Virus record (IMG/VR): IMGVR_UViG_3300014167_000003
Coordinates: 1 to 64,000 of that record
From: a virus
Taxonomy: Duplodnaviria; Caudoviricetes
Reading direction: 5' to 3' (one strand)
Length of the DNA: 64,000 nt
In this document: piece by piece, positions 1 through 64,000 of the stretch
How the letters are laid out: the number at the start of each line of letters is the position of its first letter
How positions within the stretch are numbered: position 1 is the stretch's first letter
Made by a program: the position numbers and the translations under genes
The notes under the pieces: model-generated
What the model was told of the DNA's origin: nothing
The model's input: only the letters and a program-made list of their open reading frames with translations
Databases searched by the model: none

Positions 1-15
1 AAGCAGTCCGAGATC

Positions 16-606
16 ATGCTGGCCGGTGAAGGCGACGAATGGTTCAAGCGGAATGAGGCGAACCTCGGGAAGTTTGACCCGGTGTCCGCCGTCATCGAGG
101 GCCACAAGATCGAGCCGAAGAGCGTGCTGGAGATCGGCTGCGCCAACGGCTGGCGGCTCGCGAAGCTCGGCAAGCAGTACGGCTGCAGGGTCGCAGGGAT
201 CGATCCCAGCAAGGCCGCGATGCTGGCCAGCACCCTGGTGCCGATGATGCAGGCGACCGCCGAGGCGCTGCCGTTCGAGCCACAGTCATTCGACATGGTG
301 ATCTACGGGTTCTGCCTCTACCTGACCGACCCGGTGGACTGGATGAAGATCGCGGCCGAGGGCGACCGGGTGCTCAAGCCTGGCGGTCACCTCATCATCC
401 ACGACTTCTTCATGCGCCACGCCGAGCCGTTCGCTGTCCGGTACAAGCACCGCGACGACAGCGTCCTGTCGTACCACTACGCGTTCAAGAGGCTCTGGTC
501 CGGCACGCCGTTCTACCGCGTGCTCGATGAAGGCAGCTTCGGCGACGAGATGGTCACCGTCCTGCGGAAGATCCCGGTTGAGGAAGCGATCAAGGTGCGG
601 CCATGA
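16..606 (+). CDS. Class I SAM-dependent methyltransferase (sugar-cluster associated); 5' end may extend beyond the window
   Basis: SAM motif VLEIGCANG, then GIDPS and FDMVIYGFCLY; overlaps the next gene by ATGA. Confidence 0.8.
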   Translation: MLAGEGDEWFKRNEANLGKFDPVSAVIEGHKIEPKSVLEIGCANGWRLAKLGKQYGCRVAGIDPSKAAMLASTLVPMMQATAEALPFEPQSFDMVIYGFCLYLTDPVDWMKIAAEGDRVLKPGGHLIIHDFFMRHAEPFAVRYKHRDDSVLSYHYAFKRLWSGTPFYRVLDEGSFGDEMVTVLRKIPVEEAIKVRP

Positions 607-1475
607 AGATCGGCATCGTCGGCTACGGCTCCATCGGCACCCGGCACGCGGCCAACGCCGCTGCCCTCGGGCACAAGGTCCTGGTCTACGACCCGGCCGG
701 GCGCCGCGACGTGCCGGTCGAGCGCGAGATCTACGAGTTCTGCGATGCCGTCGTCCTGGCGACGCCGTCGTTCCGCCACACCAGCGGCATCCGTGCCTGC
801 GTCGAGCGCGGCAAGCACGTCCTGGTCGAGAAGCCGATCTGCACCGACGACGCCGGGCTCTACGATCTGCTCACCATGGCCGACGAGAAGAAGCTCGTCG
901 TCATGATGGGCAACAACCTGCGTTTTCACCCGTGCGTGCAGCGCGCCAGTGTATGGCTCGATGCCGGGTCGCCGCCCGTCTGGGCAAACTTCATCTGCGC
1001 CACCACGACCGAGAGGACCGGTATCCTGGCGGACGGCGTCATCCTGAATACCGGCTCGCACGAGGTCGACATGGCGCTGCACCTGCTCGGGCCCGCGCAT
1101 GTGGTCGCGGCGACCACGACCGAGAGCCGCGAACGCGATGTGAGCGTCGACTTCGTCCTCGAACACGCCTGCGGCGCCCGCTCGAACTTCCACCTGGACT
1201 TCGAGACGCCGGTCGAGGTGCGCGAGGCGTGGATCAGCGCCGGCATGGCCGGCAACATGCACTTCAACCTGCCGGCGCGGAAGGCATACCTGGCGCAGCC
1301 GGAGGGCGAGAGCTACTTCAACGATCAGGGCTCCTACGGCGAGGACTACATCGCCGAGATGCAGGCGTTCGTCGACCGCATCGAGGGCAAGGAGACGCTC
1401 GGCGCCAGCGGCTGGGACGGCCTCTATACGCTCAAGGTGCTGCTCGATGTGCGCAGGATGGCGGGTTTGAAATGA
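603..1475 (+). CDS. Gfo/Idh/MocA family NAD(P)-dependent oxidoreductase
   Basis: KIGIVGYGSIG Rossmann motif, KHVLVEKP, GSHEVDM. Confidence 0.88.
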   Translation: MKIGIVGYGSIGTRHAANAAALGHKVLVYDPAGRRDVPVEREIYEFCDAVVLATPSFRHTSGIRACVERGKHVLVEKPICTDDAGLYDLLTMADEKKLVVMMGNNLRFHPCVQRASVWLDAGSPPVWANFICATTTERTGILADGVILNTGSHEVDMALHLLGPAHVVAATTTESRERDVSVDFVLEHACGARSNFHLDFETPVEVREAWISAGMAGNMHFNLPARKAYLAQPEGESYFNDQGSYGEDYIAEMQAFVDRIEGKETLGASGWDGLYTLKVLLDVRRMAGLK

Positions 1476-1564
1476 CGTGGGCGGATGTGGTCGCTATTGA
1501 GGCGATCTACCTTTTCCTGATGGCATGCTTTTTGGCCTTGGTGCTGTATTGGATCAACAAATGA
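1472..1564 (+). CDS. Small single-TM peptide (30 aa)
   Basis: MTWADVVAIEAIYLFLMACFLALVLYWINK; ATGA overlaps at both ends. Confidence 0.6.
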   Translation: MTWADVVAIEAIYLFLMACFLALVLYWINK

Positions 1565-3606
1565 CGAAGGTTGTCGCAATCATCCAGGCGCGCATGGGAA
1601 GCACCCGCCTGCCCGGCAAGGTGATGATGCACCTGCTCGGCCAACCGGTGCTCGAATGGTGCATCCGCGCCGCCTACGTCGCGCGCGATGTCGACGAGGT
1701 CTGGATCGCCACCTCGACCTTGCCGGCGGACGACGTCATCGCCGACTGGTGTGACGATAACGGGTTCTATTGTTGGCGTGGCTCTGAGACGGATGTGCTG
1801 TCGCGCTTCGTCGGGTGCGCCAACGCATGCGGCGCCGATGTCCTGCTTCGCCTTACGGGCGACTGTCCATTCCTGGACCCGCAGGTCATCGGCGCCGTGG
1901 TCCGGCTCTGGAAGCAGACCGGCGCCGCCTACGTCTCGAACATCTCGCCGCGCACCTACCCGGACGGGCTCGACGTGCAGCTGATGACGCGCGAGGCCCT
2001 GATGGCGGCTGACGCCGAGGCGACGCGTCCGCTCGACCGCGACGGCGTCTGCACTTGGATCGAGCGCAACCGCTCGCGCTTCCCGGCCGAGACCCTGATC
2101 AACCCGATCCCGAACATGCAGGACGAGCGCTGGGTGCTCGACACCGCCGACGACATGAAGTTCTGCCAGGCCATTGCGTCGCAGATGTCCTGGGCGATGG
2201 GCCCGCCGTCGCAGCTCGACATCCTGTCGATCCTGGACCGCGAGCCCGAGTGGCGCCGGCTGAACGCCGGCCACGTCATGAACGGGCGCTACTTCGACGC
2301 CCTGGCCGAGGAGCCGATCTATGAAAGGAAGTTCGAAAGGTCGCAGGCGCAGTTCGAGCGCGCCAAAAAGGTCATCCCGCTCGCCGCGCAAACCTTCAGC
2401 AAAAGCCCCCTCCAGTACCCGCAGCCGTCGCCGCTCTTCGTCAGCCACGGACAAGGCGGGCTGGTCTGGGATATCGATGGCAACGAGTACGTCGATCTGG
2501 TGTCCGCATTGCTCCCGAACATTCTGGGCTACCGTGACCCCGACGTTGACCAAGCCATCCGCCGCCAGCTGGGTTCTGGCATCTCCTTCTCCCTTGCGAC
2601 TGATCTCGAAGCGCAGCTCGCGGAAACGCTCTGCCGGCTGATCCCGTGCGCCCAGATGGTGCGCTTCGGCAAGAACGGCACCGACGTCACCAGCGCGGCG
2701 ATCCGCCTCGCCCGGGCGTTTACCGGCCGCGACCGGGTGCTGATCTGCGGCGGCTACCACGGCTGGCAGGACTGGAGCGTGGAGCGCAACCTCGGTGTGC
2801 CGCCCGAGGTAACCCACCTGACCGTGCGCGTGCCGTTCGGCAACATCAGCGCTCTCGAAAAGACCGTCGCGGCGCATGCCATCCCGGCAGATGCCGGATT
2901 GCGCAACTTTGCTGCGGTAATTGTCGAGCCGGAAAGCAACCCGGAATATCTGCGGGACCTGCGCAGGATGTGCGACGACTCTGGCACCCTGTTGATCTTC
3001 GACGAGGTCATCACCGGCTTCCGCTTCGACCTGGGCGGCGCGCAGAAGCTCTGGGGCGTGACGCCGGATCTGGCGACCTTCGGCAAGGCCATGGCCAACG
3101 GCATGCCGCTCTCGGCCATCGTCGGGCGCCGCGACATCATGAAGCGGTTCGAGCCGCCGGATAACATCTTCTATTCCGGCACGATGTTCGGCGAGACGCT
3201 CTCCTTGGCCGCCGCCATCGCCACCATCGACAAGCTGGAGCGGAGACACACCATCGACGATATCTGGGCCACCGGCACACATCTGCGCGACCACGCGATG
3301 GCACTCGTCACCAGGTGGGGCGTCGAAAGCTACATGCGCTTTTATGGGCAACCGCCATTCACGCGCATCCATTTTGCGAACGAGCAGGTCGCCGCCCTGT
3401 TCCGGCGCGAGATGATCGCCTCGGGCACCTTGATCACGTCGAGCCACAACATCTGCGCGGCGCACGGGCCGAATGAGATCAAGCGCATCTTGAAGAGCTA
3501 CGACCACGCGCTCGGCGTCGTGGCCGAGGCGGTGCGCAAGGACAACATCGCCGAGGTGCTCGACGGCGCCAGCGTCACCTCGGGCGTGCGAGGGCTCCTG
3601 CTGTGA
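1561..3606 (+). CDS. Fusion of SpsF/NeuA-like cytidylyltransferase and class III (GSA-like) PLP aminotransferase
   Basis: N-term AIIQARMGSTRLPGKV and RLTGDCP; C-term DIDGNEYVD, FGKNGTDV, LIFDEVITGFR, TFGKAMANG. True start is probably ATG 1561 (coupled), not 1525. Confidence 0.88.
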   Translation: MTKVVAIIQARMGSTRLPGKVMMHLLGQPVLEWCIRAAYVARDVDEVWIATSTLPADDVIADWCDDNGFYCWRGSETDVLSRFVGCANACGADVLLRLTGDCPFLDPQVIGAVVRLWKQTGAAYVSNISPRTYPDGLDVQLMTREALMAADAEATRPLDRDGVCTWIERNRSRFPAETLINPIPNMQDERWVLDTADDMKFCQAIASQMSWAMGPPSQLDILSILDREPEWRRLNAGHVMNGRYFDALAEEPIYERKFERSQAQFERAKKVIPLAAQTFSKSPLQYPQPSPLFVSHGQGGLVWDIDGNEYVDLVSALLPNILGYRDPDVDQAIRRQLGSGISFSLATDLEAQLAETLCRLIPCAQMVRFGKNGTDVTSAAIRLARAFTGRDRVLICGGYHGWQDWSVERNLGVPPEVTHLTVRVPFGNISALEKTVAAHAIPADAGLRNFAAVIVEPESNPEYLRDLRRMCDDSGTLLIFDEVITGFRFDLGGAQKLWGVTPDLATFGKAMANGMPLSAIVGRRDIMKRFEPPDNIFYSGTMFGETLSLAAAIATIDKLERRHTIDDIWATGTHLRDHAMALVTRWGVESYMRFYGQPPFTRIHFANEQVAALFRREMIASGTLITSSHNICAAHGPNEIKRILKSYDHALGVVAEAVRKDNIAEVLDGASVTSGVRGLLL

Positions 3607-4466
3607 GGTCCGTTCTCATTACCGGTGGCTCTGGAGCGTTCGGCACCGCCTGCGCGCGCCGGCTCCTCACGCTGACGCCGTACGGACCCACCCGCATTGC
3701 GATCTTCTCCCGTGGCGAGCACCGCCAGGCCGAGATGAACCGCGAGATGAATGCGTTCTCGCCTTCGGCGAACTGGCGCATGCGGTACTTCATTGGCGAT
3801 GTGCGCGACCGCGACCGGCTGCGCCGCGCCATGGAAGGCATCGAACTGGTGATCCATGCCGCCGCGCTCAAGCGGATCGAGACCGGCAACTACAACCCGC
3901 TGGAGGTCAAGCGCACGAACATCGACGGCGCCGCCAACGTGATCGAGGCCGCCACCGACGCCAACGTGCGCAAGATCGTGGCTCTCTCCTCCGACAAGGC
4001 GTACCAGCCGATCAGCCCGTACGGGACCAGCAAGGCGTTCGCCGAGAGCCTCTTCCTGGCCGCCAACAACACGCGCGGCAACCAGGGCCCGATCTTCTCC
4101 ATTGTAAGATATGGGAATGTCTGGGGCTCGACCGGCTCGGTGGTGCCAACCTGGCGCAAGATCCTCGAAACCTCCGACACCGTGCCGGTGACCGATCCCG
4201 ACTGCACCCGCTTCTTCATGACCATGGAGCAGGCGGTCGACCTCGTCCTGGATACCGCGAAGAGCATGCAGGGCGGCGAGATCTCGATCCCGACGCTGCC
4301 GGCGTACCGCCTGGGTGACCTTGCGGAGGCCATGGGTGCGAAGATGGAGGTGAAGGGCCTTCCGCCCTTCGAGAAGATGCACGAGAGCATGGACGCCTGG
4401 CAGAGCAGCGACAATGCCCGCCGGCTCACGGTCGACGAACTGCGGGACATCCTCAAATGCACGTAA
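3603..4466 (+). CDS. PseB/FlaA1-like UDP-GlcNAc 4,6-dehydratase (Polysacc_synt_2 type SDR)
   Basis: LITGGSGAFG, GDVRDRDRL, IHAAALK, ALSSDKA, YGTSK, RYGNVWGSTGSVVP, TRFFMT. Confidence 0.88.
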   Translation: MRSVLITGGSGAFGTACARRLLTLTPYGPTRIAIFSRGEHRQAEMNREMNAFSPSANWRMRYFIGDVRDRDRLRRAMEGIELVIHAAALKRIETGNYNPLEVKRTNIDGAANVIEAATDANVRKIVALSSDKAYQPISPYGTSKAFAESLFLAANNTRGNQGPIFSIVRYGNVWGSTGSVVPTWRKILETSDTVPVTDPDCTRFFMTMEQAVDLVLDTAKSMQGGEISIPTLPAYRLGDLAEAMGAKMEVKGLPPFEKMHESMDAWQSSDNARRLTVDELRDILKCT

Positions 4467-5335
4467 TGCTCTCTGCCGCCGCCTCGCCGGTCGCGCCGTC
4501 GATCATCCGCCACCTGCAGGCGCTCGGCCACTACGTCATCGGCCATGACAGTTTGCAGGAGGGCCTCGGCGCCAAGTTCTGCGACGAGTTCCACCTGTCG
4601 CCGAACATCGCGACGCACCGGTACGCGTACATTCAGTACCTCGGCCGGACGATGAGCAGCTGCGGCTGCTACTTCCCGTTCCTCGATGAAGAGCTGACGC
4701 TCGACTTCGGCGTGATCCCGGATGAGTTCATCTCGCCGCGCGACACGCTCGACATCTTCACGAGCAAGAACAAGCAGCAGCGCAAGCTCGGCGAGGCGGG
4801 CCTCCTGCCGGCGCCGACCATGGCGCTTGCCAGCGGCAAGGCCGTCTGCAAGCCCGACCTCGGGCGCGGCGGCAAGGGCGTCTTTTTCACCGAGGACCAG
4901 GTGATCATCGGCCGGCTCAGCAAGACCGGGTACCTGTGCCAGCAGCAGATCGACGGAGATGAGTACACCATCGACGTGCTCTGCGGCATGGACGGCAAGA
5001 TGCTGTTCGCGGTGCCACGGCTGCGCATCCAGGCGGCCAATGTGAGCACGGTCGGCCGCATCAAGATGGACGAGCGGCTCATCTGGCTCGCCGAGGACGT
5101 CACGAAGAAGTTCTATTTCCGTGGTCCGATCAACATTCAGGTGATCGTCGAGAAGGACACGGGCGTGCCGTACATCATCGAGGTCAACCCGCGCCTCTCC
5201 GGCTCCTGCATGTTCACGGTGATGGCTGGCTTCGACATCCTCGACGCCACCATCCGCATGCACGAGGGCAAAGAGTTCAAGCCGCCAAACCGGGTCGACG
5301 AGATCCTGGTGCGGCGCCGGTACGTGGAGAGCTGA
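4457..5335 (+). CDS. ATP-grasp ligase (CarB-like)
   Basis: KPDLGRGGKG, QQQIDGDEYTIDV, IIEVNPRLSGS. Confidence 0.85.
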   Translation: MHVMLSAAASPVAPSIIRHLQALGHYVIGHDSLQEGLGAKFCDEFHLSPNIATHRYAYIQYLGRTMSSCGCYFPFLDEELTLDFGVIPDEFISPRDTLDIFTSKNKQQRKLGEAGLLPAPTMALASGKAVCKPDLGRGGKGVFFTEDQVIIGRLSKTGYLCQQQIDGDEYTIDVLCGMDGKMLFAVPRLRIQAANVSTVGRIKMDERLIWLAEDVTKKFYFRGPINIQVIVEKDTGVPYIIEVNPRLSGSCMFTVMAGFDILDATIRMHEGKEFKPPNRVDEILVRRRYVES

Positions 5336-5337
5336 CG

Positions 5338-5487
5338 ATGACCTTCAAGGACATCCTCATCGGCCTGCTGTTCTTCATGACCGGCGCCATGCAGGCCGAC
5401 GCCAAGCGCGACGACGACTGGAAGGCGGTCTGCATCATCATCTGCGGCGGCGCCTTTCTCATTGCTTGCACGAGGCACTTCCTGTGA
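5338..5487 (+). CDS. Small two-TM peptide (49 aa)
   Basis: MTFKDILIGLLFFMTGAMQ...AVCIIICGGAFLIACTRHFL, translated by hand; absent from the ORF track. Confidence 0.55.
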   Translation: MTFKDILIGLLFFMTGAMQADAKRDDDWKAVCIIICGGAFLIACTRHFL

Positions 5488-5624
5488 AGATCGAACCGTG
5501 GCTCCTTATGACCGCCAGCCGCGACACCCTCGCCGGCCTGATGCCGCCGATCCCGCCGGAGCGGATCGTCGCCATCCTGCGCAAGGCTGGCTTCTTCCTG
5601 AAGATCAAGGACGCCGGGCGATGA
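5484..5624 (+). CDS. Small hypothetical protein (46 aa)
   Basis: GTG start overlaps the previous stop; stop overlaps ATG 5621; MKIEPWLLMTASRD...KIKDAGR. Confidence 0.5.
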   Translation: MKIEPWLLMTASRDTLAGLMPPIPPERIVAILRKAGFFLKIKDAGR

Positions 5625-6271
5625 GCGAACGCGTCATGGTCATCGCCGCGCACCCGGACGACGAGATCCTCGGCTGCGGCGGCACCATGGCCCGGCATTG
5701 GGCCGATGGCGACGAGGTCACCTGCGTGTTTGTTGCCGATGGCGAGACCGCGCGCATCATGGCGGCGCAGCCGAACCGCAACATCGCCGCGTTCAAGGTG
5801 AGCCAGCTCCTCCACATCCACCCGCCGGTCTTTTTCGACCTCAAGGACCAGCGCCTGGGCACCGTGCCGCTGCTCGACATCACCCAGATGATCGAGAGCC
5901 AGGTCGAGCAATATCGGCCGACCATCGTCTACACCCACCACCACGGCGACCTGAACGAGGACCACCGCATGGTGCACAAGGCGACCATGACCGCGCTGCG
6001 CCCGCTCCCTGGCGCCTCGGTCAGGGCGATCTACGGCTTCGAGGTGCTCTCGTCGACCGAGTGGGGCATCACCTTCAACCCGACGCACTTCGTCGACATC
6101 GCCGACTTCATTCACGACAAGATCGCGGCGCTGAAGCTCTACGACGACGAGATGCGCCCGTTTCCGCACCCGCGTTCGTACAGCGTCGTGAGGACGCTGG
6201 CCCGTTACCGTGGCTCCTGCGTCGGCGTGTCCGCCGCCGAGGCCTTCGTCACCTATAGGAGCATTCGCTAA
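5621..6271 (+). CDS. PIG-L family N-acetylsugar deacetylase
   Basis: VIAAHPDDEILGCGG, VYTHHHGDLNEDH, AEAF; start corrected to ATG 5621. Confidence 0.88.
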   Translation: MSERVMVIAAHPDDEILGCGGTMARHWADGDEVTCVFVADGETARIMAAQPNRNIAAFKVSQLLHIHPPVFFDLKDQRLGTVPLLDITQMIESQVEQYRPTIVYTHHHGDLNEDHRMVHKATMTALRPLPGASVRAIYGFEVLSSTEWGITFNPTHFVDIADFIHDKIAALKLYDDEMRPFPHPRSYSVVRTLARYRGSCVGVSAAEAFVTYRSIR

Positions 6272-6723
6272 TGTTCGACTTCCGACCTGCCCGCATGTCC
6301 GACGCGGACACGCTCTTCGCCTGGCGCAACGACCCGGTCACCCGCGCCGGCTTCCGCTCCACCGCCGAGGTGCCGCGCGAGGACCACGACCGCTGGATGC
6401 AGTTCAACGTGCTCCAGGGCTACCCGACCCACATCGTCATGATCGCCGAGACCGACGAGGGCAGCTGCGGCGTGGTCCGCTTCGATGCCGACCGGCGCGA
6501 CGTCATGAGTTATGAGACCTCGGTGATCGTGGCGCCGAACTTCCGTGGCCGTGGCCTGGGCGCGCCGATGCTCGCCGCCGCCTGTGCCAACATGAGCGGG
6601 TGCAAGCTGCACACCGTCGTGCGGCCGGAGAACGCCGCGTCGAGGAAGACCTTCGAGGGCGCCGGCTTCGTCCACGTCGGCGAGGATGGCGAGTTCATGC
6701 TCTACAAGAAGGAGCAGCCATGA
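6271..6723 (+). CDS. GNAT N-acetyltransferase (PseH-like)
   Basis: LFAWRNDP, HDRWM, FRGRGLG, ENAASRKTFEGAGF. Confidence 0.82.
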   Translation: MFDFRPARMSDADTLFAWRNDPVTRAGFRSTAEVPREDHDRWMQFNVLQGYPTHIVMIAETDEGSCGVVRFDADRRDVMSYETSVIVAPNFRGRGLGAPMLAAACANMSGCKLHTVVRPENAASRKTFEGAGFVHVGEDGEFMLYKKEQP

Positions 6724-7856
6724 TCGGCGCGATGAAGCGGTGGAGCGGCATCGACGACCGTGAGCGCGCGGCGGCGATGACCGCCCTGCATATGGACCTG
6801 TCCGGCTACCTGGCCGGCAAGGAGCGCGGCGGCTTCTACGTCCAGATGCTCGAAGACATGTGGGCCGACACGTTCAAGGTCAAACACGCCATCGCCTGCA
6901 ATAGCGCCACCTCGGGCCTCCTCGCCGCCGCGTTTGCGGTCAACCTCGGGCCGGAGGATAGGTTTGCCGTCTCGGCAATGACCATGTCGGCGACCGCCGC
7001 CGCGCCGATGTTCACGGGCGCGGCGCCGCTCTTCTGCGACGTCAACGACGACGACTTCGGCATGGTCACGCGCGCCATGCCGGAGAACACCAAGGCGATC
7101 TTTTCGGCCAACCTGTTCGGTAGGGCCGGCCACCTTGGCCGGCGCGAATGGGACAAGGAGTGCGGCACCTACCTGATCGAGGACAACAGCCAGTCGCCGT
7201 TCGCCATCGCCATCGGGCGCTACATCGGCACCATGGGCCACATCGGCGTCTGGTCGCTCAATGTCCACAAGCACATCCAATGCGGCGAAGGCGGCATGAT
7301 CACCACCGACGACGACGGCCTCGCCTGGCGCCTGCGCGGCCTCGTCAACCACGGCGAGAACCTCATGGGCCCTATCGGCCTGAACCTGCGCATGCCCGAG
7401 GTCTGCGCCGCCATCGCGGTAAGTCAGCTCCAGCGCGGGCCGTGGCTCGTCGGCGGCCGGGTGGAGCAGGCGCACAACATCCTGCGCGCCATCGGCGACA
7501 TTCCTGGCATCAAGGCGCCGCCGATCAGGGACGACTTCAGCAACGTGTTCTACCTGATCCCGTTCCTGATCGACGGGCGGGATGACGGCCCGCTCGATGA
7601 GGAGGTGTTTACGGATCGCCACCGCCGCGCGTTCTGCGCATCGCTGCGCACGAGCGGCGTGCCTATCGTTGAAGGCTACGTCGAACCGCTGTATAGGCTC
7701 CCGGCATTCGCGCGCTACCGGCGCCCGTGCCCGGTCGCCGAGGATCTGCAGGCCCGGCGGCTCTTCTACTTCGAGAATTGCGCCTGGGACCCGACGCCGG
7801 AGCAGATCGATCGGATTGGCGACGCGTTCAGGAAGGCCGCCAAGGAGACGCTCTGA
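6720..7856 (+). CDS. DegT/DnrJ/PseC-family PLP sugar aminotransferase
   Basis: CNSATSGL, LIEDNSQS, SLNVHKHIQCGEGGMITT, GLNLRM; start ATG 6720. Confidence 0.88.
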   Translation: MIGAMKRWSGIDDRERAAAMTALHMDLSGYLAGKERGGFYVQMLEDMWADTFKVKHAIACNSATSGLLAAAFAVNLGPEDRFAVSAMTMSATAAAPMFTGAAPLFCDVNDDDFGMVTRAMPENTKAIFSANLFGRAGHLGRREWDKECGTYLIEDNSQSPFAIAIGRYIGTMGHIGVWSLNVHKHIQCGEGGMITTDDDGLAWRLRGLVNHGENLMGPIGLNLRMPEVCAAIAVSQLQRGPWLVGGRVEQAHNILRAIGDIPGIKAPPIRDDFSNVFYLIPFLIDGRDDGPLDEEVFTDRHRRAFCASLRTSGVPIVEGYVEPLYRLPAFARYRRPCPVAEDLQARRLFYFENCAWDPTPEQIDRIGDAFRKAAKETL

Positions 7857-8029
7857 TGCCCAAGCTGCACATCGTCTACGATCCCGACGACAAGATCATC
7901 CTGGACCCGCAGGCGTCGAAGACGCTCAACTGCAAGATCGCGCAGCTCTCGGTGCCCGACGACATCAAGAGCGTCGACATCTACAACCTGGCGAAGCGCC
8001 TGGCCGAGCTTCTGGTGGAGACGCTGTGA
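7856..8029 (+). CDS. Small hypothetical protein (57 aa)
   Basis: TGATG coupling; MPKLHIVYDPDD...ELLVETL. Confidence 0.55.
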   Translation: MPKLHIVYDPDDKIILDPQASKTLNCKIAQLSVPDDIKSVDIYNLAKRLAELLVETL

Positions 8030-8166
8030 ACCTCGGCAATATCCCGGTCGTGACGCCGCTTCACTTCTGGATACCGCCCGAGGTCAAGCCGCTCTTCTGC
8101 TTCCTCCTCGGCTTCTTCCTCGCGTCCGTGCTCTGCCACGCGCGGCGCCACCTGGATGGGATGTGA
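8026..8166 (+). CDS. Small membrane peptide (46 aa)
   Basis: GTGA coupling; hydrophobic PLFCFLLGFFLASVLC. Confidence 0.5.
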   Translation: MNLGNIPVVTPLHFWIPPEVKPLFCFLLGFFLASVLCHARRHLDGM

Positions 8167-8167
8167 C

Positions 8168-9193
8168 ATGATCATCAACGGACGCGAGATTGACAGGCAG
8201 CACCGGCCCTACATCATCGCCGAGGTCAGTTGCAACCATGGTGGCTCGCTCGCGCGCGCCATGGAGCTGATCGACGCGGCCAGGTTCTGCGGCGCCGACG
8301 CGGTCAAGTTTCAGTGCGTCACGGCGGACACCATCACCATCAATTGCGACCGGCCGGAGTTCACCATTCCCGAGGGCCCGTGGGCCGGGCGCAACCTCTA
8401 CGAACTCTATTCGGAGACGAAGACGCCGTTCGAATGGTTCCCGGCGATCAAGGAGCGCGCCGAGAAGGCCGGCATTACCTGGTTCGCGTCGGTATTCGAC
8501 CGCAGCGCCGTCGACCTGATGGACCGGCTCAATGCGCCGGCCATCAAGATCGCGTCGTTCGAGCTGGTCGACACGCCGCTCATCAAATACGCCGCCTCGA
8601 CCGGCAGGCCGCTCATTCTTTCGACCGGCATGGCCAGCTACCAGGAGATCACCGCCGCGATAGCGGCCATCGGGCCGTATGGGCAATGGGAGCACGCGCT
8701 CCTCCATTGCGTCTCGGAGTACCCGACGCCGCACAGCCAGGCGGATCTGCTGCGCCCGAAGTACGGCATCCGGCACGGCTTCGTGGACGGGATCAGCGAC
8801 CACTCGGTCGGGCCCGAGATCCCTATCGCCGCGACCGCCTGCGGCGTCAGCATCATCGAGAAGCACTTCCGCCTGTCCTGGCACCCGGACACCGAGGACT
8901 CGCCGTTCTCGCTCGACGAGGTCGACCTCATGCGGATGGTCGAGCATGTGAAGAATACCTGGGACGCCATGCAGCCGCCGCCGGAGCGCGCCGAGTACAT
9001 GCACCTCCCGCTGCGGCGCTCGCTCTTTGCCGTCGCCGATATCAAGGCCGGCGAGATGTTCACCGAGGAGAACGTGCGCTCGATCCGGCCGGGCAATGGC
9101 CTGCCGCCGTCGCGGATCGATGGCATCATTGGCGAGGTTGCGGCGCGCGACATCAAGCGCGGCGAGCCCATGGCATGGGAGATGGTGAAATGA
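8168..9193 (+). CDS. PseI/NeuB/SpsE-family nonulosonate synthase with C-terminal SAF/AFP-like domain
   Basis: YIIAEVSCNHGG, ADAVKFQ, IKIASFE, LILSTGMA, LHCVSEYP, ISDH, IIEKHF, RRSLFAVADIKAGE, RPGNG. Confidence 0.92.
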   Translation: MIINGREIDRQHRPYIIAEVSCNHGGSLARAMELIDAARFCGADAVKFQCVTADTITINCDRPEFTIPEGPWAGRNLYELYSETKTPFEWFPAIKERAEKAGITWFASVFDRSAVDLMDRLNAPAIKIASFELVDTPLIKYAASTGRPLILSTGMASYQEITAAIAAIGPYGQWEHALLHCVSEYPTPHSQADLLRPKYGIRHGFVDGISDHSVGPEIPIAATACGVSIIEKHFRLSWHPDTEDSPFSLDEVDLMRMVEHVKNTWDAMQPPPERAEYMHLPLRRSLFAVADIKAGEMFTEENVRSIRPGNGLPPSRIDGIIGEVAARDIKRGEPMAWEMVK

Positions 9194-9381
9194 ACCAGCG
9201 CGCGCACGCCTTCGATATTGTTGCCTGTCCCGACCCGATCTGCTGCCTGCACGTCATCGCGGTCAACGAGGACTACGAGCCGATCTGCGAGGTGGCCATG
9301 AGCATGGAGCAGGTCCGCTGGCTCGCGGACCTCTGCCACAAGATCCTCTATTCGCGCGCGGTCGAGGCGGACGGGCAATGA
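9190..9381 (+). CDS. Small hypothetical protein (63 aa)
   Basis: ATGA-coupled at both ends; MNQRAHAFDIVACPDP... Confidence 0.55.
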   Translation: MNQRAHAFDIVACPDPICCLHVIAVNEDYEPICEVAMSMEQVRWLADLCHKILYSRAVEADGQ

Positions 9382-9956
9382 AGGTCACCCTCATTGGCTC
9401 CCGCCACTTCGGCGTCTCCGTGTTCGAGATGCTCCTCTCGTTCTTGCGTGTCGAGGTGGTGCGTGTGGTGGTGCACGACGGCGAGGACCGGCTCGCCTCG
9501 GCCGCCCGTGCGGGCGGCACGGAGGTGATCGTGCAGGCCGACCCGAGGCGGGTCTCGGCGGCCGAGATCGCGCGCGACACCGACCTGATCGTCACCGCGC
9601 ACAGCCATGCCAAGGTCACCAGGGAGGCGCTCACCGTCTCCCGCTTCGGCGGCATCGGCTATCACCCGTCGCTCCTTCCGCGCCACCGTGGCGCCGCCGC
9701 CGTGGAGTGGACGATCAAGGATGGCGATCCAATTGCGGGCGGCACCGTCTACCGCCTCACCGACCGCCTGGATGCCGGCGGCATCGTGCTTCAGGAGTGG
9801 TGTTTCGTGCGGCCGGGCGAGAGCGCCCGCGAGCTGTGGGAGCGCGCGCTGGCGCCGATGGGCGTGCGGCTCCTGCGCACGGCGGTGCAATTCGCGATCA
9901 TCGGCGACATGCCGGACGAGCCGCAGCAGGAAGAGTTCGCGACGAGCGCGCCATGA
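9378..9956 (+). CDS. Formyltransferase (Fmt/ArnA N-terminal type)
   Basis: IGYHPSLLPRHRGAAAVEW, GGTVYRL, LDAGGI. Confidence 0.88.
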   Translation: MKVTLIGSRHFGVSVFEMLLSFLRVEVVRVVVHDGEDRLASAARAGGTEVIVQADPRRVSAAEIARDTDLIVTAHSHAKVTREALTVSRFGGIGYHPSLLPRHRGAAAVEWTIKDGDPIAGGTVYRLTDRLDAGGIVLQEWCFVRPGESARELWERALAPMGVRLLRTAVQFAIIGDMPDEPQQEEFATSAP

Positions 9957-10183
9957 TCCTTGAGTTTCGGGAGCCCATCGAGGTCGACACGCCGCTCGGG
10001 CGCGGGCACGCGCTCTATGTCCACATCACCGCGCACGACAACCACTGGACCGTGGCGCTTAATGAGAGCAAGGCGTTCGTGACGTTCACGCAGGACCGGC
10101 TCCGCGCCACGAACAGCTACACGCACGGGCGCGGCATCGACGACGCCAGGATGCGGGAGATCATTAAGCCTCGATCTCGATGA
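9953..10183 (+). CDS. Hypothetical protein (76 aa), last gene of the + strand operon
   Basis: ATGA coupling; MILEFREPIEVDTPLGRG... Confidence 0.6.
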   Translation: MILEFREPIEVDTPLGRGHALYVHITAHDNHWTVALNESKAFVTFTQDRLRATNSYTHGRGIDDARMREIIKPRSR

Positions 10184-10511
10184 CGCGCACGCCTGCGGCG
10201 CGCGCCTTCTTGACCATGTCGGCGGTGCCGTTCTCGCCCGGGAAGGCCACGACGACGTCCGGCCTCCATTCGAGCATGCGGCTGTTGCGGCGTGGGCCGG
10301 CGCCAAGGCCGTACTTCTTCCATTCGGCGCGACAGATGTAGCGCGTGATCTCAGGCTTGGTCGCCGCCCACTCGCTCGCGAAGGTGTCGATGAACTTGGC
10401 GCCGCCGTGGATCATGTGCGTGAAGTGCAGCTCGGCGTGGAGCCGGTCGAGATGCGTCCAGACCATCGCCGGGCTACCGAACCTATGGCTCCCGCAGACG
10501 AGGAGCCTCAC
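10164..10511 (-). CDS. YspA/DUF2493-like SLOG family protein
   Basis: GTG start; RLLVCGSH, MIHGGAKFID, AEWKKYGLGAGPRRNSRML, VVAFPG...GTADMV. Confidence 0.8.
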   Translation of the reverse strand: MRLLVCGSHRFGSPAMVWTHLDRLHAELHFTHMIHGGAKFIDTFASEWAATKPEITRYICRAEWKKYGLGAGPRRNSRMLEWRPDVVVAFPGENGTADMVKKARAAGVRVIEIEA

Positions 10512-10900
10512 GCCTTGCTCCAGGCGATCAGGTTGACCTTGTGGTGCTCGATCAGCGCCCAGATCTTCGGCGCCCGCGCCTGAAGCTCCGCGAGGCCCGT
10601 GCCGATCCCGTCCGCCGGCCAGACCACTTCGTTGCCGGATCTGATGTGGTTGAGCAGCCGGGTGAACCGCGCATCGATCAGCAGGCGGACCTTTTCGAGA
10701 TCCTCGTTCTTGAAGAACGCGTCCTCGCGCATGTGCGGCGCCCACTTCGTCGGGATGCCGACCGCGTTCGGCTCGCCGCGCATCTCCTTGGCCTGGCCGC
10801 CGCGCCCGATGCCGGCGTAGTTGTCGCCGAAGACAAAGAGCGTGGCCGGGTTGGCGCGGAGCATCGCGCGGGTGATGTGCTTCTCAATGCGGAAGGTCAC
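10508..10900 (-). CDS. Conserved phage protein (FVFGDN...GIPTK...PADGIGTGLA family)
   Basis: Motifs common in phage hypothetical proteins; GTG start 10900. Confidence 0.65.
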   Translation of the reverse strand: MTFRIEKHITRAMLRANPATLFVFGDNYAGIGRGGQAKEMRGEPNAVGIPTKWAPHMREDAFFKNEDLEKVRLLIDARFTRLLNHIRSGNEVVWPADGIGTGLAELQARAPKIWALIEHHKVNLIAWSKA

Positions 10901-13890
10901 GGCACCTTCCTCAAGTTCTGCGCCGAGTAGATGTGCAGGAAGCCGGGCTCGTGCTCGACCACGTACCGGATCACGTTCTTGCTCGTCTTCGCCCAGCCGA
11001 TCACGGTGCCTTCGAGCTGGTAGTCGCCCGTGTACTTCTCCACCCGGTCGCCAGGGAAGAATTGGACTGTCAGATCCGGGCTGCAGCGCGACATGCAGGC
11101 ATTGGTGTGCTCGCACGCGCGCGGAGACTTGCAGGTCGGCGGCGGGAAGGTCATTGAGGCAATTCCTGCGTCCACTCGTGCCCGCAATTCGGACAACGAC
11201 GAGTTACGATGTCGCCGCCAGGATACCCGTCTTCCTGCTCGCCGACTTCGCGCGCATCGGGATGCAGGACAAGCGCGCCCTTAGTCGCGCCGGGCGACCA
11301 TGGGTGTTCGGCCGTGCAGATGAACGGGTTGCTGAAGTCGGGTTTGCTCATGTTGCCGGCCCTTCGCAGAAGCCCATGACACCGTAGCCGTCGATGGTGA
11401 CGATGTGCACGTCCTTCCAGCCGATGCGGTCGTCGTCGCCACCATTGGGTGTGACGCCGACCTGATCGTCGGTGAAGCCGTCCATGGTTGGCCAGTTGCG
11501 CAGCTCGTGCCGCAGGTGCGCAATGAGGCCGGCCCGGCCGTCGACCTCGACCATCTCGGCCAATGAGTCCCAGACGAGACCCTTGTGCGGGCGGTACTTC
11601 ACTTCGGCTCCTCCAGCTGCTTCTTCGGCTCCTCCTTCATGATCGACGGCGGCGCGTCGGCCTCGAACTCGTCGAGCGCCTGGTCCAGATCGGCCTTGTA
11701 CTGCTCGCGACGTCGGGCATTGACCAGATAGGAGTCGTATTCATGGTTTTTTGCCGCCCGATCCTCATCGATCTGCTCGCGCGCGTCGGCGTCGGCCGCC
11801 CGCCGCTCGCCCTTCCAGAACTCGCGCTTGCCATATGGCCGCAGGTGCGTCCACCATTCGCCCGCGCGCGTCAGAATGCCCTTCTTAACCGTGGCCATGT
11901 ATTTCTCCTCCAGTAACCGCTGCAGCGCACGCGCTCGCCCACATGAACATCACGCCTCTCCCATCACGTTCTCGCCACGGATCAGGAAGAAGTGCTGCCG
12001 CTGCGTCGGGTCGTCGGGACACGGCCGGCTCTGGGCGCCGCCGACGAAGATGATGTCGCCCTTGTCGACGATGCGCCACGCCCTCGGGCCCGGCATCGCC
12101 ACGTTGGCCATGGCAACGACCGCCGCGCGCGGCATCGCGTTCGGCGCGCACACCGTGCAGGAGAGCCCGTCATCCTGGCAGACGACGGCGACGCCGAGGT
12201 TGGCGTGTCCGGTCATTTCTGCCGCTTCATGTTGTTGCCCGGCCACCGATCCGTCTCGTCCTCGACATGGTTGGCGACCACCGCCGCCGCTACCGCCAGC
12301 CCGTAAACCATCAGAAGCGCAAAAATCAGCGTCATCACTCCCCCTTCATCACCTCCTGTGCTGGCTGCGAGAGGGCGCGGCGCGCAATCTCACGAAGCTC
12401 AGATGCAGTATCCTCGCTGTCCGGGTATTGGTCTGTATCGGCGATCTCGCGAAGCGCAGCTTCCATTGTCTGCGCCTTCACGTCCCCGCGCTCGGGGAGG
12501 GTGGCGTAGAGTGGCTCAATCACGATGCTCGATGGATCATGAAACGGCGGCGGCTTGTCGTTGTACGACCACAAAAACGGATCATCCGTATAGGGCCAAC
12601 GCCAACGATATGCCACGGGCCGCCCCAGATTCGCTAGGCTCATCGCTCCGCTCCCACCAAAAAGTTGACGATCTCATCCGCCGTATGATCGCGCCCGCTG
12701 CTCTGGCCAGACAGCTGGACCCAGCCGCCGCCGCTCATGCTCGGCGGCCACAGCGTGAACCCGACCGTGGAGCTATATCGGATCAGCGTGGCGATGCCCT
12801 CGGCGCCGCGCCGGTTGAGGTAGGCGCGCAGGCCGGGATCGCGGTGCGCGTCGGGGTATTTCGGGTCGACCCACACCTGCACCACCGGAACCCTTCGCAC
12901 CTCGCCGGTCTCGTCGTCACGCGCCTCAACGTAGTCCATCATCATGTCGACGACCACATGAGATCGATCCGGCCGCGCGAGATCGGCGGCGTCGTCGTCA
13001 ACCAGCCAGCGACACGACCAAGCGCCGCACTCCACCGGAAAGCCGGCGCCACGGTAGACGGTGCAGCCGACCTTGAACTTCTGGTGCCGGCAGCGCTCGC
13101 CAGCCTCCTTCGCGAGTGCGCGCACGGGCAGAAGACGGCAGCATAGCTGGCAATCGCCGCAGGACCTCATTGCTCCGCTCCCACCTTCACATCGACCACC
13201 GCGACCGCGCAGCCCGGCGTCGCGTCCCACTCAACAAAGTACATGAACCGGTGCCCGGCGCGCTCCGCGTCCATCATGCCGAGCGCCTGCATGTCGATGG
13301 AGCCGAGCACCCGGCCACGGTCGCCGTTCGGCCGGGTGTCGCCCTTCTCGCTATTTCTCTTGCGGACCACGGCGCCGTTCGGGATCGCGCCCTCGGCCTC
13401 GTCGCGCGAGAACGCGCCGATGTAGCCAGGGTGGTTGGCGATGACAGGCTTCATCTCGTCCCCCAGGTAAACACGACAGAAGAGTTCCCGTACCGGAGCC
13501 CGTCCTGGCGGCAATGAAAGCACCGCACGAACTCGACCAGGAGCGCCGGCCGGTCGCGGACCATGCCGCCCGCGTGCACGTCGATCCGCCCGGTCGGGTG
13601 CCACTCATGGCGCCACGGACCCAGATCATGGAGCGGCGCACAGAGCATCACCTCGTCCTCAACATCAGCCTGGCCATCGCCTCCCGCATCACCGGCAACC
13701 CAGCCTTCCAGCACTCCTCGTCGGCATCGCCGCACCAGCCCGTCGCGCAGTGCGCGGCGTTGAACACCGCGTAGAGCGTCTCGGCCGCCTCTGCGTTAAC
13801 TCGCTCACGTTCGAGCGGCGAGAGACGTTCAAAGGCATCGGTCACCATCGGCTCCGTCCCGCAATACTCATCCAGGTTCGCGAGGCTCAT
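10897..13890 (-). CDS. Run of about nine small phage hypothetical genes (10897-11196, 11151-11351, 11348-11602, 11599-11898, 11950-12246, 12335-12643, 12640-13170, 13167-13454, 13648-13890)
   Basis: Mostly abutting or overlapping minus-strand ORFs; 12640-13170 is Cys-rich (CGDCQLCC, YkgJ-like). Confidence 0.6.
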
Positions 13891-13915
13891 GACATCCTCC
13901 GTGTGAATGAAAAGA

Positions 13916-14140
13916 GGGACCCGCAGGCACGAACACGGGCCCCCCTGGCGCCGCCCCAGTCCTGCATCACTACAGGACCACCCTCACCGACCATAGGGTG
14001 TGAGCGAGGAAAGCAAACGGCGCCAGATGGGACCCTACCAAAGCCGATGGCGTGTTTACAGATGCGGGTGTCGCGACGGGAACATGGGACCCAAAAATTT
14101 TGCGGATGGGACCCATATGAAAATTTCCCAGATGGGACCC
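13916..14140. repeat. Cluster of ATGGGACCC direct repeats with A-tracts
   Basis: ATGGGACCC at 14027, 14084, 14106, 14132 and GGGACCC at 13916; AAAAATTT, AAAATTT and AAAAATTC between or after them. Confidence 0.75.
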
Positions 14141-14321
14141 AAGGGAGGGCGGGCTTTAAACCAAAAATTCACCGCCGTCGCCGCGCCTGCGGCCCCCGCC
14201 CGGGTAGTACGGCTCCCCTCCCGGCGGCCCGAGGCGGCCCTGGGTGGGTGGGCCGCCCTGGCGTAAGCCCTTGATGTGCCGGCGCTATCGGTGGGTCGAC
14301 AGATCCAAACGGACGAATGGA

Positions 14322-14870
14322 TCAGTTGAGCGTGTCACCAGGGCCGCGCTCAGGCATCGGCTCAGCAACGGCAGGCAGCTCGGCCTGCTTCGCCTCGGCC
14401 TCCTCGGCCTTGGCGAGCGTCGCAGCCAGGGCAGCAGCCGCGTCCTCGCCCAGCTCGGCCCGCACCTTGGCGAGCACCTCTTCCGTGGTCTGCAGCTGCG
14501 CGAACTCTCCAGGCGCGCCCGTCTCCTTGCGGTCGACGAGGAGCCCGACAAGTCGAGCAGCCAGTTGCGTCGCCTGGATGGCCGCGCTCGTCTGTCCCAA
14601 GTCGCGCGCCAGCTTGCGGTCGTCGGCCAGATCCTGGAGCAAACTCTCAACCGTGATGCGTGTCCTGGTGCTCATCTGTCGCCTGATCTCCTGGATGCGG
14701 CGTTGCACTTCAGCATGCCTCAGCAGCCTGCTGGCATTCACCTCAAGGGCGCGTTGGGTTGTCGTGTTGTAGCCGGCCTCGGCGTAAGCTCTTGTCGCGT
14801 TCTGGTGTTTGACCCAGTTGCGGACGAACTTCTCGTGGCGGATGTTTTGCATCGCGGGCATGGCGAGCAC
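14322..14870 (-). CDS. Terminase small subunit
   Basis: HEKFVRNW..NATRAYAEAGY...NASRLLRHAEVQRRIQE HTH pattern typical of TerS; SAAIQATQLAARLVG. Confidence 0.8.
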   Translation of the reverse strand: MLAMPAMQNIRHEKFVRNWVKHQNATRAYAEAGYNTTTQRALEVNASRLLRHAEVQRRIQEIRRQMSTRTRITVESLLQDLADDRKLARDLGQTSAAIQATQLAARLVGLLVDRKETGAPGEFAQLQTTEEVLAKVRAELGEDAAAALAATLAKAEEAEAKQAELPAVAEPMPERGPGDTLN

Positions 14871-15233
14871 GCTACCACGCGCTGCGCGCTTTGCTCAAGG
14901 TGTGAGGCAGGGCTCAGAGGTAGAGCCAGCAGGTGTAGGCGAGGAGGAAGGTGATGGTGATGAGCCAGCACACCGCTTCGCGGTGCAGCTCCTCATCGGT
15001 GCGTGGGCCGCAGGTCATGTGTGGGATCTCATGTCGTCTGAGCCGCGCGCGAGGAGAGCGATGCGCAAAACGCTTGTCAAGCCCACCAGGTACCGCGCTG
15101 ATCGCGCTGTTCTTCTTATGTCCCATTCGTTCGTGTGCAAACAATGCGGGCGTTTCACTCGTTGCCGACGCAACCAATTAATTTGAGGACGGCCTCATTT
15201 CTTGCTGTTAACACGCGCCGAATATGGTAGTCT

Positions 15234-15685
15234 TTGCCATGCCCAGATGGCCTGGGCGATACCTGGGAGAACACCATGCGCAAACAATTCGTCGAGTGCT
15301 CCAGCCGCAAGCAGGCCGAGAAGGCGTGCCCGTGGGCAGAGAAGGTCGTCAAAGTCGAAGGCGGTTATTGGTGTTTTGAGAGCATCTCCGAGTGTGAAAG
15401 TTGGAAGAAGCAGAAGTAGCGGCACCACACGCCGATGATGGCCATCGGCAATTCAAACCTGAGAGGAACACCATGTCGAAGATCACATCAGAGCCGGTTG
15501 CGGACGACCGCGTCATCGTTGGCGCCTCAGACGCCGTGTATGCCGAGTACAGCGCGCGCGCCGAGGAGCCGTTCACCGTCGCATACGCGTTCAACGACGA
15601 GATCTATTCGGTTGAGGGCTACAACAGCCGCACTGCCGCTCTCGCCGCCGCAAAGGCCGCCGGCACGCGCGTGGAGGTGCTTTAA
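15234..15685 (+). CDS. Two small hypothetical genes (about 15276-15419 and 15473-15685)
   Basis: SD-like GGAGAA and GAGAGG before the ATGs; the second is coupled to the recombinase. Confidence 0.55.
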
Positions 15686-16356
15686 TGCAGACCCTCGTCG
15701 CATACTACCGCGTCAGCACGCAGAAGCAGGGCCGCTCTGGCCTCGGCCTCGATGCACAGAAGGAGGCCGTGCTCCGCTTCGCCGAGCAGCACCGTTTGGC
15801 CATCTCGCACACGTTCATCGAGATCGAGACCGGCAAGGGCGCCGATGCATTGCACCAGCGTCCAGAATTGTCCAAGGCGCTCGATGCCGCGCGTGAGCAC
15901 GGCGCCAAGATCGCCGTCGCCAAGCTCGACCGGCTCTCGCGTGATGTCCACTTCATCTCCGGCCTGATGGCGCAGCGCGTGCCGTTCGTCGTCACCGAAC
16001 TCGGGCCCGACGTCGATCCCTTCATGCTCCACATCTACGCGGCGGTGGCGCAGAAGGAGGCGGCGCTCATCTCACAACGCACACGCGCGGCATTGCGGGC
16101 CGCCAAGAAGCGCGGCGTCAAGCTCGGCAACCCGAACCTCGCCGCCGCCAATAGGGCCGCCGGTGAGGCCAAGAGCGCCGTGGCGACGGCATTCGCGAAG
16201 AGCGTCAAGCCGTACATCGAACTCATCCAGGCGAAGGGCGTCACCTCGAACCGCGCCATTGCCGCCGAATTGAACCGGCTCAAGGTATCATCCGCGACCG
16301 GCGCCGCGTGGTCCGACGTGCAGGTCGGCCGCGTCCTCAAACGGCTGGAGGCGTGA
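15685..16356 (+). CDS. Serine recombinase (resolvase domain plus short C-terminal DNA-binding domain)
   Basis: AYYRVSTQKQ, GLDAQ, AKLDRLSRD, EAALISQRTRAAL, GVKLGNP. Confidence 0.92.
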   Translation: MQTLVAYYRVSTQKQGRSGLGLDAQKEAVLRFAEQHRLAISHTFIEIETGKGADALHQRPELSKALDAAREHGAKIAVAKLDRLSRDVHFISGLMAQRVPFVVTELGPDVDPFMLHIYAAVAQKEAALISQRTRAALRAAKKRGVKLGNPNLAAANRAAGEAKSAVATAFAKSVKPYIELIQAKGVTSNRAIAAELNRLKVSSATGAAWSDVQVGRVLKRLEA

Positions 16357-16358
16357 AC

Positions 16359-17685
16359 ATGTCAACGTGGCACCAGGACAAGGCCAAGACGCAGCTGTGG
16401 CACGCGACGGAGTGGACCGTGGTGATCGATCCGCCGCATCAGCTGCGCGCCATCTACCGCACCAGCAGCAAGGCCCTCGCCGACGTCTACCTGCGCGGGC
16501 TCAGGGAGAACAACCCGGGCGCCGCCGCGCACGCGTACATTCTGCCACCACAGAAGGAGGCGTGAACATGGCGTGGTTCTCAACATCATCCGGCCGCATC
16601 GAGATCGAGATCACCCTCGATCAGGCGCGTACCGGCTACCATCAGGGCCAATGCGACGAGGACGTGCTCTTCCTCTCGCGTGAGCCCGAGATCGCGTCCC
16701 AGCTCGCCGCTATCGATCCGGCGCTCCTTGCCGGCGAATTGCGCGAGTACGGCGCCTGGGACGACAAGGACCTTGCCGACCACGATCAAAACCTGCAGCG
16801 CATCCTCTGGCTCGCCTGCGGCGACATCTTCGACCACCAATTTGACGATGAGGCCGAAACCGGCGCGTGAGCGCCGGTCGCACCGTGATGCGGTGCCTGA
16901 CGATGGCCGTCAGCAACACGAACCTGAGAGGTTAACATGTCCGCCTACATTGTTTCCCACGACCACATCGACGGGCTCCTATCGTTCGCCCTCGATCAGG
17001 TGAGCTACTACGTGCCCACCATTGACCGGCGCATCGAGATCACGCTCGACAATGCCGAGGAGATCGGCCGCATCCTCCTCACCGAGAATGAGCGGAGCGT
17101 CTATTTCCGCTACCGCGATCTCAATGCGAGCAAGCCGGGTCTGAGCAAGCCCGGCACCGATGGCCAGGATGCGGAGAACTACTCATTCCGCCCGTGGCCA
17201 TTGAGCCGGCGCCCGCAGCCTATTGAGATCCTCAAGGCATGCGAGTGCTTCGACTACCAGGCCTGCGAGACCGACGACTACGAACAGAGTATCGCCTGGC
17301 GGATCATCGACGCGATCCGGCATGGCGCCATTCGCAAATTGCCCGGGTATGAGAACGCCGATGGGTGGGAGCTGCGCCGCCCGACGTCGAAGGTCACGCA
17401 CAAGGTCGGAGGCGGCCGATGAGCAAGACCATCACCATCCATTGGGACGACGCAGCGTCGTACAACCGCTTCAAGGTGGCTCTCGACGTCCAGAACGCTG
17501 GCAACCTGCGCGCCCTGGCGCGTGAGTTCGTCAAGGTCGTCGACAGCGCCGAGGAGGCCACGCGGTCCACCAAGGGCACATGGGACGACGCCGCCGTCGT
17601 TCTCTTCGTCAATAAGTTCGAGAGCCTCTGCCGCAGCGACGCGCGGTTCTCGACCGCCTACGCGATCTGCCAGGAGAAAGCTTGA
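16359..17685 (+). CDS. Four small hypothetical genes (16359-16565, 16568-16870, 16937-17422, 17419-17685)
   Basis: Good SD sites; GGAGGCGTGAACATG junction occurs twice. Confidence 0.65.
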
Positions 17686-17692
17686 TCCTGGT

Positions 17693-17720
17693 GGGCCCGA
17701 GGGTTGGCGCCCTCGGGCCC
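17693..17720 (+). terminator. Perfect 11-bp hairpin, probable terminator
   Basis: GGGCCCGAGGG-TTGGCG-CCCTCGGGCCC just after the 17685 stop; weak U-tract (TGTTACT). Confidence 0.55.
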
Positions 17721-17796
17721 TGTTACTGCCGGCGGGCACCCGCGCCTGAGAGGCCACGAGGCCTGATACAGCAACACCGAACAATAGGAGCAATAG

Positions 17797-18357
17797 ATGG
17801 CATTCCGCAAGACAGAGGCCGTCCTGGCCGCACAGCAGGCCCGGAAACAGGCGATGATCGACGCGGCAATTGAGGTCATTGCCAGGGGCGGCATCGATGC
17901 ATTGACCACGCAGGCGGTCGCCGACCGCGTCGAGGTCTCAATTGGCACCGTGTACAATTTCTTCGCAGACGGCTCCGATCTCCTCGCCGCCGCCATCGTG
18001 CAATTGGCCAGGGCCGACATCAACGCCATGCGCAACGCGGCGAAGCTCGAATTGAGGCCCATCAACGCGCTCGCCGCCGCATTGACGGTGTTCTATAGCC
18101 GCCAGGAACGGCGCCGGTTGGTTGAGGCCATGTCCACCATGTCGTCCTACCGCGACGCCATCATCGACGAGATCGCGCGCCTCCTGGAGGAGGTGGTGCC
18201 GCAGGGCCGCCAGATCGCGGCAGCGGGCGTCCTGGGCGCGTTGTACGGCATCCATGGGTTCAGGAGCGGCGCCCAGGATCGCGCATCAGCGGCCGTCGCG
18301 TTCGCTCTCCTGGGCATCGGCGTGCCGGCGAAGGCGGTGGAGCGTCTCGTCGACTAA
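17797..18357 (+). CDS. TetR family transcriptional regulator
   Basis: RKQAMIDAAIEVIARGGIDALTTQAVADRVEVSIGTVYNFF. Confidence 0.85.
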   Translation: MAFRKTEAVLAAQQARKQAMIDAAIEVIARGGIDALTTQAVADRVEVSIGTVYNFFADGSDLLAAAIVQLARADINAMRNAAKLELRPINALAAALTVFYSRQERRRLVEAMSTMSSYRDAIIDEIARLLEEVVPQGRQIAAAGVLGALYGIHGFRSGAQDRASAAVAFALLGIGVPAKAVERLVD

Positions 18358-18552
18358 ACGGTATTCTATGGGAGCAGATACCTGGGCGGTGAGCTGGAAT
18401 TGCTCGCCGCCCTTTCCTGTTGCAGCGGCCAGAAGAGCGCCCAGCCGGTCTCGACATCGCGGATCAGCATGTGGCGCCCGCTATCCCTCAATTGCCGGTG
18501 CTCCTGCGTCGTGCCGGGCACGACGGCGCCGAGGCGCAATGCGAGATCGCGG

Positions 18553-19305
18553 CTACACCTCAATTCGATCATTTGACCTGCCCTTCCGCTTCACGAGCAC
18601 CTGCGCGTAGTCGTGCATGTGCGGGAACGTCGGGATGTCAATATACGCCAGTTCCTCGAAACATCCATCCAGGTAGCGCCAGGCGGCGTCGTCGGCGCAC
18701 GCCTCCTCGCGAATGACGATGAGCTTCTGCCCGATCCGCATCGCGCGGAGCATTTGCTTGAACCAGGTGAAGTTGAGCGAGGGCCACGAGCAGAAGACCG
18801 TGCGGTGGCTGAACCTGCGCACCATGGTCTTGGCCTGACCGCGCTGCTGTCCTAGATCGTGCTCGCCGCAGGTCCAGAAATAGCTCTCGTCGAGCATGTC
18901 GCTCCCAATGACGTCGATGCCACGGAGCCGCATCAAACGCGTCATGTAGCCGGTGCCGGCGCCAACCTCGATGATCGGGCCATGCTCGGCGAGCGCATCG
19001 AGAAGCTCGGCGCACGGGAGCGCAAAGCCGTAATGCCGGGTCCAGTAGTCGCGGGTGTGCCAGGCGTTCATGAGCCGGTTCATGTCGGGCATTTCCACAT
19101 CGCCGAAGTCGATGACGCCGGTCTCCTCGCCCTTCTTCAAGATCTCGGCCGTGCGACGGTCGAACTTCCTATGCTCGTCCTCGTACACATCGCCCCAGGT
19201 CTCGATGATCCTGGCGTACGGCCACACCGGCTCGCCGGCCATCCAGGCGGCCATGGTGTCGATCACGATCTTGTCGAGGACGAGGTCGACGGGGAGTTTG
19301 TTCAT
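18553..19305 (-). CDS. SAM-dependent methyltransferase-like phage protein
   Basis: PIIEVGAGTGY, VIGSD, VFCSWP. Confidence 0.65.
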   Translation of the reverse strand: MNKLPVDLVLDKIVIDTMAAWMAGEPVWPYARIIETWGDVYEDEHRKFDRRTAEILKKGEETGVIDFGDVEMPDMNRLMNAWHTRDYWTRHYGFALPCAELLDALAEHGPIIEVGAGTGYMTRLMRLRGIDVIGSDMLDESYFWTCGEHDLGQQRGQAKTMVRRFSHRTVFCSWPSLNFTWFKQMLRAMRIGQKLIVIREEACADDAAWRYLDGCFEELAYIDIPTFPHMHDYAQVLVKRKGRSNDRIEV

Positions 19306-21078
19306 AGCGCTGCCCTGATCTCATCCGTGGTCGGCACCAGGATCTGCTTCACCTTCACCCACTGCTCGCGCACCGTGATGTCTTCCCACAGGCGTGGGCC
19401 AACGCGCTTGGGCAACTCGCCCTGAATGAACACGAACAGGTGGCCGTCCGCCGTCTTGCGAAAATGGGCAATGCGCAGCCCGGCCCATTCGGCGTCCTCG
19501 GCCGGCGAATAGATCCACCAGATCTCATGAAAGTCTTCTGGCTCTTCGGTCACTGCAGAACCTCGTGGCCGAGGATGTTGCGGAACGGTCCCATCATGAT
19601 CATTCCGCCGGGCTCGGTCATCTCCTCGAACTCGCCTACGCTCGGCTTGTTGTCCTTGTCGCGCGAGATCTTGAAGAAGCCACCGAAGGCGGTGCCCTTC
19701 TCCTCGGCGACCACCCACACCGCTTCATACCGATCCGCCCGCTGCGACGGTGGCGTCTCCTTGGATGCGTCGAACACAGCACCTTCTGGCGCCGGGACCT
19801 TGGCCATCCAGGCCTCGCACACGAATGCGTAGTATTGCGCGCCGCCGGTCATCTTGATCACGCGCTTCAATGCCTCGATCATCATGCGCTTCTCGCCGTG
19901 GTCCCGCCACGGGCACGGCACAATGGCCATCGGGCCGTCTTGATGCTGGACAAAGAACATCGGCACCAGCTCGCCGCGCTCGACGAAAATGAGCGCGGCA
20001 TGGTCCTTCACGAAATTGAAAAAACTCCGAAGCTCCTCGCTCACAGCCACACCTCCAAGATCACCGGATCATCCTCCTCCATGCGCGGAAACATGGTCAG
20101 CCCGGGCGGCAGGAGATCGCGGATCTCGTTGAGCGTATCGGCCACGAACATCTCGCCGGTCGGCAAGACCGCGTGCGTGGTCGCGATCCAGCGGCGTGCC
20201 ACGAACCCGTCCGGGTAGTCGCTCGGGTGGTCGTACACGGTCCAGCCAGCCACGGGCACCTTGTACCTCATTGCAGCGTCGGCGGCCTCGGCGGCCAGTC
20301 GTTGGGCACGAGGCTCACGTTAAATTCGTGCATCGCTTGCATCGTCTTGACCATGTCCTCGATCATCTCCTGCTGCTCCACAAGGATCTTGTCGCGCTGC
20401 CTGCGGCGTCTCCTGGCCCATTCCCAATAGCCGGCGAAGAACAGCATGGCGCCGTTGGCGCCGATCATCATCATGTTGAGCAATTGCCCGAAGCTGCCCG
20501 GCGGCGATCTGTAGACCACGATGCCGCACATGATCATGCAGAAGCCCTGCGCCGCGATCACGTACGGCATCGAGTTCTCTTTCCAGGTCGGCAGGCGCGG
20601 GATCTTCATTTGTCCACTCCGGCGCAGTTGTCGCCTTGCGCACCGATCTCGCCATTCGCGGCTTTTTGATCGAGGAAGCCGCGCAGATCGGTAAGCTTGC
20701 CGCACCTCCAGCCTGTACCGCCGAGCATCAAATAGCGGCAAGTCAATGCGCCTTGGCCCGTCTTGCAAACCGCTTGCGCATAGGCGTCATCGAGCATCGG
20801 CGGCACCTTCATGTGCTGCCCTTCATCTCGGGCTGGCCCTCGAACCGGCGCGTGATCTCCTTGAGCATGGTCACCACATCCTTGCGGGTACCATTGGAGA
20901 TGTAATTGACCCGGTCCTCGCCGCCGACATCCGCAAATGGCGTCGTGAGCAATACGAAGCAGACAGTGCGATCCGTGCCCTTGAGCTTGCCATTGAACAG
21001 CTCATCGAGTCCGTGCGCGACTTCGTTCATCAGTTCACGGAACTCGGCAACGATCTTGTCGTCCGGTGTCTCGCTCAT
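19302..21078 (-). CDS. Run of small hypothetical genes (19302-19553, 19550-20050, 20041-20271, 20268-20609, 20606-20812, 20809-21078)
   Basis: Chain of 4-nt overlaps; 20268-20609 has two TM-like segments. Confidence 0.62.
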
Positions 21079-21839
21079 GCTGCGTGCCTGTTTGCAATGC
21101 GGAGGAAGTCGTCCTCGGCGAGTTCGAGCGTGATCTTCTGTGCCAGCAATTGATCGCCCATCGGCACCCGGCCGGTGGGCACATGAGCGCAGAGCCGGTG
21201 TCTTACCTTCTCGCCGTGCATGACGTCGACATTGCCAGTGAGCGTGCCGCCGCGCACACGGTACCGCGTCCCGGTCTTCCCGCCCACAACAACGAACCAG
21301 CCACGACTCGTGAACGTCTCGCGCTGCTCCGGCGTGAGATGTTCGAGGAGGAGCCCATTGGCGCGCTCCGTGGCGGCCTGGCGCCGCTCGTGCTCCTCAC
21401 GGTGCCGCTGCTCCAGCTGCTCGCGTGCGGCCCACCTCGATGAGAGCCTGCGCAGCATCTCCTGCTCATTATGCTCGGCGACCGCGCGCCGGTAGGCCTC
21501 CTGCTCGCGCCGTCCCTCCTCCTCCCGCGTGATGATCGCGGGCGCCGATGGCGCCCAGAGAACGCGGCCATCGTCGGTGTCGTGGAATGGGTACCATTTG
21601 ATCGAGGTGATGCCGGGTGCCGATGGCATGAACCAGTTGCTCGTCGCCTGCTGGGCGAACGCCGCCATCTGGATCTGGCGATAGTGATCGGAAACAAGCG
21701 TGCCGGTGCCGGTCGGCTCCTGATACTGCCACACCGAGCCGGTCTGCGCCGTCTGGTAGATGTTGAATATCGGCGACGGCGATGACGTCGTCGTCGCCGT
21801 GTTCGTGACCGTAGGCGAGCCGCCGAGCCAGCGCCACAT
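21075..21839 (-). CDS. Conserved phage protein with coiled coil and C-terminal CAH...GDQLLAQK domain
   Basis: ORF track; Arg/Glu-rich helix followed by a compact conserved-looking domain. Confidence 0.65.
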   Translation of the reverse strand: MWRWLGGSPTVTNTATTTSSPSPIFNIYQTAQTGSVWQYQEPTGTGTLVSDHYRQIQMAAFAQQATSNWFMPSAPGITSIKWYPFHDTDDGRVLWAPSAPAIITREEEGRREQEAYRRAVAEHNEQEMLRRLSSRWAAREQLEQRHREEHERRQAATERANGLLLEHLTPEQRETFTSRGWFVVVGGKTGTRYRVRGGTLTGNVDVMHGEKVRHRLCAHVPTGRVPMGDQLLAQKITLELAEDDFLRIANRHAA

Positions 21840-21840
21840 G

Positions 21841-22077
21841 TCAGCCTCCGACGAGCTGTGGCCTCATCAGGATCTTGCCGGCCTTCGGGTTGAACTCGGT
21901 GATCCGCTTGCCGCTCTCGCCGTCCTCCCTGATCTCGAACGCGCTATATCCTTCCGCGATCAGGGTCTCGAACGTTGCCTTGGCCGCGCGCACCTCGACC
22001 GGCTTTGCCGGGTCCCAGGTCACTTCGCTGTGGCCGGTGCGGTCCATGATGTTCATTTTGCCGAAGCTGCCGTGCAT
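21841..22077 (-). CDS. 78-aa protein ending in -LVGG
   Basis: MHGSFGKMNIMDRTGHSEVTWDP...PQLVGG; SD AGGAGG. Confidence 0.72.
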   Translation of the reverse strand: MHGSFGKMNIMDRTGHSEVTWDPAKPVEVRAAKATFETLIAEGYSAFEIREDGESGKRITEFNPKAGKILMRPQLVGG

Positions 22078-22566
22078 GTCTTCCTCCTGTTTTTGTTTGT
22101 CGTCGCTTCCAGGCGATGAACCGCATCGCCTCCTTCCTAAAACGGTCTCCTGCCATGTTCCGCCTCGATGTGCATGCGGGCCTCCTCCTCGGTCGCCCAT
22201 TGGTGCGGGCTATCCGCCTTAAGACCGACGTTTGCAATGCAGATCCGACAGGCGAAGGTCATTTTATCGGGATAGGTGGCCGGCAGCGGCTCCCACCAGT
22301 CAACACCAGGGAAGGCAAACCACAGGCCGGCGGCGGTCATGGTCATCGTGGTGTCGCCCACTCCCAGGCACCGTCGCGAAAGACCATGCCGTACTCTTCG
22401 TGGCAGTATTTGCAGGTGAGCTTGTCGCCCTCCTCGGGCGGCTTCTCGGCGGCCACCATCGCCTCATCGAGCGTCGCGATACAACAGCGCATCAGGCCGC
22501 CATGGCGCACAAGGTACTTTTCATTCACGGCTCGATCTCCAGGCGCCGGCCTTCCATGTCACGGCG

Positions 22567-22974
22567 TCACGCCTTCTTCTTGACGGGCCGTTTCTCCGCG
22601 CGCTCGCGGCGCTTGGCCAGGAGCGCCATGTATTCCTTCTTCTCCTGCTTCGCCTTGGCGATCTCGGTGTCGTAGTTGGGCTTCTCGTCGCGCACGAGGT
22701 CGTATTTGTAGCCCATGGCGCCGGCCATCTTGGCGAAGGTCGCGTGCTGCGGGCGCCGCGTCTGACCACCGAACATGTTGTGAATGGTGCTCGGCGAGAG
22801 GCCCGCAAGGTCCGCCAGGTCGATCTCCTTGATGCGCTCCTTCTGCCAAAGCGTCCTGAACTTGTCGATCTCAGGGTCCTTGTCGATGAAGTTGTAGCTG
22901 CGCGTTAACCAGAGAGAGCCACTATTGCTCCCTTTCATGGTGGTGAGTATCGACCTCGGCGTACGCTTAAGCAT
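22567..22974 (-). CDS. XRE-type HTH protein
   Basis: IKEIDLADLAGLSPSTIHNMFGGQTRRP. Confidence 0.75.
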   Translation of the reverse strand: MLKRTPRSILTTMKGSNSGSLWLTRSYNFIDKDPEIDKFRTLWQKERIKEIDLADLAGLSPSTIHNMFGGQTRRPQHATFAKMAGAMGYKYDLVRDEKPNYDTEIAKAKQEKKEYMALLAKRRERAEKRPVKKKA

Positions 22975-23725
22975 TGGCTACTTCCTCCTGATGTTCAACA
23001 ACCGCCTTTGCCTTCGGCGCGGGCGGTACCAATTTGACCTTCTTGACCTTGGCGATCTCCTCGCCGACCGTCTTGAGTTTGCCGATAATTTTGTACTTAC
23101 CCTCCTCGACCCGCGCGATGACCTTGTCGTCGAGGAGCTTCTTGATCTGTGGCGACACCGACTTCGGCGAGCGCCCGGCCGCCTCGAACAGGCGCTCCAG
23201 CTCCGCATTGGTGAACGTGCCAGCCCGGTGCTTCATCTTCTTCCAGATCAATTCGGCGCCAGACATCCCGAACGCAGCAAGCCCCCGTGGCTTGCGCGGG
23301 GGCTTGTCTTGCTTGGGCTTAACAGTTTTCGGCTTGGCGCTGGGCTTTGGGTGATGCTCGATCAGCTTGATCGTATCCTGGCGCCGGTAGCGTCCCGGGG
23401 CGATGCGGGCGAGCGTCTTGCCGGCCTGCAATTCGGAGAGGTAGCCGTAGATCGCCTGGTAGGTGATGCCCTCTTTCTCCAATACGGCAAGCACCTCTCT
23501 CACCGTGAACTCCTCGTGCGCCGCAATGTACTCGTCGATCATCTTCCGGGGCGGCTTCGCAAATTGCTTCTTTTGCCGGAACGTCGCGATGTCGGTGATC
23601 ATCTCGTACCCGACATTGGTGATGCCCAGGGATAGGAAGGTGGTCAGCACGGCTTCGAGGTTACCCTGTTCGATCTCGGCGCTCACGCGCCACCGCACCT
23701 GCATCTCGATCTGTTTCTTTGCCAA
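22967..23725 (-). CDS. Basic protein with two winged-helix-like segments
   Basis: EFTVREVL..IYGYLSEL..GRYR and TFTNAEL..SVSPQIKKL..GKYK. Confidence 0.6.
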   Translation of the reverse strand: MAKKQIEMQVRWRVSAEIEQGNLEAVLTTFLSLGITNVGYEMITDIATFRQKKQFAKPPRKMIDEYIAAHEEFTVREVLAVLEKEGITYQAIYGYLSELQAGKTLARIAPGRYRRQDTIKLIEHHPKPSAKPKTVKPKQDKPPRKPRGLAAFGMSGAELIWKKMKHRAGTFTNAELERLFEAAGRSPKSVSPQIKKLLDDKVIARVEEGKYKIIGKLKTVGEEIAKVKKVKLVPPAPKAKAVVEHQEEVANA

Positions 23726-23913
23726 CGGTCGTCTCCTGTTGCCTTTGTGAAAACTTACTAACGACTCGCCGACAATGTGTTAACAGCAGGCGAGTTAACT
23801 CTGGCAGAAATTTGGTGTCCGTCAAACGCGTCGTGTTGCCGGCGGAACATCTCCCTCAAAAAAAATATCAACAAGTGTTCCCGTGGGAACACTCTTCAAG
23901 CGACGGGTGGACT

Positions 23914-24558
23914 ATGCCCAAGGCCGTTGAGACCTTCTTGTCCAAGCTCAAGGACCCGAGGATCGTCACTCACAAGTACGATGTCGGCGAGGCCATCTAC
24001 CGAACCGGCGATGCGGCCAAGTCGATCTTCTGGCTCCGCATTGGTCGGCTCAAGACCACGGTGCCAGCCGAGATCCCGGGCCACACCGACCCGGTGGTGG
24101 CGATCACCGAGGCGGGAGAGTTCTTCGGCGAGGCGGCGCTGCTCCACCCGCCCAGGCGCGTCGCCACCGTCACTGCCATGATCCCCTGCGAGATCGTCGA
24201 ATTGCCAAATGAGGCGGCCCTCGAAGCCATGGGCCAGCAGCCCGGCCTCGCCATCTACATCATCCGCCACCTCCTCCACGACCGGCGCCAGCGCGGCGCC
24301 ATGGCCATGGTGCGGCGCGTCGGCACCCTGGAGCAACGGGTGGCGTTCGTGCTCCTCTCCCTGGAGAAGTTCGGCGCGGTGCCGACCGGCGTGACGCAGC
24401 AGATGATCGGCGAGCTGTGCGACATCTCCCGCGCCAGGACGTCGACCATTTTGAATGCGATGAAGGCGAAGGGGATGATCCACTACAACGCCACCATAGA
24501 CCTGGACATGCCGAAGCTGATCGACATGCTCCCGGCGTCGGTGCGGGACTTCGTGTGA
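23914..24558 (+). CDS. CRP/FNR family regulator (cNMP-binding domain plus HTH)
   Basis: GEAIYRTGD, GEFFGEAALL, RVATVTAMIPCEI, LEQRVAFVLL, VTQQMIGELCDISRARTSTILN; start probably ATG 23914. Confidence 0.88.
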   Translation: MPKAVETFLSKLKDPRIVTHKYDVGEAIYRTGDAAKSIFWLRIGRLKTTVPAEIPGHTDPVVAITEAGEFFGEAALLHPPRRVATVTAMIPCEIVELPNEAALEAMGQQPGLAIYIIRHLLHDRRQRGAMAMVRRVGTLEQRVAFVLLSLEKFGAVPTGVTQQMIGELCDISRARTSTILNAMKAKGMIHYNATIDLDMPKLIDMLPASVRDFV

Positions 24559-24559
24559 T

Positions 24560-24934
24560 CTAGTGCCCGACATTGACGAGCGCCTCGGCCATCTCACAGA
24601 GCGCCTTCTGCAGTGACGTCGGGAGAGCCTGGAAGGCCACCACCATGCGGGCGCCCACCCGCGTCGAGGCCATCTGCAGCGTCTGGCTCTCGATCTCGTT
24701 TATGACGAAGCCGTCACCAAGGAAGAAGCTCGGCGCCACGTCGAGCAGGTTGGCCAGCTGCAGCATGCGCGAGCCCGAGATCCGGTTCGTGCCCTTCTCG
24801 TACTTCTGGACCTGCTGGAACGACACGCCGAGATCGTGGGCGATCTTCTCCTGGCTGTAGCCCATCTCCAGCCGGCGGGCGCGCAGCCGCGCGCCGATCT
24901 GCTGGTCCATGACCTTGGTTTCTGCGGTCTGCAT
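24560..24934 (-). CDS. XRE family HTH regulator (candidate repressor)
   Basis: IGARLRARRLEMGYSQEKIAHDLGVSFQQVQKYEKGTNRIS, a typical alphaproteobacterial XRE. Confidence 0.9.
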   Translation of the reverse strand: MQTAETKVMDQQIGARLRARRLEMGYSQEKIAHDLGVSFQQVQKYEKGTNRISGSRMLQLANLLDVAPSFFLGDGFVINEIESQTLQMASTRVGARMVVAFQALPTSLQKALCEMAEALVNVGH

Positions 24935-25016
24935 CCTCGCTCCCCTGTTGGTTGAGCCGGACGATAAGGTTCCGCTATTGGGGTGGTCAAGCCGTCTCAG
25001 GTCGTACCGTGAACAC

Positions 25017-25286
25017 TTTAGACCCCGGCTAGACCCCGGTGGCGTTTAGACCCCGGGTCTGATCCTTTTGTTCTGAGCTAAGTGCTTGGTTTTGTTGGTC
25101 GGAGCGAAGGGATTTGAACCCTTGACCCCTAGTCCCCCAGAGATTATTATGACCTTATTCGGGACGAAGCGGGCTAGTGGCGTATTGCAGTAAACACCTT
25201 AAAATAAGCCACTTACCGTTCCGTGTCGTTCATTACGTGCCCACCTCGTTTACTAGACCCGGGCCGGTTTTTAGACCCGGGGTCTA
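25017..25286. repeat. Integrase arm-type sites flanking the att core
   Basis: TAGACCCCGG at 25019, 25030 and 25047; TAGACCCGGG at 25254 and 25272, the last as the quasi-palindrome TAGACCCGGGGTCTA. Confidence 0.8.
25096..25141 (-). mobile_element. attP core: 3' half of tRNA-Pro(GGG)
   Basis: Minus strand TCTGGGGGACTAGGGGTCAAGGGTTCAAATCCCTTCGCTCCGACCA: anticodon loop, T-arm, acceptor strand and CCA; 5' half absent. Confidence 0.9.
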
Positions 25287-25304
25287 CTCGAAAGGTTCAA
25301 GCCC

Positions 25305-26603
25305 ATGCCGAGCATCACCACCGAGATCTGCAAGCGCAAGGTCACCCAGCGCACCGACATCTACGACAACAAGTGCCGAGGCTTCAGCGTCCGCCTGTCG
25401 CCCACGGCGCCGGCCATGTTCGCCTTCAAGTACTACGACAAGGCGCTCGGCAAGCAGGTCAAGCTGACCCTGCAGCACTTCGACCCGATCAACTACACCG
25501 TCGATAAGGCGCGCGCCGAGGCCTACCAGCTCAAGGCGAAGGCCGAGGCCGGCGTCGATCTCGCGCAGCAGAAGCGCGTCGCCACCACACAGCGCGCCAA
25601 GATCAGCGGCGTGACGTTCGAACAGATCGCCAAGGAGTACATCGACGCGATCAGCACCTTGGAAAAGAAGGCCGATGGCGAGCTGCGGCCGGTCAAGGAG
25701 AGCTGGAAGAACGACGAGGGTTACCTGAAGCGTCCACGCGCGGCGTGGGGCGCATGGGTCGCCTCCGAGGTCACCGACGATGATGTGATGGCTCTCCTGT
25801 TCTCCATCGACTCCGTGTCCAGCCGCAACCGGACCCGCTCCGTGCTCCACACGATGTTCAAGTGGGCGAAGCAGCCGCCGCGCAAGTACGTCACCAGCAA
25901 CCCGTGCAGCGACCTGCCGAAGCGTGACAAGGAGTACAGCAAGGACCGCGCGCTCGACCGCGACGAGATCAAGAAGCTCTGGATCGGTCTCGACCATCCC
26001 GACCTTCCGGCATCGCGGCCGGTGGCGCTGGCTCTCAAGCTGATCCTGTGCACGATGCTGCGCCCCGGCGAGGTGATCGTTGCCGAGCGGTCGTTCCTGA
26101 AGACGGTCGCCAAGGTGCAGGTCATCCAGTTGCCGCTGAAGGCCGTGAAGAAGCGCCGGGCGATCACCCAGCCGTTGACCGGCCTCGCACTGGCGCTGAT
26201 CGCCGAGGCCAAGTCGAAGCACAACCACGACCTCCTGTTCATCGGCCGTAGCCACAAGACCGGTGACGCCGTGCCGATGAAGCGCAACACGCTGTCGCAG
26301 GCACTCGTTGGCAAGAAGGACAAGAAGGGCAAGGTGCTGCGTCAGGGCATCCTCGACTTCCTCAGGATGAAGAAGTTCACGCCGCACGATCTGCGGCGCA
26401 CGGCGGCGACGTTGGCGGGTGACGCCGGCTTCGACGACAAGACCATCGGCCGTTGCCTCGACCACGCCGAGGAAGGCGCCGCCGATGTGACCGGCGTCTA
26501 TAACCGCTCTGCCTACATTGAACCGCGTCGGCAGGTGCTCGCTGCGGTCGAGAGCCAGCTCTTGGAGATCCTCGGCGACAAGGCGCTGCCTCTCGCGGCC
26601 TGA
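25305..26603 (+). CDS. int: Tyrosine integrase with N-terminal arm-binding domain
   Basis: CTMLRPGEV (R), FTPHDLRRT (HxxR), LDH, TGVY; adjacent attP. Confidence 0.93.
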   Translation: MPSITTEICKRKVTQRTDIYDNKCRGFSVRLSPTAPAMFAFKYYDKALGKQVKLTLQHFDPINYTVDKARAEAYQLKAKAEAGVDLAQQKRVATTQRAKISGVTFEQIAKEYIDAISTLEKKADGELRPVKESWKNDEGYLKRPRAAWGAWVASEVTDDDVMALLFSIDSVSSRNRTRSVLHTMFKWAKQPPRKYVTSNPCSDLPKRDKEYSKDRALDRDEIKKLWIGLDHPDLPASRPVALALKLILCTMLRPGEVIVAERSFLKTVAKVQVIQLPLKAVKKRRAITQPLTGLALALIAEAKSKHNHDLLFIGRSHKTGDAVPMKRNTLSQALVGKKDKKGKVLRQGILDFLRMKKFTPHDLRRTAATLAGDAGFDDKTIGRCLDHAEEGAADVTGVYNRSAYIEPRRQVLAAVESQLLEILGDKALPLAA

Positions 26604-26615
26604 TCGAAGACAACG

Positions 26616-26650
26616 CAACGCCCGCGAAGCGGAAGGCTTCGCGGGCGTTG
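26616..26650. terminator. 15-bp perfect hairpin between convergent int and AlpA genes
   Basis: CAACGCCCGCGAAGC-GGAAG-GCTTCGCGGGCGTTG. Confidence 0.75.
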
Positions 26651-26656
26651 TCGTGT

Positions 26657-26866
26657 TCAGACGGCGCGTTCGCGCGGCAACGCTTCCTGCCACGCGACAA
26701 CCTCGTCCTCGTACCAGTACTTGTGCTGGCGCCCGATGTAGACACCCCGAGGGAAACGGCCTTCCTTCTCCATGCGGATCATGGTCGACCTTCCCAACGG
26801 CACCAGCTTCAACACCTGGCGACGGTCCAGCATCTTCCTCACTTCATCGACCATGACCGCACCCAT
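26657..26866 (-). CDS. AlpA family excisionase/regulator
   Basis: MLDRRQVLKLVPLGRSTMIRMEKEGRFP. Confidence 0.88.
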   Translation of the reverse strand: MGAVMVDEVRKMLDRRQVLKLVPLGRSTMIRMEKEGRFPRGVYIGRQHKYWYEDEVVAWQEALPRERAV

Positions 26867-26869
26867 CGT

Positions 26870-28431
26870 TTAGCTACGCCGTGCGATGCTGGCGATCCGA
26901 TCCGCCATGTCGCTGTTGCTGATCTCACCGCCGCAGTTGCACGAGAACTCGTGCAGGTCGTCCTGGCTCAGTTCGAAGAACCGCGCCGCCTGCCCGACGC
27001 TCACCATCGGCGCCACATTGAGCGTCGGCACGCCTTCGAGATCCGCCTTGTAGCCGGCCGCGACAAACTCCGGCACCGCGAGCGCCGCCTGGAAGATCGA
27101 CTCCGGGTGCCCAATGAGGAAGAGCTGATCCGGCATGTAGTACTCCAGGCCGTGGAACAGGAAGAACGGCTTCGGCGGGCTCCAGTACATCTCGATGGCG
27201 TCGAGCAGCCCGCCATCCCTGCCGCGCCAGCGCGCGAAGTGCGCGAGCTTGATGAGCTTCTCCTGCTTCGTCATCACCACCGCCTTCGGCGGCGCCGAGG
27301 ACAGCGTTGCGCCGAGCGCTTCCAGTTCGGTCTTCGACAGCTGCGTGTTCATGCCATGCTCCTCTGTTGCCCCCTGCGTTCAACCACCGAGGTGGAGGCG
27401 TGCTCCTCGATGGAAACCTTCTTCCACAGCTCGCGGCGATCCGCCGGCAACCCGATCTTCTTCGCGTGGCGCCGCAGCGTCTGCGTGCTGTGGCCCATGC
27501 GTTCAGCGATCTCGCCGGGCGTCAGGCGGCTGTACCAGAGCTTCGTCAGCAGTTTGCTGTCCACCCGTTTGTGTAACCGGCTCTTCACGGTCGTCTTCCT
27601 TTTCTGCGGCAGGCATGGACAGATCGAAGGCCTCGCGCCTGAACTGCCGAAACGCGGCAAGGAGCGCGCTCCACTTCATCAGTTCACCCGCTCCGGCTTC
27701 TCGTGCATTGCCTCGATGACATTGACGGCGTCCTGCAGCTGCTCGACCAGGTGCGCGACACCGCCGTCGTAGTGGCGCTCCAGGTAGGCGCGGGTGCCCA
27801 TCATGAAGTCCTTGATCTCCTCGACCGAGAACGGGAACTCACCGGTCGGGAGCACGATCAGGATCGCCGGCTCCTCGGCCTTGCCATCGAGGGAGACGAC
27901 GCCATCGATCACGCCCACCGTGTCGCCGTCCTTCAGTTCGCAGTACGCCTTGATGAACTTGTCGGCGCGCGTCGGGTAGTTGTCGCTGGTGTTCATCTCC
28001 CTCGGGTAGTCCATCTGGCTCTCCTACTGAAACGCATTCGTCGGCAGGCGCCGAGGCAGCGACGCGACGATCTCGCGCGCGGCCTGCTGTTCGGGCCCGG
28101 CCTGTTCGAGCTGGTTGTCCGGCACCACGGGCTTGATCGCGAACTTGCGCGCCTCGCTCTTGGCGTTGTTCGCCGTCTCCACCACGACGTCCAGGCGGGT
28201 GGTCAGGTCGATGCTGTACGCCTGGAGCCGGTCACGCTCGGAGCGCAGCTTCGTCACCTCGCTGCGCAGGAAGTCGTTCTCGCGCATCAGGTCGACGTTC
28301 GAGGCGATGATCGCGGTGTTCTGGTCTTTGAGGGCGGCGAGTTCGTCCGCCATGATGTGGTAGTCGTCAAACGCCTTCTGCAGCGGATTGTCCCCGAGCA
28401 GCGGCGGCTTCGTCTTGGCTGTCTGTGACAT
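26870..28431 (-). CDS. Four hypothetical genes (26870-27352, 27349-27660, 27679-28014, 28024-28431)
   Basis: ORF track; 27349-27660 has an HTH-like TPGEIAERMGHS; 28024-28431 is coiled-coil. Confidence 0.62.
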
Positions 28432-28777
28432 ACTTGGTCCTCCGTTCGAGAATGGCGTCCAGTCGTCCCCGGATCGCTGCGATCTCGTTGCGCAGCGTCG
28501 GCTCTTGCTGCAGCCGCTCGTGGATGCGGCGGCAGGCATACATGATCGTGGTGTGGTCCTGGTTGAACTTGCGGCCGATGGCCGGATAAGACGACCGCGT
28601 CAGCTCCTTGCAGAGGTGGACCGCAACGTGGCGGACATTTACGAGGCTGGCGTCACGGTACTTCGCGAGCAACATCTCGCGGTCGATGCCGTAGTAGTCC
28701 GCGACAGCGTCCTGGATGTCGCGCATCTGCAGCGGCCACGTCGCCAGTTCGTGCAGGCTGAACCACGTCTCCTTCAT
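28367..28777 (-). CDS. Stand-alone DnaA C-terminal (domain IV) HTH protein
   Basis: IQDAVADYYGI, RHVAVHLCKELTRSSYPAIGRKFNQDHTTIMYACRRI. Confidence 0.88.
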   Translation of the reverse strand: MKETWFSLHELATWPLQMRDIQDAVADYYGIDREMLLAKYRDASLVNVRHVAVHLCKELTRSSYPAIGRKFNQDHTTIMYACRRIHERLQQEPTLRNEIAAIRGRLDAILERRTKYVTDSQDEAAAARGQSAAEGV

Positions 28778-29706
28778 GTGGCGCCCTCGGCAATGGGTGC
28801 GGCGCCCGCCGCAGTGGGCTGATCAACGGGCGCCGCAGGCTCGGTGGCGGTTCCAACCTCCGAGCCCTCCGGCGACGACACAGCGGGGGCCGATGTCGCC
28901 GGGTTCTTGTTCTTCCGCGTGTCCACCGTCATCGCGGCGGCGATGGACGCATCAATGGCCTGACCGAAGCCCTCACCGCCAGGACCGCGCAGGCGGGCCG
29001 CCAGGCCCGGCGTGGCGCGCGTGTCCGAGACGACCTTCACGTCCTCGGCCTCCGGGAAGTCGTCGCGCGCGTAGATGCCGGCGATGATGTCAGGGCAATA
29101 CACCCGCGCCCAGTCGCGCACCATGGCGTAGAACATCTGCTGGTCCGGCTTCGTGTCCCACAGCGGCGAGCCCTTGCGCTTGCCGTACTCATTGAGCGGC
29201 GGGCGCAGGTTGGCCAGCGTGAACTGCTTGGCGCTGTCCTTCGGCGGCCACTCACGCGGCTCGGTCTCGCCCTTAAACGTCGCGTACACGAAGCAGATCC
29301 GGTCGTCGCCGTCGCCCTCGTACCTGGCCCTGATGCGCTCCTTGATCGGCGCCCGCGCCTCGATGATCGAGTGGTAGAAGTTCGACATGTAGGCGACCTG
29401 TTCGACGCCCTTGTTGACGACCAGGTACGTCTGCGACGCCAGCGTCAGCGGCGAGACGCCCAGCTCGTCCGCCTTGAGGATGATGCCCCAGCAGCCGCCG
29501 ACGTTGCCCTGGAGCCAGGGCGGCAGCAGCGGCCCGGCGGTCGCCATCAGCTTCGCCGCCTCGGCCATCTGCAGCGCGTTGTCGAACCGCAGGCCACCGA
29601 CATGCTCGCCCATGGGGATGAGCGCGGTCTTCTCGGTCATCACGCGCTCGATCTTGCCCTCGGCGAGATCGCGCCTGGTCACCGGGCCATCGTTAACTTC
29701 GGTCAT
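28774..29706 (-). CDS. RecT-like single-strand annealing protein
   Basis: GNVGGCWGIILKADELGVSP, SPLWDTKPDQQMFY..RDWARVYCPDIIAGIY, acidic tail. Confidence 0.7.
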   Translation of the reverse strand: MTEVNDGPVTRRDLAEGKIERVMTEKTALIPMGEHVGGLRFDNALQMAEAAKLMATAGPLLPPWLQGNVGGCWGIILKADELGVSPLTLASQTYLVVNKGVEQVAYMSNFYHSIIEARAPIKERIRARYEGDGDDRICFVYATFKGETEPREWPPKDSAKQFTLANLRPPLNEYGKRKGSPLWDTKPDQQMFYAMVRDWARVYCPDIIAGIYARDDFPEAEDVKVVSDTRATPGLAARLRGPGGEGFGQAIDASIAAAMTVDTRKNKNPATSAPAVSSPEGSEVGTATEPAAPVDQPTAAGAAPIAEGAT

Positions 29707-30095
29707 GCACCGCTCCCAAAGATCCGTTCACGAAATTGGCTCAGCAGCTCCACCACCCGCTCATGCTGCCGTGGCTGCTCCAGCTGCATGTAGTCGGCGA
29801 GGCTGCTTTCGAGCACCTGGATGTTCTTGTCGATCCGCTCGACGATGGGTGTCTCGATGTCGCGTATCGGCTTCGGCGGGTGCTTGGCGTGCGCCGGGCA
29901 CAGGTCGTGCTTGTTGTCCTTGCCGACCACCCAGCCGCGCTCGACGAGCTTGCGCTCGATCACCTCGGGCGGCAGGTCCGTCCTGGTGTTGCAGTTGACC
30001 GTCGCGGTGACGCCGCAGCGGCAGCACTCGACCTTGTAGCGGCGCCGGGTGTCGCCGAGCGGGTTCACCATCCTGTCGAAATATCGGTTGGTCAT
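29703..30095 (-). CDS. Hypothetical protein with CxxC ... C motif
   Basis: ECCRCG, HDLCPAH. Confidence 0.55.
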   Translation of the reverse strand: MTNRYFDRMVNPLGDTRRRYKVECCRCGVTATVNCNTRTDLPPEVIERKLVERGWVVGKDNKHDLCPAHAKHPPKPIRDIETPIVERIDKNIQVLESSLADYMQLEQPRQHERVVELLSQFRERIFGSGA

Positions 30096-31048
30096 TATGT
30101 CCACCAGAACTGCGGGAACGGCTCCGGCCGCTCGCCCTGGCCGCGCCACATCAGCTTGTCGACGGTCTTCTCATCATGCGCCGCGTTCACCGCCTTGATG
30201 ATCAGCGCGATGAGGAGGAGCGGGTCGCGGCGCTTCTCGTCCGTTCGATGGAGGAGCACCTCGCGCAGCTTATAGAACGGGTCATTGATGGCGACGCCGG
30301 TCGGGTTTTCGAGCGTCTCGACCATGCGCTCGGCCAGCGGCTCGTCGTGGCTCGCCAGCATGTAGTAGGCGAACCCGAGGATCGCCGGGTTGATCAGCCG
30401 GCGCAGGTTCTTGTTGACGCGGGCCACCGCGCGAACCATCTCGGGGTGCGCCTTGTACGCCTCCTCGATCATGGCGTTCTCGACCCGGTTCTCGGCATTG
30501 CGCGAATTGAGCATGGTGCCGCGCTGGTAATGGATCAGGTAGACGAGCGCGTGCGACGTCGATGCCTTATGGTGCGAGAGCCCGCTCACCGCGAGCACGT
30601 CGGCGCCGGAGCGGCTCTTCCTGATGGTGTCGATGGTCGAGAACGCGTCGGGCTTGACGCCGAACACGATGATCACCCACACCCGCGCCTTGGAATAGAT
30701 CACCGCCCAGAGCCGGTGCTGGCCGTCGAGCACGTCGCCGGTCGAGCCGATCTTGATGGTCTCGCCGTTGACCTTCCACAGCCCGTTCGACATCTGCCGC
30801 GCAATGCGCTTGGCATGCATGTCGGAGAGCGGCCGGTTGTTGTCGTTGCCTTCCAGGATGCGCGCGGCGAGGGTCTCGTCGATGTAGCCCTCCCACTGCC
30901 GCAGCCCGTTGCCGATGTCCTTGGTCGGCAACCCGAAGAAGGCAGCAGCATCGGCAATGGTCGGCGCCACGGGCGCCGCCGGCTCCGGCAGGTCACCCTT
31001 GGCCTTCAGCTTTTCGAGGAGAGACATCGCTGGAACTCCTGTAGCCAC
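30095..31048 (-). CDS. ParB/DGQHR-like N-terminal domain protein
   Basis: NDNNRPL, GETIKI, VLDGQHRLWAVI; start probably 31027. Confidence 0.72.
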   Translation of the reverse strand: MATGVPAMSLLEKLKAKGDLPEPAAPVAPTIADAAAFFGLPTKDIGNGLRQWEGYIDETLAARILEGNDNNRPLSDMHAKRIARQMSNGLWKVNGETIKIGSTGDVLDGQHRLWAVIYSKARVWVIIVFGVKPDAFSTIDTIRKSRSGADVLAVSGLSHHKASTSHALVYLIHYQRGTMLNSRNAENRVENAMIEEAYKAHPEMVRAVARVNKNLRRLINPAILGFAYYMLASHDEPLAERMVETLENPTGVAINDPFYKLREVLLHRTDEKRRDPLLLIALIIKAVNAAHDEKTVDKLMWRGQGERPEPFPQFWWT

Positions 31049-31524
31049 GACAATGCGGGAACGAGCTTGCGGTCGATCAGTCCGGTGCGGTCGAGCGCGA
31101 CGGCAACGGCGGCAACATCGGACGCGAGCGGAAGGCTGGTCAGCTCCTCCAGGGCGGTCTTCAGGTGGCCCCAGATCGCCGCCTTCTCGTCGAACGTCTT
31201 TTTCCGGTCGTCGGGTGCCGCCGCACGCTTGCGCCTCTTCTTGGGCCTGTGCGCCACATGAGCGAGCGTGCGGTAGGCGCCGTCGACAGAGATCCGGCCG
31301 AGTTCGAGGTTGGCGATGATCGTCGGGTCGCCACGCAGGAGCACCTGGCGCGCCTTGACGACGCTCGACCGGTGCACCTCGAACTGGTCCGCCGCCTGCT
31401 GGATCGACACCGGAGGGTCAGCCGTCTCGTGGTGCCTGCCGTTCTCCGAGATGCCCAGGTTGCACACCCGCGCCGCCGCGAAGGCCCGGCGCGCAATTTC
31501 TCCGTTGTCGGGTTTATCGAGCAT
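31006..31524 (-). CDS. HTH DNA-binding protein
   Basis: SD GAGGTG before ATG 31524; VSIQQAADQFEVHRSSVVKARQV, GRISVDGAY. Confidence 0.7.
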   Translation of the reverse strand: MLDKPDNGEIARRAFAAARVCNLGISENGRHHETADPPVSIQQAADQFEVHRSSVVKARQVLLRGDPTIIANLELGRISVDGAYRTLAHVAHRPKKRRKRAAAPDDRKKTFDEKAAIWGHLKTALEELTSLPLASDVAAVAVALDRTGLIDRKLVPALSWLQEFQRCLSSKS

Positions 31525-31541
31525 TAGATCCACCTCACTGT

Positions 31542-31900
31542 ACGTTGCGATGCGTGGAGGCGAGGAGCGTGGCGATGCGATGCGAGGAGGCGCGAGGTGT
31601 CGAGCAGCTGTGCGTAGCGGTGGCAAATTTCGCAGACGTTGCGTTGCGTTGCGTTGCGGGGCGCCGCGAAGCGATGCGTTGCAGAGCGGGGCGCTGTGAC
31701 GCGGAGCGCTGCACTGCGTGGATAAACTTGGTAGACGTTGCGTTGCGGGGCGACGCGAAGCGGTGCGATGCAGAGCGGCGCTCTGTGAGGCGGAGCGTTG
31801 CACTGCGGTGCGAGGTGAAGCGGAGCGGTGCGTCGTAAAATTCTGGTAGACGTTGCGAGGCGCTGCGGTGCGTGAGCGGCGTTGCATTGCGCTGTTGCGG
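31542..31900 (-). ncRNA. Array of four pentamer-periodic units, (NN-CGC)n ending AACGT, separated by 14-15 nt AT-rich linkers; candidate guide-RNA array
   Basis: Units at 31542-31621 (16 pentamers), 31636-31720 (17), 31735-31834 (20) and 31850-about 31893 (about 9, one register slip). The repeat is directly visible; RNA status is inferred. Confidence 0.7.
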
Positions 31901-32395
31901 TCATCCCTGCGCTCCCTTGATCTTTTCGAGGAGGCTCGTGAGGTCGGGAACCGAGGAAGGCACAGCCCTGACCTTGACCGTTGCCGCCGCGTCCTCAATA
32001 GCCGCCAGCCGCGTGTTGTTCGTCGAGGCGCGCAACTGGTCGCCCGTGGACAAGGCGTCGAACTGGACAATGTGGCCGAGGCGCTTGCGGCCCCGGCGCG
32101 CGCCGCGCGCGATCTTCTTCAGATCGGCATCGGAGTGCGCCACCAGGTCTTGGTCGTGCATCCGCTTCCAGCCGTAGCTGCGGAGCCGGCGAAAGTGCAC
32201 CGGAGGGTCGCCGCGCTCCAACTCACGAAGCGCCGACCGCATCACATGACTGCCAGGGTCGACCGTATGCCCGAGCGTCTGACTGATCCGTTGGTCGGTG
32301 ATCTCGTCGTTAACACCAACCAGCAGGACCGCAAGGCGGCGTGCCATTTCGGCGATCTCGGGGCGCTTGATGAACATGGGGCGCGGCGTTGTCAT
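31901..32395 (-). CDS. Basic accessory protein between the RAMP gene and the array
   Basis: 164-aa ORF starting 3 nt after the RAMP stop; winged-helix-like N-terminal half. Confidence 0.7.
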   Translation of the reverse strand: MTTPRPMFIKRPEIAEMARRLAVLLVGVNDEITDQRISQTLGHTVDPGSHVMRSALRELERGDPPVHFRRLRSYGWKRMHDQDLVAHSDADLKKIARGARRGRKRLGHIVQFDALSTGDQLRASTNNTRLAAIEDAAATVKVRAVPSSVPDLTSLLEKIKGAQG

Positions 32396-32398
32396 GGT

Positions 32399-32956
32399 TT
32401 AGTTCCAGGTGAATTTGGTAGGTTTGAACCGACCGTTCAGCCCGCCCTTTTGCGGTTTGAAGCGGCCGATGCCGATGCTGGTGCCCGCCGTCTTCAACAC
32501 GCGTTCAAAGATCTCCTTGGTGACGGTGTCGTCCAAGATTGTGAACGCAGCGTCAGCCTCCCACTGCGGTATCACCGGGAAGGTACGCCAGACCCGCTTG
32601 CCGCTGCCCCTTACGCCATCGACGTTGCAGCTAACACGGACGGAGGCAACGGTGTCCTTCCTGGCGGCCAATACAACATCATGGTCGCAAATGACGTCGG
32701 CTTCGAAGAACTTGGTATAGGTCTTCTTGCCTTTGCCGGGGATTTGGATGCCGAGCTTTTTCGCGGAGGCGTCAAGACATTGCTTGAGGGCCATGGCCGG
32801 AATGTAGATAAAACCGTCCTCGTTGTAGTTGCACTTCTCCCGCCAAGTGCGCTTCTCGTGGTCGTCGTTCGTTTCGCCGCTCAATTTCGGCACTTCATGC
32901 TGATGGGATTGAGAATACGGGGTAATGCTTTCAAGCCGAACAGTGACGTTACGCAT
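32399..32956 (-). CDS. Stand-alone RAMP/Cas7-like protein
   Basis: N-terminal strand VTVRLESITPY, IYIPAMALKQCL (compare RAMP IPGSSLKG), C-terminal Gly-rich loop SIGIGRFKPQKGGLNGRF; SD GGAGG. Confidence 0.72.
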   Translation of the reverse strand: MRNVTVRLESITPYSQSHQHEVPKLSGETNDDHEKRTWREKCNYNEDGFIYIPAMALKQCLDASAKKLGIQIPGKGKKTYTKFFEADVICDHDVVLAARKDTVASVRVSCNVDGVRGSGKRVWRTFPVIPQWEADAAFTILDDTVTKEIFERVLKTAGTSIGIGRFKPQKGGLNGRFKPTKFTWN

Positions 32957-32974
32957 TGTCGTCCTCCATTATGG

Positions 32975-33029
32975 TCGTTGCGATGAGTTGCGGCGCGCAG
33001 CGCAGCTCTGCGATGCGTGGCGGGGCGGA
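32975..33029 (-). repeat. Solo pentamer unit (11 x NN-CGC) upstream of the RAMP gene
   Basis: + strand tcgtt gcgat gagtt gcggc gcgca gcgca gctct gcgat gcgtg gcggg gcgga. Confidence 0.8.
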
Positions 33030-33036
33030 ATGGTCG

Positions 33037-33966
33037 CTACGCTGCCTCCCGCAGGTGAAGTTTGAGCCGCTCGTCGATCTGATCCCGCCGCCACTGCGCC
33101 AGATCGATGAACTCCGCGTCCGCGCGGTCGTCGCCGGGCCCCGGCCAGTGGCCGTTCGACAAGCAGTCCGCGAACGTTCGCAACGCGGCGCGGTTCATCT
33201 TGGCGCCGCGCGCGATGTCCTCATCGCGAAGCGTCGTCACCCGCACGCAATGCGGCGGCGTCTTCTCGACCCAGATGAGGCTGAATGAGGTGGCCTCCAT
33301 GTCGAGCGCCTTGGCGCCTTCGAACACGAGACCGGCTTGCTGGCAGTAGCCGTAGTTGCCGAGAGACGCCTGCAGGTCGCGGTACACCACGCTCGTTGTC
33401 GTCTTGAGATCGCCGAAGTCGCCGCTGTCGCTCGGGATCACATCGGGCCGCGCCTTGAGCCAGATGCCGGTCTCCTGATCCTTCCAGATCATCGAGCGCT
33501 CGATCTGGCCGTTGAGGATGCCGCTCTGCACGAGCGGGTTGGCGCCGAGAGCCAGCGCCATGCCCTTGATGGCGTCGATCATGCTGTTCGTCAGGACGGT
33601 CTTGCCGGCGCGCTGCTGGGCCCGCTTCCACTCGCGGCAGGCCTTCCTGTTGCCGTGCCAGGCGGCGCCATCGAGCCAGTCCGGCTGCACCGCGAACTGG
33701 TCGCTGAAGCCGACCTCGCCGCAGATCAAAAAATGTGCCGCCCGGCCGAGGACGAATGCCTCGTTGTCGTCCTCGACGATGCGCTCCGGGTTGATGCCGC
33801 AGCGGGCCCAGGCGTGTGCCGGGCTCTTGTCCCAGAGCACCCGGAGCGGCGACGACGACACCGATGGGCCGACGCAAAGATCACCGTGGTACTGGGCCAG
33901 CGGGATGCCAGCGTACAGGCCGGCAACACCGATGCGTTCGCCGTTCCAGGGAATTGATCGGATCAT
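33037..33966 (-). CDS. RecE/ExoVIII-like PD-(D/E)XK exonuclease
   Basis: VSSSPLR, FVLGRAAH, IERSMIWKD, LKARPDVI, DLKTT, GYCQQA, LIWVEK. Confidence 0.85.
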   Translation of the reverse strand: MIRSIPWNGERIGVAGLYAGIPLAQYHGDLCVGPSVSSSPLRVLWDKSPAHAWARCGINPERIVEDDNEAFVLGRAAHFLICGEVGFSDQFAVQPDWLDGAAWHGNRKACREWKRAQQRAGKTVLTNSMIDAIKGMALALGANPLVQSGILNGQIERSMIWKDQETGIWLKARPDVIPSDSGDFGDLKTTTSVVYRDLQASLGNYGYCQQAGLVFEGAKALDMEATSFSLIWVEKTPPHCVRVTTLRDEDIARGAKMNRAALRTFADCLSNGHWPGPGDDRADAEFIDLAQWRRDQIDERLKLHLREAA

Positions 33967-33969
33967 GGT

Positions 33970-34429
33970 GGGGCTCGGTGATGCGGGTGTTTTCGAGGCG
34001 CAATTTCTCGCGCCGCGAGGTGAGGCGTTTCAAGCAAAATATTTGCTGTTAGATCCGTTAGATCGAGGCGTTCGGCGCACTAACGGCGCGCCGTGTTAGC
34101 CCGTTCGCGGTGTTAACTCGCGATACAGAACGCAGGGAGCCTACGGCTCCTGCTATTCTGGTATTTTGTTATTACTGAGCCGCGCGTAGCACGAGCCATG
34201 CCAACTCTCCCCGTGTTAGCTAATTTTTTTCTTGCTAACGGAGGCTACGCCGAAATTTCTAACGCGTGTCATCGCGGTGTCACCTTGGGAACACCAATTG
34301 ACAATTTATTTTTTCAGCATTGAGTCGCCTGCGGAAATTGCCTCAAAGGATCGATCACCGATCTTCTAGTACCTTGACGAAGGTTTGAAACCTTTCGCAG
34401 TCATTGCGTCCTCAACCACGGAGGACACC
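33970..34429. promoter_or_regulatory. AT-rich divergent control region with repeated GTTAG/GTTAA/CTAAC motifs
   Basis: Non-coding gap between leftward and rightward operons; at least 8 motif copies; TTGACA near 34298. Confidence 0.65.
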
Positions 34430-34804
34430 ATGGCCAAGGACGCAAACACCAACGAGCCGAGCGACGAGGACGTCAACGCCGCCGTCGACAACATCGAGAA
34501 AAACCTCGACGACCTTCTCAAGGAAAAGATGGCCTACATGTCGCGGGCCAAGCGCATCCGCGACCAGATCGGCGTCGAATACGACCACGCCGTGAACCAC
34601 GGCATCAGCAAGAAGCTCCTCAAGTCCATCATCAAGGAACGCGAACTGCACCGGAAGATCACGGCGCTGTCCGCCGACCTGGAGTTCGACGAGGCGGCCG
34701 AGCGCAAGATGCTGCTCGCGAAGCTCGGCGACTTCGCGGACACGCCGCTCGGCCAGGCGGCGCTGAACAGCGGCGAGCACACGCTCCGTAGCGTGGGTGC
34801 GTGA
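34430..34804 (+). CDS. GapR/DUF2312-like small DNA-binding protein
   Basis: SD GGAGG; RIRDQIGVEYDHAVNHGISKKLLKSIIKER resembles GapR-type helices. Confidence 0.55.
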   Translation: MAKDANTNEPSDEDVNAAVDNIEKNLDDLLKEKMAYMSRAKRIRDQIGVEYDHAVNHGISKKLLKSIIKERELHRKITALSADLEFDEAAERKMLLAKLGDFADTPLGQAALNSGEHTLRSVGA

Positions 34805-35937
34805 TGAACGGTGAAGCAGACCAAGCATACGGTAGCCTTGTCGAAGGCGTCTTCATCGCCGGCTTCACGCTGGAGCGCGCGTTTCAAAAGCTGGAATGGC
34901 TGCTCACCGACGCCCGCTGGAAGACGGTCGGCGGCGGGTACGAGGACGTCAACCAGTTCCTCGACACCATCAAGCTCGACCAGTTCAAGATCATCGCCGA
35001 GCAGCGCAAGAAGATCGCGGCGGTGATCAAGAAGCTGGAACCGAAGGCGTCGAACGTCCAGATCGCCAAGGTGGTCGGTGTCAGCGACGAGACGATCCGT
35101 CGCGACACCACAAATGTGGAGGCCGGGAAGAAAGACACCAAGCAAACCAAGGCAACGCCCAAGGCTGAGACCACAAATGTGGCACTTGCTCTCACGGGCG
35201 CCGCCGCAGCGGCGACCGTCATCAGCAAGGCGGCCAAGGACGAGCGCAAGGCGGCGAAGGAGCAGGCGCGCGAGGCCGCCATCGCCGAGAACCTCAAGGT
35301 GCTGCCGGCGGTCAGCGACCGTTTCCGGCTGCTGTGCTCCGATCTCGCCACCGCCGACATCGCGCCCGGCTCCATCGACTGCATCGTCACGGACCCGCCG
35401 TACCCGGAGGAGTTTCTGCCGGTGTTCGCCACGCTCGCGTGGAAGGCGGCGATGTGGCTCAAGCCGGGCGGCTCCATGCTGGTGATGAGCGGGCACATGT
35501 ACCTGCCGCAGGTGCTTGCTCACCTGACCCACGCGCCTGGTCTCAACTATCACTGGACGTTGGCCTACCTGACGCCCGGCGGGCAGGCGGCGCAGATGTT
35601 CCCGCGCAAGGTGAACACGTTCTGGAAGCCGGTGTTCTGGCTCGTGAAGGGTGAGTACAGCGGCGACTGGGTCGGCGACGTCACGCGGTCGGACGTCAAC
35701 GACAACGACAAGCGCTTCCACCACTGGGGCCAGTCCGAGAGCGGCATGGCCGATCTCATCGGCCGCATCTCGATGCCGGGCCAGACCATCCTCGATCCGT
35801 TCTGCGGCGGCGGCACCACGGGCGTGGTCGCTGTCCAGATGGACCGGAAATTTATCGGCATCGACGTCAGCGAGCAGGCCATCGCAACAACCGCGTCCAG
35901 GCTCCACGAGGTGGCAAATGCAGCAATGGTGGCCTGA
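34801..35937 (+). CDS. N6A/N4C DNA methyltransferase with N-terminal HTH region
   Basis: IDCIVTDPPY, ILDPFCGGGTTG, FIGID. Confidence 0.88.
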   Translation: MMNGEADQAYGSLVEGVFIAGFTLERAFQKLEWLLTDARWKTVGGGYEDVNQFLDTIKLDQFKIIAEQRKKIAAVIKKLEPKASNVQIAKVVGVSDETIRRDTTNVEAGKKDTKQTKATPKAETTNVALALTGAAAAATVISKAAKDERKAAKEQAREAAIAENLKVLPAVSDRFRLLCSDLATADIAPGSIDCIVTDPPYPEEFLPVFATLAWKAAMWLKPGGSMLVMSGHMYLPQVLAHLTHAPGLNYHWTLAYLTPGGQAAQMFPRKVNTFWKPVFWLVKGEYSGDWVGDVTRSDVNDNDKRFHHWGQSESGMADLIGRISMPGQTILDPFCGGGTTGVVAVQMDRKFIGIDVSEQAIATTASRLHEVANAAMVA

Positions 35938-36376
35938 TGGCGTTCGTCAGGAGCGGAGCGGATGGCGCGACGAGGCAATAAGCGCGCGGCACCGGCACTG
36001 GGGCTTTAATTGCCCGGCGGTCGACATCGATTTCCTGGTCGTCGAATACAACCTCGGTGTCCCGGTGGCACTAATTGAGTTCAAGCACCATTTGGCTGAT
36101 CCGCCGGACATCAAACACGCATCGTACCGCGCCTACCTCGACCTTGCCGACAACAGGGCGACGCCGCTGCCTTTCCTGATTGTGAGGTATTGGCCTGACA
36201 TCTGGGCTTTCGAAGTCACGCCGATAAACGAAATGGCAAAGCAGCATTTCACGCCCGGCGAGCGCCTCTGCGAACGCGAGTTTGTGATCCGGCTGTACAG
36301 GCTGCGCAGGCTGGCGGTCACGCAGCACCTCGAAGGAGCGTTGCACACCGAACTGCCTCCCGAGTGGGAGCGTTGA
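35918..36376 (+). CDS. PD-(D/E)XK-like protein
   Basis: VDIDFLVVEY...ALIEFKH. Confidence 0.55.
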   Translation: MQQWWPDGVRQERSGWRDEAISARHRHWGFNCPAVDIDFLVVEYNLGVPVALIEFKHHLADPPDIKHASYRAYLDLADNRATPLPFLIVRYWPDIWAFEVTPINEMAKQHFTPGERLCEREFVIRLYRLRRLAVTQHLEGALHTELPPEWER

Positions 36377-36377
36377 C

Positions 36378-36896
36378 ATGGTTGTTCTCGCTCTCGACCT
36401 CGCGTCGACCACCGGCTTCGCGGTCGGGGCGCCGGGCACGGTGCCGGTCTCCGGCTCGGTCAGGTTTGCCTCCCAGGGCTCGTCCCATGAGGCTGTGTTC
36501 GCCGCCGCGTTGAAGTGGATGTCGGACACCATGGCCAAGTACGACCCATCCACGGTCGTCTGGGAGGCGCCGCTGCCCACCACGTTCAAGCGCGGCCTCA
36601 CCAACGTCGGCACCACCACGCTCCTGTACGGCCTGCCGGCGGTCATTGGCGCCTGCTCGTACCTGAAAGGCGTCTACGACATCCGCAAGGCGTCGCCGCG
36701 CGACGTGCGGCTGCACTTCATCGGCTGCTGCCCGCCGCGCAAGAGCGCCAAAACCATGACCATGAAACGCTGCCGCGACCTCGGCTGGCCGGTCGGCGAC
36801 GACAACGAAGCAGATGCCCTCGCACTATGGAGCTTCATGTGCACAATTATCGACCCTTCGCAGGCGAAACTGCTGTTGCACCGGGCCCGTCGGTAA
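36378..36896 (+). CDS. RuvC-like Holliday junction resolvase
   Basis: VLALDLASTTGFA, VVWEAP, DNEADALAL. Confidence 0.8.
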   Translation: MVVLALDLASTTGFAVGAPGTVPVSGSVRFASQGSSHEAVFAAALKWMSDTMAKYDPSTVVWEAPLPTTFKRGLTNVGTTTLLYGLPAVIGACSYLKGVYDIRKASPRDVRLHFIGCCPPRKSAKTMTMKRCRDLGWPVGDDNEADALALWSFMCTIIDPSQAKLLLHRARR

Positions 36897-37087
36897 AGGG
36901 CGAGCTGCGCGTCAGCGCCAAGCTCGACCCGCGTGTCGCCGAAGTATTCCGGCGGGCGGCGGATGAGCGTGATGTTGCCGTGCAGACGCTGCTGCGGCGG
37001 CTGCTTCTGGTCGTCGCCGGCACGGCGTCGAAGAACTACCGGGACAACCTGATCACCGCGATCCTCGATGACCAGGGCAAGTGATCG

Positions 37088-38605
37088 ATGGACGCGGCGC
37101 CGGACGTCGGGGATCTGTACGACAACGGCAACACGCCGCTGACCGACCTGGCGGCCGAGGCGCAGCTGCTCGGCCTGATGCTGCAGACGCCGCAGCGAAT
37201 GACTGAGGTCATCGACATCCTCACCGAACGCGACTTCTTCGACCCGCTGCACCGCCAGTTCTATCTCGGCCTCCACCGCGCCTACCACGACGGCTGCGAG
37301 ATGGTCGACGTCATCAAGATCGACCCGCAGTACGCGTCAAACCTGATGGCACACGCGGAAACGTCGCTCGATCCGGCCGAACTGGCCGACCGCATCCAGC
37401 AGATCGGCGAGCGCCGCGCAATTGGTGGCTCCGACGACGACCGGTTCGGCTCCGAGATCGCCTTCAAGAGCAAGTTCGGCGGCCGGCGCTGGGAGGAGAT
37501 CGGCGACGCCACGACGCCCGGGTATCGCTGGGTGGTCGAGGACGTCATCCCGATGGGCGAGGCCACGCTGATGTTCGGCGATAGCGGCTCCGGCAAGAGC
37601 TTCGTCTCCTTCGACATCGCCATGCACATCGTCCGTGGCCTGCCCTACTACGGCCACAACGTCGAGCCGGGCCTCGTGGTCTACGTCGCCGCCGAGGGCG
37701 CCCTCGGGTTCGCCAAGCGCAAGAAGGCCTACGCGCTGCAGCACCAGCTCGCCGACGACGCCGCCTTCCCGTTCTACCTGATCACCCGCCGGCCCGACTT
37801 CTTCGCCAACGACACCGACACCGCCGCCCTGATCGAGGAGATCCACGCGGTCGCCGCCATGTACAAGGTGCCGCTGATCATGATCGTGCTCGACACCCTG
37901 TCCGCCCTGGCGCCGGGCATGAACGAGAACGCCAGCCAGGACATCTCGGCGGTGCGGCGCCGCATCGTCCGCATCCAGGAAGAGTTCTTCGTCTCCATCC
38001 TCCTCGTCCACCACAAGCCGAAGAACGGGAGCACACCGCGCGGGCACGGGAGCCTCACCGCAGACTTCGAGACCACCATCGAGCTGGAGGTCCTCACCGA
38101 CAAGAAGACCATCGAGGGCAAGGAGGTCTATCGCGCCACCGCCAGGAAGCAGCGCGACGGCAAGCGCGGCATCCACTGGGAGTTCGTGCTGCCGATCTTT
38201 GAGGTCGGGTGCAATAAGTGGGGAAACGCAGAAACGAGCTGCGTGGCGGTGCCGTACAAGTCCGCCGTCACCGACCTCTCCGGCTTCCACGCCAACGCCA
38301 ATGAGCTGCTCTTCCTCCAGGCGCTCTATCGCGCCCTGGACGAGCACGGACAGCCGCCGCCGCACGGCCTGCCGCGCAGCATCACCCGCGCCGTGGAAAT
38401 TAAGCATGTGCGCGTCGCGATGCGCGAGCGCGTGATCGACAAGGACGTCGACCCGGCCGTCGCCGACAACCGCTTTCGTGGCGCGTTCAAGCGGGCCGGC
38501 GACAAGCTGCGCGACGGCGCCGTGATCGGCGTGCAGAGCGGCCTCATCTGGCCCACCGGCAAGCCGGTGCGCGGGTTCAATGCAACGGTGCAGGTGGAGA
38601 CATGA
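37088..38605 (+). CDS. Replicative helicase (DnaB-like N-terminus plus AAA_25/RepA-type ATPase)
   Basis: AEAQLLGLML, FFDPLHR, FGDSGSGKS (Walker A), MIVLDTL, VHHKPK, RGHGSL. Confidence 0.88.
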   Translation: MDAAPDVGDLYDNGNTPLTDLAAEAQLLGLMLQTPQRMTEVIDILTERDFFDPLHRQFYLGLHRAYHDGCEMVDVIKIDPQYASNLMAHAETSLDPAELADRIQQIGERRAIGGSDDDRFGSEIAFKSKFGGRRWEEIGDATTPGYRWVVEDVIPMGEATLMFGDSGSGKSFVSFDIAMHIVRGLPYYGHNVEPGLVVYVAAEGALGFAKRKKAYALQHQLADDAAFPFYLITRRPDFFANDTDTAALIEEIHAVAAMYKVPLIMIVLDTLSALAPGMNENASQDISAVRRRIVRIQEEFFVSILLVHHKPKNGSTPRGHGSLTADFETTIELEVLTDKKTIEGKEVYRATARKQRDGKRGIHWEFVLPIFEVGCNKWGNAETSCVAVPYKSAVTDLSGFHANANELLFLQALYRALDEHGQPPPHGLPRSITRAVEIKHVRVAMRERVIDKDVDPAVADNRFRGAFKRAGDKLRDGAVIGVQSGLIWPTGKPVRGFNATVQVET

Positions 38606-38907
38606 GCCTCAAACCGCAGAACATCATCCAGGCCGCCGAGGCGGATCTCGCGCGCAAGCGCCGCAATGCCGAGCGCGCGAAGAACCACGATCACGAGTAT
38701 GAGCAATACGCGTTCCACCGCGCCCATGTCCGCCGCGCGCGCGACGCGCGCGAGCTGATCCGCCTGGCTCTCATGGACCCGTGGGTGGCGGACGACAGCG
38801 CCAAGGTCAATACGGTGCTCATTTACAGCGACGCGCGGCTCCTGGTGGCGGCGCTACTCTGTGCCGACCGGCGCGAAGAAGCAGCGCCGCTCGCCGCCCA
38901 TCCTTGA
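38602..38907 (+). CDS. Hypothetical protein
   Basis: ATGA-coupled to the helicase. Confidence 0.55.
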   Translation: MSLKPQNIIQAAEADLARKRRNAERAKNHDHEYEQYAFHRAHVRRARDARELIRLALMDPWVADDSAKVNTVLIYSDARLLVAALLCADRREEAAPLAAHP

Positions 38908-39210
38908 CCCGTCGAGACCGCGCATCACGACACCATGGCAGCGCCAGTAGTGGCCATCCTCGCTCGGCGTTGCCTCGCTGTACGGCACCAGCTCGTCATT
39001 GTAGGCGTGGAGGATGAGGCCCTTCGGCGTGGCCTCGACGAGCTTCGGGTCGAGGCGCTCGCAGTCCTGCGGCCCGCAGCAGTGCACGCCGGTCTGTGGT
39101 GAGACGTAGCCGCCATGCGTGATCCAGTTCGGCAGGCCGGTGTCCGGGTCGTGCGCTAGTGCGGCGGTGGCGCAGATAATGAGCATTAAAGAACAGGCGG
39201 CCCGGATCAT
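38854..39210 (-). CDS. Secreted Cys-rich hypothetical protein
   Basis: Signal-peptide-like N-terminus; HCCGPQDC, HYWRC, CFFAP. Confidence 0.6.
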   Translation of the reverse strand: MIRAACSLMLIICATAALAHDPDTGLPNWITHGGYVSPQTGVHCCGPQDCERLDPKLVEATPKGLILHAYNDELVPYSEATPSEDGHYWRCHGVVMRGLDGSRMGGERRCFFAPVGTE

Positions 39211-40196
39211 CCCTTCGCCTCGATGCGCCGGTCCATCATGTTCATTCGGTCGCTGATCGCGTCGAGCCGGGCGGACTGCACCGCCACCTGCCGCATCAGT
39301 TCGCCGATCTTCTTGATCTCTTCCTGGACGTCGCGCATGTCGTGTGCGAGCTGCACGACGCTGTTGTTGAGCCGGAGCAGGACCAGGAGCCCGCCGCCGA
39401 GGATCGAGCTGATCTCGATCAGGTTGCCGAGCGTGATCGACGCCTCGAATGTAAACGCACCGACGTCGCTCATCGCTTCAATATCCTCGCCACGTTCTCG
39501 AACGTGCGTTTGCCGAAGTAGAACGACATCACCAGCCCAGACCACATGCTGACATCGCCTTTGAGCGGCGGCGTGGTGCCGAGTCCAAGCATCGTGTCCC
39601 ACACCACGCACTTGGCGAAGAACACCAGCACGATGTACATCGCCAATTTTTCTGGCTCCCATGGGTGACCAATTTCGGCGACTTTGAGCTGCGTTTGCGC
39701 AGCGATCTCAGCTTGCTGCGCCGCAATTTCTTTGCCCGCCAGGTCCGCCGCGATTTGCGCATCTTGGGTCGTCGCCTTCAGGTGAAGGTTGTACGCGCTG
39801 ATCAGTCCCTGGATGACCGGGCCGCCCAGGAACCCGATGATCGTCATCCACATGCTATTTGCCCAGCGTCCGCACGCGGGCCCAGACGTTGATCGCCATC
39901 ACGCCGACCATGACGTAGCCGACGATCTGCGGCGTCAGGTACTGCTGGATCTGCGCCGTGAGGCTTCCATCGCCGAACAGCTGGCTTGCCTTGTCCAGCA
40001 CCGCGACCATGGCGCCCGCGATGATGACGAGCTTCGACCAGACGATGGTGGCGCTGTCCTTGCCGGCGGCGAGCGTGCGGTCGATGAAGGAGCCCTTCTC
40101 GGTCATCCAGGCGTGCACGAACGTCCAGGCGACCCAGGCGATCACGACGAGCGTGGCGATCAGGAGCGCGATGGAGAGAGCCTTGAAGATCATCAT
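39207..40196 (-). CDS. Three membrane proteins of the lysis cassette (39207-39473, 39470-39853, 39855-40196), holin-like
   Basis: TM segments; directly downstream of the endolysin. Confidence 0.62.
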
Positions 40197-40891
40197 GTCG
40201 TGGTTCCTTTCCTGTGAATGAAGATCGCGGACAGAGCGGCAATGATCTGGGCCCACTCGCTCGCCTTGGCCGGCTGCGGCACAAGCGGCGGGATCGCGGG
40301 CTTCGGCGCCACGGGCGTAAGCGTGACGCCCGTGAAGGTGATGGTCGGGTCGATCTTCATCATCGCCATCAGGAGCCCGGCGCAGCCGAGCTGCTGGTCG
40401 ATCACGGTCGCATCGAAGCGACCGTCGGCGATGAACTTGCCGGTCTTGTACTGATCGGTGCCGGACCACAAATACGGGCTCGGGAGGCCACGCGCGGCGT
40501 AGCCGAGGCCGTTGTACTCTTCGAGCAGCGTGAGCGCGCCGCCAATTGACCAGTCCCTATTGCGCGCGGCGTACGGTGAGCAATTGGTCAGCGCGTCGAG
40601 CGCCGCGTCCTGCCAGCTCTTGAACGGCCCGCGTCCCTTCGGCTCGTGCGTGGAGACCTGATCGTAGCGGTCGCCCTGCGCCAGGTTGGCGTCCCAGCGC
40701 TGGCTCGCCTCGCGCTCGTGGATCACGGCAATGATCGCCCACGGCACGCCGGTCAGCTTCTCGACGGCGAGGTACTGCGGCTTGGCGACATTGTCGGTGA
40801 GATATTTTGCGACGGTCGCGAAGTTGCGGGTCGGCTTGGCGACGGCCCACCGCTTTGCATTCGCGATCTTCAGGGCAGCCATATCGACCAT
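40193..40891 (-). CDS. Lysozyme-family endolysin (COG5526-like)
   Basis: GVPWAIIAVIHEREAS, GRGPFKSW, YNGLGY...PSPYLWSGT. Confidence 0.82.
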   Translation of the reverse strand: MVDMAALKIANAKRWAVAKPTRNFATVAKYLTDNVAKPQYLAVEKLTGVPWAIIAVIHEREASQRWDANLAQGDRYDQVSTHEPKGRGPFKSWQDAALDALTNCSPYAARNRDWSIGGALTLLEEYNGLGYAARGLPSPYLWSGTDQYKTGKFIADGRFDATVIDQQLGCAGLLMAMMKIDPTITFTGVTLTPVAPKPAIPPLVPQPAKASEWAQIIAALSAIFIHRKGTTT

Positions 40892-40949
40892 GGCGAAGGC
40901 CTCACACCGTCAAGATGTGAGCACTACCTCAAACCATGCGGGTTGTCAC

Positions 40950-43900
40950 CTACGCGTAGGGGTTAACAGCGCCGCCGTACGGCCCGACGTCGCCGCCGAC
41001 ACGGTACTTGCGCTTGATGTCGATGAGCTTGTCATTGAACATGACGTAGTTGTGGCTCTCGGGCCTGCTAAGCTCGCGGAGCAGCCCGTTGAGGCGCATA
41101 TAGTCGCCGCTGCCACTCTCCTCGGCCTTCACAAGCTGCCGCCTGACGGCAACGAGCGCCTTCTGGCGGGTGCCATATTCATCGATCACAGGCTTCACGT
41201 CAGCAGCCGGGCGCGACATCTGGTCATCGTAACGCAGGCCCGGGATGCCTTCACGGTCGAGCCCCATCGCAGAGCGCCGGTATCCCTCGCTCTGTGTGGT
41301 CGCCGGCAGGCCAAAACGCGTGTAGATCTGCTGGCCCGTCAGGCTGTCGACATCGGCTTGCTGTAGGCGGCGCTCGTAATTCTCACGCTCGGCATCGTTG
41401 AGCGGGCGCCCAAAACCAACAGGAGACGACGTCCCCCGGCTCAAAATGCGGCTGATCACTTCCCGCTGGTCCTTGACCGACTTCTCCATCAGCGGCGCGG
41501 CCTTGTTCTGGACGTAGCGCGACTGATCCTTGAACCGTGCGTCCCAGTCGAGCAGATGCTCGGGGTCGACGTTCAGGCCGACCTCGTACATCTTGCCGCT
41601 GGGGCCGCCGAGCTTCTGCTCCAGGCGCGGGATCGCCCTGGTAAGATGGTCGATCTGACGCTGCCGGTTCGCAGCGAACATCTCAAGGTCTTCGGGGCTG
41701 TACGTCGATGCGAGCGGCGGGTTTGCGCGCTGGTCCCTTGCCCGCTGCAGGAAATAGTCGCGCTTCTCGGTCTCCTTCTGCAGGTCCTCGAAGAACTTGT
41801 CATAGCTGCCCTTGCTGCGGGAAAGCAGGCGATCATAGTGTTGCTGCGCCAGCCACCGGTCGTTGTCGTCGCCCGAAGTCTTCATGTCCCGGAGCATGGA
41901 CGGCGTGACCCGCTCCCCATCGAGTGTCAGATGAGGCGAGACCGTCTTCTGCAGCGCGTCGCGGTAGCGTTGCGCGACGCCCTCCTTGTCAGCAAAGTAG
42001 AGCCCGTGGCCGTAGACCTGCTGGCCCTCGCCCGAGCCGATCTTCGAGATATCGAACCTGTCGAAGTCGTACGGCGAGCCGTGGTAGGCGGTGATGTCCC
42101 CCTGGCCGGTGTCGTCGCCGGCAGACGGCGGCAGGTCTTCCCGCTGCGTCGGCTCGGTGCCCGTGGCGCCGCCGCCGGCCTTCTTCGGCACCGAGCCGCC
42201 GTGCGACAGCAGCGGCTTCTTGCCCTTGATGAAGTCGTGCAGCACCTTCTCCGGGCGCTCGCCGCGCATCTTTGCGGTGAACAGAACGCGCTCGTTGAAC
42301 ATCTCCGGGAAGGTGTGCGTCGGTGGCGAGCCGAGGCCGGTCATCTTGCCGGCACCGCTCCAGGCAGCGGCCTGTGCGTCGGCCGGCGCCAGGCCGGCCT
42401 TCTTGGCAAGCGAGCGATAGAGCCCTTCGGCTGCGCCGTACTCGTTCTCGTTCGGCTGTGCCGCCCAGAACGCCGGGATCTCTTCCGCCTCCTTCATCGA
42501 GAGCTTGCCACGCTCGACCAGGTGCTGCGGCCGATAGACCACCTTGTCGTCGCCGCTCGGTTCGCCGAAGCGCGCGGCGAGCGTGTCCTTGCCCTCAGCC
42601 CTCGGCCCGACCGTGCGCGTCTCCAGGAAGCGCGGGTCTTGCGTCCGCATGCCGATGTTGCGGAACGCGTGCGTGTCGACGGTGACCGGGACGAGGTTGC
42701 CCTGGAGGTTCTGCGAGAACGACGCGGGCTTCGGGTTCCTGAGCGCGTCCCAGCTGCCTTCGTCGCGCAGCGTCGCGTAGTTCTCACGGTGCTGCTTCTG
42801 GGCGAAGTGCCCGTATGGGTATGGCAGCTTCTCCGGCAGGTCGCGGTCGTTGAGCGCGTGCAGGTACTGATAGCTCGCGTTGCGGATGTTCTCCGGCACC
42901 GCCGAGCGCGGCGACGTCGCGGCAACGTGGTCCATGTACTTCGCGAACGCACGGAGACCGTCTTCGAGCCCGAGCTTCTCGACGAAGGCGCGGCGGATCG
43001 GCTCGGTGTGATACCACTTGTCCGCGCCCATCGCCTTGCCGGCCTCAATGCTCTTCATGATGCCGCGCCGGATCTTCGGGTCATCGAGCGCCGCCTGGAG
43101 CCGCTCCGAGACGCCACGCGGCGGCTCGTACCGCTCCATCGCCTCTTGCGGCACCTGCGGCACCCGGTTCTGCGTGCTCAGGTCGAGCGGGCCGGCGCCC
43201 TTCGGGCCGGCCTTGATCTCGTCGAGCGCCTCCTTCTGCGCCTTGGTGTAGTTCTTGCCATGGATCGGCAGGCCCTGCTCGTCGACCAGGAGCGCGCTGC
43301 CCTTGTGGATGGCCGGCGACGCCACGCGGTCCTCCATCGTCCACTCGGGAAGGAGGCCCATCTTCTGCTTGGCGTAGATCGTGTCCTCGGCATTGGCGGT
43401 GCGGTTGAACTCGCCATGCGGGCCGTAGTTGAGCCAGCTGTTCTGCCCGCGCGTCTCGGTCGTCATCGCGCGCCGCGCCTCGGGCGAGTACATGGCAGCG
43501 TGCGCGCGCCAGGCATTGTCTTCGCCAGGGCCACGGAAGCCGTAGCCGTTCTTCACATGGCCGAAGTAGTCGTGGACGATGCGGAACAGGTCATTGTTGA
43601 GCAGCTCGTGCTCGCCGATCTTCTCGCCGCTCGGCCGCAGCATCGGGTGGTCGGGGTCCGGCACCTCGCCGGGACCGAAGCCCTCGCTGGTCTTGAAGAA
43701 CGCCATATGGTTGTTGTCGGCGACGTCCTTCACGACCTCGCGCGGGTTGGTCTTGTACGGATAGTCAGCGGCACCGGTCGGGGTGATCTTGAGCCCGCTC
43801 TCCTTGATCGCTTGGTACTGCGCCAAGGTCTCGCGGATCAGCGCGTCGTACGCCGCCTTCGTGTCCGGGTCATGCGGCGTGTGTGGCATGTCCTCGAACG

Positions 43901-46586
43901 CCTGCGCAATGTCCTTCGCGTGCTCGACATCAATGGGATGGTACTTGTCCGGCGGCGCCCGGCCGAAGTCCTTGTCGGCCATGTAGCGCTCGGCAACGTC
44001 ATGCGCGGCGCCGACCGGGCCCGGGACGAACGGCTCGCCGTTTATGCTTTGGGCTTTGGTCGGGAGCCCGGGGAGCGGTTGCCGCCCAGCTGCCCGCCGC
44101 TCTGCCTGTAGAGCCGCTTGCTGAAGGCCTTCTCCTCCTCCAGTTGCTCCTGCCAGTCCTCGTCCGACATCCACGCCGGCTTTTTCTTCGGCTCCTGCGG
44201 CGGCGGCTTCTGCATCACCCGTCCCTTTCTTGATCCTGGTTTTGAGGCCCGCACGCAGGGCACCGGCTTCGCCCGGCATCGGCGCCCCGCCGAGCATGAC
44301 CATACCGGAAAGATCCATCGCCGGCTCGATCATTTCTTCAGTTGTGATCGGCTCCCGGCTTTGCAGCGCCCTGCCAGGGATGGCGAGGGTGTTGATCGCG
44401 CGCTTCAAGTAAAGCTTGGCCAGTGGGTTGGCGAACGTCTCGGGCGACATCGCCGCTTGGTCGGCCTCCGACAGTTCGGGGCTCCCGCCATCAGCATAGC
44501 CCTTGGCGGCGTACTTGGCGCGCGCCTTCAGGAACGCATTGTTGCCGGCCGCGCCGCCTGCCGCCTTGCGGATGACGCGACCGCCGCGCTTGCGCGTCAC
44601 GTCTTCGCCACCAACAAGGTACCGCGCGACGGCGTCGCGCTCCGGCCCCTGCAATGTGAAAATGCGCGATGCCTCCTCGCGCACCCGCGCCATCCTGGCT
44701 TCTTTCGCCGCGCGCCGCTGCGAGAGCCCGAACCGCTCGGCGGCGCCGGCCGCCGCGTGGATGCCCGTTTTGACCGGGCTCGTGACGGCACCCGCGACAT
44801 CGGCGAGGCCGATCTTGTCGAACATGCCGGGCTGCACCGTCCAGCGCTTCTGCGCCTCCTGGCGCAGCGCGGTCGGGCTCCCTCCGTGGATGCGCGTCGG
44901 CGCCGTGTGCATGTGGCGCTCATGGTCCATCGCCGTGACCAGCGTCTCGGCGGCCTCGTCGCCGATGGCCCAGCGCAGCTTCTGGATGTTGTTCGGCGAA
45001 AGCACGGTGTTGATGGTGTCGGCCGTCAGCACATCGCGCCGGCCGAGCGAGTTCTCCAAGTAGGAGCGCATGCCGATCCGCATCGCCTTCATCTCGGCGG
45101 GCGAGTAGGCGGCGGTCAGGAACGGCAGTTCCTCCCGGTCGATCTTGCCGGTGAGCACCTCCCTGCCGAACTTCATCGCGTTGATAATGGTGGTTGGCGT
45201 CGCATACTCATTACGCGCCTGCTTCCAGACGTCGCCAACCGCCGGGTGGTTGTCGAGAGCGTCCACGAGCGCGTTCTTGATACCGACATAACGTCGCGCG
45301 GCGTTCATCTCGCCGCCCTTGATCGCCTTGCCGATCATGTCGTCGAGCGCTTCCTTGGCGTACTGGAATGCACTTGCGGTCGGCACCCGCGTCAAGCCGG
45401 GTGGGTCGTTGACATCGAGGAAGCCGTGCGTGAGTGGCTCTCCTTCGATGGTGAGCGACCGGTTGGCCTCACGCAGCGCGCCGCTTGCTTCGAGACGCGG
45501 CATCAGCGCCTCGATCTCCGGCGTCGGCGTAATGACCGTGTTGCGAAACTTCTCATAGAACGGCGCGGCTGCGCGCTGGCGGTCGCCCTCCATGATGCGA
45601 CGCAGTTGTGCGACGTTCTCGTTGACGCCGAACGAACGGTCGAACTGCTGGCGCACGCGCTCGACCGCCTCCAACGCACGTTGCCGCAGCGAACCCATCA
45701 CCTCCAATTTGCCCGGGCCAGGCGGTGCCGCAACGGCGCCCATGTCGGCTTCGAGACTCGGCGTGATCTCACCGAAGAAATGGTGCGCCGACATCTCTTC
45801 GAGGCGCTGGTCGATGGTGTGCGGCGTGAAGCCCTGCTCCTCCATGACCGCGCGCATATGTGCGATGGTCTCCGGCGACATGCCGGCGAGCGGGCCACCC
45901 GCGCCGTTGGCGCTCAGTGCGCGGCGCTGCGGCGGCAGCTCATGCGGAACATCGGTCGGCAGCAGGTCGACACCCGCCTCGGGGCGCACCACCTGGCGCG
46001 GCACCTCGGGCGAGACCGGAGCCGGCGGCGCGCCGGGCGGCGGTGTCGGCGACGGCGCGACCTCCTCCGCGTCACGCCGCAGCACGTCGGGAATATCGCG
46101 GATGTGGCCCGAGAGGCCGGTGATGCCGCGCGTGGCGCTCGGCATCTCGGCCGCGAACGCGTTCGGCATCTCCTGGAGTTCGCCCTGGAGCGTGTCGGCC
46201 GAGGTGCGGCCGATCACCGGCTCCAGCGCGCCGGCACCAAGGCCAGCCAGGCCGCCGATCACGACGCCGGGCTGACGCGCGGTGACATCCGCCGCCTTCG
46301 CGGCGGGCTGCAGCCAATTGAGCCACGGGTAGCGCTTCAGGTTTTCCTGGGAGAACCCGAGGTCGCCCTCCATCGCCTGGTTGGCGCCCTCGTGCATGCG
46401 CGTGCCGATGCCGCGCCGCTCTTCCGGCATATTGTACCGCGTCGTCGGCTCGGCGTGCATCTTGCCGCTGGCGTCCGGCAGCGACAGAAACATCGCGGGC
46501 GGCTGGGTCGGCTCGTGCGACACGACGTCCCAGTCGCCCTTCTTCGGCGCGAGCGGCTCGGTCGATACGACGTCCCAGTCACCCAT
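40950..46586 (-). CDS. Large internal virion (ejection) protein with polyvalent domains
   Basis: 1878 aa; position after tail genes; YHGSP..YGHGLYF, VTVDTHA and HDYFGH segments. Confidence 0.75.
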   Translation of the reverse strand: MGDWDVVSTEPLAPKKGDWDVVSHEPTQPPAMFLSLPDASGKMHAEPTTRYNMPEERRGIGTRMHEGANQAMEGDLGFSQENLKRYPWLNWLQPAAKAADVTARQPGVVIGGLAGLGAGALEPVIGRTSADTLQGELQEMPNAFAAEMPSATRGITGLSGHIRDIPDVLRRDAEEVAPSPTPPPGAPPAPVSPEVPRQVVRPEAGVDLLPTDVPHELPPQRRALSANGAGGPLAGMSPETIAHMRAVMEEQGFTPHTIDQRLEEMSAHHFFGEITPSLEADMGAVAAPPGPGKLEVMGSLRQRALEAVERVRQQFDRSFGVNENVAQLRRIMEGDRQRAAAPFYEKFRNTVITPTPEIEALMPRLEASGALREANRSLTIEGEPLTHGFLDVNDPPGLTRVPTASAFQYAKEALDDMIGKAIKGGEMNAARRYVGIKNALVDALDNHPAVGDVWKQARNEYATPTTIINAMKFGREVLTGKIDREELPFLTAAYSPAEMKAMRIGMRSYLENSLGRRDVLTADTINTVLSPNNIQKLRWAIGDEAAETLVTAMDHERHMHTAPTRIHGGSPTALRQEAQKRWTVQPGMFDKIGLADVAGAVTSPVKTGIHAAAGAAERFGLSQRRAAKEARMARVREEASRIFTLQGPERDAVARYLVGGEDVTRKRGGRVIRKAAGGAAGNNAFLKARAKYAAKGYADGGSPELSEADQAAMSPETFANPLAKLYLKRAINTLAIPGRALQSREPITTEEMIEPAMDLSGMVMLGGAPMPGEAGALRAGLKTRIKKGTGDAEAAAAGAEEKAGVDVGRGLAGATGGGEGLQQAALQAERRAAGRQPLPGLPTKAQSINGEPFVPGPVGAAHDVAERYMADKDFGRAPPDKYHPIDVEHAKDIAQAFEDMPHTPHDPDTKAAYDALIRETLAQYQAIKESGLKITPTGAADYPYKTNPREVVKDVADNNHMAFFKTSEGFGPGEVPDPDHPMLRPSGEKIGEHELLNNDLFRIVHDYFGHVKNGYGFRGPGEDNAWRAHAAMYSPEARRAMTTETRGQNSWLNYGPHGEFNRTANAEDTIYAKQKMGLLPEWTMEDRVASPAIHKGSALLVDEQGLPIHGKNYTKAQKEALDEIKAGPKGAGPLDLSTQNRVPQVPQEAMERYEPPRGVSERLQAALDDPKIRRGIMKSIEAGKAMGADKWYHTEPIRRAFVEKLGLEDGLRAFAKYMDHVAATSPRSAVPENIRNASYQYLHALNDRDLPEKLPYPYGHFAQKQHRENYATLRDEGSWDALRNPKPASFSQNLQGNLVPVTVDTHAFRNIGMRTQDPRFLETRTVGPRAEGKDTLAARFGEPSGDDKVVYRPQHLVERGKLSMKEAEEIPAFWAAQPNENEYGAAEGLYRSLAKKAGLAPADAQAAAWSGAGKMTGLGSPPTHTFPEMFNERVLFTAKMRGERPEKVLHDFIKGKKPLLSHGGSVPKKAGGGATGTEPTQREDLPPSAGDDTGQGDITAYHGSPYDFDRFDISKIGSGEGQQVYGHGLYFADKEGVAQRYRDALQKTVSPHLTLDGERVTPSMLRDMKTSGDDNDRWLAQQHYDRLLSRSKGSYDKFFEDLQKETEKRDYFLQRARDQRANPPLASTYSPEDLEMFAANRQRQIDHLTRAIPRLEQKLGGPSGKMYEVGLNVDPEHLLDWDARFKDQSRYVQNKAAPLMEKSVKDQREVISRILSRGTSSPVGFGRPLNDAERENYERRLQQADVDSLTGQQIYTRFGLPATTQSEGYRRSAMGLDREGIPGLRYDDQMSRPAADVKPVIDEYGTRQKALVAVRRQLVKAEESGSGDYMRLNGLLRELSRPESHNYVMFNDKLIDIKRKYRVGGDVGPYGGAVNPYA

Positions 46587-49579
46587 CAGGGCACCAGCTC
46601 AGGCTTGCCGTTCTTCAGCGTCCACTTCGTGCCATTGCCGAAGGTGGTGATCTTGCCTTCCTCCAGTTTTGCCAGCGCCTCGGGCGGCAGCGCAGGGGCG
46701 GTGCTCTGCGTCTTGTCGTCAGGCAGCGCGTTCTTCCGCGTGTCCGTCTCCGTGTCGCCCGGCTTCGCGTAGCCGTTGGAAGGGATCGTCGTCTGCCCGC
46801 GCTTGACGGCATCATATTCGCGGTCGATCTGCTTCTTCAGCTGCTGCACGGCCTTCTCGTATGTCCCCTTCGAGAAACCCGTGTCGAGATAATGCAGGGC
46901 GAGATCGCGGTCGCTCTCGCGCATCACACCGGTCGGGTTCATGGCCTTGGCCCAATGCTCGGCGAGCTGCAGGTTGGCCATACCGAAGGTGACGAGCCTG
47001 TCGTCGTTGGTCGCGAGCTGGCCATGCTGGATGAAGTGATCAAACGGCACGTAGCCGGTGTAGCGCGTGACGTTCCTCGACTCCTCCAGAGCCGCCGGGA
47101 TCGCGGCATCCGCTGCATTGAGAATGATCTTGAGCTGGGCCTCGCGCGTGCCACGGGTGCGCGCCTCGGCGTTCAGGGTGGCCTGCTGCGCGGCATACTC
47201 CTGCTTCTTGCGCGAGTAGTCTTCGTCCGAGATGTTGCGCGCGGCCTTGCGCTCCTCGAACTTCTGCTGAACCAGGGAGTTGTTCGCGCCGCTGTAGCCG
47301 AGCCGCTTCATGCGCGACTCGTCGCCAGTCGTCAGGGCGTAGTCGGCGATACCCTCGGCGGTCTTCTCGGAGATCGTCGCGGTCTTTTCGCCCTTGTTGA
47401 TGATCTTGTCGCCCTCCTTGAACTGGTACGGCAAGCCAGTCCTCGGGTCCTTGAAGATGTATTCGCCCGTGGCAGAGTTGAACGCCCCCGGGATGACCAT
47501 CCCCTCTTTCGTCACCAGCGTGCCGGAGGGCGTGAACTTCTCCCGGTCGTGTGCGTCCTGCTGCGCGAGCGTCCGCTCCTTGTACGGGCGCTCGGCGTTC
47601 TTCTGCTGGTCGAGATAGTGCTGCGCTTCGAGATCCAGCCGGCGCTGGCCCTGCTCGGCGGTGACGTCCTTCTGCGCCGCCTCGCGCTGCTGCTCCAGCA
47701 CCTTCACGCCTTCGAGGCCACCGCGCCCGATGTTGACACCGGCATACGGCGAACTGCCGCCCATGATGCCAAGGCTCGCCGCGAGGAGAGCCATCCACGG
47801 GCTTTTGGTGAAGTCGCTGGCGGCGTCGTGCTTCTCGTGCTTCTTCTCGGTGGGCGTCTTCGTGTCGTCGCCCTCATCGGCAAACGACAGCGCCGACGAC
47901 TGGCCCGGCGGTGCGTACGGGTTGTCGCCGCCAGGGTTGGTGATCGCCTTCGGCAGGCCGCTCTTGTCGACGGTGCCCGTATCGCCGGAGAACGCGAGCA
48001 CCTGCGGCGTGCCCGTCGCGTCGGCCTTGTCCTCAATGGCCTGCGCGTACGCCTTGCGCGGGTCAGCGCGCGGCACCATGACGTCGCCGGGATCGAGCAC
48101 CGCCGTGATGCGCGGATCGTAGCCGTAGGCGTTCTGCGAGCCCTGCATCACCGCTGCGGCCTGCGGGTTGCTCGCGCCGGCAGCGGGCGCCAGCGCGTCC
48201 CAGCCACCACGGTCGATCACCGGGTTGTTGCCGGCGACCGTGCTCGGGTCCTGCGGCGGCACGATGCCGGCGTTGCTGCCGTCGCCGTCGAAGCGCGCCG
48301 CGAACGTATCGCCGCCCGTGTCGAAGCCGGTGTACGGGTTGCTGACCGTGCCGCCACGGTTGGCGAACATGGCGCCGATCTTGGCGATGTTGCCGATGGC
48401 GCCGAGCGCCGTCGTGAGATCGCTGCCGCTGTTGCTCTGCTGCTGCGGCGGGTTGAGGTTGATCTGCGGGATATGCGCCTGGATCGGATGCGGCTGGCTC
48501 TGCGGAATGACGCCCATCTGGCTGACGTTGATCGGGTTGTCGCTGAAGCCGGACGGGAGGCTATAGACCGGCGTGCTCGCGCCCGGCGAGCCACCGCCGT
48601 CCATGTGCGGCACCTCGCCACCGACCGCGTACGGGCTCGTCGGGTTGACGAGGTTTTGGCCAGGCCCGTAGCCCTCATAGTCGGACGGCGAGAGACCAGG
48701 GAGCGGGTTTTGTGCCGAGCCGAGCTGCGAGGCCGGCACGTCGGCGCCGCTGCCCTTGTTGGTGAGATAGCCGTTGCTGCCGAATGCGCCCGTGGCGCCG
48801 AGCGCGGCCACACCGACGCCAGCGCCGCCCGCGAGCTGGCTGAAGATGCTCGGCTGCGCCGGAGTGGACTGCCCGGTGCCGTAGGTGGTGCCGCCGAGGC
48901 CGGGCGCGAGCGCGCCGACCGAGTTGGTGAGGAACTGGCTCTGCTGATACGGGAACGCCGCCTGAGCGAGCGCGAGCTGATACGGCGAGTTCAATTGCGC
49001 CTGCTGCAGCTGCTGCTGCAGGCCGCCCGTGCCGAGCTGCGCGTTGGCGGCGCCGAGCACCGAGTTCTGCCAGCCCGAGGCGAGCGACGCGTTGCCGTAG
49101 CCGGCCGCCTGCGCCTCCTGCACGGCGTTGGTGTACTGCTGCGCCAGGACGTTGCCCTCCTGCGCCGTCTGCTGCCCGGCGACGTCCGCCTGGCCAACCG
49201 CGACGCGATCCGCGCCAACGCCGCCGGCCTGCTGCGTGAGCGCGCCGGTCGTCTGCGACATCTGCTCGCCGAACAGGTTCTGCAATTGACCGGTGATGCT
49301 GCTGACGTACGGGTTGTAGAACGCCTGCGCGGCGGACGGCGTGAAGTTCTGCAGGCCCTGCTGGAAGTACGGGTTGGTCATCCCCTGCGCGTTGTTAACC
49401 GTATTGAACGCGCTCTGCTGGGCATTCGAGAAGCCCGCGACGGGCGCCTGCGGGATAGCGAACGGCAGCTGCGCGGTGTTCTGCGCCTGGGTGAGCGCGC
49501 CGCTGATGGCGTTGTAGGCGGCGGGCGTCGGCGTGTACGTCGACTGCTGCTGCGTGGTGCTGGTGCCCTTGTTACCCAT
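46586..49579 (-). CDS. Internal virion / DNA pilot protein
   Basis: 997 aa; Q/G/A-rich N-terminal half typical of podoviral ejection proteins. Confidence 0.72.
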   Translation of the reverse strand: MGNKGTSTTQQQSTYTPTPAAYNAISGALTQAQNTAQLPFAIPQAPVAGFSNAQQSAFNTVNNAQGMTNPYFQQGLQNFTPSAAQAFYNPYVSSITGQLQNLFGEQMSQTTGALTQQAGGVGADRVAVGQADVAGQQTAQEGNVLAQQYTNAVQEAQAAGYGNASLASGWQNSVLGAANAQLGTGGLQQQLQQAQLNSPYQLALAQAAFPYQQSQFLTNSVGALAPGLGGTTYGTGQSTPAQPSIFSQLAGGAGVGVAALGATGAFGSNGYLTNKGSGADVPASQLGSAQNPLPGLSPSDYEGYGPGQNLVNPTSPYAVGGEVPHMDGGGSPGASTPVYSLPSGFSDNPINVSQMGVIPQSQPHPIQAHIPQINLNPPQQQSNSGSDLTTALGAIGNIAKIGAMFANRGGTVSNPYTGFDTGGDTFAARFDGDGSNAGIVPPQDPSTVAGNNPVIDRGGWDALAPAAGASNPQAAAVMQGSQNAYGYDPRITAVLDPGDVMVPRADPRKAYAQAIEDKADATGTPQVLAFSGDTGTVDKSGLPKAITNPGGDNPYAPPGQSSALSFADEGDDTKTPTEKKHEKHDAASDFTKSPWMALLAASLGIMGGSSPYAGVNIGRGGLEGVKVLEQQREAAQKDVTAEQGQRRLDLEAQHYLDQQKNAERPYKERTLAQQDAHDREKFTPSGTLVTKEGMVIPGAFNSATGEYIFKDPRTGLPYQFKEGDKIINKGEKTATISEKTAEGIADYALTTGDESRMKRLGYSGANNSLVQQKFEERKAARNISDEDYSRKKQEYAAQQATLNAEARTRGTREAQLKIILNAADAAIPAALEESRNVTRYTGYVPFDHFIQHGQLATNDDRLVTFGMANLQLAEHWAKAMNPTGVMRESDRDLALHYLDTGFSKGTYEKAVQQLKKQIDREYDAVKRGQTTIPSNGYAKPGDTETDTRKNALPDDKTQSTAPALPPEALAKLEEGKITTFGNGTKWTLKNGKPELVP

Positions 49580-50091
49580 CAGGCGTATGCCGCGCTAGAC
49601 GAGTGCACCGAGCCCTTGTTGCCGTAGAGAAAGAACGCGCCGATGGGCGGCAGCATGCGCCGATAGAGCCGCACCTTGGCCTCGGTCCTCTCGTTCGAGA
49701 TGATGCCGGTGAGCAGCGGGAGGTGGGTCCGGTCGCTCTGGGTCTTCATCCACTCGACCAGCGCCTTGGCGTGGCCGGAGCGTCGGCATTCCGGGTCCAC
49801 GTAGACGATGAACTCCTCCAGATGCCGGTCGTGCGAGTACCAGTGCGTGCCGATGCAGACGAAGACCAGCGCCTCCAGGCGGCCGACGTCGCCGATCACG
49901 CCGATGGCGCCGCGCGGTCCGGTGTCCCACTCAGGGATCGCGTCGGGCACGAGCGCCCTGGAGAGAAACCACTCGACCTTCTCCGGCGCCAGCGTGAACT
50001 GGCCGTTCTCGCGGTGGCCTTGGAGGAAGAGGCGCCAGATCTCCTGGTGGTCCGCAGGCCCGGCAACGCGGACAATGGACGGGCACGTCAT
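49579..50091 (-). CDS. GNAT-fold protein of the virion module
   Basis: IVYVDPECRRSGHAKALV; usual position between tail and ejection genes. Confidence 0.72.
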   Translation of the reverse strand: MTCPSIVRVAGPADHQEIWRLFLQGHRENGQFTLAPEKVEWFLSRALVPDAIPEWDTGPRGAIGVIGDVGRLEALVFVCIGTHWYSHDRHLEEFIVYVDPECRRSGHAKALVEWMKTQSDRTHLPLLTGIISNERTEAKVRLYRRMLPPIGAFFLYGNKGSVHSSSAAYA

Positions 50092-50094
50092 GGC

Positions 50095-50742
50095 TCAGTC
50101 CTTCTTCGGCGGTTTGAGGCCCTTGAGGGTCTTGATGTGCTTCGCGCGCGTGCGCAGCACCCACTTGTCCAATTCCTTGTGGCCGTGATCGAGGTCGCCG
50201 AACTTCTGGATGATCTTCTCGGGCGGGATCACGATCTCGCCGCCGGCCGCAATGATCGGCGTTGGCTCTCCGGTGCCGCCGCCACGCGCCTTCGGCGTCG
50301 TCGGCGGCTTCAAATTGATCGACGGGATGTGCGCCTTGATGCCGTGGCCCGCCATCGGCGCGCTGCCGTAGGGGCCCATCTTGAACATCTTGTTAACAAT
50401 GTTGGCGCCGGCCAGGCTATTGCCCTGCCCGAGCGCCGCGACGTGATCGGCCGGGAGGACGTAGGCGCCGCCGCCGACTGTGATCGGCAGCTTGTCTGTG
50501 CGGCCCGGTACGGCGCTGTGGAGGAAGCCCTCATGAAACATCTGCCGCTGCGCCGAACGCTCACCCAGCGGCGCCTGGAAGCCTCCTGAGGCCATGTGAG
50601 CGCCTGCCCGTCGCGCGGTGTTGTAGGCGATGGCGAGCGCCTGCTGCCGCGACTGCACATGTGGCGACTTGCCGACGTCGTGCATCAGCGTGGCGACGTT
50701 CGCCTTAAAGGCTCCGGGCGACTTGCTGTGATCGAGCGGCAT
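50095..50742 (-). CDS. Probable internal virion protein
   Basis: QALAIAY, MASGG, GAYVLPADHV, GEIVIPP. Confidence 0.6.
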   Translation of the reverse strand: MPLDHSKSPGAFKANVATLMHDVGKSPHVQSRQQALAIAYNTARRAGAHMASGGFQAPLGERSAQRQMFHEGFLHSAVPGRTDKLPITVGGGAYVLPADHVAALGQGNSLAGANIVNKMFKMGPYGSAPMAGHGIKAHIPSINLKPPTTPKARGGGTGEPTPIIAAGGEIVIPPEKIIQKFGDLDHGHKELDKWVLRTRAKHIKTLKGLKPPKKD

Positions 50743-50777
50743 GGTCTGAGAATATCCTCAAAGCTTCGTTGTCGCAA

Positions 50778-51713
50778 TTACCCGGCGCGGATGAGCGTCA
50801 GGCCGCCGACGTAGGTCGGCGGGAGCTGCGGCAGCGTGATCTGGCTGCTGCTGCCGTAGGTGATGCCGGTCTTGGCCGAGTTGGTGTTTGGGCTGTTCGA
50901 AGCACTACCGAACGCCTCATAGCTACCGCCGCCAGCCGAAATGCCGCCGACGATGGTGCCGTTGTTGATGAGGGTGTAAGCAATTCCGTGCACATGCCCG
51001 GGGTCGCTTGACTGTGGCAGATAGATGCTCGTGAGCATCGTCGCCTGCACGCCGCCGACGTTGCCAACCGCGCTCGCATTGAAGGTGGCGCCGTTGGCGC
51101 TGCTGATCGGCGTCGAGGCGCTCTGGTTCAGGGTGAGCCGGTACTTGCCTTGCGAGTTCGGCAGCGTCGTCCCGCCGAGCACGAGCGACAGGATCGGATA
51201 GGTCGCCGAGGAGAACGTGGTGCCGTCGCAGTTGAGGTACGGCGGCACGGTGCAGCCGGACACCCATAGCGGCACCGAGGAGCCGGCATAGTCCCAATAT
51301 TGTCCGACGCGGCCGAGGTTCTTGTACTTCAAATTGGTCCCGTCGTTGAAGACGTCGATGGTCTCGCCCGGCGGGCAGCAGATCACCTGGCCGCCGGAGA
51401 CCGTCGTTTCGAGTGTGATCGTGTATGCGCTCGATCCGGTGCACAGGTTCTGGATCTCGTACGCCTTGGTGAACGTGCTCGGGAACGTGATGGCGACGTT
51501 GCCGGCGAGCGTCGAATTGAACGTGATCTGCCGGCACTGATACTGGCCGGAGTTGAGCACGACGCCCGTGTTGTTCAGGCCGACCGTGGCAATACCGCCG
51601 ACGATCAGGTCAATGAGGACCATGTTGCCGTTGACGGGCGAGTCCCACGAGCCGACGTCGGAGCCATTGCTCGGCTCCAGAAGGTTGACGTTCGCGGTGT
51701 AGCTGGTGGTCAT
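50778..51713 (-). CDS. Tail fibre adaptor / tail collar domain protein
   Basis: MTTSY..NLLEP..GSW..VNGN N-terminus; collar motif PPYLNCDGTTFSSATYPIL..TLP. Confidence 0.7.
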   Translation of the reverse strand: MTTSYTANVNLLEPSNGSDVGSWDSPVNGNMVLIDLIVGGIATVGLNNTGVVLNSGQYQCRQITFNSTLAGNVAITFPSTFTKAYEIQNLCTGSSAYTITLETTVSGGQVICCPPGETIDVFNDGTNLKYKNLGRVGQYWDYAGSSVPLWVSGCTVPPYLNCDGTTFSSATYPILSLVLGGTTLPNSQGKYRLTLNQSASTPISSANGATFNASAVGNVGGVQATMLTSIYLPQSSDPGHVHGIAYTLINNGTIVGGISAGGGSYEAFGSASNSPNTNSAKTGITYGSSSQITLPQLPPTYVGGLTLIRAG

Positions 51714-51722
51714 AGATCACCT

Positions 51723-51949
51723 CTATTGCGGATAGATCGGCACTTTGCCGGTGAAGCCAGAACTCGTTGTCACAAGGATGAAGAACGACGCCTCCGAGGA
51801 GGTGAACGTCACGCTGCCGGTCGATGCCGGCGCGCTGGTCGACGTGCCGGTCACCTGCGGGAAGATGGCCTTGATCGCAGAGGTCATGTTGTTCATGGCC
51901 TGCACGCCGTTTTGTAGCGTTGCCCATGCGACGTCCCAACCTTGTGCCA
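51723..51949 (-). CDS. Small structural protein
   Basis: MAQGWDVAWATLQNGVQAMNN...KVPIYPQ. Confidence 0.55.
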
Positions 51950-51952
51950 TTG

Positions 51953-54007
51953 CTACCTCCTGCCCGACATGCCGTACCGGAAACGGATGCGGCCAATGCG
52001 CCAGAACTCGCTCGACGCCGTGCTCTGGATGAAGGCCGACATCAGCCGGTTGCGGAAGCGGATGTTGATGAACTCGGTCGACTGCGTCACGACATACGGC
52101 CCGTACACGGTCGGCGTGTCGTTCGGGTAGTTGACGCCATAGAACGTGATGGTGACCGACGCGGTCGGCGAGGCCGAGCGGAGCCCGTAGATGAAGTCGG
52201 GAATGATCATGTCGACGAACGGGAAGTCCTGGCCCTCGCTGATCGTCCACCAGCCGGTCTGCACGCCGGGAAGGCTGGCGCCCGTGATCGAGGTGCCGGT
52301 CTCGTGCTGCCAGATCACGCCGTTGGCGTCGGCGCCGATGGGCATGCCGAGGATCGAGACGTCCGTCCAGGCGGTGCGGCTGATCGAGCCGTAGTCCCAC
52401 TCGTACTCCTGGCCCTCGATGTGCACCTTGACGTAGCTGTCGCATTCACCCGCCGACGCGGCGGACGGGTAGAGCCACGCCACCTCGTTAAACGCGGAGT
52501 TAACCGCAACGCGGACCTTGTACTGGTTCGCGGAAGAAAGGTTCTGGAAGACCTGGTCCCAGACGCTGCACGGCAGCGGCACGACGCCGTTGGAGCCGAG
52601 CGTGAAGAAGTTGCTGTTGCTCATCCAGTACGGGTTGCCGGAGAGGATGCCGCAGGCGTGCGACGAGACCCAGCCGCAGCCCGTGCCGATCTTGGTGAAG
52701 TTGAAGACGATGACGCCGCCGACGTAGTTCATCGTCCAGACCTCGATGTCGGTCGAGATCAGGCCGAACTGCGGGCATTGAATGCCGCCGACGATCTGGC
52801 TCCCGGTCGAGAACGTGAACGAGCCCGCCGTGGTCTGGTTGGTGACGGCCCAGTTGGTGTAGTCGCCGGCATTGCACCAGCGCACCACCAATTGGTTCTG
52901 CACGCCGGACGACTGCACCGAGCGCCAGGCGACGAGGATCTGCTGCGGCATCGAGACAAAGATGCCGCCATTGAAGAACGGCGCCTCGTTGATCACCTGG
53001 GCGTTCTGGAAACCGAAGTCCGGCGACCACGCATAGATCGGCCCGTTGGTCGGGCACGCCAGAAGGACCTCGCCCCAGTTGTCGACGGTCCAGTCCACGG
53101 CGGTGATCGGCGTGCCTGGCACACCGGTCTGGCTCGTGCCCGTGCCGAAGCCGCCAGTCCCGAAACCACCCGCGCCGAAGCCGCTGCCGGCGGTCTGCGG
53201 GCCCAGCGTCACGTAGTAGACGATCTGCGCGTGGCTCGTGTTCATGGTCGCCGACGCGGTCGTGCTCGCCTGCGTCACCGAGGTGATGGTGAAGGCCGTG
53301 CTGTCGGTCACGCTGCTGATCTGGTACTTGCCCTGCACGACAATGCCGACGCTCGACCCGCTGCCGACCGTCGTCGGCGCAATGAACTGCTGGAAGAGGC
53401 CGGTCGTCGCCGTGAAGCCGTTATTGGGCAGCGTCACGGTCACGGTCGCCGAGCCGGACGAAATGTTGAAGATCGGCAGGATGCCGCTCGACGCGACGGT
53501 CGCGGTCGACGCGTACGGAAGGAGGATGGTGTAGACCGTCGAGCCGCCGACCGTATGGATCGGGTACGCGCCGTTGAGCAGGTACGGGCCAATGGCGACC
53601 GGCGTGTTCAGGTAGATGGTGTTGTAGAGCGACGCGTTCGCGTTGGCGTCGACAATGGTGCAGACCAGGTTGGCGCTGCCGCCGGTCGCCGACGAGATCG
53701 AGAAGTTCGGCGCCGGGTTGGTGGTGACGGTCTGCGGCGTGATGTCCTGGTAGCTGCCTGCGGTGACCACGCCGAGGTTGCCGGTGCCGGCGATGCTCAG
53801 GTGCTGCGTCCCGGCGGCGTCCTGCCACGGATGGAGATCGCGCACCGTGGAGCCGAACGTGGCGTAGTATTGCGCCCAGCCGCCCACCGTCTGGATCATC
53901 GCCTCCTTGTACCGGATCAGCTGCGACACCGAGACGCCGGCCGAGTTCGCCGAGAGCGTCTTCTGCGTGTCCACGCCGGGAACGAGCTGCACCGCGCTCC
54001 AGGTCAT
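51953..54007 (-). CDS. Tail tubular protein B / nozzle (beta-propeller)
   Basis: 684 aa; WTVDNWGEVL, VRWCNAGDYTNW, RTAWTD, WRIGRIRF; synteny. Confidence 0.75.
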   Translation of the reverse strand: MTWSAVQLVPGVDTQKTLSANSAGVSVSQLIRYKEAMIQTVGGWAQYYATFGSTVRDLHPWQDAAGTQHLSIAGTGNLGVVTAGSYQDITPQTVTTNPAPNFSISSATGGSANLVCTIVDANANASLYNTIYLNTPVAIGPYLLNGAYPIHTVGGSTVYTILLPYASTATVASSGILPIFNISSGSATVTVTLPNNGFTATTGLFQQFIAPTTVGSGSSVGIVVQGKYQISSVTDSTAFTITSVTQASTTASATMNTSHAQIVYYVTLGPQTAGSGFGAGGFGTGGFGTGTSQTGVPGTPITAVDWTVDNWGEVLLACPTNGPIYAWSPDFGFQNAQVINEAPFFNGGIFVSMPQQILVAWRSVQSSGVQNQLVVRWCNAGDYTNWAVTNQTTAGSFTFSTGSQIVGGIQCPQFGLISTDIEVWTMNYVGGVIVFNFTKIGTGCGWVSSHACGILSGNPYWMSNSNFFTLGSNGVVPLPCSVWDQVFQNLSSANQYKVRVAVNSAFNEVAWLYPSAASAGECDSYVKVHIEGQEYEWDYGSISRTAWTDVSILGMPIGADANGVIWQHETGTSITGASLPGVQTGWWTISEGQDFPFVDMIIPDFIYGLRSASPTASVTITFYGVNYPNDTPTVYGPYVVTQSTEFINIRFRNRLMSAFIQSTASSEFWRIGRIRFRYGMSGRR

Positions 54008-54744
54008 CAGGCCCTCGGCGGCGTTGCGGTCGGCGCCGGGATCTTGTCCGACCAGGTGACCGACATGAACTTCTGGCGCAGGCTATCGGTCATCGCCGAC
54101 TGCATGAGCTTCGTGGCCTGGTTCTCCCAGCTCTGCGCCATCTGCGGGTTGTCGCTCTGGGCGCCGAAGTCGCGCATGTGGCCCGCCATGAACACCATGC
54201 CGAGGGCGATCATCAGCTCGGGCAGGTTCTGCGAGAGCCAGGTCGTCGGGTTGGACGCGGACATCGGCGCCGGCCGGATCACGCCGATCACCTCAGTGCC
54301 GTAGGCCTGATCCGGCGTCGGCCCGAAGATGATCTCGGTGTCGGTGATGCGCGCGAAGTACTCCGGCTGTCCGGTGTTGCTCGACGTGGCGGACGGGTAG
54401 ATCGCGTCGATCACCGCTTTTGAGGCCGGCGTCAGCGGCACGCGGGTGGCGTAGGACGAGGTGGCGCCGGCCGAGGTCAGGAGGTTCAGGGCCTCAATTT
54501 CGAGGAGCGTGCCCTGCGTCGTCGAGAGCGCGATGGACTGCACACCCGAGGAGCACGAGACCGAGGTGTCGGTCACGCGCACCGCCGGGAGGTCGAGTTC
54601 GCGGTAGGCGCGGCCTTCGACGTAGTCGATGCAGCCAGGCATGATGCCCTGGAAGTTGTTGTCGCCGGAGACAAGGATCGTCGAACTGATCACCGTGAGG
54701 GTGGCGATCTCGGAGACGAACGATGAGTAGGTCAGACCAACCAT
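54007..54744 (-). CDS. Head-tail adaptor / tail tubular A-like protein
   Basis: LTYSSF, GQPEYFA, IFGPTPDQAY, TWLSQNLPELM. Confidence 0.7.
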   Translation of the reverse strand: MVGLTYSSFVSEIATLTVISSTILVSGDNNFQGIMPGCIDYVEGRAYRELDLPAVRVTDTSVSCSSGVQSIALSTTQGTLLEIEALNLLTSAGATSSYATRVPLTPASKAVIDAIYPSATSSNTGQPEYFARITDTEIIFGPTPDQAYGTEVIGVIRPAPMSASNPTTWLSQNLPELMIALGMVFMAGHMRDFGAQSDNPQMAQSWENQATKLMQSAMTDSLRQKFMSVTWSDKIPAPTATPPRA

Positions 54745-54751
54745 GGGCGCC

Positions 54752-55561
54752 TCAGATGTCGTTCGGAGCAGCGTCGGAGACGTTCAGGATCGCCTGGGCG
54801 ATGTAGACCGACGAGACGCCGTCGCCCTGGATGGCGATCTGGTGGTACGGGTACGCGGCGCCGGAGGTTGTCGTCGCCGTGAGCACCTCGCCGACGACGC
54901 CGAGCGTCGTGGTCGAGTAGATCGTCGTCCAGGTGTTGCCGTCGTAGCTGCCGTTCAGGTAGACGCCCGTCTGCGGTGTCGCGGAATTGAGGAACGGCTG
55001 ATCGTTCGGCGCGTAGAGCGTGAAGCTCGAAACGGTGTGCTCCACCGCCGCGACGGTCGACGGGAGCGTGAGCGCAATGCCGCTCGGCTGCGCGTTCCAG
55101 TTCTTGCCGACCGTGTTCTGGTAGCTGCTGTTGCTCACCGCGAGCGCCGCGCTCATCTCGGCGCGCTTATTGGTGACGCCATTGAACGCGGCATCAACGC
55201 CGCCATTGAGCTTCATGTTGCCGATGCTGCCCGATACCGAGCGCGGCGGGTGCGGCAGGAAGTTGTCGCCCGGGTTGTAGCCGAGCGCCGAGAGCGGGTT
55301 GTCGGCATTGACGTAGTTCTCGGGACGCGGGTCGGCGACCGGCACCGGGTCCATCGGCAGGCGGATGGTGCGCCCGCTCTCCTGCGGCACGTCAAGGCAG
55401 GTGCGGCAGACCTGGATGCGCAGGTTGAACAGGCGCGGCCCCTGCTGCCAGTCCCACTGCCACTGCAGATCGCCCTTGTTGTACATGAAGCCGCAGCGGT
55501 CGCAGATGGCGAGCGCCTGTGGCGCCCGGCTGCTGATCTTGGCGTGACCATGTGGCCGCAT
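54752..55561 (-). CDS. Structural-module protein with N-terminal CxxC...CxxC
   Basis: ALAICDRCGF, VCRTCLD..PQ, DPRPE. Confidence 0.65.
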   Translation of the reverse strand: MRPHGHAKISSRAPQALAICDRCGFMYNKGDLQWQWDWQQGPRLFNLRIQVCRTCLDVPQESGRTIRLPMDPVPVADPRPENYVNADNPLSALGYNPGDNFLPHPPRSVSGSIGNMKLNGGVDAAFNGVTNKRAEMSAALAVSNSSYQNTVGKNWNAQPSGIALTLPSTVAAVEHTVSSFTLYAPNDQPFLNSATPQTGVYLNGSYDGNTWTTIYSTTTLGVVGEVLTATTTSGAAYPYHQIAIQGDGVSSVYIAQAILNVSDAAPNDI

Positions 55562-55562
55562 G

Positions 55563-56279
55563 TCAGCGCCTCCAGTAGCCGGTCATGCCGGGCGTGACGT
55601 AGAGCGGCACCCACTCCGTGTCCTCGGTCGAGGCGATCATCCAGGCCTCATCCCGGTCGGCCTTCCGCAGCTGCTCCTGCTCGGGCCGGTAGATGCGCGC
55701 CAGGCGGTGCGCGAGGTCGGCGGTGATCGCGTCGAAGAACCGCGTCGGCAGCTGGAGGTTCTGCCCGTTGCCGACCGTGGCGTCCTGGATCTGGTTGGCG
55801 GCGTAGTAGAAGAAGTCGTACGGGTACGAGCCATCCGGCGTCAGGTAGAACGTGATGGTCGGCGAGATCTGCCGGTCGAAGAAGTACTGGCTCGGGAAGC
55901 CCTGCGTGTTCTTGGTCGAGATCGCGGCGTACTCGTCGCGCGAGATCGGGAACATGTAGCGGTCGAGCTGCGGGTTGCTGGAATAGCGGATGAAGCAGGA
56001 GAAGATCATCCGCGTCTCGGCCGGCAGCGAGTACGTCGCCGAGCCCTGGACGAGCGGGATCGTCGCCTGCTGGATGGTCCACTGGTTCTGCCCAGGCATC
56101 GTGTTGAAGCGGACCAGCGCCAGGTTCAGCTCCATGATCGCGCGCTGCATCTGCGTCTGCTGGATCTCGGTCGGCCGGATCTGGATGCGGTCGAAGGCAT
56201 TGAGGATGAACTCGCCACCGCTCGGGTTGAAATTGTAAGTGCCCGAGGTGGTCTGAACCGGGTTGAACGGGTTGCTCAT
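55563..56279 (-). CDS. Head-tail connector protein
   Basis: TTSGTYNF, YAAISTKNTQGFPSQYFFDR, LQLPTRFFDAI. Confidence 0.7.
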   Translation of the reverse strand: MSNPFNPVQTTSGTYNFNPSGGEFILNAFDRIQIRPTEIQQTQMQRAIMELNLALVRFNTMPGQNQWTIQQATIPLVQGSATYSLPAETRMIFSCFIRYSSNPQLDRYMFPISRDEYAAISTKNTQGFPSQYFFDRQISPTITFYLTPDGSYPYDFFYYAANQIQDATVGNGQNLQLPTRFFDAITADLAHRLARIYRPEQEQLRKADRDEAWMIASTEDTEWVPLYVTPGMTGYWRR

Positions 56280-56560
56280 GAGATCAACCTCAATGTGCCG
56301 GTGGTGGCGGTCGCCTGCCCTGGCGCCGAGATCGAGTAACTCGTGATGCCGAGCGCCGCGACGTTGGTGCCCCAGGTCGCGGTGAAGAACGAGCCGGACT
56401 GCGACATGCCAATGGTCACGGTGTTCGTGACGATGCTGTTCGACGAATACGGGTAGGTGATGGAGAGCGTTGCCGACGTCGGCACGGTGAGCGTGTCCGT
56501 GGAGTCGAAGAACTCCGCAGTGAACTGCACGGTCGAGCCAAGGGTGACGTTGATCGGCAT
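56276..56560 (-). CDS. Small beta-rich structural protein
   Basis: ORF track; S/T-rich. Confidence 0.55.
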   Translation of the reverse strand: MPINVTLGSTVQFTAEFFDSTDTLTVPTSATLSITYPYSSNSIVTNTVTIGMSQSGSFFTATWGTNVAALGITSYSISAPGQATATTGTLRLIS

Positions 56561-56602
56561 CGCACGGCTATACCATGCTCTGAGGCATTCCTCAAAGCAT
56601 GG

Positions 56603-57682
56603 TCATAGGATCTGGATTGAGACGTGCGCCGAGGTGATAACAGCGACGGCCGAGCCACCGACAACGGTGGAGGCCTGTTCAATTGCGCCCGAGGTGCCTG
56701 CGGTGGCCACCTGCTCCACCACGCCGATCTCGCCGCCCGTGAAGCTCTCCTCGATCACGCCGATCTCGCCGGAGACAACGGTGTTCCAGAAGCGGACGCT
56801 CTCGACCAGGGTGTCCTTGGTCTCGATGGCCGAGAGCGCCGCGAACGTCGTCGCGGTCGGCCGCAGCTGGCTCGGCCCGGTGTAGAATTGCTGCAGCCAG
56901 GAGCCGAGGCCGATCTTGAGCCGCACGGGCTCGGACAGGTTCGCGAACCACTCGATCAGCTCCTGGAGCGGGATGACGGACGGGTCGGTCGCGAAGAACT
57001 GCTGCTCCGGCGCCGGCAGGCCGGGCTTGAGCCGCACGGGCTCGGTCAGCCAGTTGTAGTAGGCGAACGAGACGAGCGGCTTGTAGCTGCCGTAGGCCAA
57101 GAACTGCTGCTCGGCGGCCGGCACGCCGGGCTTCTGGCGCACGGGTTCCGAAAGCCAGTCGAAATACGAGAACGTGACAACGGGCTTCTGGTCGCCGTAG
57201 GCGAACGCCTGCTGCAGCTCCGGCCGCAGCCCTGGCTTGATGCGGACAGGCTCCGAGAGCCAGTCGAACCAGGAAATGTTGATAAACGGGAACGGCTGGG
57301 AGAACTCGTACTGGTTGTCGCCCGGCAGCAGCCGCAGCGACACCCGAACCGGGTCCGACAGGTTGTTGAAGTAAGCGAACGAGACGAGCGGGTTGTTCGG
57401 CGCCTGGATCAGCGCCTGCTGGTCGGCAGCGGCCAACCCAAGCTTCGTTTTGACGATTGGCTCGGACCACGCATAGTGCCACGACGCCTCGTCGTTGCTC
57501 GGGTCCAGCGCCTGCGGTATCGGCGCGAAGGCGCCAGATGCGGCCAAGGCGATGGCGAGAGCCGGCGCGATCTTCTGCCGCACGGGCTCGGACCATGGGA
57601 AATGCCACTCGCTTTCGGTCTGAGCCGGGTCACTCCGCGCGAGAACCGGTTCGGTCGTTTGCTGGTACTGAAATCTTAGCAT
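56603..57682 (-). CDS. Repeat protein with about seven (W/L)SEPVRxKxGL repeats
   Basis: Repeats visible in both protein and DNA. Confidence 0.7.
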   Translation of the reverse strand: MLRFQYQQTTEPVLARSDPAQTESEWHFPWSEPVRQKIAPALAIALAASGAFAPIPQALDPSNDEASWHYAWSEPIVKTKLGLAAADQQALIQAPNNPLVSFAYFNNLSDPVRVSLRLLPGDNQYEFSQPFPFINISWFDWLSEPVRIKPGLRPELQQAFAYGDQKPVVTFSYFDWLSEPVRQKPGVPAAEQQFLAYGSYKPLVSFAYYNWLTEPVRLKPGLPAPEQQFFATDPSVIPLQELIEWFANLSEPVRLKIGLGSWLQQFYTGPSQLRPTATTFAALSAIETKDTLVESVRFWNTVVSGEIGVIEESFTGGEIGVVEQVATAGTSGAIEQASTVVGGSAVAVITSAHVSIQIL

Positions 57683-57683
57683 T

Positions 57684-60028
57684 TCAGTAGCTCACGATCT
57701 CTTTCGTGATGATCGGGTCCGCGTAGACCGGGTAGCCGTGGATGTAGTCGGCAACCGTCAGCGTGATCGCCGCCCAGCCCAGCGACATCGAACCGGAGCT
57801 ACCTCCGGTCAGATACGCAAAATTGGCCAAATCGCCAGGATTGTACGTATCTGTGTGCGTCGAGTCTTCGAACGCGCCGGTTGTTGACGAGCCGACGCTG
57901 AACGTATTGGCGCCATTGGCGCCGTTCTTCCTGAGCGTAAATGGCGTCGCGCCGTTGACCGAGTTGCTCAGCACATAGCACCGGAAGTGAGCCAGCGATC
58001 CCATAACGCTAAGCGGAACTTGGACAAGCGACTCGGTCGTGTTTGTTCCACCCCAATCATAGGCCGCATTGCATAGCGGCTGGTATTGCGTGGAAGCGCT
58101 ATACGCAATGCCGTTAAGGATGGTCGAAATCTCGCTCGCGGTCGTCGTATGCGAGATTTGGCACGCAAACATGTTGCCTATGGTGCCCCCGGTTAAAGCC
58201 GGGCTAGTGAACCCAAAGCTATCCCCGTTAACAAGCGTGTCCGAGTGCGTCGTGTCCTCATAAATACCCGTCACGCCGCTGGTAGCGGTTACCGTCTGGT
58301 TGCCGGCGGCGCCGTTGTGCCGCGAGGTGCAGGTGAAATTAGCCGTCGTCGAGTTTTGCTGGAGCATCAAAATCATGTGCGACGCCGTCCCGGGCGCGCG
58401 TATCAGTGTCGCGCCTTGTCCCGTCGTGCCACCGACCTGTGCGCCCGCCAACGAATAGTAGCTGACCGTGGAAACGCCACCAGAATAGCCCGTACCGTGA
58501 AGGCTATACGTTCCGCTATCGGCGGACACGACCATCATGAAGAACGGCGTTTCGTAGCCCGTGCCGCTCCCGGTCTGCAGCAGGTTGATCGTGTCGCCGA
58601 CCGCAAAATGGATCGTGTTCGTCGTGTGGAAGACGCCAGCGGTGCTGTCGGTCGCGTTAATCGCCACGCCCGTCGAAGTGCTGTTCTGCCTGAGCGTAAG
58701 AGCGCGGCTGGTGCCGTTGGCGTCAAAGGCCGCGTACATGACGACCACGGAACCTGAAAACCGCATGGTACGCGTCGCCTGCGACTCGGTCGATGCGTTC
58801 AACCAGCCGCCGCCCGCAAACACGTAAGTCGGCAGCGTCTGAGGGTACAGGTTCGAGCCGCCAGTGATCGTCGCGGCCATCAGACCACTGCCGAAATAAG
58901 TGTCGCCGCAATGACCGTCGATGATCCTGGTGTCGCCTGCACGGCGGCCAGCTGCGCGGCGGTGACGTTGTTCAGGATCATCTGGTCGGTCGAGCTGTAC
59001 GTGACGAAGGTCCGCCTTGGATCAGCGCCCAGCGCGATCAGCTGGTTCAGAACGACGTTCTTGGCGCGGTTGTGTGCGAGAACGGCGGTCAGGTGATCCG
59101 AGCTACCTGCAACGGACGAATGCTTCGTGCAGGCATTGATGGTTGCCGTCCAAGTAACATTGGCGTCATACTCGATGACGCAGCCGCACGTATCCGGTGA
59201 CCACCGTGTCATGTTCAGTCCCCATAGGTTCGGATCGCCCTGATCCCATAGGACCGGAGCGCTATGTCCCGCGCCTCCATCCGCTCAAGCTTCTTTTCCA
59301 TCGGGTCGCAGCTGCCCGCCTTAACGCAGTCCGGGCAGATCATCTTCATGCAGAGCCGGCACATGCCGCCCAGGTCGTCCGGGTCGCACCTCGGCCGCAC
59401 GATGACCACCTTGTTGCAGTGGAAGCAGGTGAACGTGTCCGCTTCCTGCCGCAAGCCGCCCGGGTCGAAGCTGAACGCGTAGCCGCCAGCGCCGTGCATA
59501 CTACTGCTCGCTGAAGAGCACCGTGCCGGTGAACGTGCCGGTGTAGCCCGCCGACCGCGCCGAGAGCACGAAGCCGTTGTAGGTCGCCGCCGGATAGACC
59601 AGTTCGGAGCCCGGCGCCGCGACCCAGCGGTACGAGGCGCGCTGGTTGACACCGACATAAAAGTTCTGGACGCCGAGCGTGCAGGCGGCGGACGACACGA
59701 CGGACGAGTTCACCGCCGCAAACGCCGCAAAGCCGGCGTCGGCGGTGTCCAGCGCCGTCTCGCTCGACACGCTGGAGATCGAGCCCAGCCAGGCCGCCGA
59801 GGAGAAGACGGTGCCACGGTTGACCGCCCACTCGACGTAGTTGTCGGCCGGCGTGCCGTTGGTGCCGATCAGGATGTCGTAGATCTTGCCGCGCCGCAGG
59901 CCGGTGATGGTCGGCGCGTTGGTGATGTTGCCGCTCGACGCGGCCACCAGGATGATGGGCGTGTAGGTGGTGCCCATGGTCACCTGCCCGGTCCAGTTCG
60001 TCGAGTTCGTCAGTGCAAAGTTAGCCAT
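57684..60028 (-). CDS. Four structural-module genes (57684-58880, 58880-59212, 59215-59499 Cys-rich, 59501-60028)
   Basis: Abutting ORFs; S/T/G-rich beta-type sequences. Confidence 0.62.
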
Positions 60029-61094
60029 GCTGGCTCTCCGTCGCGGCAGGATCGACCGCGCGCTTGCGGCGCGGCTTGCGAGGCGTCGCGGCGACCTCGG
60101 CGGGTTGAATGTTGTATTGCGGCACGGCCCACTGAGGCTGCGGCGTAAACACCGGCAGGACCTGCGCGGGCCCGGGCATCTCCAATTCGACGATCCGCTT
60201 CTTGAGCTGCGCGTTCTCGTACTGCAGCCGGCCCATGTCGTTGGAGACGCCGGACCAGATGCTCTCGAAGTAGTCGAGGTCCTCCATCGCGCCCTGCAGG
60301 TACGTGATGGAGTTGTTGAGCCGGTCGCGCTCCTGGGTCATGCCGTTGATGCGGCCACCCACCTCCTCGCGCCTGGCCATGATCTTGCGGCCGAAGGGCG
60401 TGCTGTCGACGTAGGCGTACAGAGCCGGGCTCTGCATGATGTCGCTCTCGTGCGGCGCCGACACCTTGATGCCGAGCTTCATCGCCTCACGCTTGAAATG
60501 GAAGAAGCCGGGACGCTGCCGGATGTACTCGTCGCGGCTCGCCATATCGATGCCGTAGAGCGCGATCTCGGTGGCACCCTGGTCGATGGCCAGCGCCATC
60601 ATCCAGGCGAACGACGAGGTGAAGAACTCGTCGCCGAACTTGGCGACCAGGTAGTCCTTCGGGAACACCGTCGCCCTGGGCACGAGGGTCTGGTCCTGCA
60701 TGTAGACCGGGAACGGCTGCACCTTGAGCCACTCGATGTACGGGCGCCCGTAGCTCTCATTCTGCGGCCAGAGGAGGTTCGAGTGCAGCTCGAACCAGAC
60801 GTCAACGCGCGGCAGGGTGTTCTGGTTACCCGGCGAGCAGGCCCAGATCTTCCACGAGGGATCGTTATAGGGCGCCAGCATGCGCGACGACGGCGCGGTG
60901 CCGATGAGAGCCACCTTGAGCGGCGCGGACGCGGGAGCGGCGGCCGGAGTTGGGTTATGAGCCGCCCCGGCCGCCGCACCGACCGACGCGGGTGCGCCAT
61001 CTTCGCGGGTCGGTTCATGCGCCGCAATGACATGCGGCTGGCCATTGTTGCCGTTGAGGTGTGCCTGCTGAAACGTGGGAGTGAGAATTGTCAT
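60021..61094 (-). CDS. CstII/Maf-like (sialyltransferase-fold) glycosyltransferase candidate
   Basis: VALIGTAPS, KIWAC, FTSSFAWMMALAIDQGATEIALYGIDM, followed by a coiled coil. Confidence 0.6.
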   Translation of the reverse strand: MTILTPTFQQAHLNGNNGQPHVIAAHEPTREDGAPASVGAAAGAAHNPTPAAAPASAPLKVALIGTAPSSRMLAPYNDPSWKIWACSPGNQNTLPRVDVWFELHSNLLWPQNESYGRPYIEWLKVQPFPVYMQDQTLVPRATVFPKDYLVAKFGDEFFTSSFAWMMALAIDQGATEIALYGIDMASRDEYIRQRPGFFHFKREAMKLGIKVSAPHESDIMQSPALYAYVDSTPFGRKIMARREEVGGRINGMTQERDRLNNSITYLQGAMEDLDYFESIWSGVSNDMGRLQYENAQLKKRIVELEMPGPAQVLPVFTPQPQWAVPQYNIQPAEVAATPRKPRRKRAVDPAATESQHG

Positions 61095-62127
61095 TCAGTT
61101 GCCCGTGATGGTGCCAGCCGTCACGGCGACCGTCTGGCCTGCGGTGATGCTGTTGGTGGGTGAGATGATGATGTCGGCAGGGCCCGGCGGCGTGTTCACG
61201 GTCAGGCCGTAGATGACGATGTTGCCGTTGCTGTCTTCGAACCTCGCCGCCGCCGCCTGGCCGCTCAATGCGGCCGAGGGATCGATCAGCGAGAGGCCAT
61301 TGAGGGTCATCGCGCCATTCGCGGCGGTCCAGCTCGGGCGTGACAATTGCAATGAGGAGAGGATGTTGCCGCCGGCATCGAGCAAGCGCATGTAGCCATT
61401 GCTGGCGCCTGCATCGATGGCGTTGATCACCTGCTGCAGCCTGTTGGTCAGAACGGTGACGCTGTAGTCGACGGCCAAGACAAACCCCTAGCAAAGGTCT
61501 GAGGAGGTCCTCATAGCATCAATGCAATTGCGCGTCTATCCGATGCCGACCTGCAGCGCGGTCAGCGAGACGACGGCGCCAGACGACGCGGTGACGGTCA
61601 GCCGCCAGGCCGCGATGGGCGTGGTGATGCTGGTGTAGAAGTTGGTGTAGCCGGACGACGTCGCGGGATAGGTCGAGAAGATCGTCACGCCGGAAGAGTT
61701 CGGGTAGATGCCCGTCGAGTTCAGGAAGGTGAAGGTCGGGTCCTCGACCGTGTAGTCGATCTGGAAGGTGGTGAGCGAGGCGCCGGCCGTCACGGCGCTG
61801 AAGCCGATGTTCATCGGCGCCGTCACGTGCCAGTTCGTGAGCTTCCACGGGCTCGAACCAGACGAGTTCAATGTGACGGTGATCGGCTGCATCTCGGCCC
61901 TTCAGGCCTTAGCCCCGGTGTGCAGAGCTGAACGGGTTGGCGTCGCAGCTGCCGCCGCGCGCCTTCTTCATCCGGTGCTTGCCCTTGTGGCCGTGCACGG
62001 AGCCGCCATGCTTCTTCTCGTGAGCTTCCTTCATCTCCTTCGAGCCCTGGTCGTCGGCCTCGAAGTGCTTCTCGTGCAGCGAGCCGCCGCGCGCCTTGTG
62101 CTTCATGTGGTGCTTGGTGTGACCCAT
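61095..62127 (-). CDS. Three small genes (61095-61478, 61536-61892, His-rich 61909-62127)
   Basis: ORF track; co-oriented with the virion operon. Confidence 0.6.
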
Positions 62128-62138
62128 GGTTCTGCTCC

Positions 62139-63131
62139 TTAGACCGACGAGTACTGGGTGTAGCCGAACAGCGGCGCCACGTTGGTGGAGGTGATCGCCG
62201 CGATGTTGGCGGCGGTCGGGTTGCACTGGATCTGCACCCGCAGCGTGCCGTTCGAGGCGGTCGTGCTCTCGTAGATGCCGCGCACGTCGGGCGTGGTCGA
62301 CGTCTGGGTCACGATGGTCGACGCCAAGATCAGGTTCGCCGAGGACAGCGCCACCGCGACCTGGCTCGAATACGAGGTCGGCAGCAGGTTGATCAGCGCG
62401 TTCTGGCCCGTGTACGGCGTGTAGAGCGGCATGCCGTAGTGGTCACTGATGCCGATGCTCACGCCGCTCGACGTCGGCGTCGAGCAGTTGGTGATCGACG
62501 AGACGTACTTGAACGCCTTCTGGCTGTAGATCAGGTAGCCCGACGACTGCGACGTGCCCTGCGACAGCGCGATGGTCTCGGTGATCTTGTAGCCGTACAT
62601 GTCACGGCCGGCGATTGACCAGGTGCCGAGGTCGCCCGAGGACGACGTGGTGATCGAGATGCAGCGGCCGGTGCCGCCGGCCGGGTTCCAGACCGCGAAC
62701 GCGCCGTCGCTGCCGAACGACAGATACGCGGCGGTGCTGTCGATGGCCAGCAGGTTGGCGGTCGCCTTCCCGGTCTCGGGCGCGATGATCGTGGTCTGGT
62801 ACGTGCCGTTGGCCGACGACGCGGCGTTGAGCGTGTACGTGGTGGTGCCGGACGAGACGGCGGTGTTCGACACGAACGCGTTGGTCGACAACGTGGTGGG
62901 CACGTAGTCGATCTGCGCAATGTTGTTGAAGAAGCTCACCGTCAGCTTCGAGTGGCCCGGCTGGTAGGCGTACGCCACCCGAGGGTCCATCATCGAGTCA
63001 CCGAGGTCCGACCACATCGGCGCCCGGTTCGGGTTGTGCTCCAGGTCGTTGCCGAGGATGCCCGTGCCGGCGGTCGACGTCTGCACGAGGCCGAACTGGC
63101 CAATTGGTCCAGTGAATGCGGTTTCCGTCAT
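62139..63131 (-). CDS. Capsid decoration / minor capsid protein candidate
   Basis: Directly after the major capsid gene; S/T-rich; AGRDMYGYKITETI. Confidence 0.6.
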   Translation of the reverse strand: MTETAFTGPIGQFGLVQTSTAGTGILGNDLEHNPNRAPMWSDLGDSMMDPRVAYAYQPGHSKLTVSFFNNIAQIDYVPTTLSTNAFVSNTAVSSGTTTYTLNAASSANGTYQTTIIAPETGKATANLLAIDSTAAYLSFGSDGAFAVWNPAGGTGRCISITTSSSGDLGTWSIAGRDMYGYKITETIALSQGTSQSSGYLIYSQKAFKYVSSITNCSTPTSSGVSIGISDHYGMPLYTPYTGQNALINLLPTSYSSQVAVALSSANLILASTIVTQTSTTPDVRGIYESTTASNGTLRVQIQCNPTAANIAAITSTNVAPLFGYTQYSSV

Positions 63132-63146
63132 TGGTCCATCCGCCGG

Positions 63147-64000
63147 TTACGAGGTCGGGAACGTGCCCCAGATGTGCCGCCAGTCGAAGTACGACGGCAC
63201 ATAGCGCTGGTAGCCCTTGACCAAGAGGTTGTCGGTCGAGAACTCGACGCTCATGTCGCTCTCGAATGCCTTGCGGTTGAAGAACACCAGGCCCGGGTGG
63301 TTGGTCAGGACGAACCACGCGTAGTTCGAGGTCAGGTAGTCATAGACCATGTAGCCTTCCTTGAAGGACTGCTCCATTTCCCTGACAGCGTTGACGTCGT
63401 TGTTGCCGGTGCCGACGCGCAGCTCGGACTTGAACAGGCGCGCCGCGATGGGCTCCAGGTTCGCCGGCACGATCAGCTTCTGGCCGCGAGCGTGGATCTT
63501 CAGGCCCGCGTTGTTCTTCCAGGTCGAGCGGATGGTGATCGCCGCGTTGAGCAGCGAGGTCTCGTTCAGCGAGACGTCCGGCGACGGCTGGTTGGCGATG
63601 GTGGCGCCGTCGATGGGATGCGCGGTGTTGATCAGCGACACGCCGTCGCCCTGCACCGTGGTGTTGAACGTCGTCGCGGTGTTGATGATGTTGGCGGCGT
63701 AGACCTCCTCGGTCTCCTTGAACGCCTCCATCAGGCCGTCGTTGTTCGGCCCGAACTCTGCCTTGTACAGGTTGTCGTCGATGGCGGGACGGGTGATGGC
63801 GTACATCAACCCGATCTCGAAGTGCTGCGCATTGTAGATGTAGCGCTGCCCGCTGTTGTTGTCGGTGGCGGTCGGGCCACCTTCATTCTTCAGCTGGGCG
63901 TAGCCGAGGTACCGCATCGAGGCCCGGCGCTCCAGCGACATGTTGGAGTCGGCCTGCTTGAAGATCTGCGGCCACTGCCGCTCGATCATCGGGTACCGGC
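63147..64000 (-). CDS. Major capsid protein (HTVC010P-like, Mu gpT-like family), 5' end truncated
   Basis: YAITRPAIDDNLY, GDGVSL..AHP, LNETSL, KLIVP, LRVGTGNNDVNA, YLTSNYAWF, STDNLLVKGYQRY; frame open to the window edge. Confidence 0.85.
   Translation of the reverse strand, partial: RYPMIERQWPQIFKQADSNMSLERRASMRYLGYAQLKNEGGPTATDNNSGQRYIYNAQHFEIGLMYAITRPAIDDNLYKAEFGPNNDGLMEAFKETEEVYAANIINTATTFNTTVQGDGVSLINTAHPIDGATIANQPSPDVSLNETSLLNAAITIRSTWKNNAGLKIHARGQKLIVPANLEPIAARLFKSELRVGTGNNDVNAVREMEQSFKEGYMVYDYLTSNYAWFVLTNHPGLVFFNRKAFESDMSVEFSTDNLLVKGYQRYVPSYFDWRHIWGTFPTS

What the first reader, a model, noticed from the sequence alone, without database searches (positions are those of the whole stretch)
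31006..33037. Lone RAMP/Cas7-like gene with NN-CGC pentamer arrays: candidate RNA-guided system using a gapped dinucleotide code
Seen in sequence: on the minus strand the order is RecE-like gene, one pentamer unit, 185-aa gene, 164-aa gene, four pentamer units, HTH gene. Each unit is strictly 5-nt periodic: a near-constant triplet (CGC; variants TGC, CAC, CTC, AGC) alternates with a variable dinucleotide. The four array units end in AACGT (the solo unit in AACGA) and are separated by AT-rich linkers (CTACCAGAATTTTAC, CTACCAAGTTTATC, CTGCGAAATTTGCC). Variable dinucleotides in transcript order: C = GA AC TC TT CT AC AG AA TC CT AG GC TC AT AC TT GT CC AA AA; B = CA AG AG TC GT AG CC TC AA AT TT GG CC AA AA AA AA; A = AC TA AC TG GA CT GC CT AT AT CA TC GC CA AT AA. 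Established: the 185-aa protein carries RAMP hallmarks (IPAMALKQ, Gly-rich C-terminal loop), and RAMP/Cas7 proteins polymerise on RNA with a fixed number of nucleotides per subunit. No cas1/cas2, nuclease effector or CRISPR array is in the window. Inference: each subunit binds one CGC and displays the NN for base pairing, so each unit is a guide. From memory (unverified here), recently reported phage VIPR systems use GGY-NN repeats. This locus would be a variant with a CGC triplet, possibly acting against competing phages or as a repressor.
Basis: partly seen in the sequence, partly recalled or inferred. Interest (0 to 1): 0.95.

Follow-up and report, generated by a model that had tools for sequence, protein, structure and literature searches.

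The report
Phage VIPR system with CGC-NN guides
This phage genome carries a genuine VIPR system (a small Cas7-like protein, a DNA-binding helper gene and five guide-RNA genes built of five-base repeats), a CRISPR-related class first published in 2026. It differs mainly in using C-G-C instead of G-G-Y as the constant letters, so it is real and tidy but not a new kind of system.

Summary
On the minus strand, 5-nt periodic NN-CGC arrays flank a 185-aa gene and a 164-aa gene, and nothing else in the 64 kb is like them.

- **Protein:** the 185-aa protein folds as a Cas7-type RAMP. It falls in the same PHROG as the experimentally studied SUSP1 Vipr, and its only PDB sequence match is "SUSP1 Vipr protein".
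- **Arrays in homologues:** 43 of 48 homologous bacterial loci keep pentamer arrays beside the gene. Across 129 loci the triplet was called CGC in 69, CAC in 11, GGC in 9, CTC in 7 and GAC in 6.
- **Verdict:** It has the SUSP1 gene order: solo vrRNA, vipr, vap, vrRNA array.
- **Differences from SUSP1:** a CGC triplet, which fits the paper's alternative "YNNNG" repeat. There is no structured 3' tail, only constant AA repeats, and the winged-helix Vap shows no detectable homology to vap1.
- **Targets:** none found for this phage's own guides in any search. In three related phages, CGC-type guides match rivals' helicase genes under the published 1-nt-skip rule, and match them better than their own alleles.
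- **Earlier notes:** this scan has already noted VIPR systems on other DNA (509 notes).

It is a new member of a known kind, of moderate-to-low interest.

The parts
32975..33029 (-). vrRNA unit S (solo, upstream of vipr): 11 NN-CGC pentamers ending AACGA
   Evidence: It is one of only two regions in the window that pass the periodicity scan. SUSP1 has an upstream solo vrRNA in the same position.
32399..32956 (-). vipr: 185-aa Cas7-like RAMP protein
   Evidence: No Pfam hit. phrog_4652 at E 1.4e-9, which is the SUSP1 Vipr family. AF2 pLDDT 87. Foldseek top hits are Cas7-type RAMP subunits. The PDB profile search hits only 36pp 'SUSP1 Vipr protein'. hhalign to SUSP1 Vipr gives 85.6% over the thumb, helix and G-loop. 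More than 1,865 homologues.
31901..32395 (-). vap-like accessory gene: 164 aa, or 158 aa from the ATG at 32377. Predicted winged helix plus long helices.
   Evidence: A gene of about 160 aa is conserved after vipr in many CGC-type loci. AF2 pLDDT 88 with an H-E-H-H-E-E topology. Only weak Foldseek hits, to MarR- and ScpB-type winged-helix proteins, E 0.04. No detectable homology to SUSP1 vap1.
31850..31905 (-). vrRNA unit D: short and degenerate, 5 in-phase pentamers ending AACGT plus about 3 after a phase break. It starts right after the vap stop codon.
31735..31849 (-). vrRNA unit C: 15-nt AT-rich leader plus 20 pentamers. The last two carry NN = AA; the unit ends AACGT.
31636..31734 (-). 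vrRNA unit B: 14-nt leader plus 17 pentamers. The last four carry NN = AA.
31542..31635 (-). vrRNA unit A: 14-nt leader plus 16 pentamers. It has the most triplet variants (CTC, AGC, CAC).

Best explanation
This is a phage-borne VIPR system (Viral Interference Programmable Repeat).

**Proposed mechanism.** The minus-strand early operon is transcribed through vrRNA S, vipr, vap and the array D-C-B-A. The transcript is cut in or near the AT-rich linkers into guides of about 55-115 nt. Vipr protomers then coat each guide, one per pentamer. They bury the CGC triplet and display the NN dinucleotide. The filament binds double-stranded DNA whose sequence reads NN-x-NN-x (one base skipped per repeat) and blocks transcription there. 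The winged-helix Vap assists at the DNA. The likely targets are rival phages or other mobile elements of the same host.

**Shown here:**
- the anatomy of the locus;
- the RAMP fold and the kinship to SUSP1 Vipr;
- conservation of the arrays next to the gene in relatives;
- hypervariable NN against a constant triplet;
- a constant (AA-CGC)n 3' end that does not pair with targets;
- 1-nt-skip matches to rival genes in three related phages.

**Inferred from the published SUSP1 work:** RNP formation, dsDNA binding, silencing, guide processing, and the role of Vap.

**Unknown:** what this phage's own four to five guides target.
For: - **Published class.** VIPR is defined as Vipr plus vap plus vrRNAs of alternating triplet/NN pentamers. 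Its features are a 1-nt skip rule, transcriptional silencing, phage-borne loci, seven types, and alternative repeats NNNGG, YNNNG and NNNNG.
- **Same layout as SUSP1.** The SUSP1 locus in KT454805.2 has the order solo vrRNA, vipr (195 aa), vap (146 aa), array.
- **Protein kinship.** phrog_4652 at E 1.4e-9 for the window protein and 1.4e-96 for SUSP1 Vipr. The only PDB profile hit is 36pp SUSP1 Vipr. hhalign gives 85.6% with the G-loop aligned. The fold is Cas7-like.
- **Arrays travel with the gene.** 43 of 48 genome loci have arrays beside it. Among 129 loci the triplet is CGC in 69, and GGC (canonical GGY) in 9 on the gene's strand, which fixes the RNA strand here as minus.
- **Unique guides.** The window's guides use 15 of 16 dinucleotides. 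No other of 289 guides shares more than 56% of NN.
- **Constant 3' end.** It is conserved in 187 CGC-type units.
- **Code test in the clade.** 3 of 193 guides hit at 80% or better only at skip 1. Each matches a rival's SNF2-helicase allele (13/15, 11/13, 12/14 NN) better than its own (8/15, 8/13, 10/14), and the AA tail repeats stay unpaired.
- **No self-target** on the own 74-kb record, as the paper also reports for its systems.
Against: - **No natural target for this phage's guides.** Places searched: the own record; 1.5 Mb of related loci; IMG/VR seed scans of all four guides; metagenome and genome seed scans of guide C, which gave chance seeds only, with 0-1 of 8 further NN matching; 401 genomes of the order of a related host; and five whole nearest viral records.
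- **Triplet is CGC, not the published GGY.**
- **No structured 3' tail or ribozyme.** Fold z-scores lie between -0.1 and +1.5, and there is no Rfam family.
- **No promoter or terminator consensus**.
- **Weak sequence similarity outside the PHROG profile.** Similarity to SUSP1 Vipr is confined to the C-terminal third, with PDB E 0.018.
- **Thin clade-level code evidence.** It rests on three guides from one trio of related contigs.
- **No expression data.**
Confidence: 0.87

Rival explanations
1. A real VIPR-family locus with a different job from rival silencing. For example, it could target host genes or host defences, act on RNA, or be a decaying, guide-drifted system whose guides no longer match anything.
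For: No target was found for any of the window's guides in any collection searched. Unit D is degenerate, and unit A has many triplet variants. Earlier notes of this scan report VIPR guides aimed at defence or modification genes in other genomes (unchecked here).
Against: Vipr is highly conserved: 49 invariant columns among 23 homologues. Vap is intact, and units C and B have nearly perfect scaffolds, which argues against decay. Related CGC-type guides do hit rival phage genes. Missing targets are expected when the rivals of an uncultured phage are not in the databases.
Confidence: 0.08
2. The arrays work as DNA, not RNA. They would be iteron- or centromere-like 5-bp-phased binding sites for the neighbouring winged-helix protein or the ParB-like protein, serving replication or partition of the element.
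For: A ParB-like gene (30095-31048, phrog_5931) and DNA-binding-type genes lie next to the arrays. No transcript evidence exists.
Against: Across more than 100 loci the arrays travel with the RAMP gene, not with ParB-like genes. Binding sites would not keep a constant triplet while varying the NN freely and uniquely in every unit. Guides of relatives spell rival genes with a 1-nt skip. The homologous SUSP1 protein is solved bound to such RNA.
Confidence: 0.03
3. The periodic tracts are protein-coding repeats. Long ORFs run through them, for example 31524-31904 and 31006-32070.
For: ORFs of 126 and 354 aa are open across the arrays. In three related contigs an array lies in frame inside a helicase ORF.
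Against: A 5-nt period is out of step with codons. Linkers of 14 and 15 nt shift the frame between units. The conserved letters are the CGC triplet in every codon phase, while the NN are free. CGC-rich repeats simply lack stop codons. Unit number and order differ in every relative.
Confidence: 0.02

Closest known systems
Type II VIPR of Escherichia phage SUSP1 (Vipr, vap1, four vrRNAs; bioRxiv 10.64898/2026.04.26.720920 and .720927; PDB 36pp)
   Same: - Phage-borne, with no cas genes or CRISPR array.
- Gene order: solo vrRNA, vipr (185 vs 195 aa), small vap, vrRNA array.
- Same PHROG.
- RAMP fold with a thumb and an aligned G-loop.
- Pentamer guides with a constant triplet and a free NN.
- The 1-nt-skip code holds in this clade.
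   Different: - Triplet CGC instead of GGY.
- G-loop GIGRF(K/R)P instead of GVGDWRP. The residue aligned to SUSP1 D177, which reads G1, is R165, and W178 is F166.
- 11-20 repeats per guide instead of 9-16.
- No ~40-nt pseudoknot tail. The constant part is 1-4 AA-CGC repeats plus a 14-15-nt AT-rich linker.
- Vap has no detectable homology to vap1.
- Protein identity is too low for BLAST to detect.
Other VIPR types with non-GGY repeats (the paper's 'related consensus': NNNGG, YNNNG, NNNNG) and with helicase or nuclease vap genes (types III-V)
   Same: CGC-NN read in the paper's register is C-NN-CG, which is YNNNG. Related loci L089, L092 and L096 carry an SNF2 helicase after vipr, like the helicase-type vap genes mentioned.
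   Different: The type of this locus could not be assigned: the paper's figures, tables and data files are not held. The CAC-, CTC- and GAC-NN relatives found here do not fit any of the three printed alternative consensus forms.
Cas7 backbone subunits of class 1 CRISPR effectors (type VII Cas7, Csm3, Cmr4)
   Same: Best structural matches: Foldseek E 1e-7 to 1e-5, TM 0.54-0.64. RRM core, thumb hairpin and Gly-rich loop. They polymerise on RNA with a fixed number of nucleotides per subunit.
   Different: 5-nt rather than 6-nt register. No Cas5, Cas6, large-subunit or adaptation genes, and no CRISPR array in the record. The guide is gapped rather than contiguous. Sequence identity is 9-17%.

Membership tests
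VIPR system | A Vipr protein: a minimal RAMP (RRM core, thumb, G-loop) related to the characterised SUSP1 Vipr | tested here: met
   phrog_4652 at E 1.4e-9, against 1.4e-96 for SUSP1 Vipr. The only PDB profile hit is 36pp 'SUSP1 Vipr protein', E 0.018. hhalign 85.6%. Foldseek top hits are Cas7-type RAMP subunits.
VIPR system | vrRNA genes: tandem pentamers in which a conserved triplet alternates with a hypervariable NN, flanking vipr | tested here: met
   Five units of 8-20 pentamers. 15 of 16 dinucleotides are used, and the guides are unique among 289. The periodicity is far beyond chance. The arrays are conserved beside the gene in relatives.
VIPR system | The triplet is GGY (canonical consensus) | tested here: not met
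   The triplet is CGC, with variants TGC, CAC, CTC and AGC. This fits the paper's alternative YNNNG repeat. GGC occurs in 9 related loci. The authors do not treat GGY as obligatory for the class.
VIPR system | A constant 3' tail after the repeats (a pseudoknot in the SUSP1 clade) | tested here: inconclusive
   A constant 3' end exists, CGC-AA-CGC-AA-CG[T/A/C], seen in 187 units. It is not structured, and there is no Rfam ribozyme.
VIPR system | An adjacent vap accessory gene with a DNA-related function | tested here: met
   A conserved gene of about 160 aa follows vipr. It has a winged-helix-like fold, pLDDT 88, but with only weak structural matches. It is not homologous to vap1.
VIPR system | Viral or proviral location, without cas genes or a CRISPR array | tested here: met
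   IMG/VR virus record with direct terminal repeats, rated 100% complete. No Cas1 and no CRISPR-like repeats. Phage genes surround the locus.
VIPR system | Guides specify DNA targets by the 1-nt-skip code | tested here: inconclusive
   For this locus no target was found. For the CGC clade, 3 of 193 guides hit only at skip 1, in rival helicase alleles.
VIPR system | vrRNAs are expressed, processed, and form an RNP with Vipr that silences transcription | not testable with these tools
   Needs small-RNA sequencing, pull-down and reporter assays.
CRISPR-Cas (class 1) | A CRISPR array of repeats and spacers, plus a multi-subunit effector and usually adaptation genes | tested here: not met
   No Cas1, no repeat-spacer array, and a single RAMP gene.

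The most novel reading that the evidence does not exclude
The CGC clade, with more than 1,800 proteins, may be a naturally re-coded and orthogonal VIPR scaffold, in two respects.

**Triplet specificity set by a few G-loop residues.**
- Residue 165, aligned to SUSP1 D177, is R in 77 of 78 loci whose middle base is G. It is Q in 10 of 11 CAC loci and F, V or S in all 6 GAC loci.
- Residues 171 and 174 are mostly G and N when the first base is C, and N and Y/F in 14 of 15 loci when it is G.

**A minimal guide cap.** The cap would be a run of AA repeats rather than a folded tail.

If true, the triplet could be changed by design, and several VIPR systems could run side by side without cross-talk.
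Probability: 0.3. Interest if true: 0.55.

Novelty: new member of a known kind. Interest (0 to 1): 0.3.

Why it matters
It adds a clean, complete example of VIPR from a high-GC phage (65% G+C; hosts of the nearest relatives suggest an alphaproteobacterial host, but the host was not identified). It also shows three things about the family.

- A very large branch uses CGC rather than GGY as the buried triplet, yet appears to keep the 1-nt-skip code.
- A structured tail is dispensable in this branch.
- The triplet changes together with G-loop residues that, in the solved SUSP1 structure, touch the triplet bases.

These points bear on how Vipr reads its scaffold and on building orthogonal programmable silencers. 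They do not open a new class: the class, its code and its diversity were published in 2026, and this scan has already met it many times.

Tried and rejected
**Target searches for this phage's guides (all negative)**
1. Own 74-kb record, skips 0-3 against shuffles. The only hits are the guides themselves at skip 3.
2. 1.5 Mb of 129 related loci.
3. Exact 9-10-NN seeds in IMG/VR for guides C, A, B and S. One chance hit that failed to extend, 1 of 11 further NN.
4. A 10-NN seed of guide C in metagenome and genome collections. Four chance hits, with 0-1 of 8 further NN.
5. 14 NN of guide C with up to 3 mismatches in 5 host genomes of relatives and in 401 genomes of that order.
6. Five whole nearest viral records, all guides in both directions.

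**Other attempts that led nowhere**
- Host identification through a flanking sugar-synthesis gene: no relative retrieved.
- Assignment to one of the paper's seven types: the figures and data files are not held.
- vap against SUSP1 vap1: no homology, 3%.
- vap fold search: only weak winged-helix matches.
- Rfam, promoter and terminator scans: nothing.
- Structured tail: rejected.
- Phylogenetically corrected test of the residue-triplet covariation: only 2 supported independent pairs, so it cannot reach significance.
I rebuilt the units from coordinates instead.

Full report
**What is there**

All features lie on the minus strand of the window. The gene order is:

1. A RecE-like PDDEXK exonuclease gene at 33966-33037 (PF12684; phrog_412).
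2. Solo unit S at 33029-32975: 11 pentamers of the form NN-CGC, ending AACGA.
3. A 185-aa gene at 32956-32399.
4. A 164-aa gene at 32395-31901. Gene callers start it at the ATG at 32377, giving 158 aa.
5. Unit D at about 31905-31850, short and degenerate.
6. Three long units:

| Unit | Coordinates | Pentamers |
|---|---|---|
| C | 31834-31735 | 20 |
| B | 31720-31636 | 17 |
| A | 31621-31542 | 16 |

Each long unit is preceded by a 14-15-nt AT-rich linker and ends in one to four AA-CGC repeats plus AACGT. A 172-aa gene with no family hit follows at 31524-31006.

A 60-nt periodicity score reaches 0.97 here. It exceeds 0.8 in 154 windows, all within these two regions. Twenty Markov simulations of the window never exceeded 0.75.

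**The protein**

- The 185-aa protein has no Pfam family but more than 1,865 homologues, nearly all unnamed.
- With an alignment of 23 of them, AlphaFold gives pLDDT 87. The model is an RRM-like core with a beta-hairpin around the invariant DGVRGSGKR and a disordered Gly-rich loop, GIGRFKPQKGGLNGRF.
- The best matches in the PDB are Cas7-type backbone subunits: type VII Cas7, Csm3 and Cmr4/6. Foldseek E runs down to 1e-7 and TM is 0.54-0.64.
- It matches phrog_4652 over almost its full length at E 1.4e-9.
- I located the SUSP1 VIPR locus in KT454805.2. Its Vipr is the core of that same PHROG, at E 1.4e-96.
- A profile of the window's family searched against all PDB sequences finds a single chain, 36pp 'SUSP1 Vipr protein' (E 0.018).
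- hhalign aligns the thumb strand, the last helix and the G-loop at 85.6% probability.

**The published class**

VIPR was described in 2026. Its published features are:

- a Vipr RAMP, a vap gene, and vrRNAs of 9-16 pentamers in which GGY alternates with NN;
- one protomer per repeat, which buries the triplet and displays the NN;
- dsDNA recognition with one base skipped per repeat, leading to transcriptional silencing of rival phages and satellites;
- seven types, with 'a related consensus' in some; the repeat variants NNNGG, YNNNG and NNNNG are named.

CGC-NN, read in the authors' register, is C-NN-CG, which is YNNNG. The window's gene order is also that of SUSP1: solo vrRNA, vipr, vap, array.

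**Do relatives keep the arrays?**

Yes.

- In 43 of 48 loci from bacterial genomes, periodic arrays lie directly beside the gene.
- IMG/VR holds 294 viral contigs with a relative.
- Over 129 loci the triplet is called CGC in 69, CAC in 11, GGC in 9, CTC in 7 and GAC in 6.
- The GGC loci show the canonical motif on the gene's strand. This supports the minus strand as the RNA strand here.
- In 187 unique CGC-type units the 3' end CGC-AA-CGC-AA-CG[T/A/C] is conserved, while the upstream side shows only a weak T-rich motif.
- The linkers and ends do not fold better than shuffles.
- No Rfam family or ribozyme is present, and no promoter or terminator consensus.

So this clade lacks the pseudoknot tail of SUSP1. 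Its constant part is a few AA repeats.

**The accessory gene**

- A gene of about 160 aa follows vipr in many CGC-type loci.
- The model (pLDDT 88) has a winged-helix-like N-terminal half and long C-terminal helices.
- Structural matches are weak, to MarR- and ScpB-type proteins at E 0.04.
- There is no detectable homology to SUSP1 vap1.

This fits the paper's statement that types II, VI and VII carry DNA-binding vap genes. I could not assign the type, because the figures and data tables are not held.

**Is the code the same?**

For this phage I found no target. The searches were:

- the own record;
- 1.5 Mb of related loci;
- seed scans of IMG/VR for all four guides;
- seed scans of the metagenome and genome collections for guide C, which gave chance hits only, none of which extended;
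- 401 genomes of a related host's order;
- five whole nearest viral records.

At clade level the result is different. I tested 193 unique guides against the 1.5 Mb set.

| Rule | Guides with a hit at 80% NN or better |
|---|---|
| 1-nt skip | 3 |
| Skip 0 | 0 |
| Skip 2 | 0 |
| Reversed NN order | 0 |
| 20 shuffles of the skip-1 scan | 0-1 each |

All three hits lie in one trio of related contigs (L089, L092, L096), in the SNF2-helicase gene next to vipr. Each guide matches a rival's allele (13/15, 11/13, 12/14 NN) better than its own phage's allele (8/15, 8/13, 10/14). The terminal AA repeats never pair.

This is what inter-phage targeting of relatives' VIPR loci, reported for the SUSP1 family, would look like. 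The sample is small and comes from one lineage.

**Scaffold recognition: a lead, not a result**

In SUSP1, D177, W178 and R179 of the G-loop touch G1, G2 and Y3. The aligned residues here are R165, F166 and K/R167. Across the loci:

- Residue 165 is R in 77 of 78 loci with G as the middle base, Q in 10 of 11 CAC loci, and F, V or S in all 6 GAC loci.
- Residues 171 and 174 are mostly G and N with C as the first base, and N and Y/F in 14 of 15 loci with G.

On a tree built without these columns, only two well-supported independent contrasts exist. Both go the expected way. Common descent therefore cannot be excluded.

**Context**

- The record is a 73,997-bp IMG/VR virus with direct terminal repeats, rated complete.
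- The VIPR locus sits in the early region. Its neighbours are RecE- and RecT-like genes, a ParB-like gene, a methyltransferase, a primase-helicase and an integrase.
- There is no Cas1 and no CRISPR-like repeat.

**Verdict**

This is a member of the published VIPR class, in a large branch that uses CGC. Its own targets are unknown, and its activity is inferred rather than shown. This scan has already noted VIPR systems on other DNA (509 notes), including other non-GGY triplets. Novelty is therefore modest.

Noticed in passing
L089:1470-2849, L092:4420-5799, L096:7677-9191: In three related IMG/VR contigs the gene after vipr is an SNF2-family helicase. A vrRNA unit lies in frame inside its ORF, between the two helicase halves (for example L089:2222-2306). 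Guides of each contig match the helicase allele of the others better than their own.
   Followed up: partly
Loci L001-L048 and L051-L130 (arrays beside the vipr homologue): The buried triplet differs by lineage within one protein family: CGC, CAC, CTC, GAC and GGC. It changes together with G-loop residues 165, 171 and 174. CAC-, CTC- and GAC-NN do not fit any repeat consensus printed in the VIPR paper.
   Followed up: partly
window 1525-9193 (+): A cluster of nonulosonic-acid-type sugar synthesis genes sits on a record that IMG/VR rates as a complete virus with terminal repeats. The genes are a cytidylyltransferase-aminotransferase fusion, a Polysacc_synt_2 dehydratase, an ATP-grasp protein, a DegT aminotransferase and NeuB. 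This is either phage- or plasmid-borne cargo or a sign that the record is not purely viral.
   Followed up: no
window 56994-57268: A 105-nt tandem repeat, 2.0-2.6 copies at 73-78% identity, in the late or structural region.
   Followed up: no
window 30095-31048 (-): A 317-aa protein with a ParB-like DGQHR motif, in phrog_5931 (unknown function) at E 3e-47. It lies two genes downstream of the array, with no Pfam hit.
   Followed up: no
OR003939.1 22444-22857 (Phage DSL-LC04): This is the only match to the window's Vipr in the GenBank phage collection (30% identity, E 4e-5). It is annotated 'helix-turn-helix transcriptional regulator', which is probably a mis-annotation of a vipr gene.
   Followed up: no
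window 43085-43134 (+): A lenient parse calls a 10-unit CGC chain inside the 1,878-aa ORF. It is isolated, fails the periodicity threshold, and is most likely chance in GC-rich coding sequence.
   Followed up: partly

Follow-up and report, generated by a model that had tools for sequence, protein, structure and literature searches.

Gene content of the locus

The window (the whole stretch of DNA analyzed here, 64,000 nucleotides) belongs to a complete phage genome of 73,997 bp with direct terminal repeats and a G+C content of 64.6%. The phage was called temperate because its genome carries an integrase gene (25305 to 26603), and its host is probably a wetland alphaproteobacterium. Positions 31527 to 31900 lie in a minus-strand early operon that also encodes RecT, a PDDEXK exonuclease, a DnaA-C-domain protein (28367 to 28777), and uncharacterized proteins. 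In the gene sense (minus strand), this segment is an array of 5-nt units, each composed of CGC and two free bases (NN), arranged in four blocks; the end of each block is CGCAA-CGT, followed by a short AT-rich or pyrimidine-rich spacer. A fifth block lies upstream of the gene at 32399 to 32956, so that the order along the minus strand is one putative guide unit, vipr, an accessory gene, and four putative guide units. Names follow the parts of VIPR (Viral Interference Programmable Repeat), an RNA-guided, CRISPR-like system for silencing DNA that was first described in 2026 and comprises a phage-encoded minimal RAMP (Vipr), an accessory gene (vap), and RNAs of about 100 nt termed vrRNAs (bioRxiv 10.64898/2026.04.26.720920). 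The features are as follows.

32957 to 33036, minus strand: putative vrRNA unit 1, upstream of vipr, with ten CGCNN-type units at 32978 to 33027
32399 to 32956, minus strand: vipr, encoding a predicted 185-aa minimal Cas7-like RAMP
31901 to 32395, minus strand: vap-like accessory gene, 164 aa, with its start 4 nt past vipr
31835 to 31900, minus strand: putative vrRNA unit 2 (unit D), a short, partly degenerate run that includes a 4-nt unit
31721 to 31834, minus strand: putative vrRNA unit 3 (unit C), 19 pentamers at 31738 to 31832, tail CGTCTACCAAGTTTATCCA
31620 to 31720, minus strand: putative vrRNA unit 4 (unit B), 16 pentamers at 31639 to 31718, tail CGTCTGCGAAATTTGCC
31527 to 31619, minus strand: putative vrRNA unit 5 (unit A), 15 pentamers at 31545 to 31619

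The ten pentamers of unit 1 are followed by CGCAA-CGACC and then by a short tail leading into the ribosome-binding site of vipr, and unit D ends in CGCAA-CGTCTACC and an AT-rich spacer. The final four pentamers of unit B are all CGCAA. Unit A, the triplets of which include AGC, CTC, and CAC, has a tail that enters the start of the next gene. The shared 3' ending can be written as CGCAA-CG(T/A) followed by a variable spacer of 12 to 20 nt, with no significant fold and no pseudoknot; folding of the units as RNA likewise gave no stable structure (z scores, −0.6 to +2.0), and scans against Rfam and for tRNAs came back empty. No sigma-70-like promoter or terminator was found among the units, which makes it plausible that they are cotranscribed with the operon and then processed. 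The predicted products would be sense-strand RNAs of about 80 to 110 nt, one per unit, with the 3' end after CGCAACGT.

The AF2 model of Vipr (pLDDT, 91.8; pTM, 0.84) has an RRM core, a thumb hairpin at about residues 104 to 129 (tip DGVRGSGKR), and a C-terminal glycine-rich loop (G-loop; G162-I-G-R-F-K-P...GG-NGRF), which reads GIGRFKPQKGGLNGRF. When this model was compared with the PDB using Foldseek, the top matches were all Cas7-family RAMPs (type VII Cas7, Csm3, and Cmr4; E values, 5e-8 to 1e-5), led by 8z4j_J (E, 4.6e-8) and including Csm3 8do6_E (TM score, 0.64) and Cmr4 6s6b_I. On the strength of the predicted fold, we assign the product of 32399 to 32956 to the Cas7-like minimal RAMPs with high confidence. 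The protein has more than 1,800 homologues; searches placed it in no Pfam, NCBIfam, or PADLOC family and in one uncharacterized PHROG only. An hhalign comparison of the family alignment (A1) with the 195-aa Vipr of phage phiSUSP1 returned a probability of 87% (E, 3.7e-6; 122 columns) and put the two G-loops in register (GVGDWRP in phiSUSP1, GIGRFKP in the window), and tblastn alone found no match between the two proteins; the link that their sequences suggest is weak.

The accessory gene has homologues 11 to 12 nt past vipr in the closest relatives only (L017 to L019; 58 to 60% identity) and a weak match in L004, and other members of the Vipr family carry different accessory genes. Its AF2 model (pLDDT, 60 overall and about 80 for residues 10 to 80; topology, H-S-H-H-S-S) drew only weak winged-helix matches in Foldseek, none better than an E value of 0.03, and the N-terminal part of the modeled protein is tentatively regarded as winged-helix-like. 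The one metatranscriptome run with any of this DNA, from a wetland, contained a single identical 154-nt contig from within this gene (32161 to 32314), possibly through DNA carry-over, and no sequence from the units.

Duplicated units and positional constraint

The original prediction, made from the letters of the window, held that units B and C are duplicates that diverged almost only at the NN positions. We aligned the two units from the conserved 3' CGCAA-CGTCT, leaving out the two extra CGCAA units of B, to give 14 pentamers. Over this alignment the triplets differed at 1 of 42 nt, as first counted (the sole change being CGC versus AGC), the rare triplets TGC, CAC, and TGC fell in register, and the two additional CGCAA copies of B relative to C were recovered; the dinucleotide count, given earlier as 8 of 28 differences, came to 6 of 28 on recounting, and the contrast between triplets and NN stood (Fisher exact P = 0.014). 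Alternative registers each yielded 19 to 25 NN differences, which marks B and C as true duplicates; as judged from their sequences, they are tandem copies of one putative guide in which the scaffold was kept and six NN bases diverged. The NN positions are AT-richer than the genome, as had been proposed, with a G+C content of 39% (46% without the CGCAA units) versus 64.6% for the genome. Across the 60 units of the window, C occupied position 3 in all 60, and the entropies of the five pentamer positions were 0.63, 0.76, 0, 1.83, and 1.97 bits.

Read as codon positions 1 and 2 of the complementary strand, the six B/C differences were conservative (G/A, I/V, T/S, etc.), with a mean BLOSUM62 score of +0.75 versus −0.90 for random single-base changes (P = 0.008; six sites only), whereas a forward-strand codon reading gave no conservative effect (P = 0.46). 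A pair of guides tracking two alleles of a single gene would be expected to show such conservative changes, and the NN divergence of B and C most likely reflects two alleles of the same target gene. The codon-conservative character of the differences is an indirect hint in favor of the proposal that B and C match allelic variants of one target; no target was found for either unit. The target peptide predicted on the strand complementary to the guide reads G-[P/T]-[K/N]-[I/V]-[L/I/M]-[D/E]-[G/A]-L-[T/S]-[D/E]-L-L, and a fuzzy search of all collected sequence with this peptide gave no match.

The further suggestion that slippage tunes guide length did not hold in its original form, because the extra units of B are copies of the constant 3' unit CGCAA and add no guide information; slippage probably changed the copy number of this 3' element in B. 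Among 248 distinct CGC-type runs (from L004, L017 to L145, and the window; median length, 12 units), NN was AA in 58 to 60% of the last two units, in 35% of the third-from-last units, and in about 10% of units elsewhere. The terminal CGCAA-type units also do not pair in the guide match of locus L055 described below. The enrichment at run ends and the unpaired terminal units together suggest that the terminal CGCAA reads as a constant 3' element within the repeat tract.

A profile search with Vipr yielded 80 viral loci and 48 genomic loci encoding the protein. A first scan placed period-5 arrays next to the gene in 70 viral loci out of the 80. A stricter chain caller, applied to these 80 loci, L004, and the window (82 sequences), found same-strand runs in 64 of them, of which 54 were of the CGC type, 6 CAC, 3 GGC, and 1 CTC. 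Antisense chains were sparse, those of the CGC type being restricted to L036 and the window (6 units each). Many of the 48 genomic loci carry arrays too, with further examples of every triplet class. The exact motif GGTAGACGTTGCGNNGCG had 15 matches in IMG/VR, of which only those in L004 were arrays and the others were due to chance, and blastn of the region against phage records returned no match.

Substitution by position modulo 5, the check proposed at the outset, was examined in 12 nonredundant pairs of closely related phages. Mismatches were not evenly spread, reaching 5.7, 11.3, and 1.3% at the triplet positions and 31.5 and 33.3% at the NN positions; the adjacent vipr gene in close pairs had 3.8, 2.3, and 16% at codon positions 1 to 3. 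Between L059 and L061, the vipr genes are identical and about 36% of NN bases differ. Part of the pairwise NN excess may reflect BLAST alignment of nonorthologous units through their shared scaffold, and the contrast between triplets and NN still stands despite such pairing. The RAMP gene, the layout, the position-specific constraint, and the published VIPR mechanism all support the original idea of a protein-bound fixed scaffold with free information positions.

Comparison with VIPR and CRISPR and searches for targets

The vrRNAs of VIPR contain 9 to 16 units with a constant GGY triplet and hypervariable NN, which pair with double-stranded DNA so that one target base is skipped per unit; the same paper also admits "a related consensus", with YNNNG repeats among those listed (10.64898/2026.04.26.720920). 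Genes are counted as vrRNA genes from at least 4 tandem units upward, typically 9 to 16, and the four regular runs of the window have 10, 19, 16, and 15. The structural paper on VIPR describes one protomer per unit, with the triplet flipped into protein pockets and a position-3 pocket that excludes purines. Published experiments concern GGY-type systems of enterobacterial and Pseudomonas phages, and type II VIPR is represented by phiSUSP1 and a Pseudomonas fulva prophage (10.64898/2026.04.26.720920, 10.64898/2026.04.26.720927, 10.64898/2026.10.15.759431).

The closest comparison is with phiSUSP1 (KT454805.2), in which a single GGYNN unit, genes of 195 and 146 aa, and three further GGYNN units follow one another on one strand. 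Both systems are phage encoded and have a lone minimal RAMP of 185 to 195 aa with a thumb and a G-loop. A small accessory gene follows directly, and the 5-nt-repeat units, one before the RAMP gene and a tandem set downstream, share the strand of the genes. As in type II VIPR, a constant triplet with a pyrimidine fixed at position 3 alternates with hypervariable NN, no guide matches its own genome, and guides of relatives match VIPR-adjacent genes of other relatives with a 1-nt skip and wobble alignment. The triplet differs, being CGC here (CAC, CTC, and GGC in sister clades) and GGY in the published systems. Since the VIPR paper admits a related consensus, including YNNNG, which CGCNN fits, the difference between CGC and GGY separates subtypes and does not decide membership. 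The G-loop has R-F-K/R in place of D177-W178-R179 of phiSUSP1; the predicted 3' end consists of two to three CGCAA, CGT, and an unstructured spacer of 12 to 20 nt, whereas the published tail is about 45 nt long and contains a pseudoknot; at the sequence level the accessory protein and phiSUSP1 vap1 are unrelated, with no detectable similarity between them; and the host is probably the wetland alphaproteobacterium. We consider it very probable that 31527 to 33036 (minus strand) is a VIPR locus with five vrRNA genes, vipr, and an accessory gene. This kind of system was already published in 2026, and the window locus extends it.

A second comparison is with the backbone subunits of class 1 CRISPR. 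The predicted Vipr fold resembles Cas7 proteins (Csm3, Cmr4, and type VII Cas7; E values, 5e-8 to 1e-5; TM scores, 0.55 to 0.64), and the glycine-rich loop, the thumb hairpin, and periodic RNA binding with one protomer per guide repeat, as predicted here, are common to both. The window locus differs in lacking a repeat-spacer array, further cas genes, and a second RRM; no CRISPR-type direct repeats were found, and Rfam and PADLOC gave no match. A period of 5 nt, of which 2 bases pair, contrasts with one of 6 nt, of which 5 pair, in CRISPR, and VIPR guides are hard-wired genes rather than acquired spacers.

For target searches, 255 distinct guides were taken from all loci, 251 of which (those with at most 40 units) were scanned, and 169 had the at least 12 units needed for scoring. 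These guides were compared with 0.8 Mb of collected sequence, with arrays masked and with 0 to 3 skipped bases. Outliers appeared at a skip of 1 only (23/24 and 21/24), save for one skip-3 match (22/24) that falls on a degenerate, unmasked array; 1,014 shuffled guides reached a maximum of 21, twice. In the strongest case, which surpassed all of the shuffled guides, a guide of L055 (2224 to 2303) matched L058 (4384 to 4422) at 25 of 26 NN bases at a skip of 1, compared with 20 of 26 for its own allele and 20 of 26 for the allele of a third phage, and all skipped bases were codon third positions of an SNF2-like gene (peptide DVLPELPPIDFTIL). The second case pairs L058 (6059 to 6128) with L062 (5849 to 5884), at 21/24 versus 18/24 for the own allele, and is also codon aligned. 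These putative guide-target pairs, one strong and one borderline, are the support for a 1-nt skip in the Vipr family, and they match the published picture of guides aimed at the VIPR-adjacent genes of relatives.

Phages of the L055/L058 type have an SNF2-like helicase gene after vipr and arrays in nearly every intergenic gap. For the guides of L055 and L058, the best-matching allele belongs to a relative, and the phage's own allele of that gene is immediately next to the guide.

Guides of the window compared under the NNx code with their own phage genome scored at the shuffle level, which agrees with the VIPR papers, and the same level was obtained against 0.63 Mb of related loci and, in 10-unit windows, against the local region. 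In IMG/VR, exact patterns built from unit A, from the 5' portion of C, and from the consensus of B and C had no match, nor did the consensus pattern have one in JGI metagenomes. A relaxed pattern restricted to the positions shared by B and C gave 3 matches in IMG/VR and 63 in metagenomes, none above 21/24, which is the chance level, and these fell in unrelated proteins. No target was found with up to 3 mismatches in 406 bacterial genomes (5 with related prophages and 401 of the order of one of them). As these searches found no target for the window guides, the guide function of the window locus is one that we infer from its relatives and from the published systems.

Alternative readings and proposed mechanism

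Among the other explanations, the one that fares best keeps the RAMP-bound RNAs and denies them a role as DNA guides: they would serve as a scaffold, a sponge, or a regulator of the early operon, with NN free to vary since it is not read. Such a role fits the setting of the units, which belong to a polycistronic early operon and are separated by neither a sigma-70-like promoter nor a terminator. However, the divergence at NN is about double that at the wobble positions of the neighboring gene, which suggests turnover or selection and not mere neglect; the B/C differences are codon conservative on one strand only; and the L055 guide matches 25 of 26 NN bases in a gene of a relative under the published code. 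We regard this explanation as improbable.

Still less probable, at a few chances in a hundred or so, is an action of the array as DNA, in the form of origin iterons or a site for a DNA-binding protein such as the DnaA-C-domain protein. With a period of 5 bp, neighboring sites would alternate between the two sides of the double helix; 64 loci keep one orientation relative to vipr, antisense runs being few and weak; and the array associates with a RAMP, which is an RNA-binding fold. These points stand against the location of the array within a replication and recombination module (RecT, exonuclease, and a DnaA_C HTH) and a DnaA-box-like TTATCCACG in the spacer between C and B (31719 to 31727, minus strand), a box that is single and is absent from the remaining spacers and from relatives.

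A protein-coding gene can be given next to no weight. The minus-strand frame at 31524 to 31904 (126 aa) is open and overlaps its upstream neighbor by ATGA and its downstream neighbor by TAATG, but none of the three sense frames of an NNCGC repeat can contain a stop codon, which makes an open frame automatic and the ORF a by-product of the repeat. Its conservation has a period of 5 rather than 3, the 10-nt indel between B and C would shift the frame, and the translation is of low complexity and has no family match. Scarcely any chance remains, too, for a functionless product of neutral, microsatellite-like slippage: perfect CGCAA runs do vary in copy number between B and C, but the constraint is position specific (C at position 3 in every unit), the orientation is fixed, and arrays are conserved beside one protein family across many phyla with lineage-specific triplets.

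A TRAP-like ring site, a Rho utilization site or antiterminator, an R-loop origin, and a cluster of primase sites were also considered and dropped, given that the neighboring protein is a RAMP and that the triplets of some sister clades are G-rich (GGC). TRAP (trp RNA-binding attenuation protein) is an 11-mer ring that regulates a leader RNA, and its sites are (G/U)AG triplets 2 to 3 nt apart. The array resembles such sites in its constant triplet with about two free bases, an oligomeric protein reader (as predicted for Vipr), and unstructured RNA; the TRAP fold is not a RAMP, and the window has no TRAP-like gene.

Returning to the VIPR reading, we propose a mechanism by analogy with phiSUSP1. 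One Vipr protomer would bind each 5-nt RNA unit, hiding the constant triplet C-G-C with its invariant C at position 3 and presenting the two variable bases outward. The NN bases would pair with double-stranded DNA with one base skipped per pair (NNxNNx...), the skipped base often at a codon wobble position, and binding would silence genes of competing phages. RNA expression and processing, binding by Vipr, and DNA targeting at the window locus would thus follow the experimentally studied GGY-type systems.

The protein family offers a candidate determinant of triplet specificity in residue 165, which aligns with D177 of phiSUSP1. Nearly all CGC loci (70 of 71) and all 8 GGC loci have Arg here, the 7 CAC loci, among them a distant lineage, all have Gln, and the CTC loci have Arg, Ser, or Thr; the loci compared include L066 to L075, L112, L076, L077, and L096 and represent few independent lineages. 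Within the G-loop GxG-[R/Q]-F-R-P, it tracks position 2 of the repeat, with Arg accompanying G and Gln accompanying A. The Asp-for-Arg swap expected at this residue in GGC clades from D177 of phiSUSP1 was not found, and the GGC clade also carries K41R, A54P, N111P, R124K, E169R, and N174Y/F.

It is conceivable, though we lean somewhat against it, that the Vipr family has a rewritable protein-RNA code for the scaffold triplet and gains new guides by tandem duplication and subsequent NN divergence in step with target alleles, as B and C suggest. If residue 165 sets the triplet, coinfecting phages could run orthogonal VIPR systems without cross-loading of guides, and candidate specificity residues, if confirmed, might lead to orthogonal programmable DNA-binding systems. 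The same architecture with a CGC scaffold occurs in a large, mostly environmental family that spans alphaproteobacterial prophages and many other phyla. Units B and C provide what appears to be a clean natural example of guide diversification, in which duplication was followed by changes nearly confined to NN and codon conservative.

Elsewhere in the window, Tandem Repeats Finder reported a 105-bp unit in the late region (56994 to 57268; 2.0 to 2.6 copies, 73 to 78% matches). The plus-strand ORFs at 1525 to 3606, 3603 to 4466, and 6600 to 7856 match PHROGs of aminotransferases and a nucleotide-sugar epimerase, and 1525 to 7856 looks like a phage-borne sugar-modification cluster.
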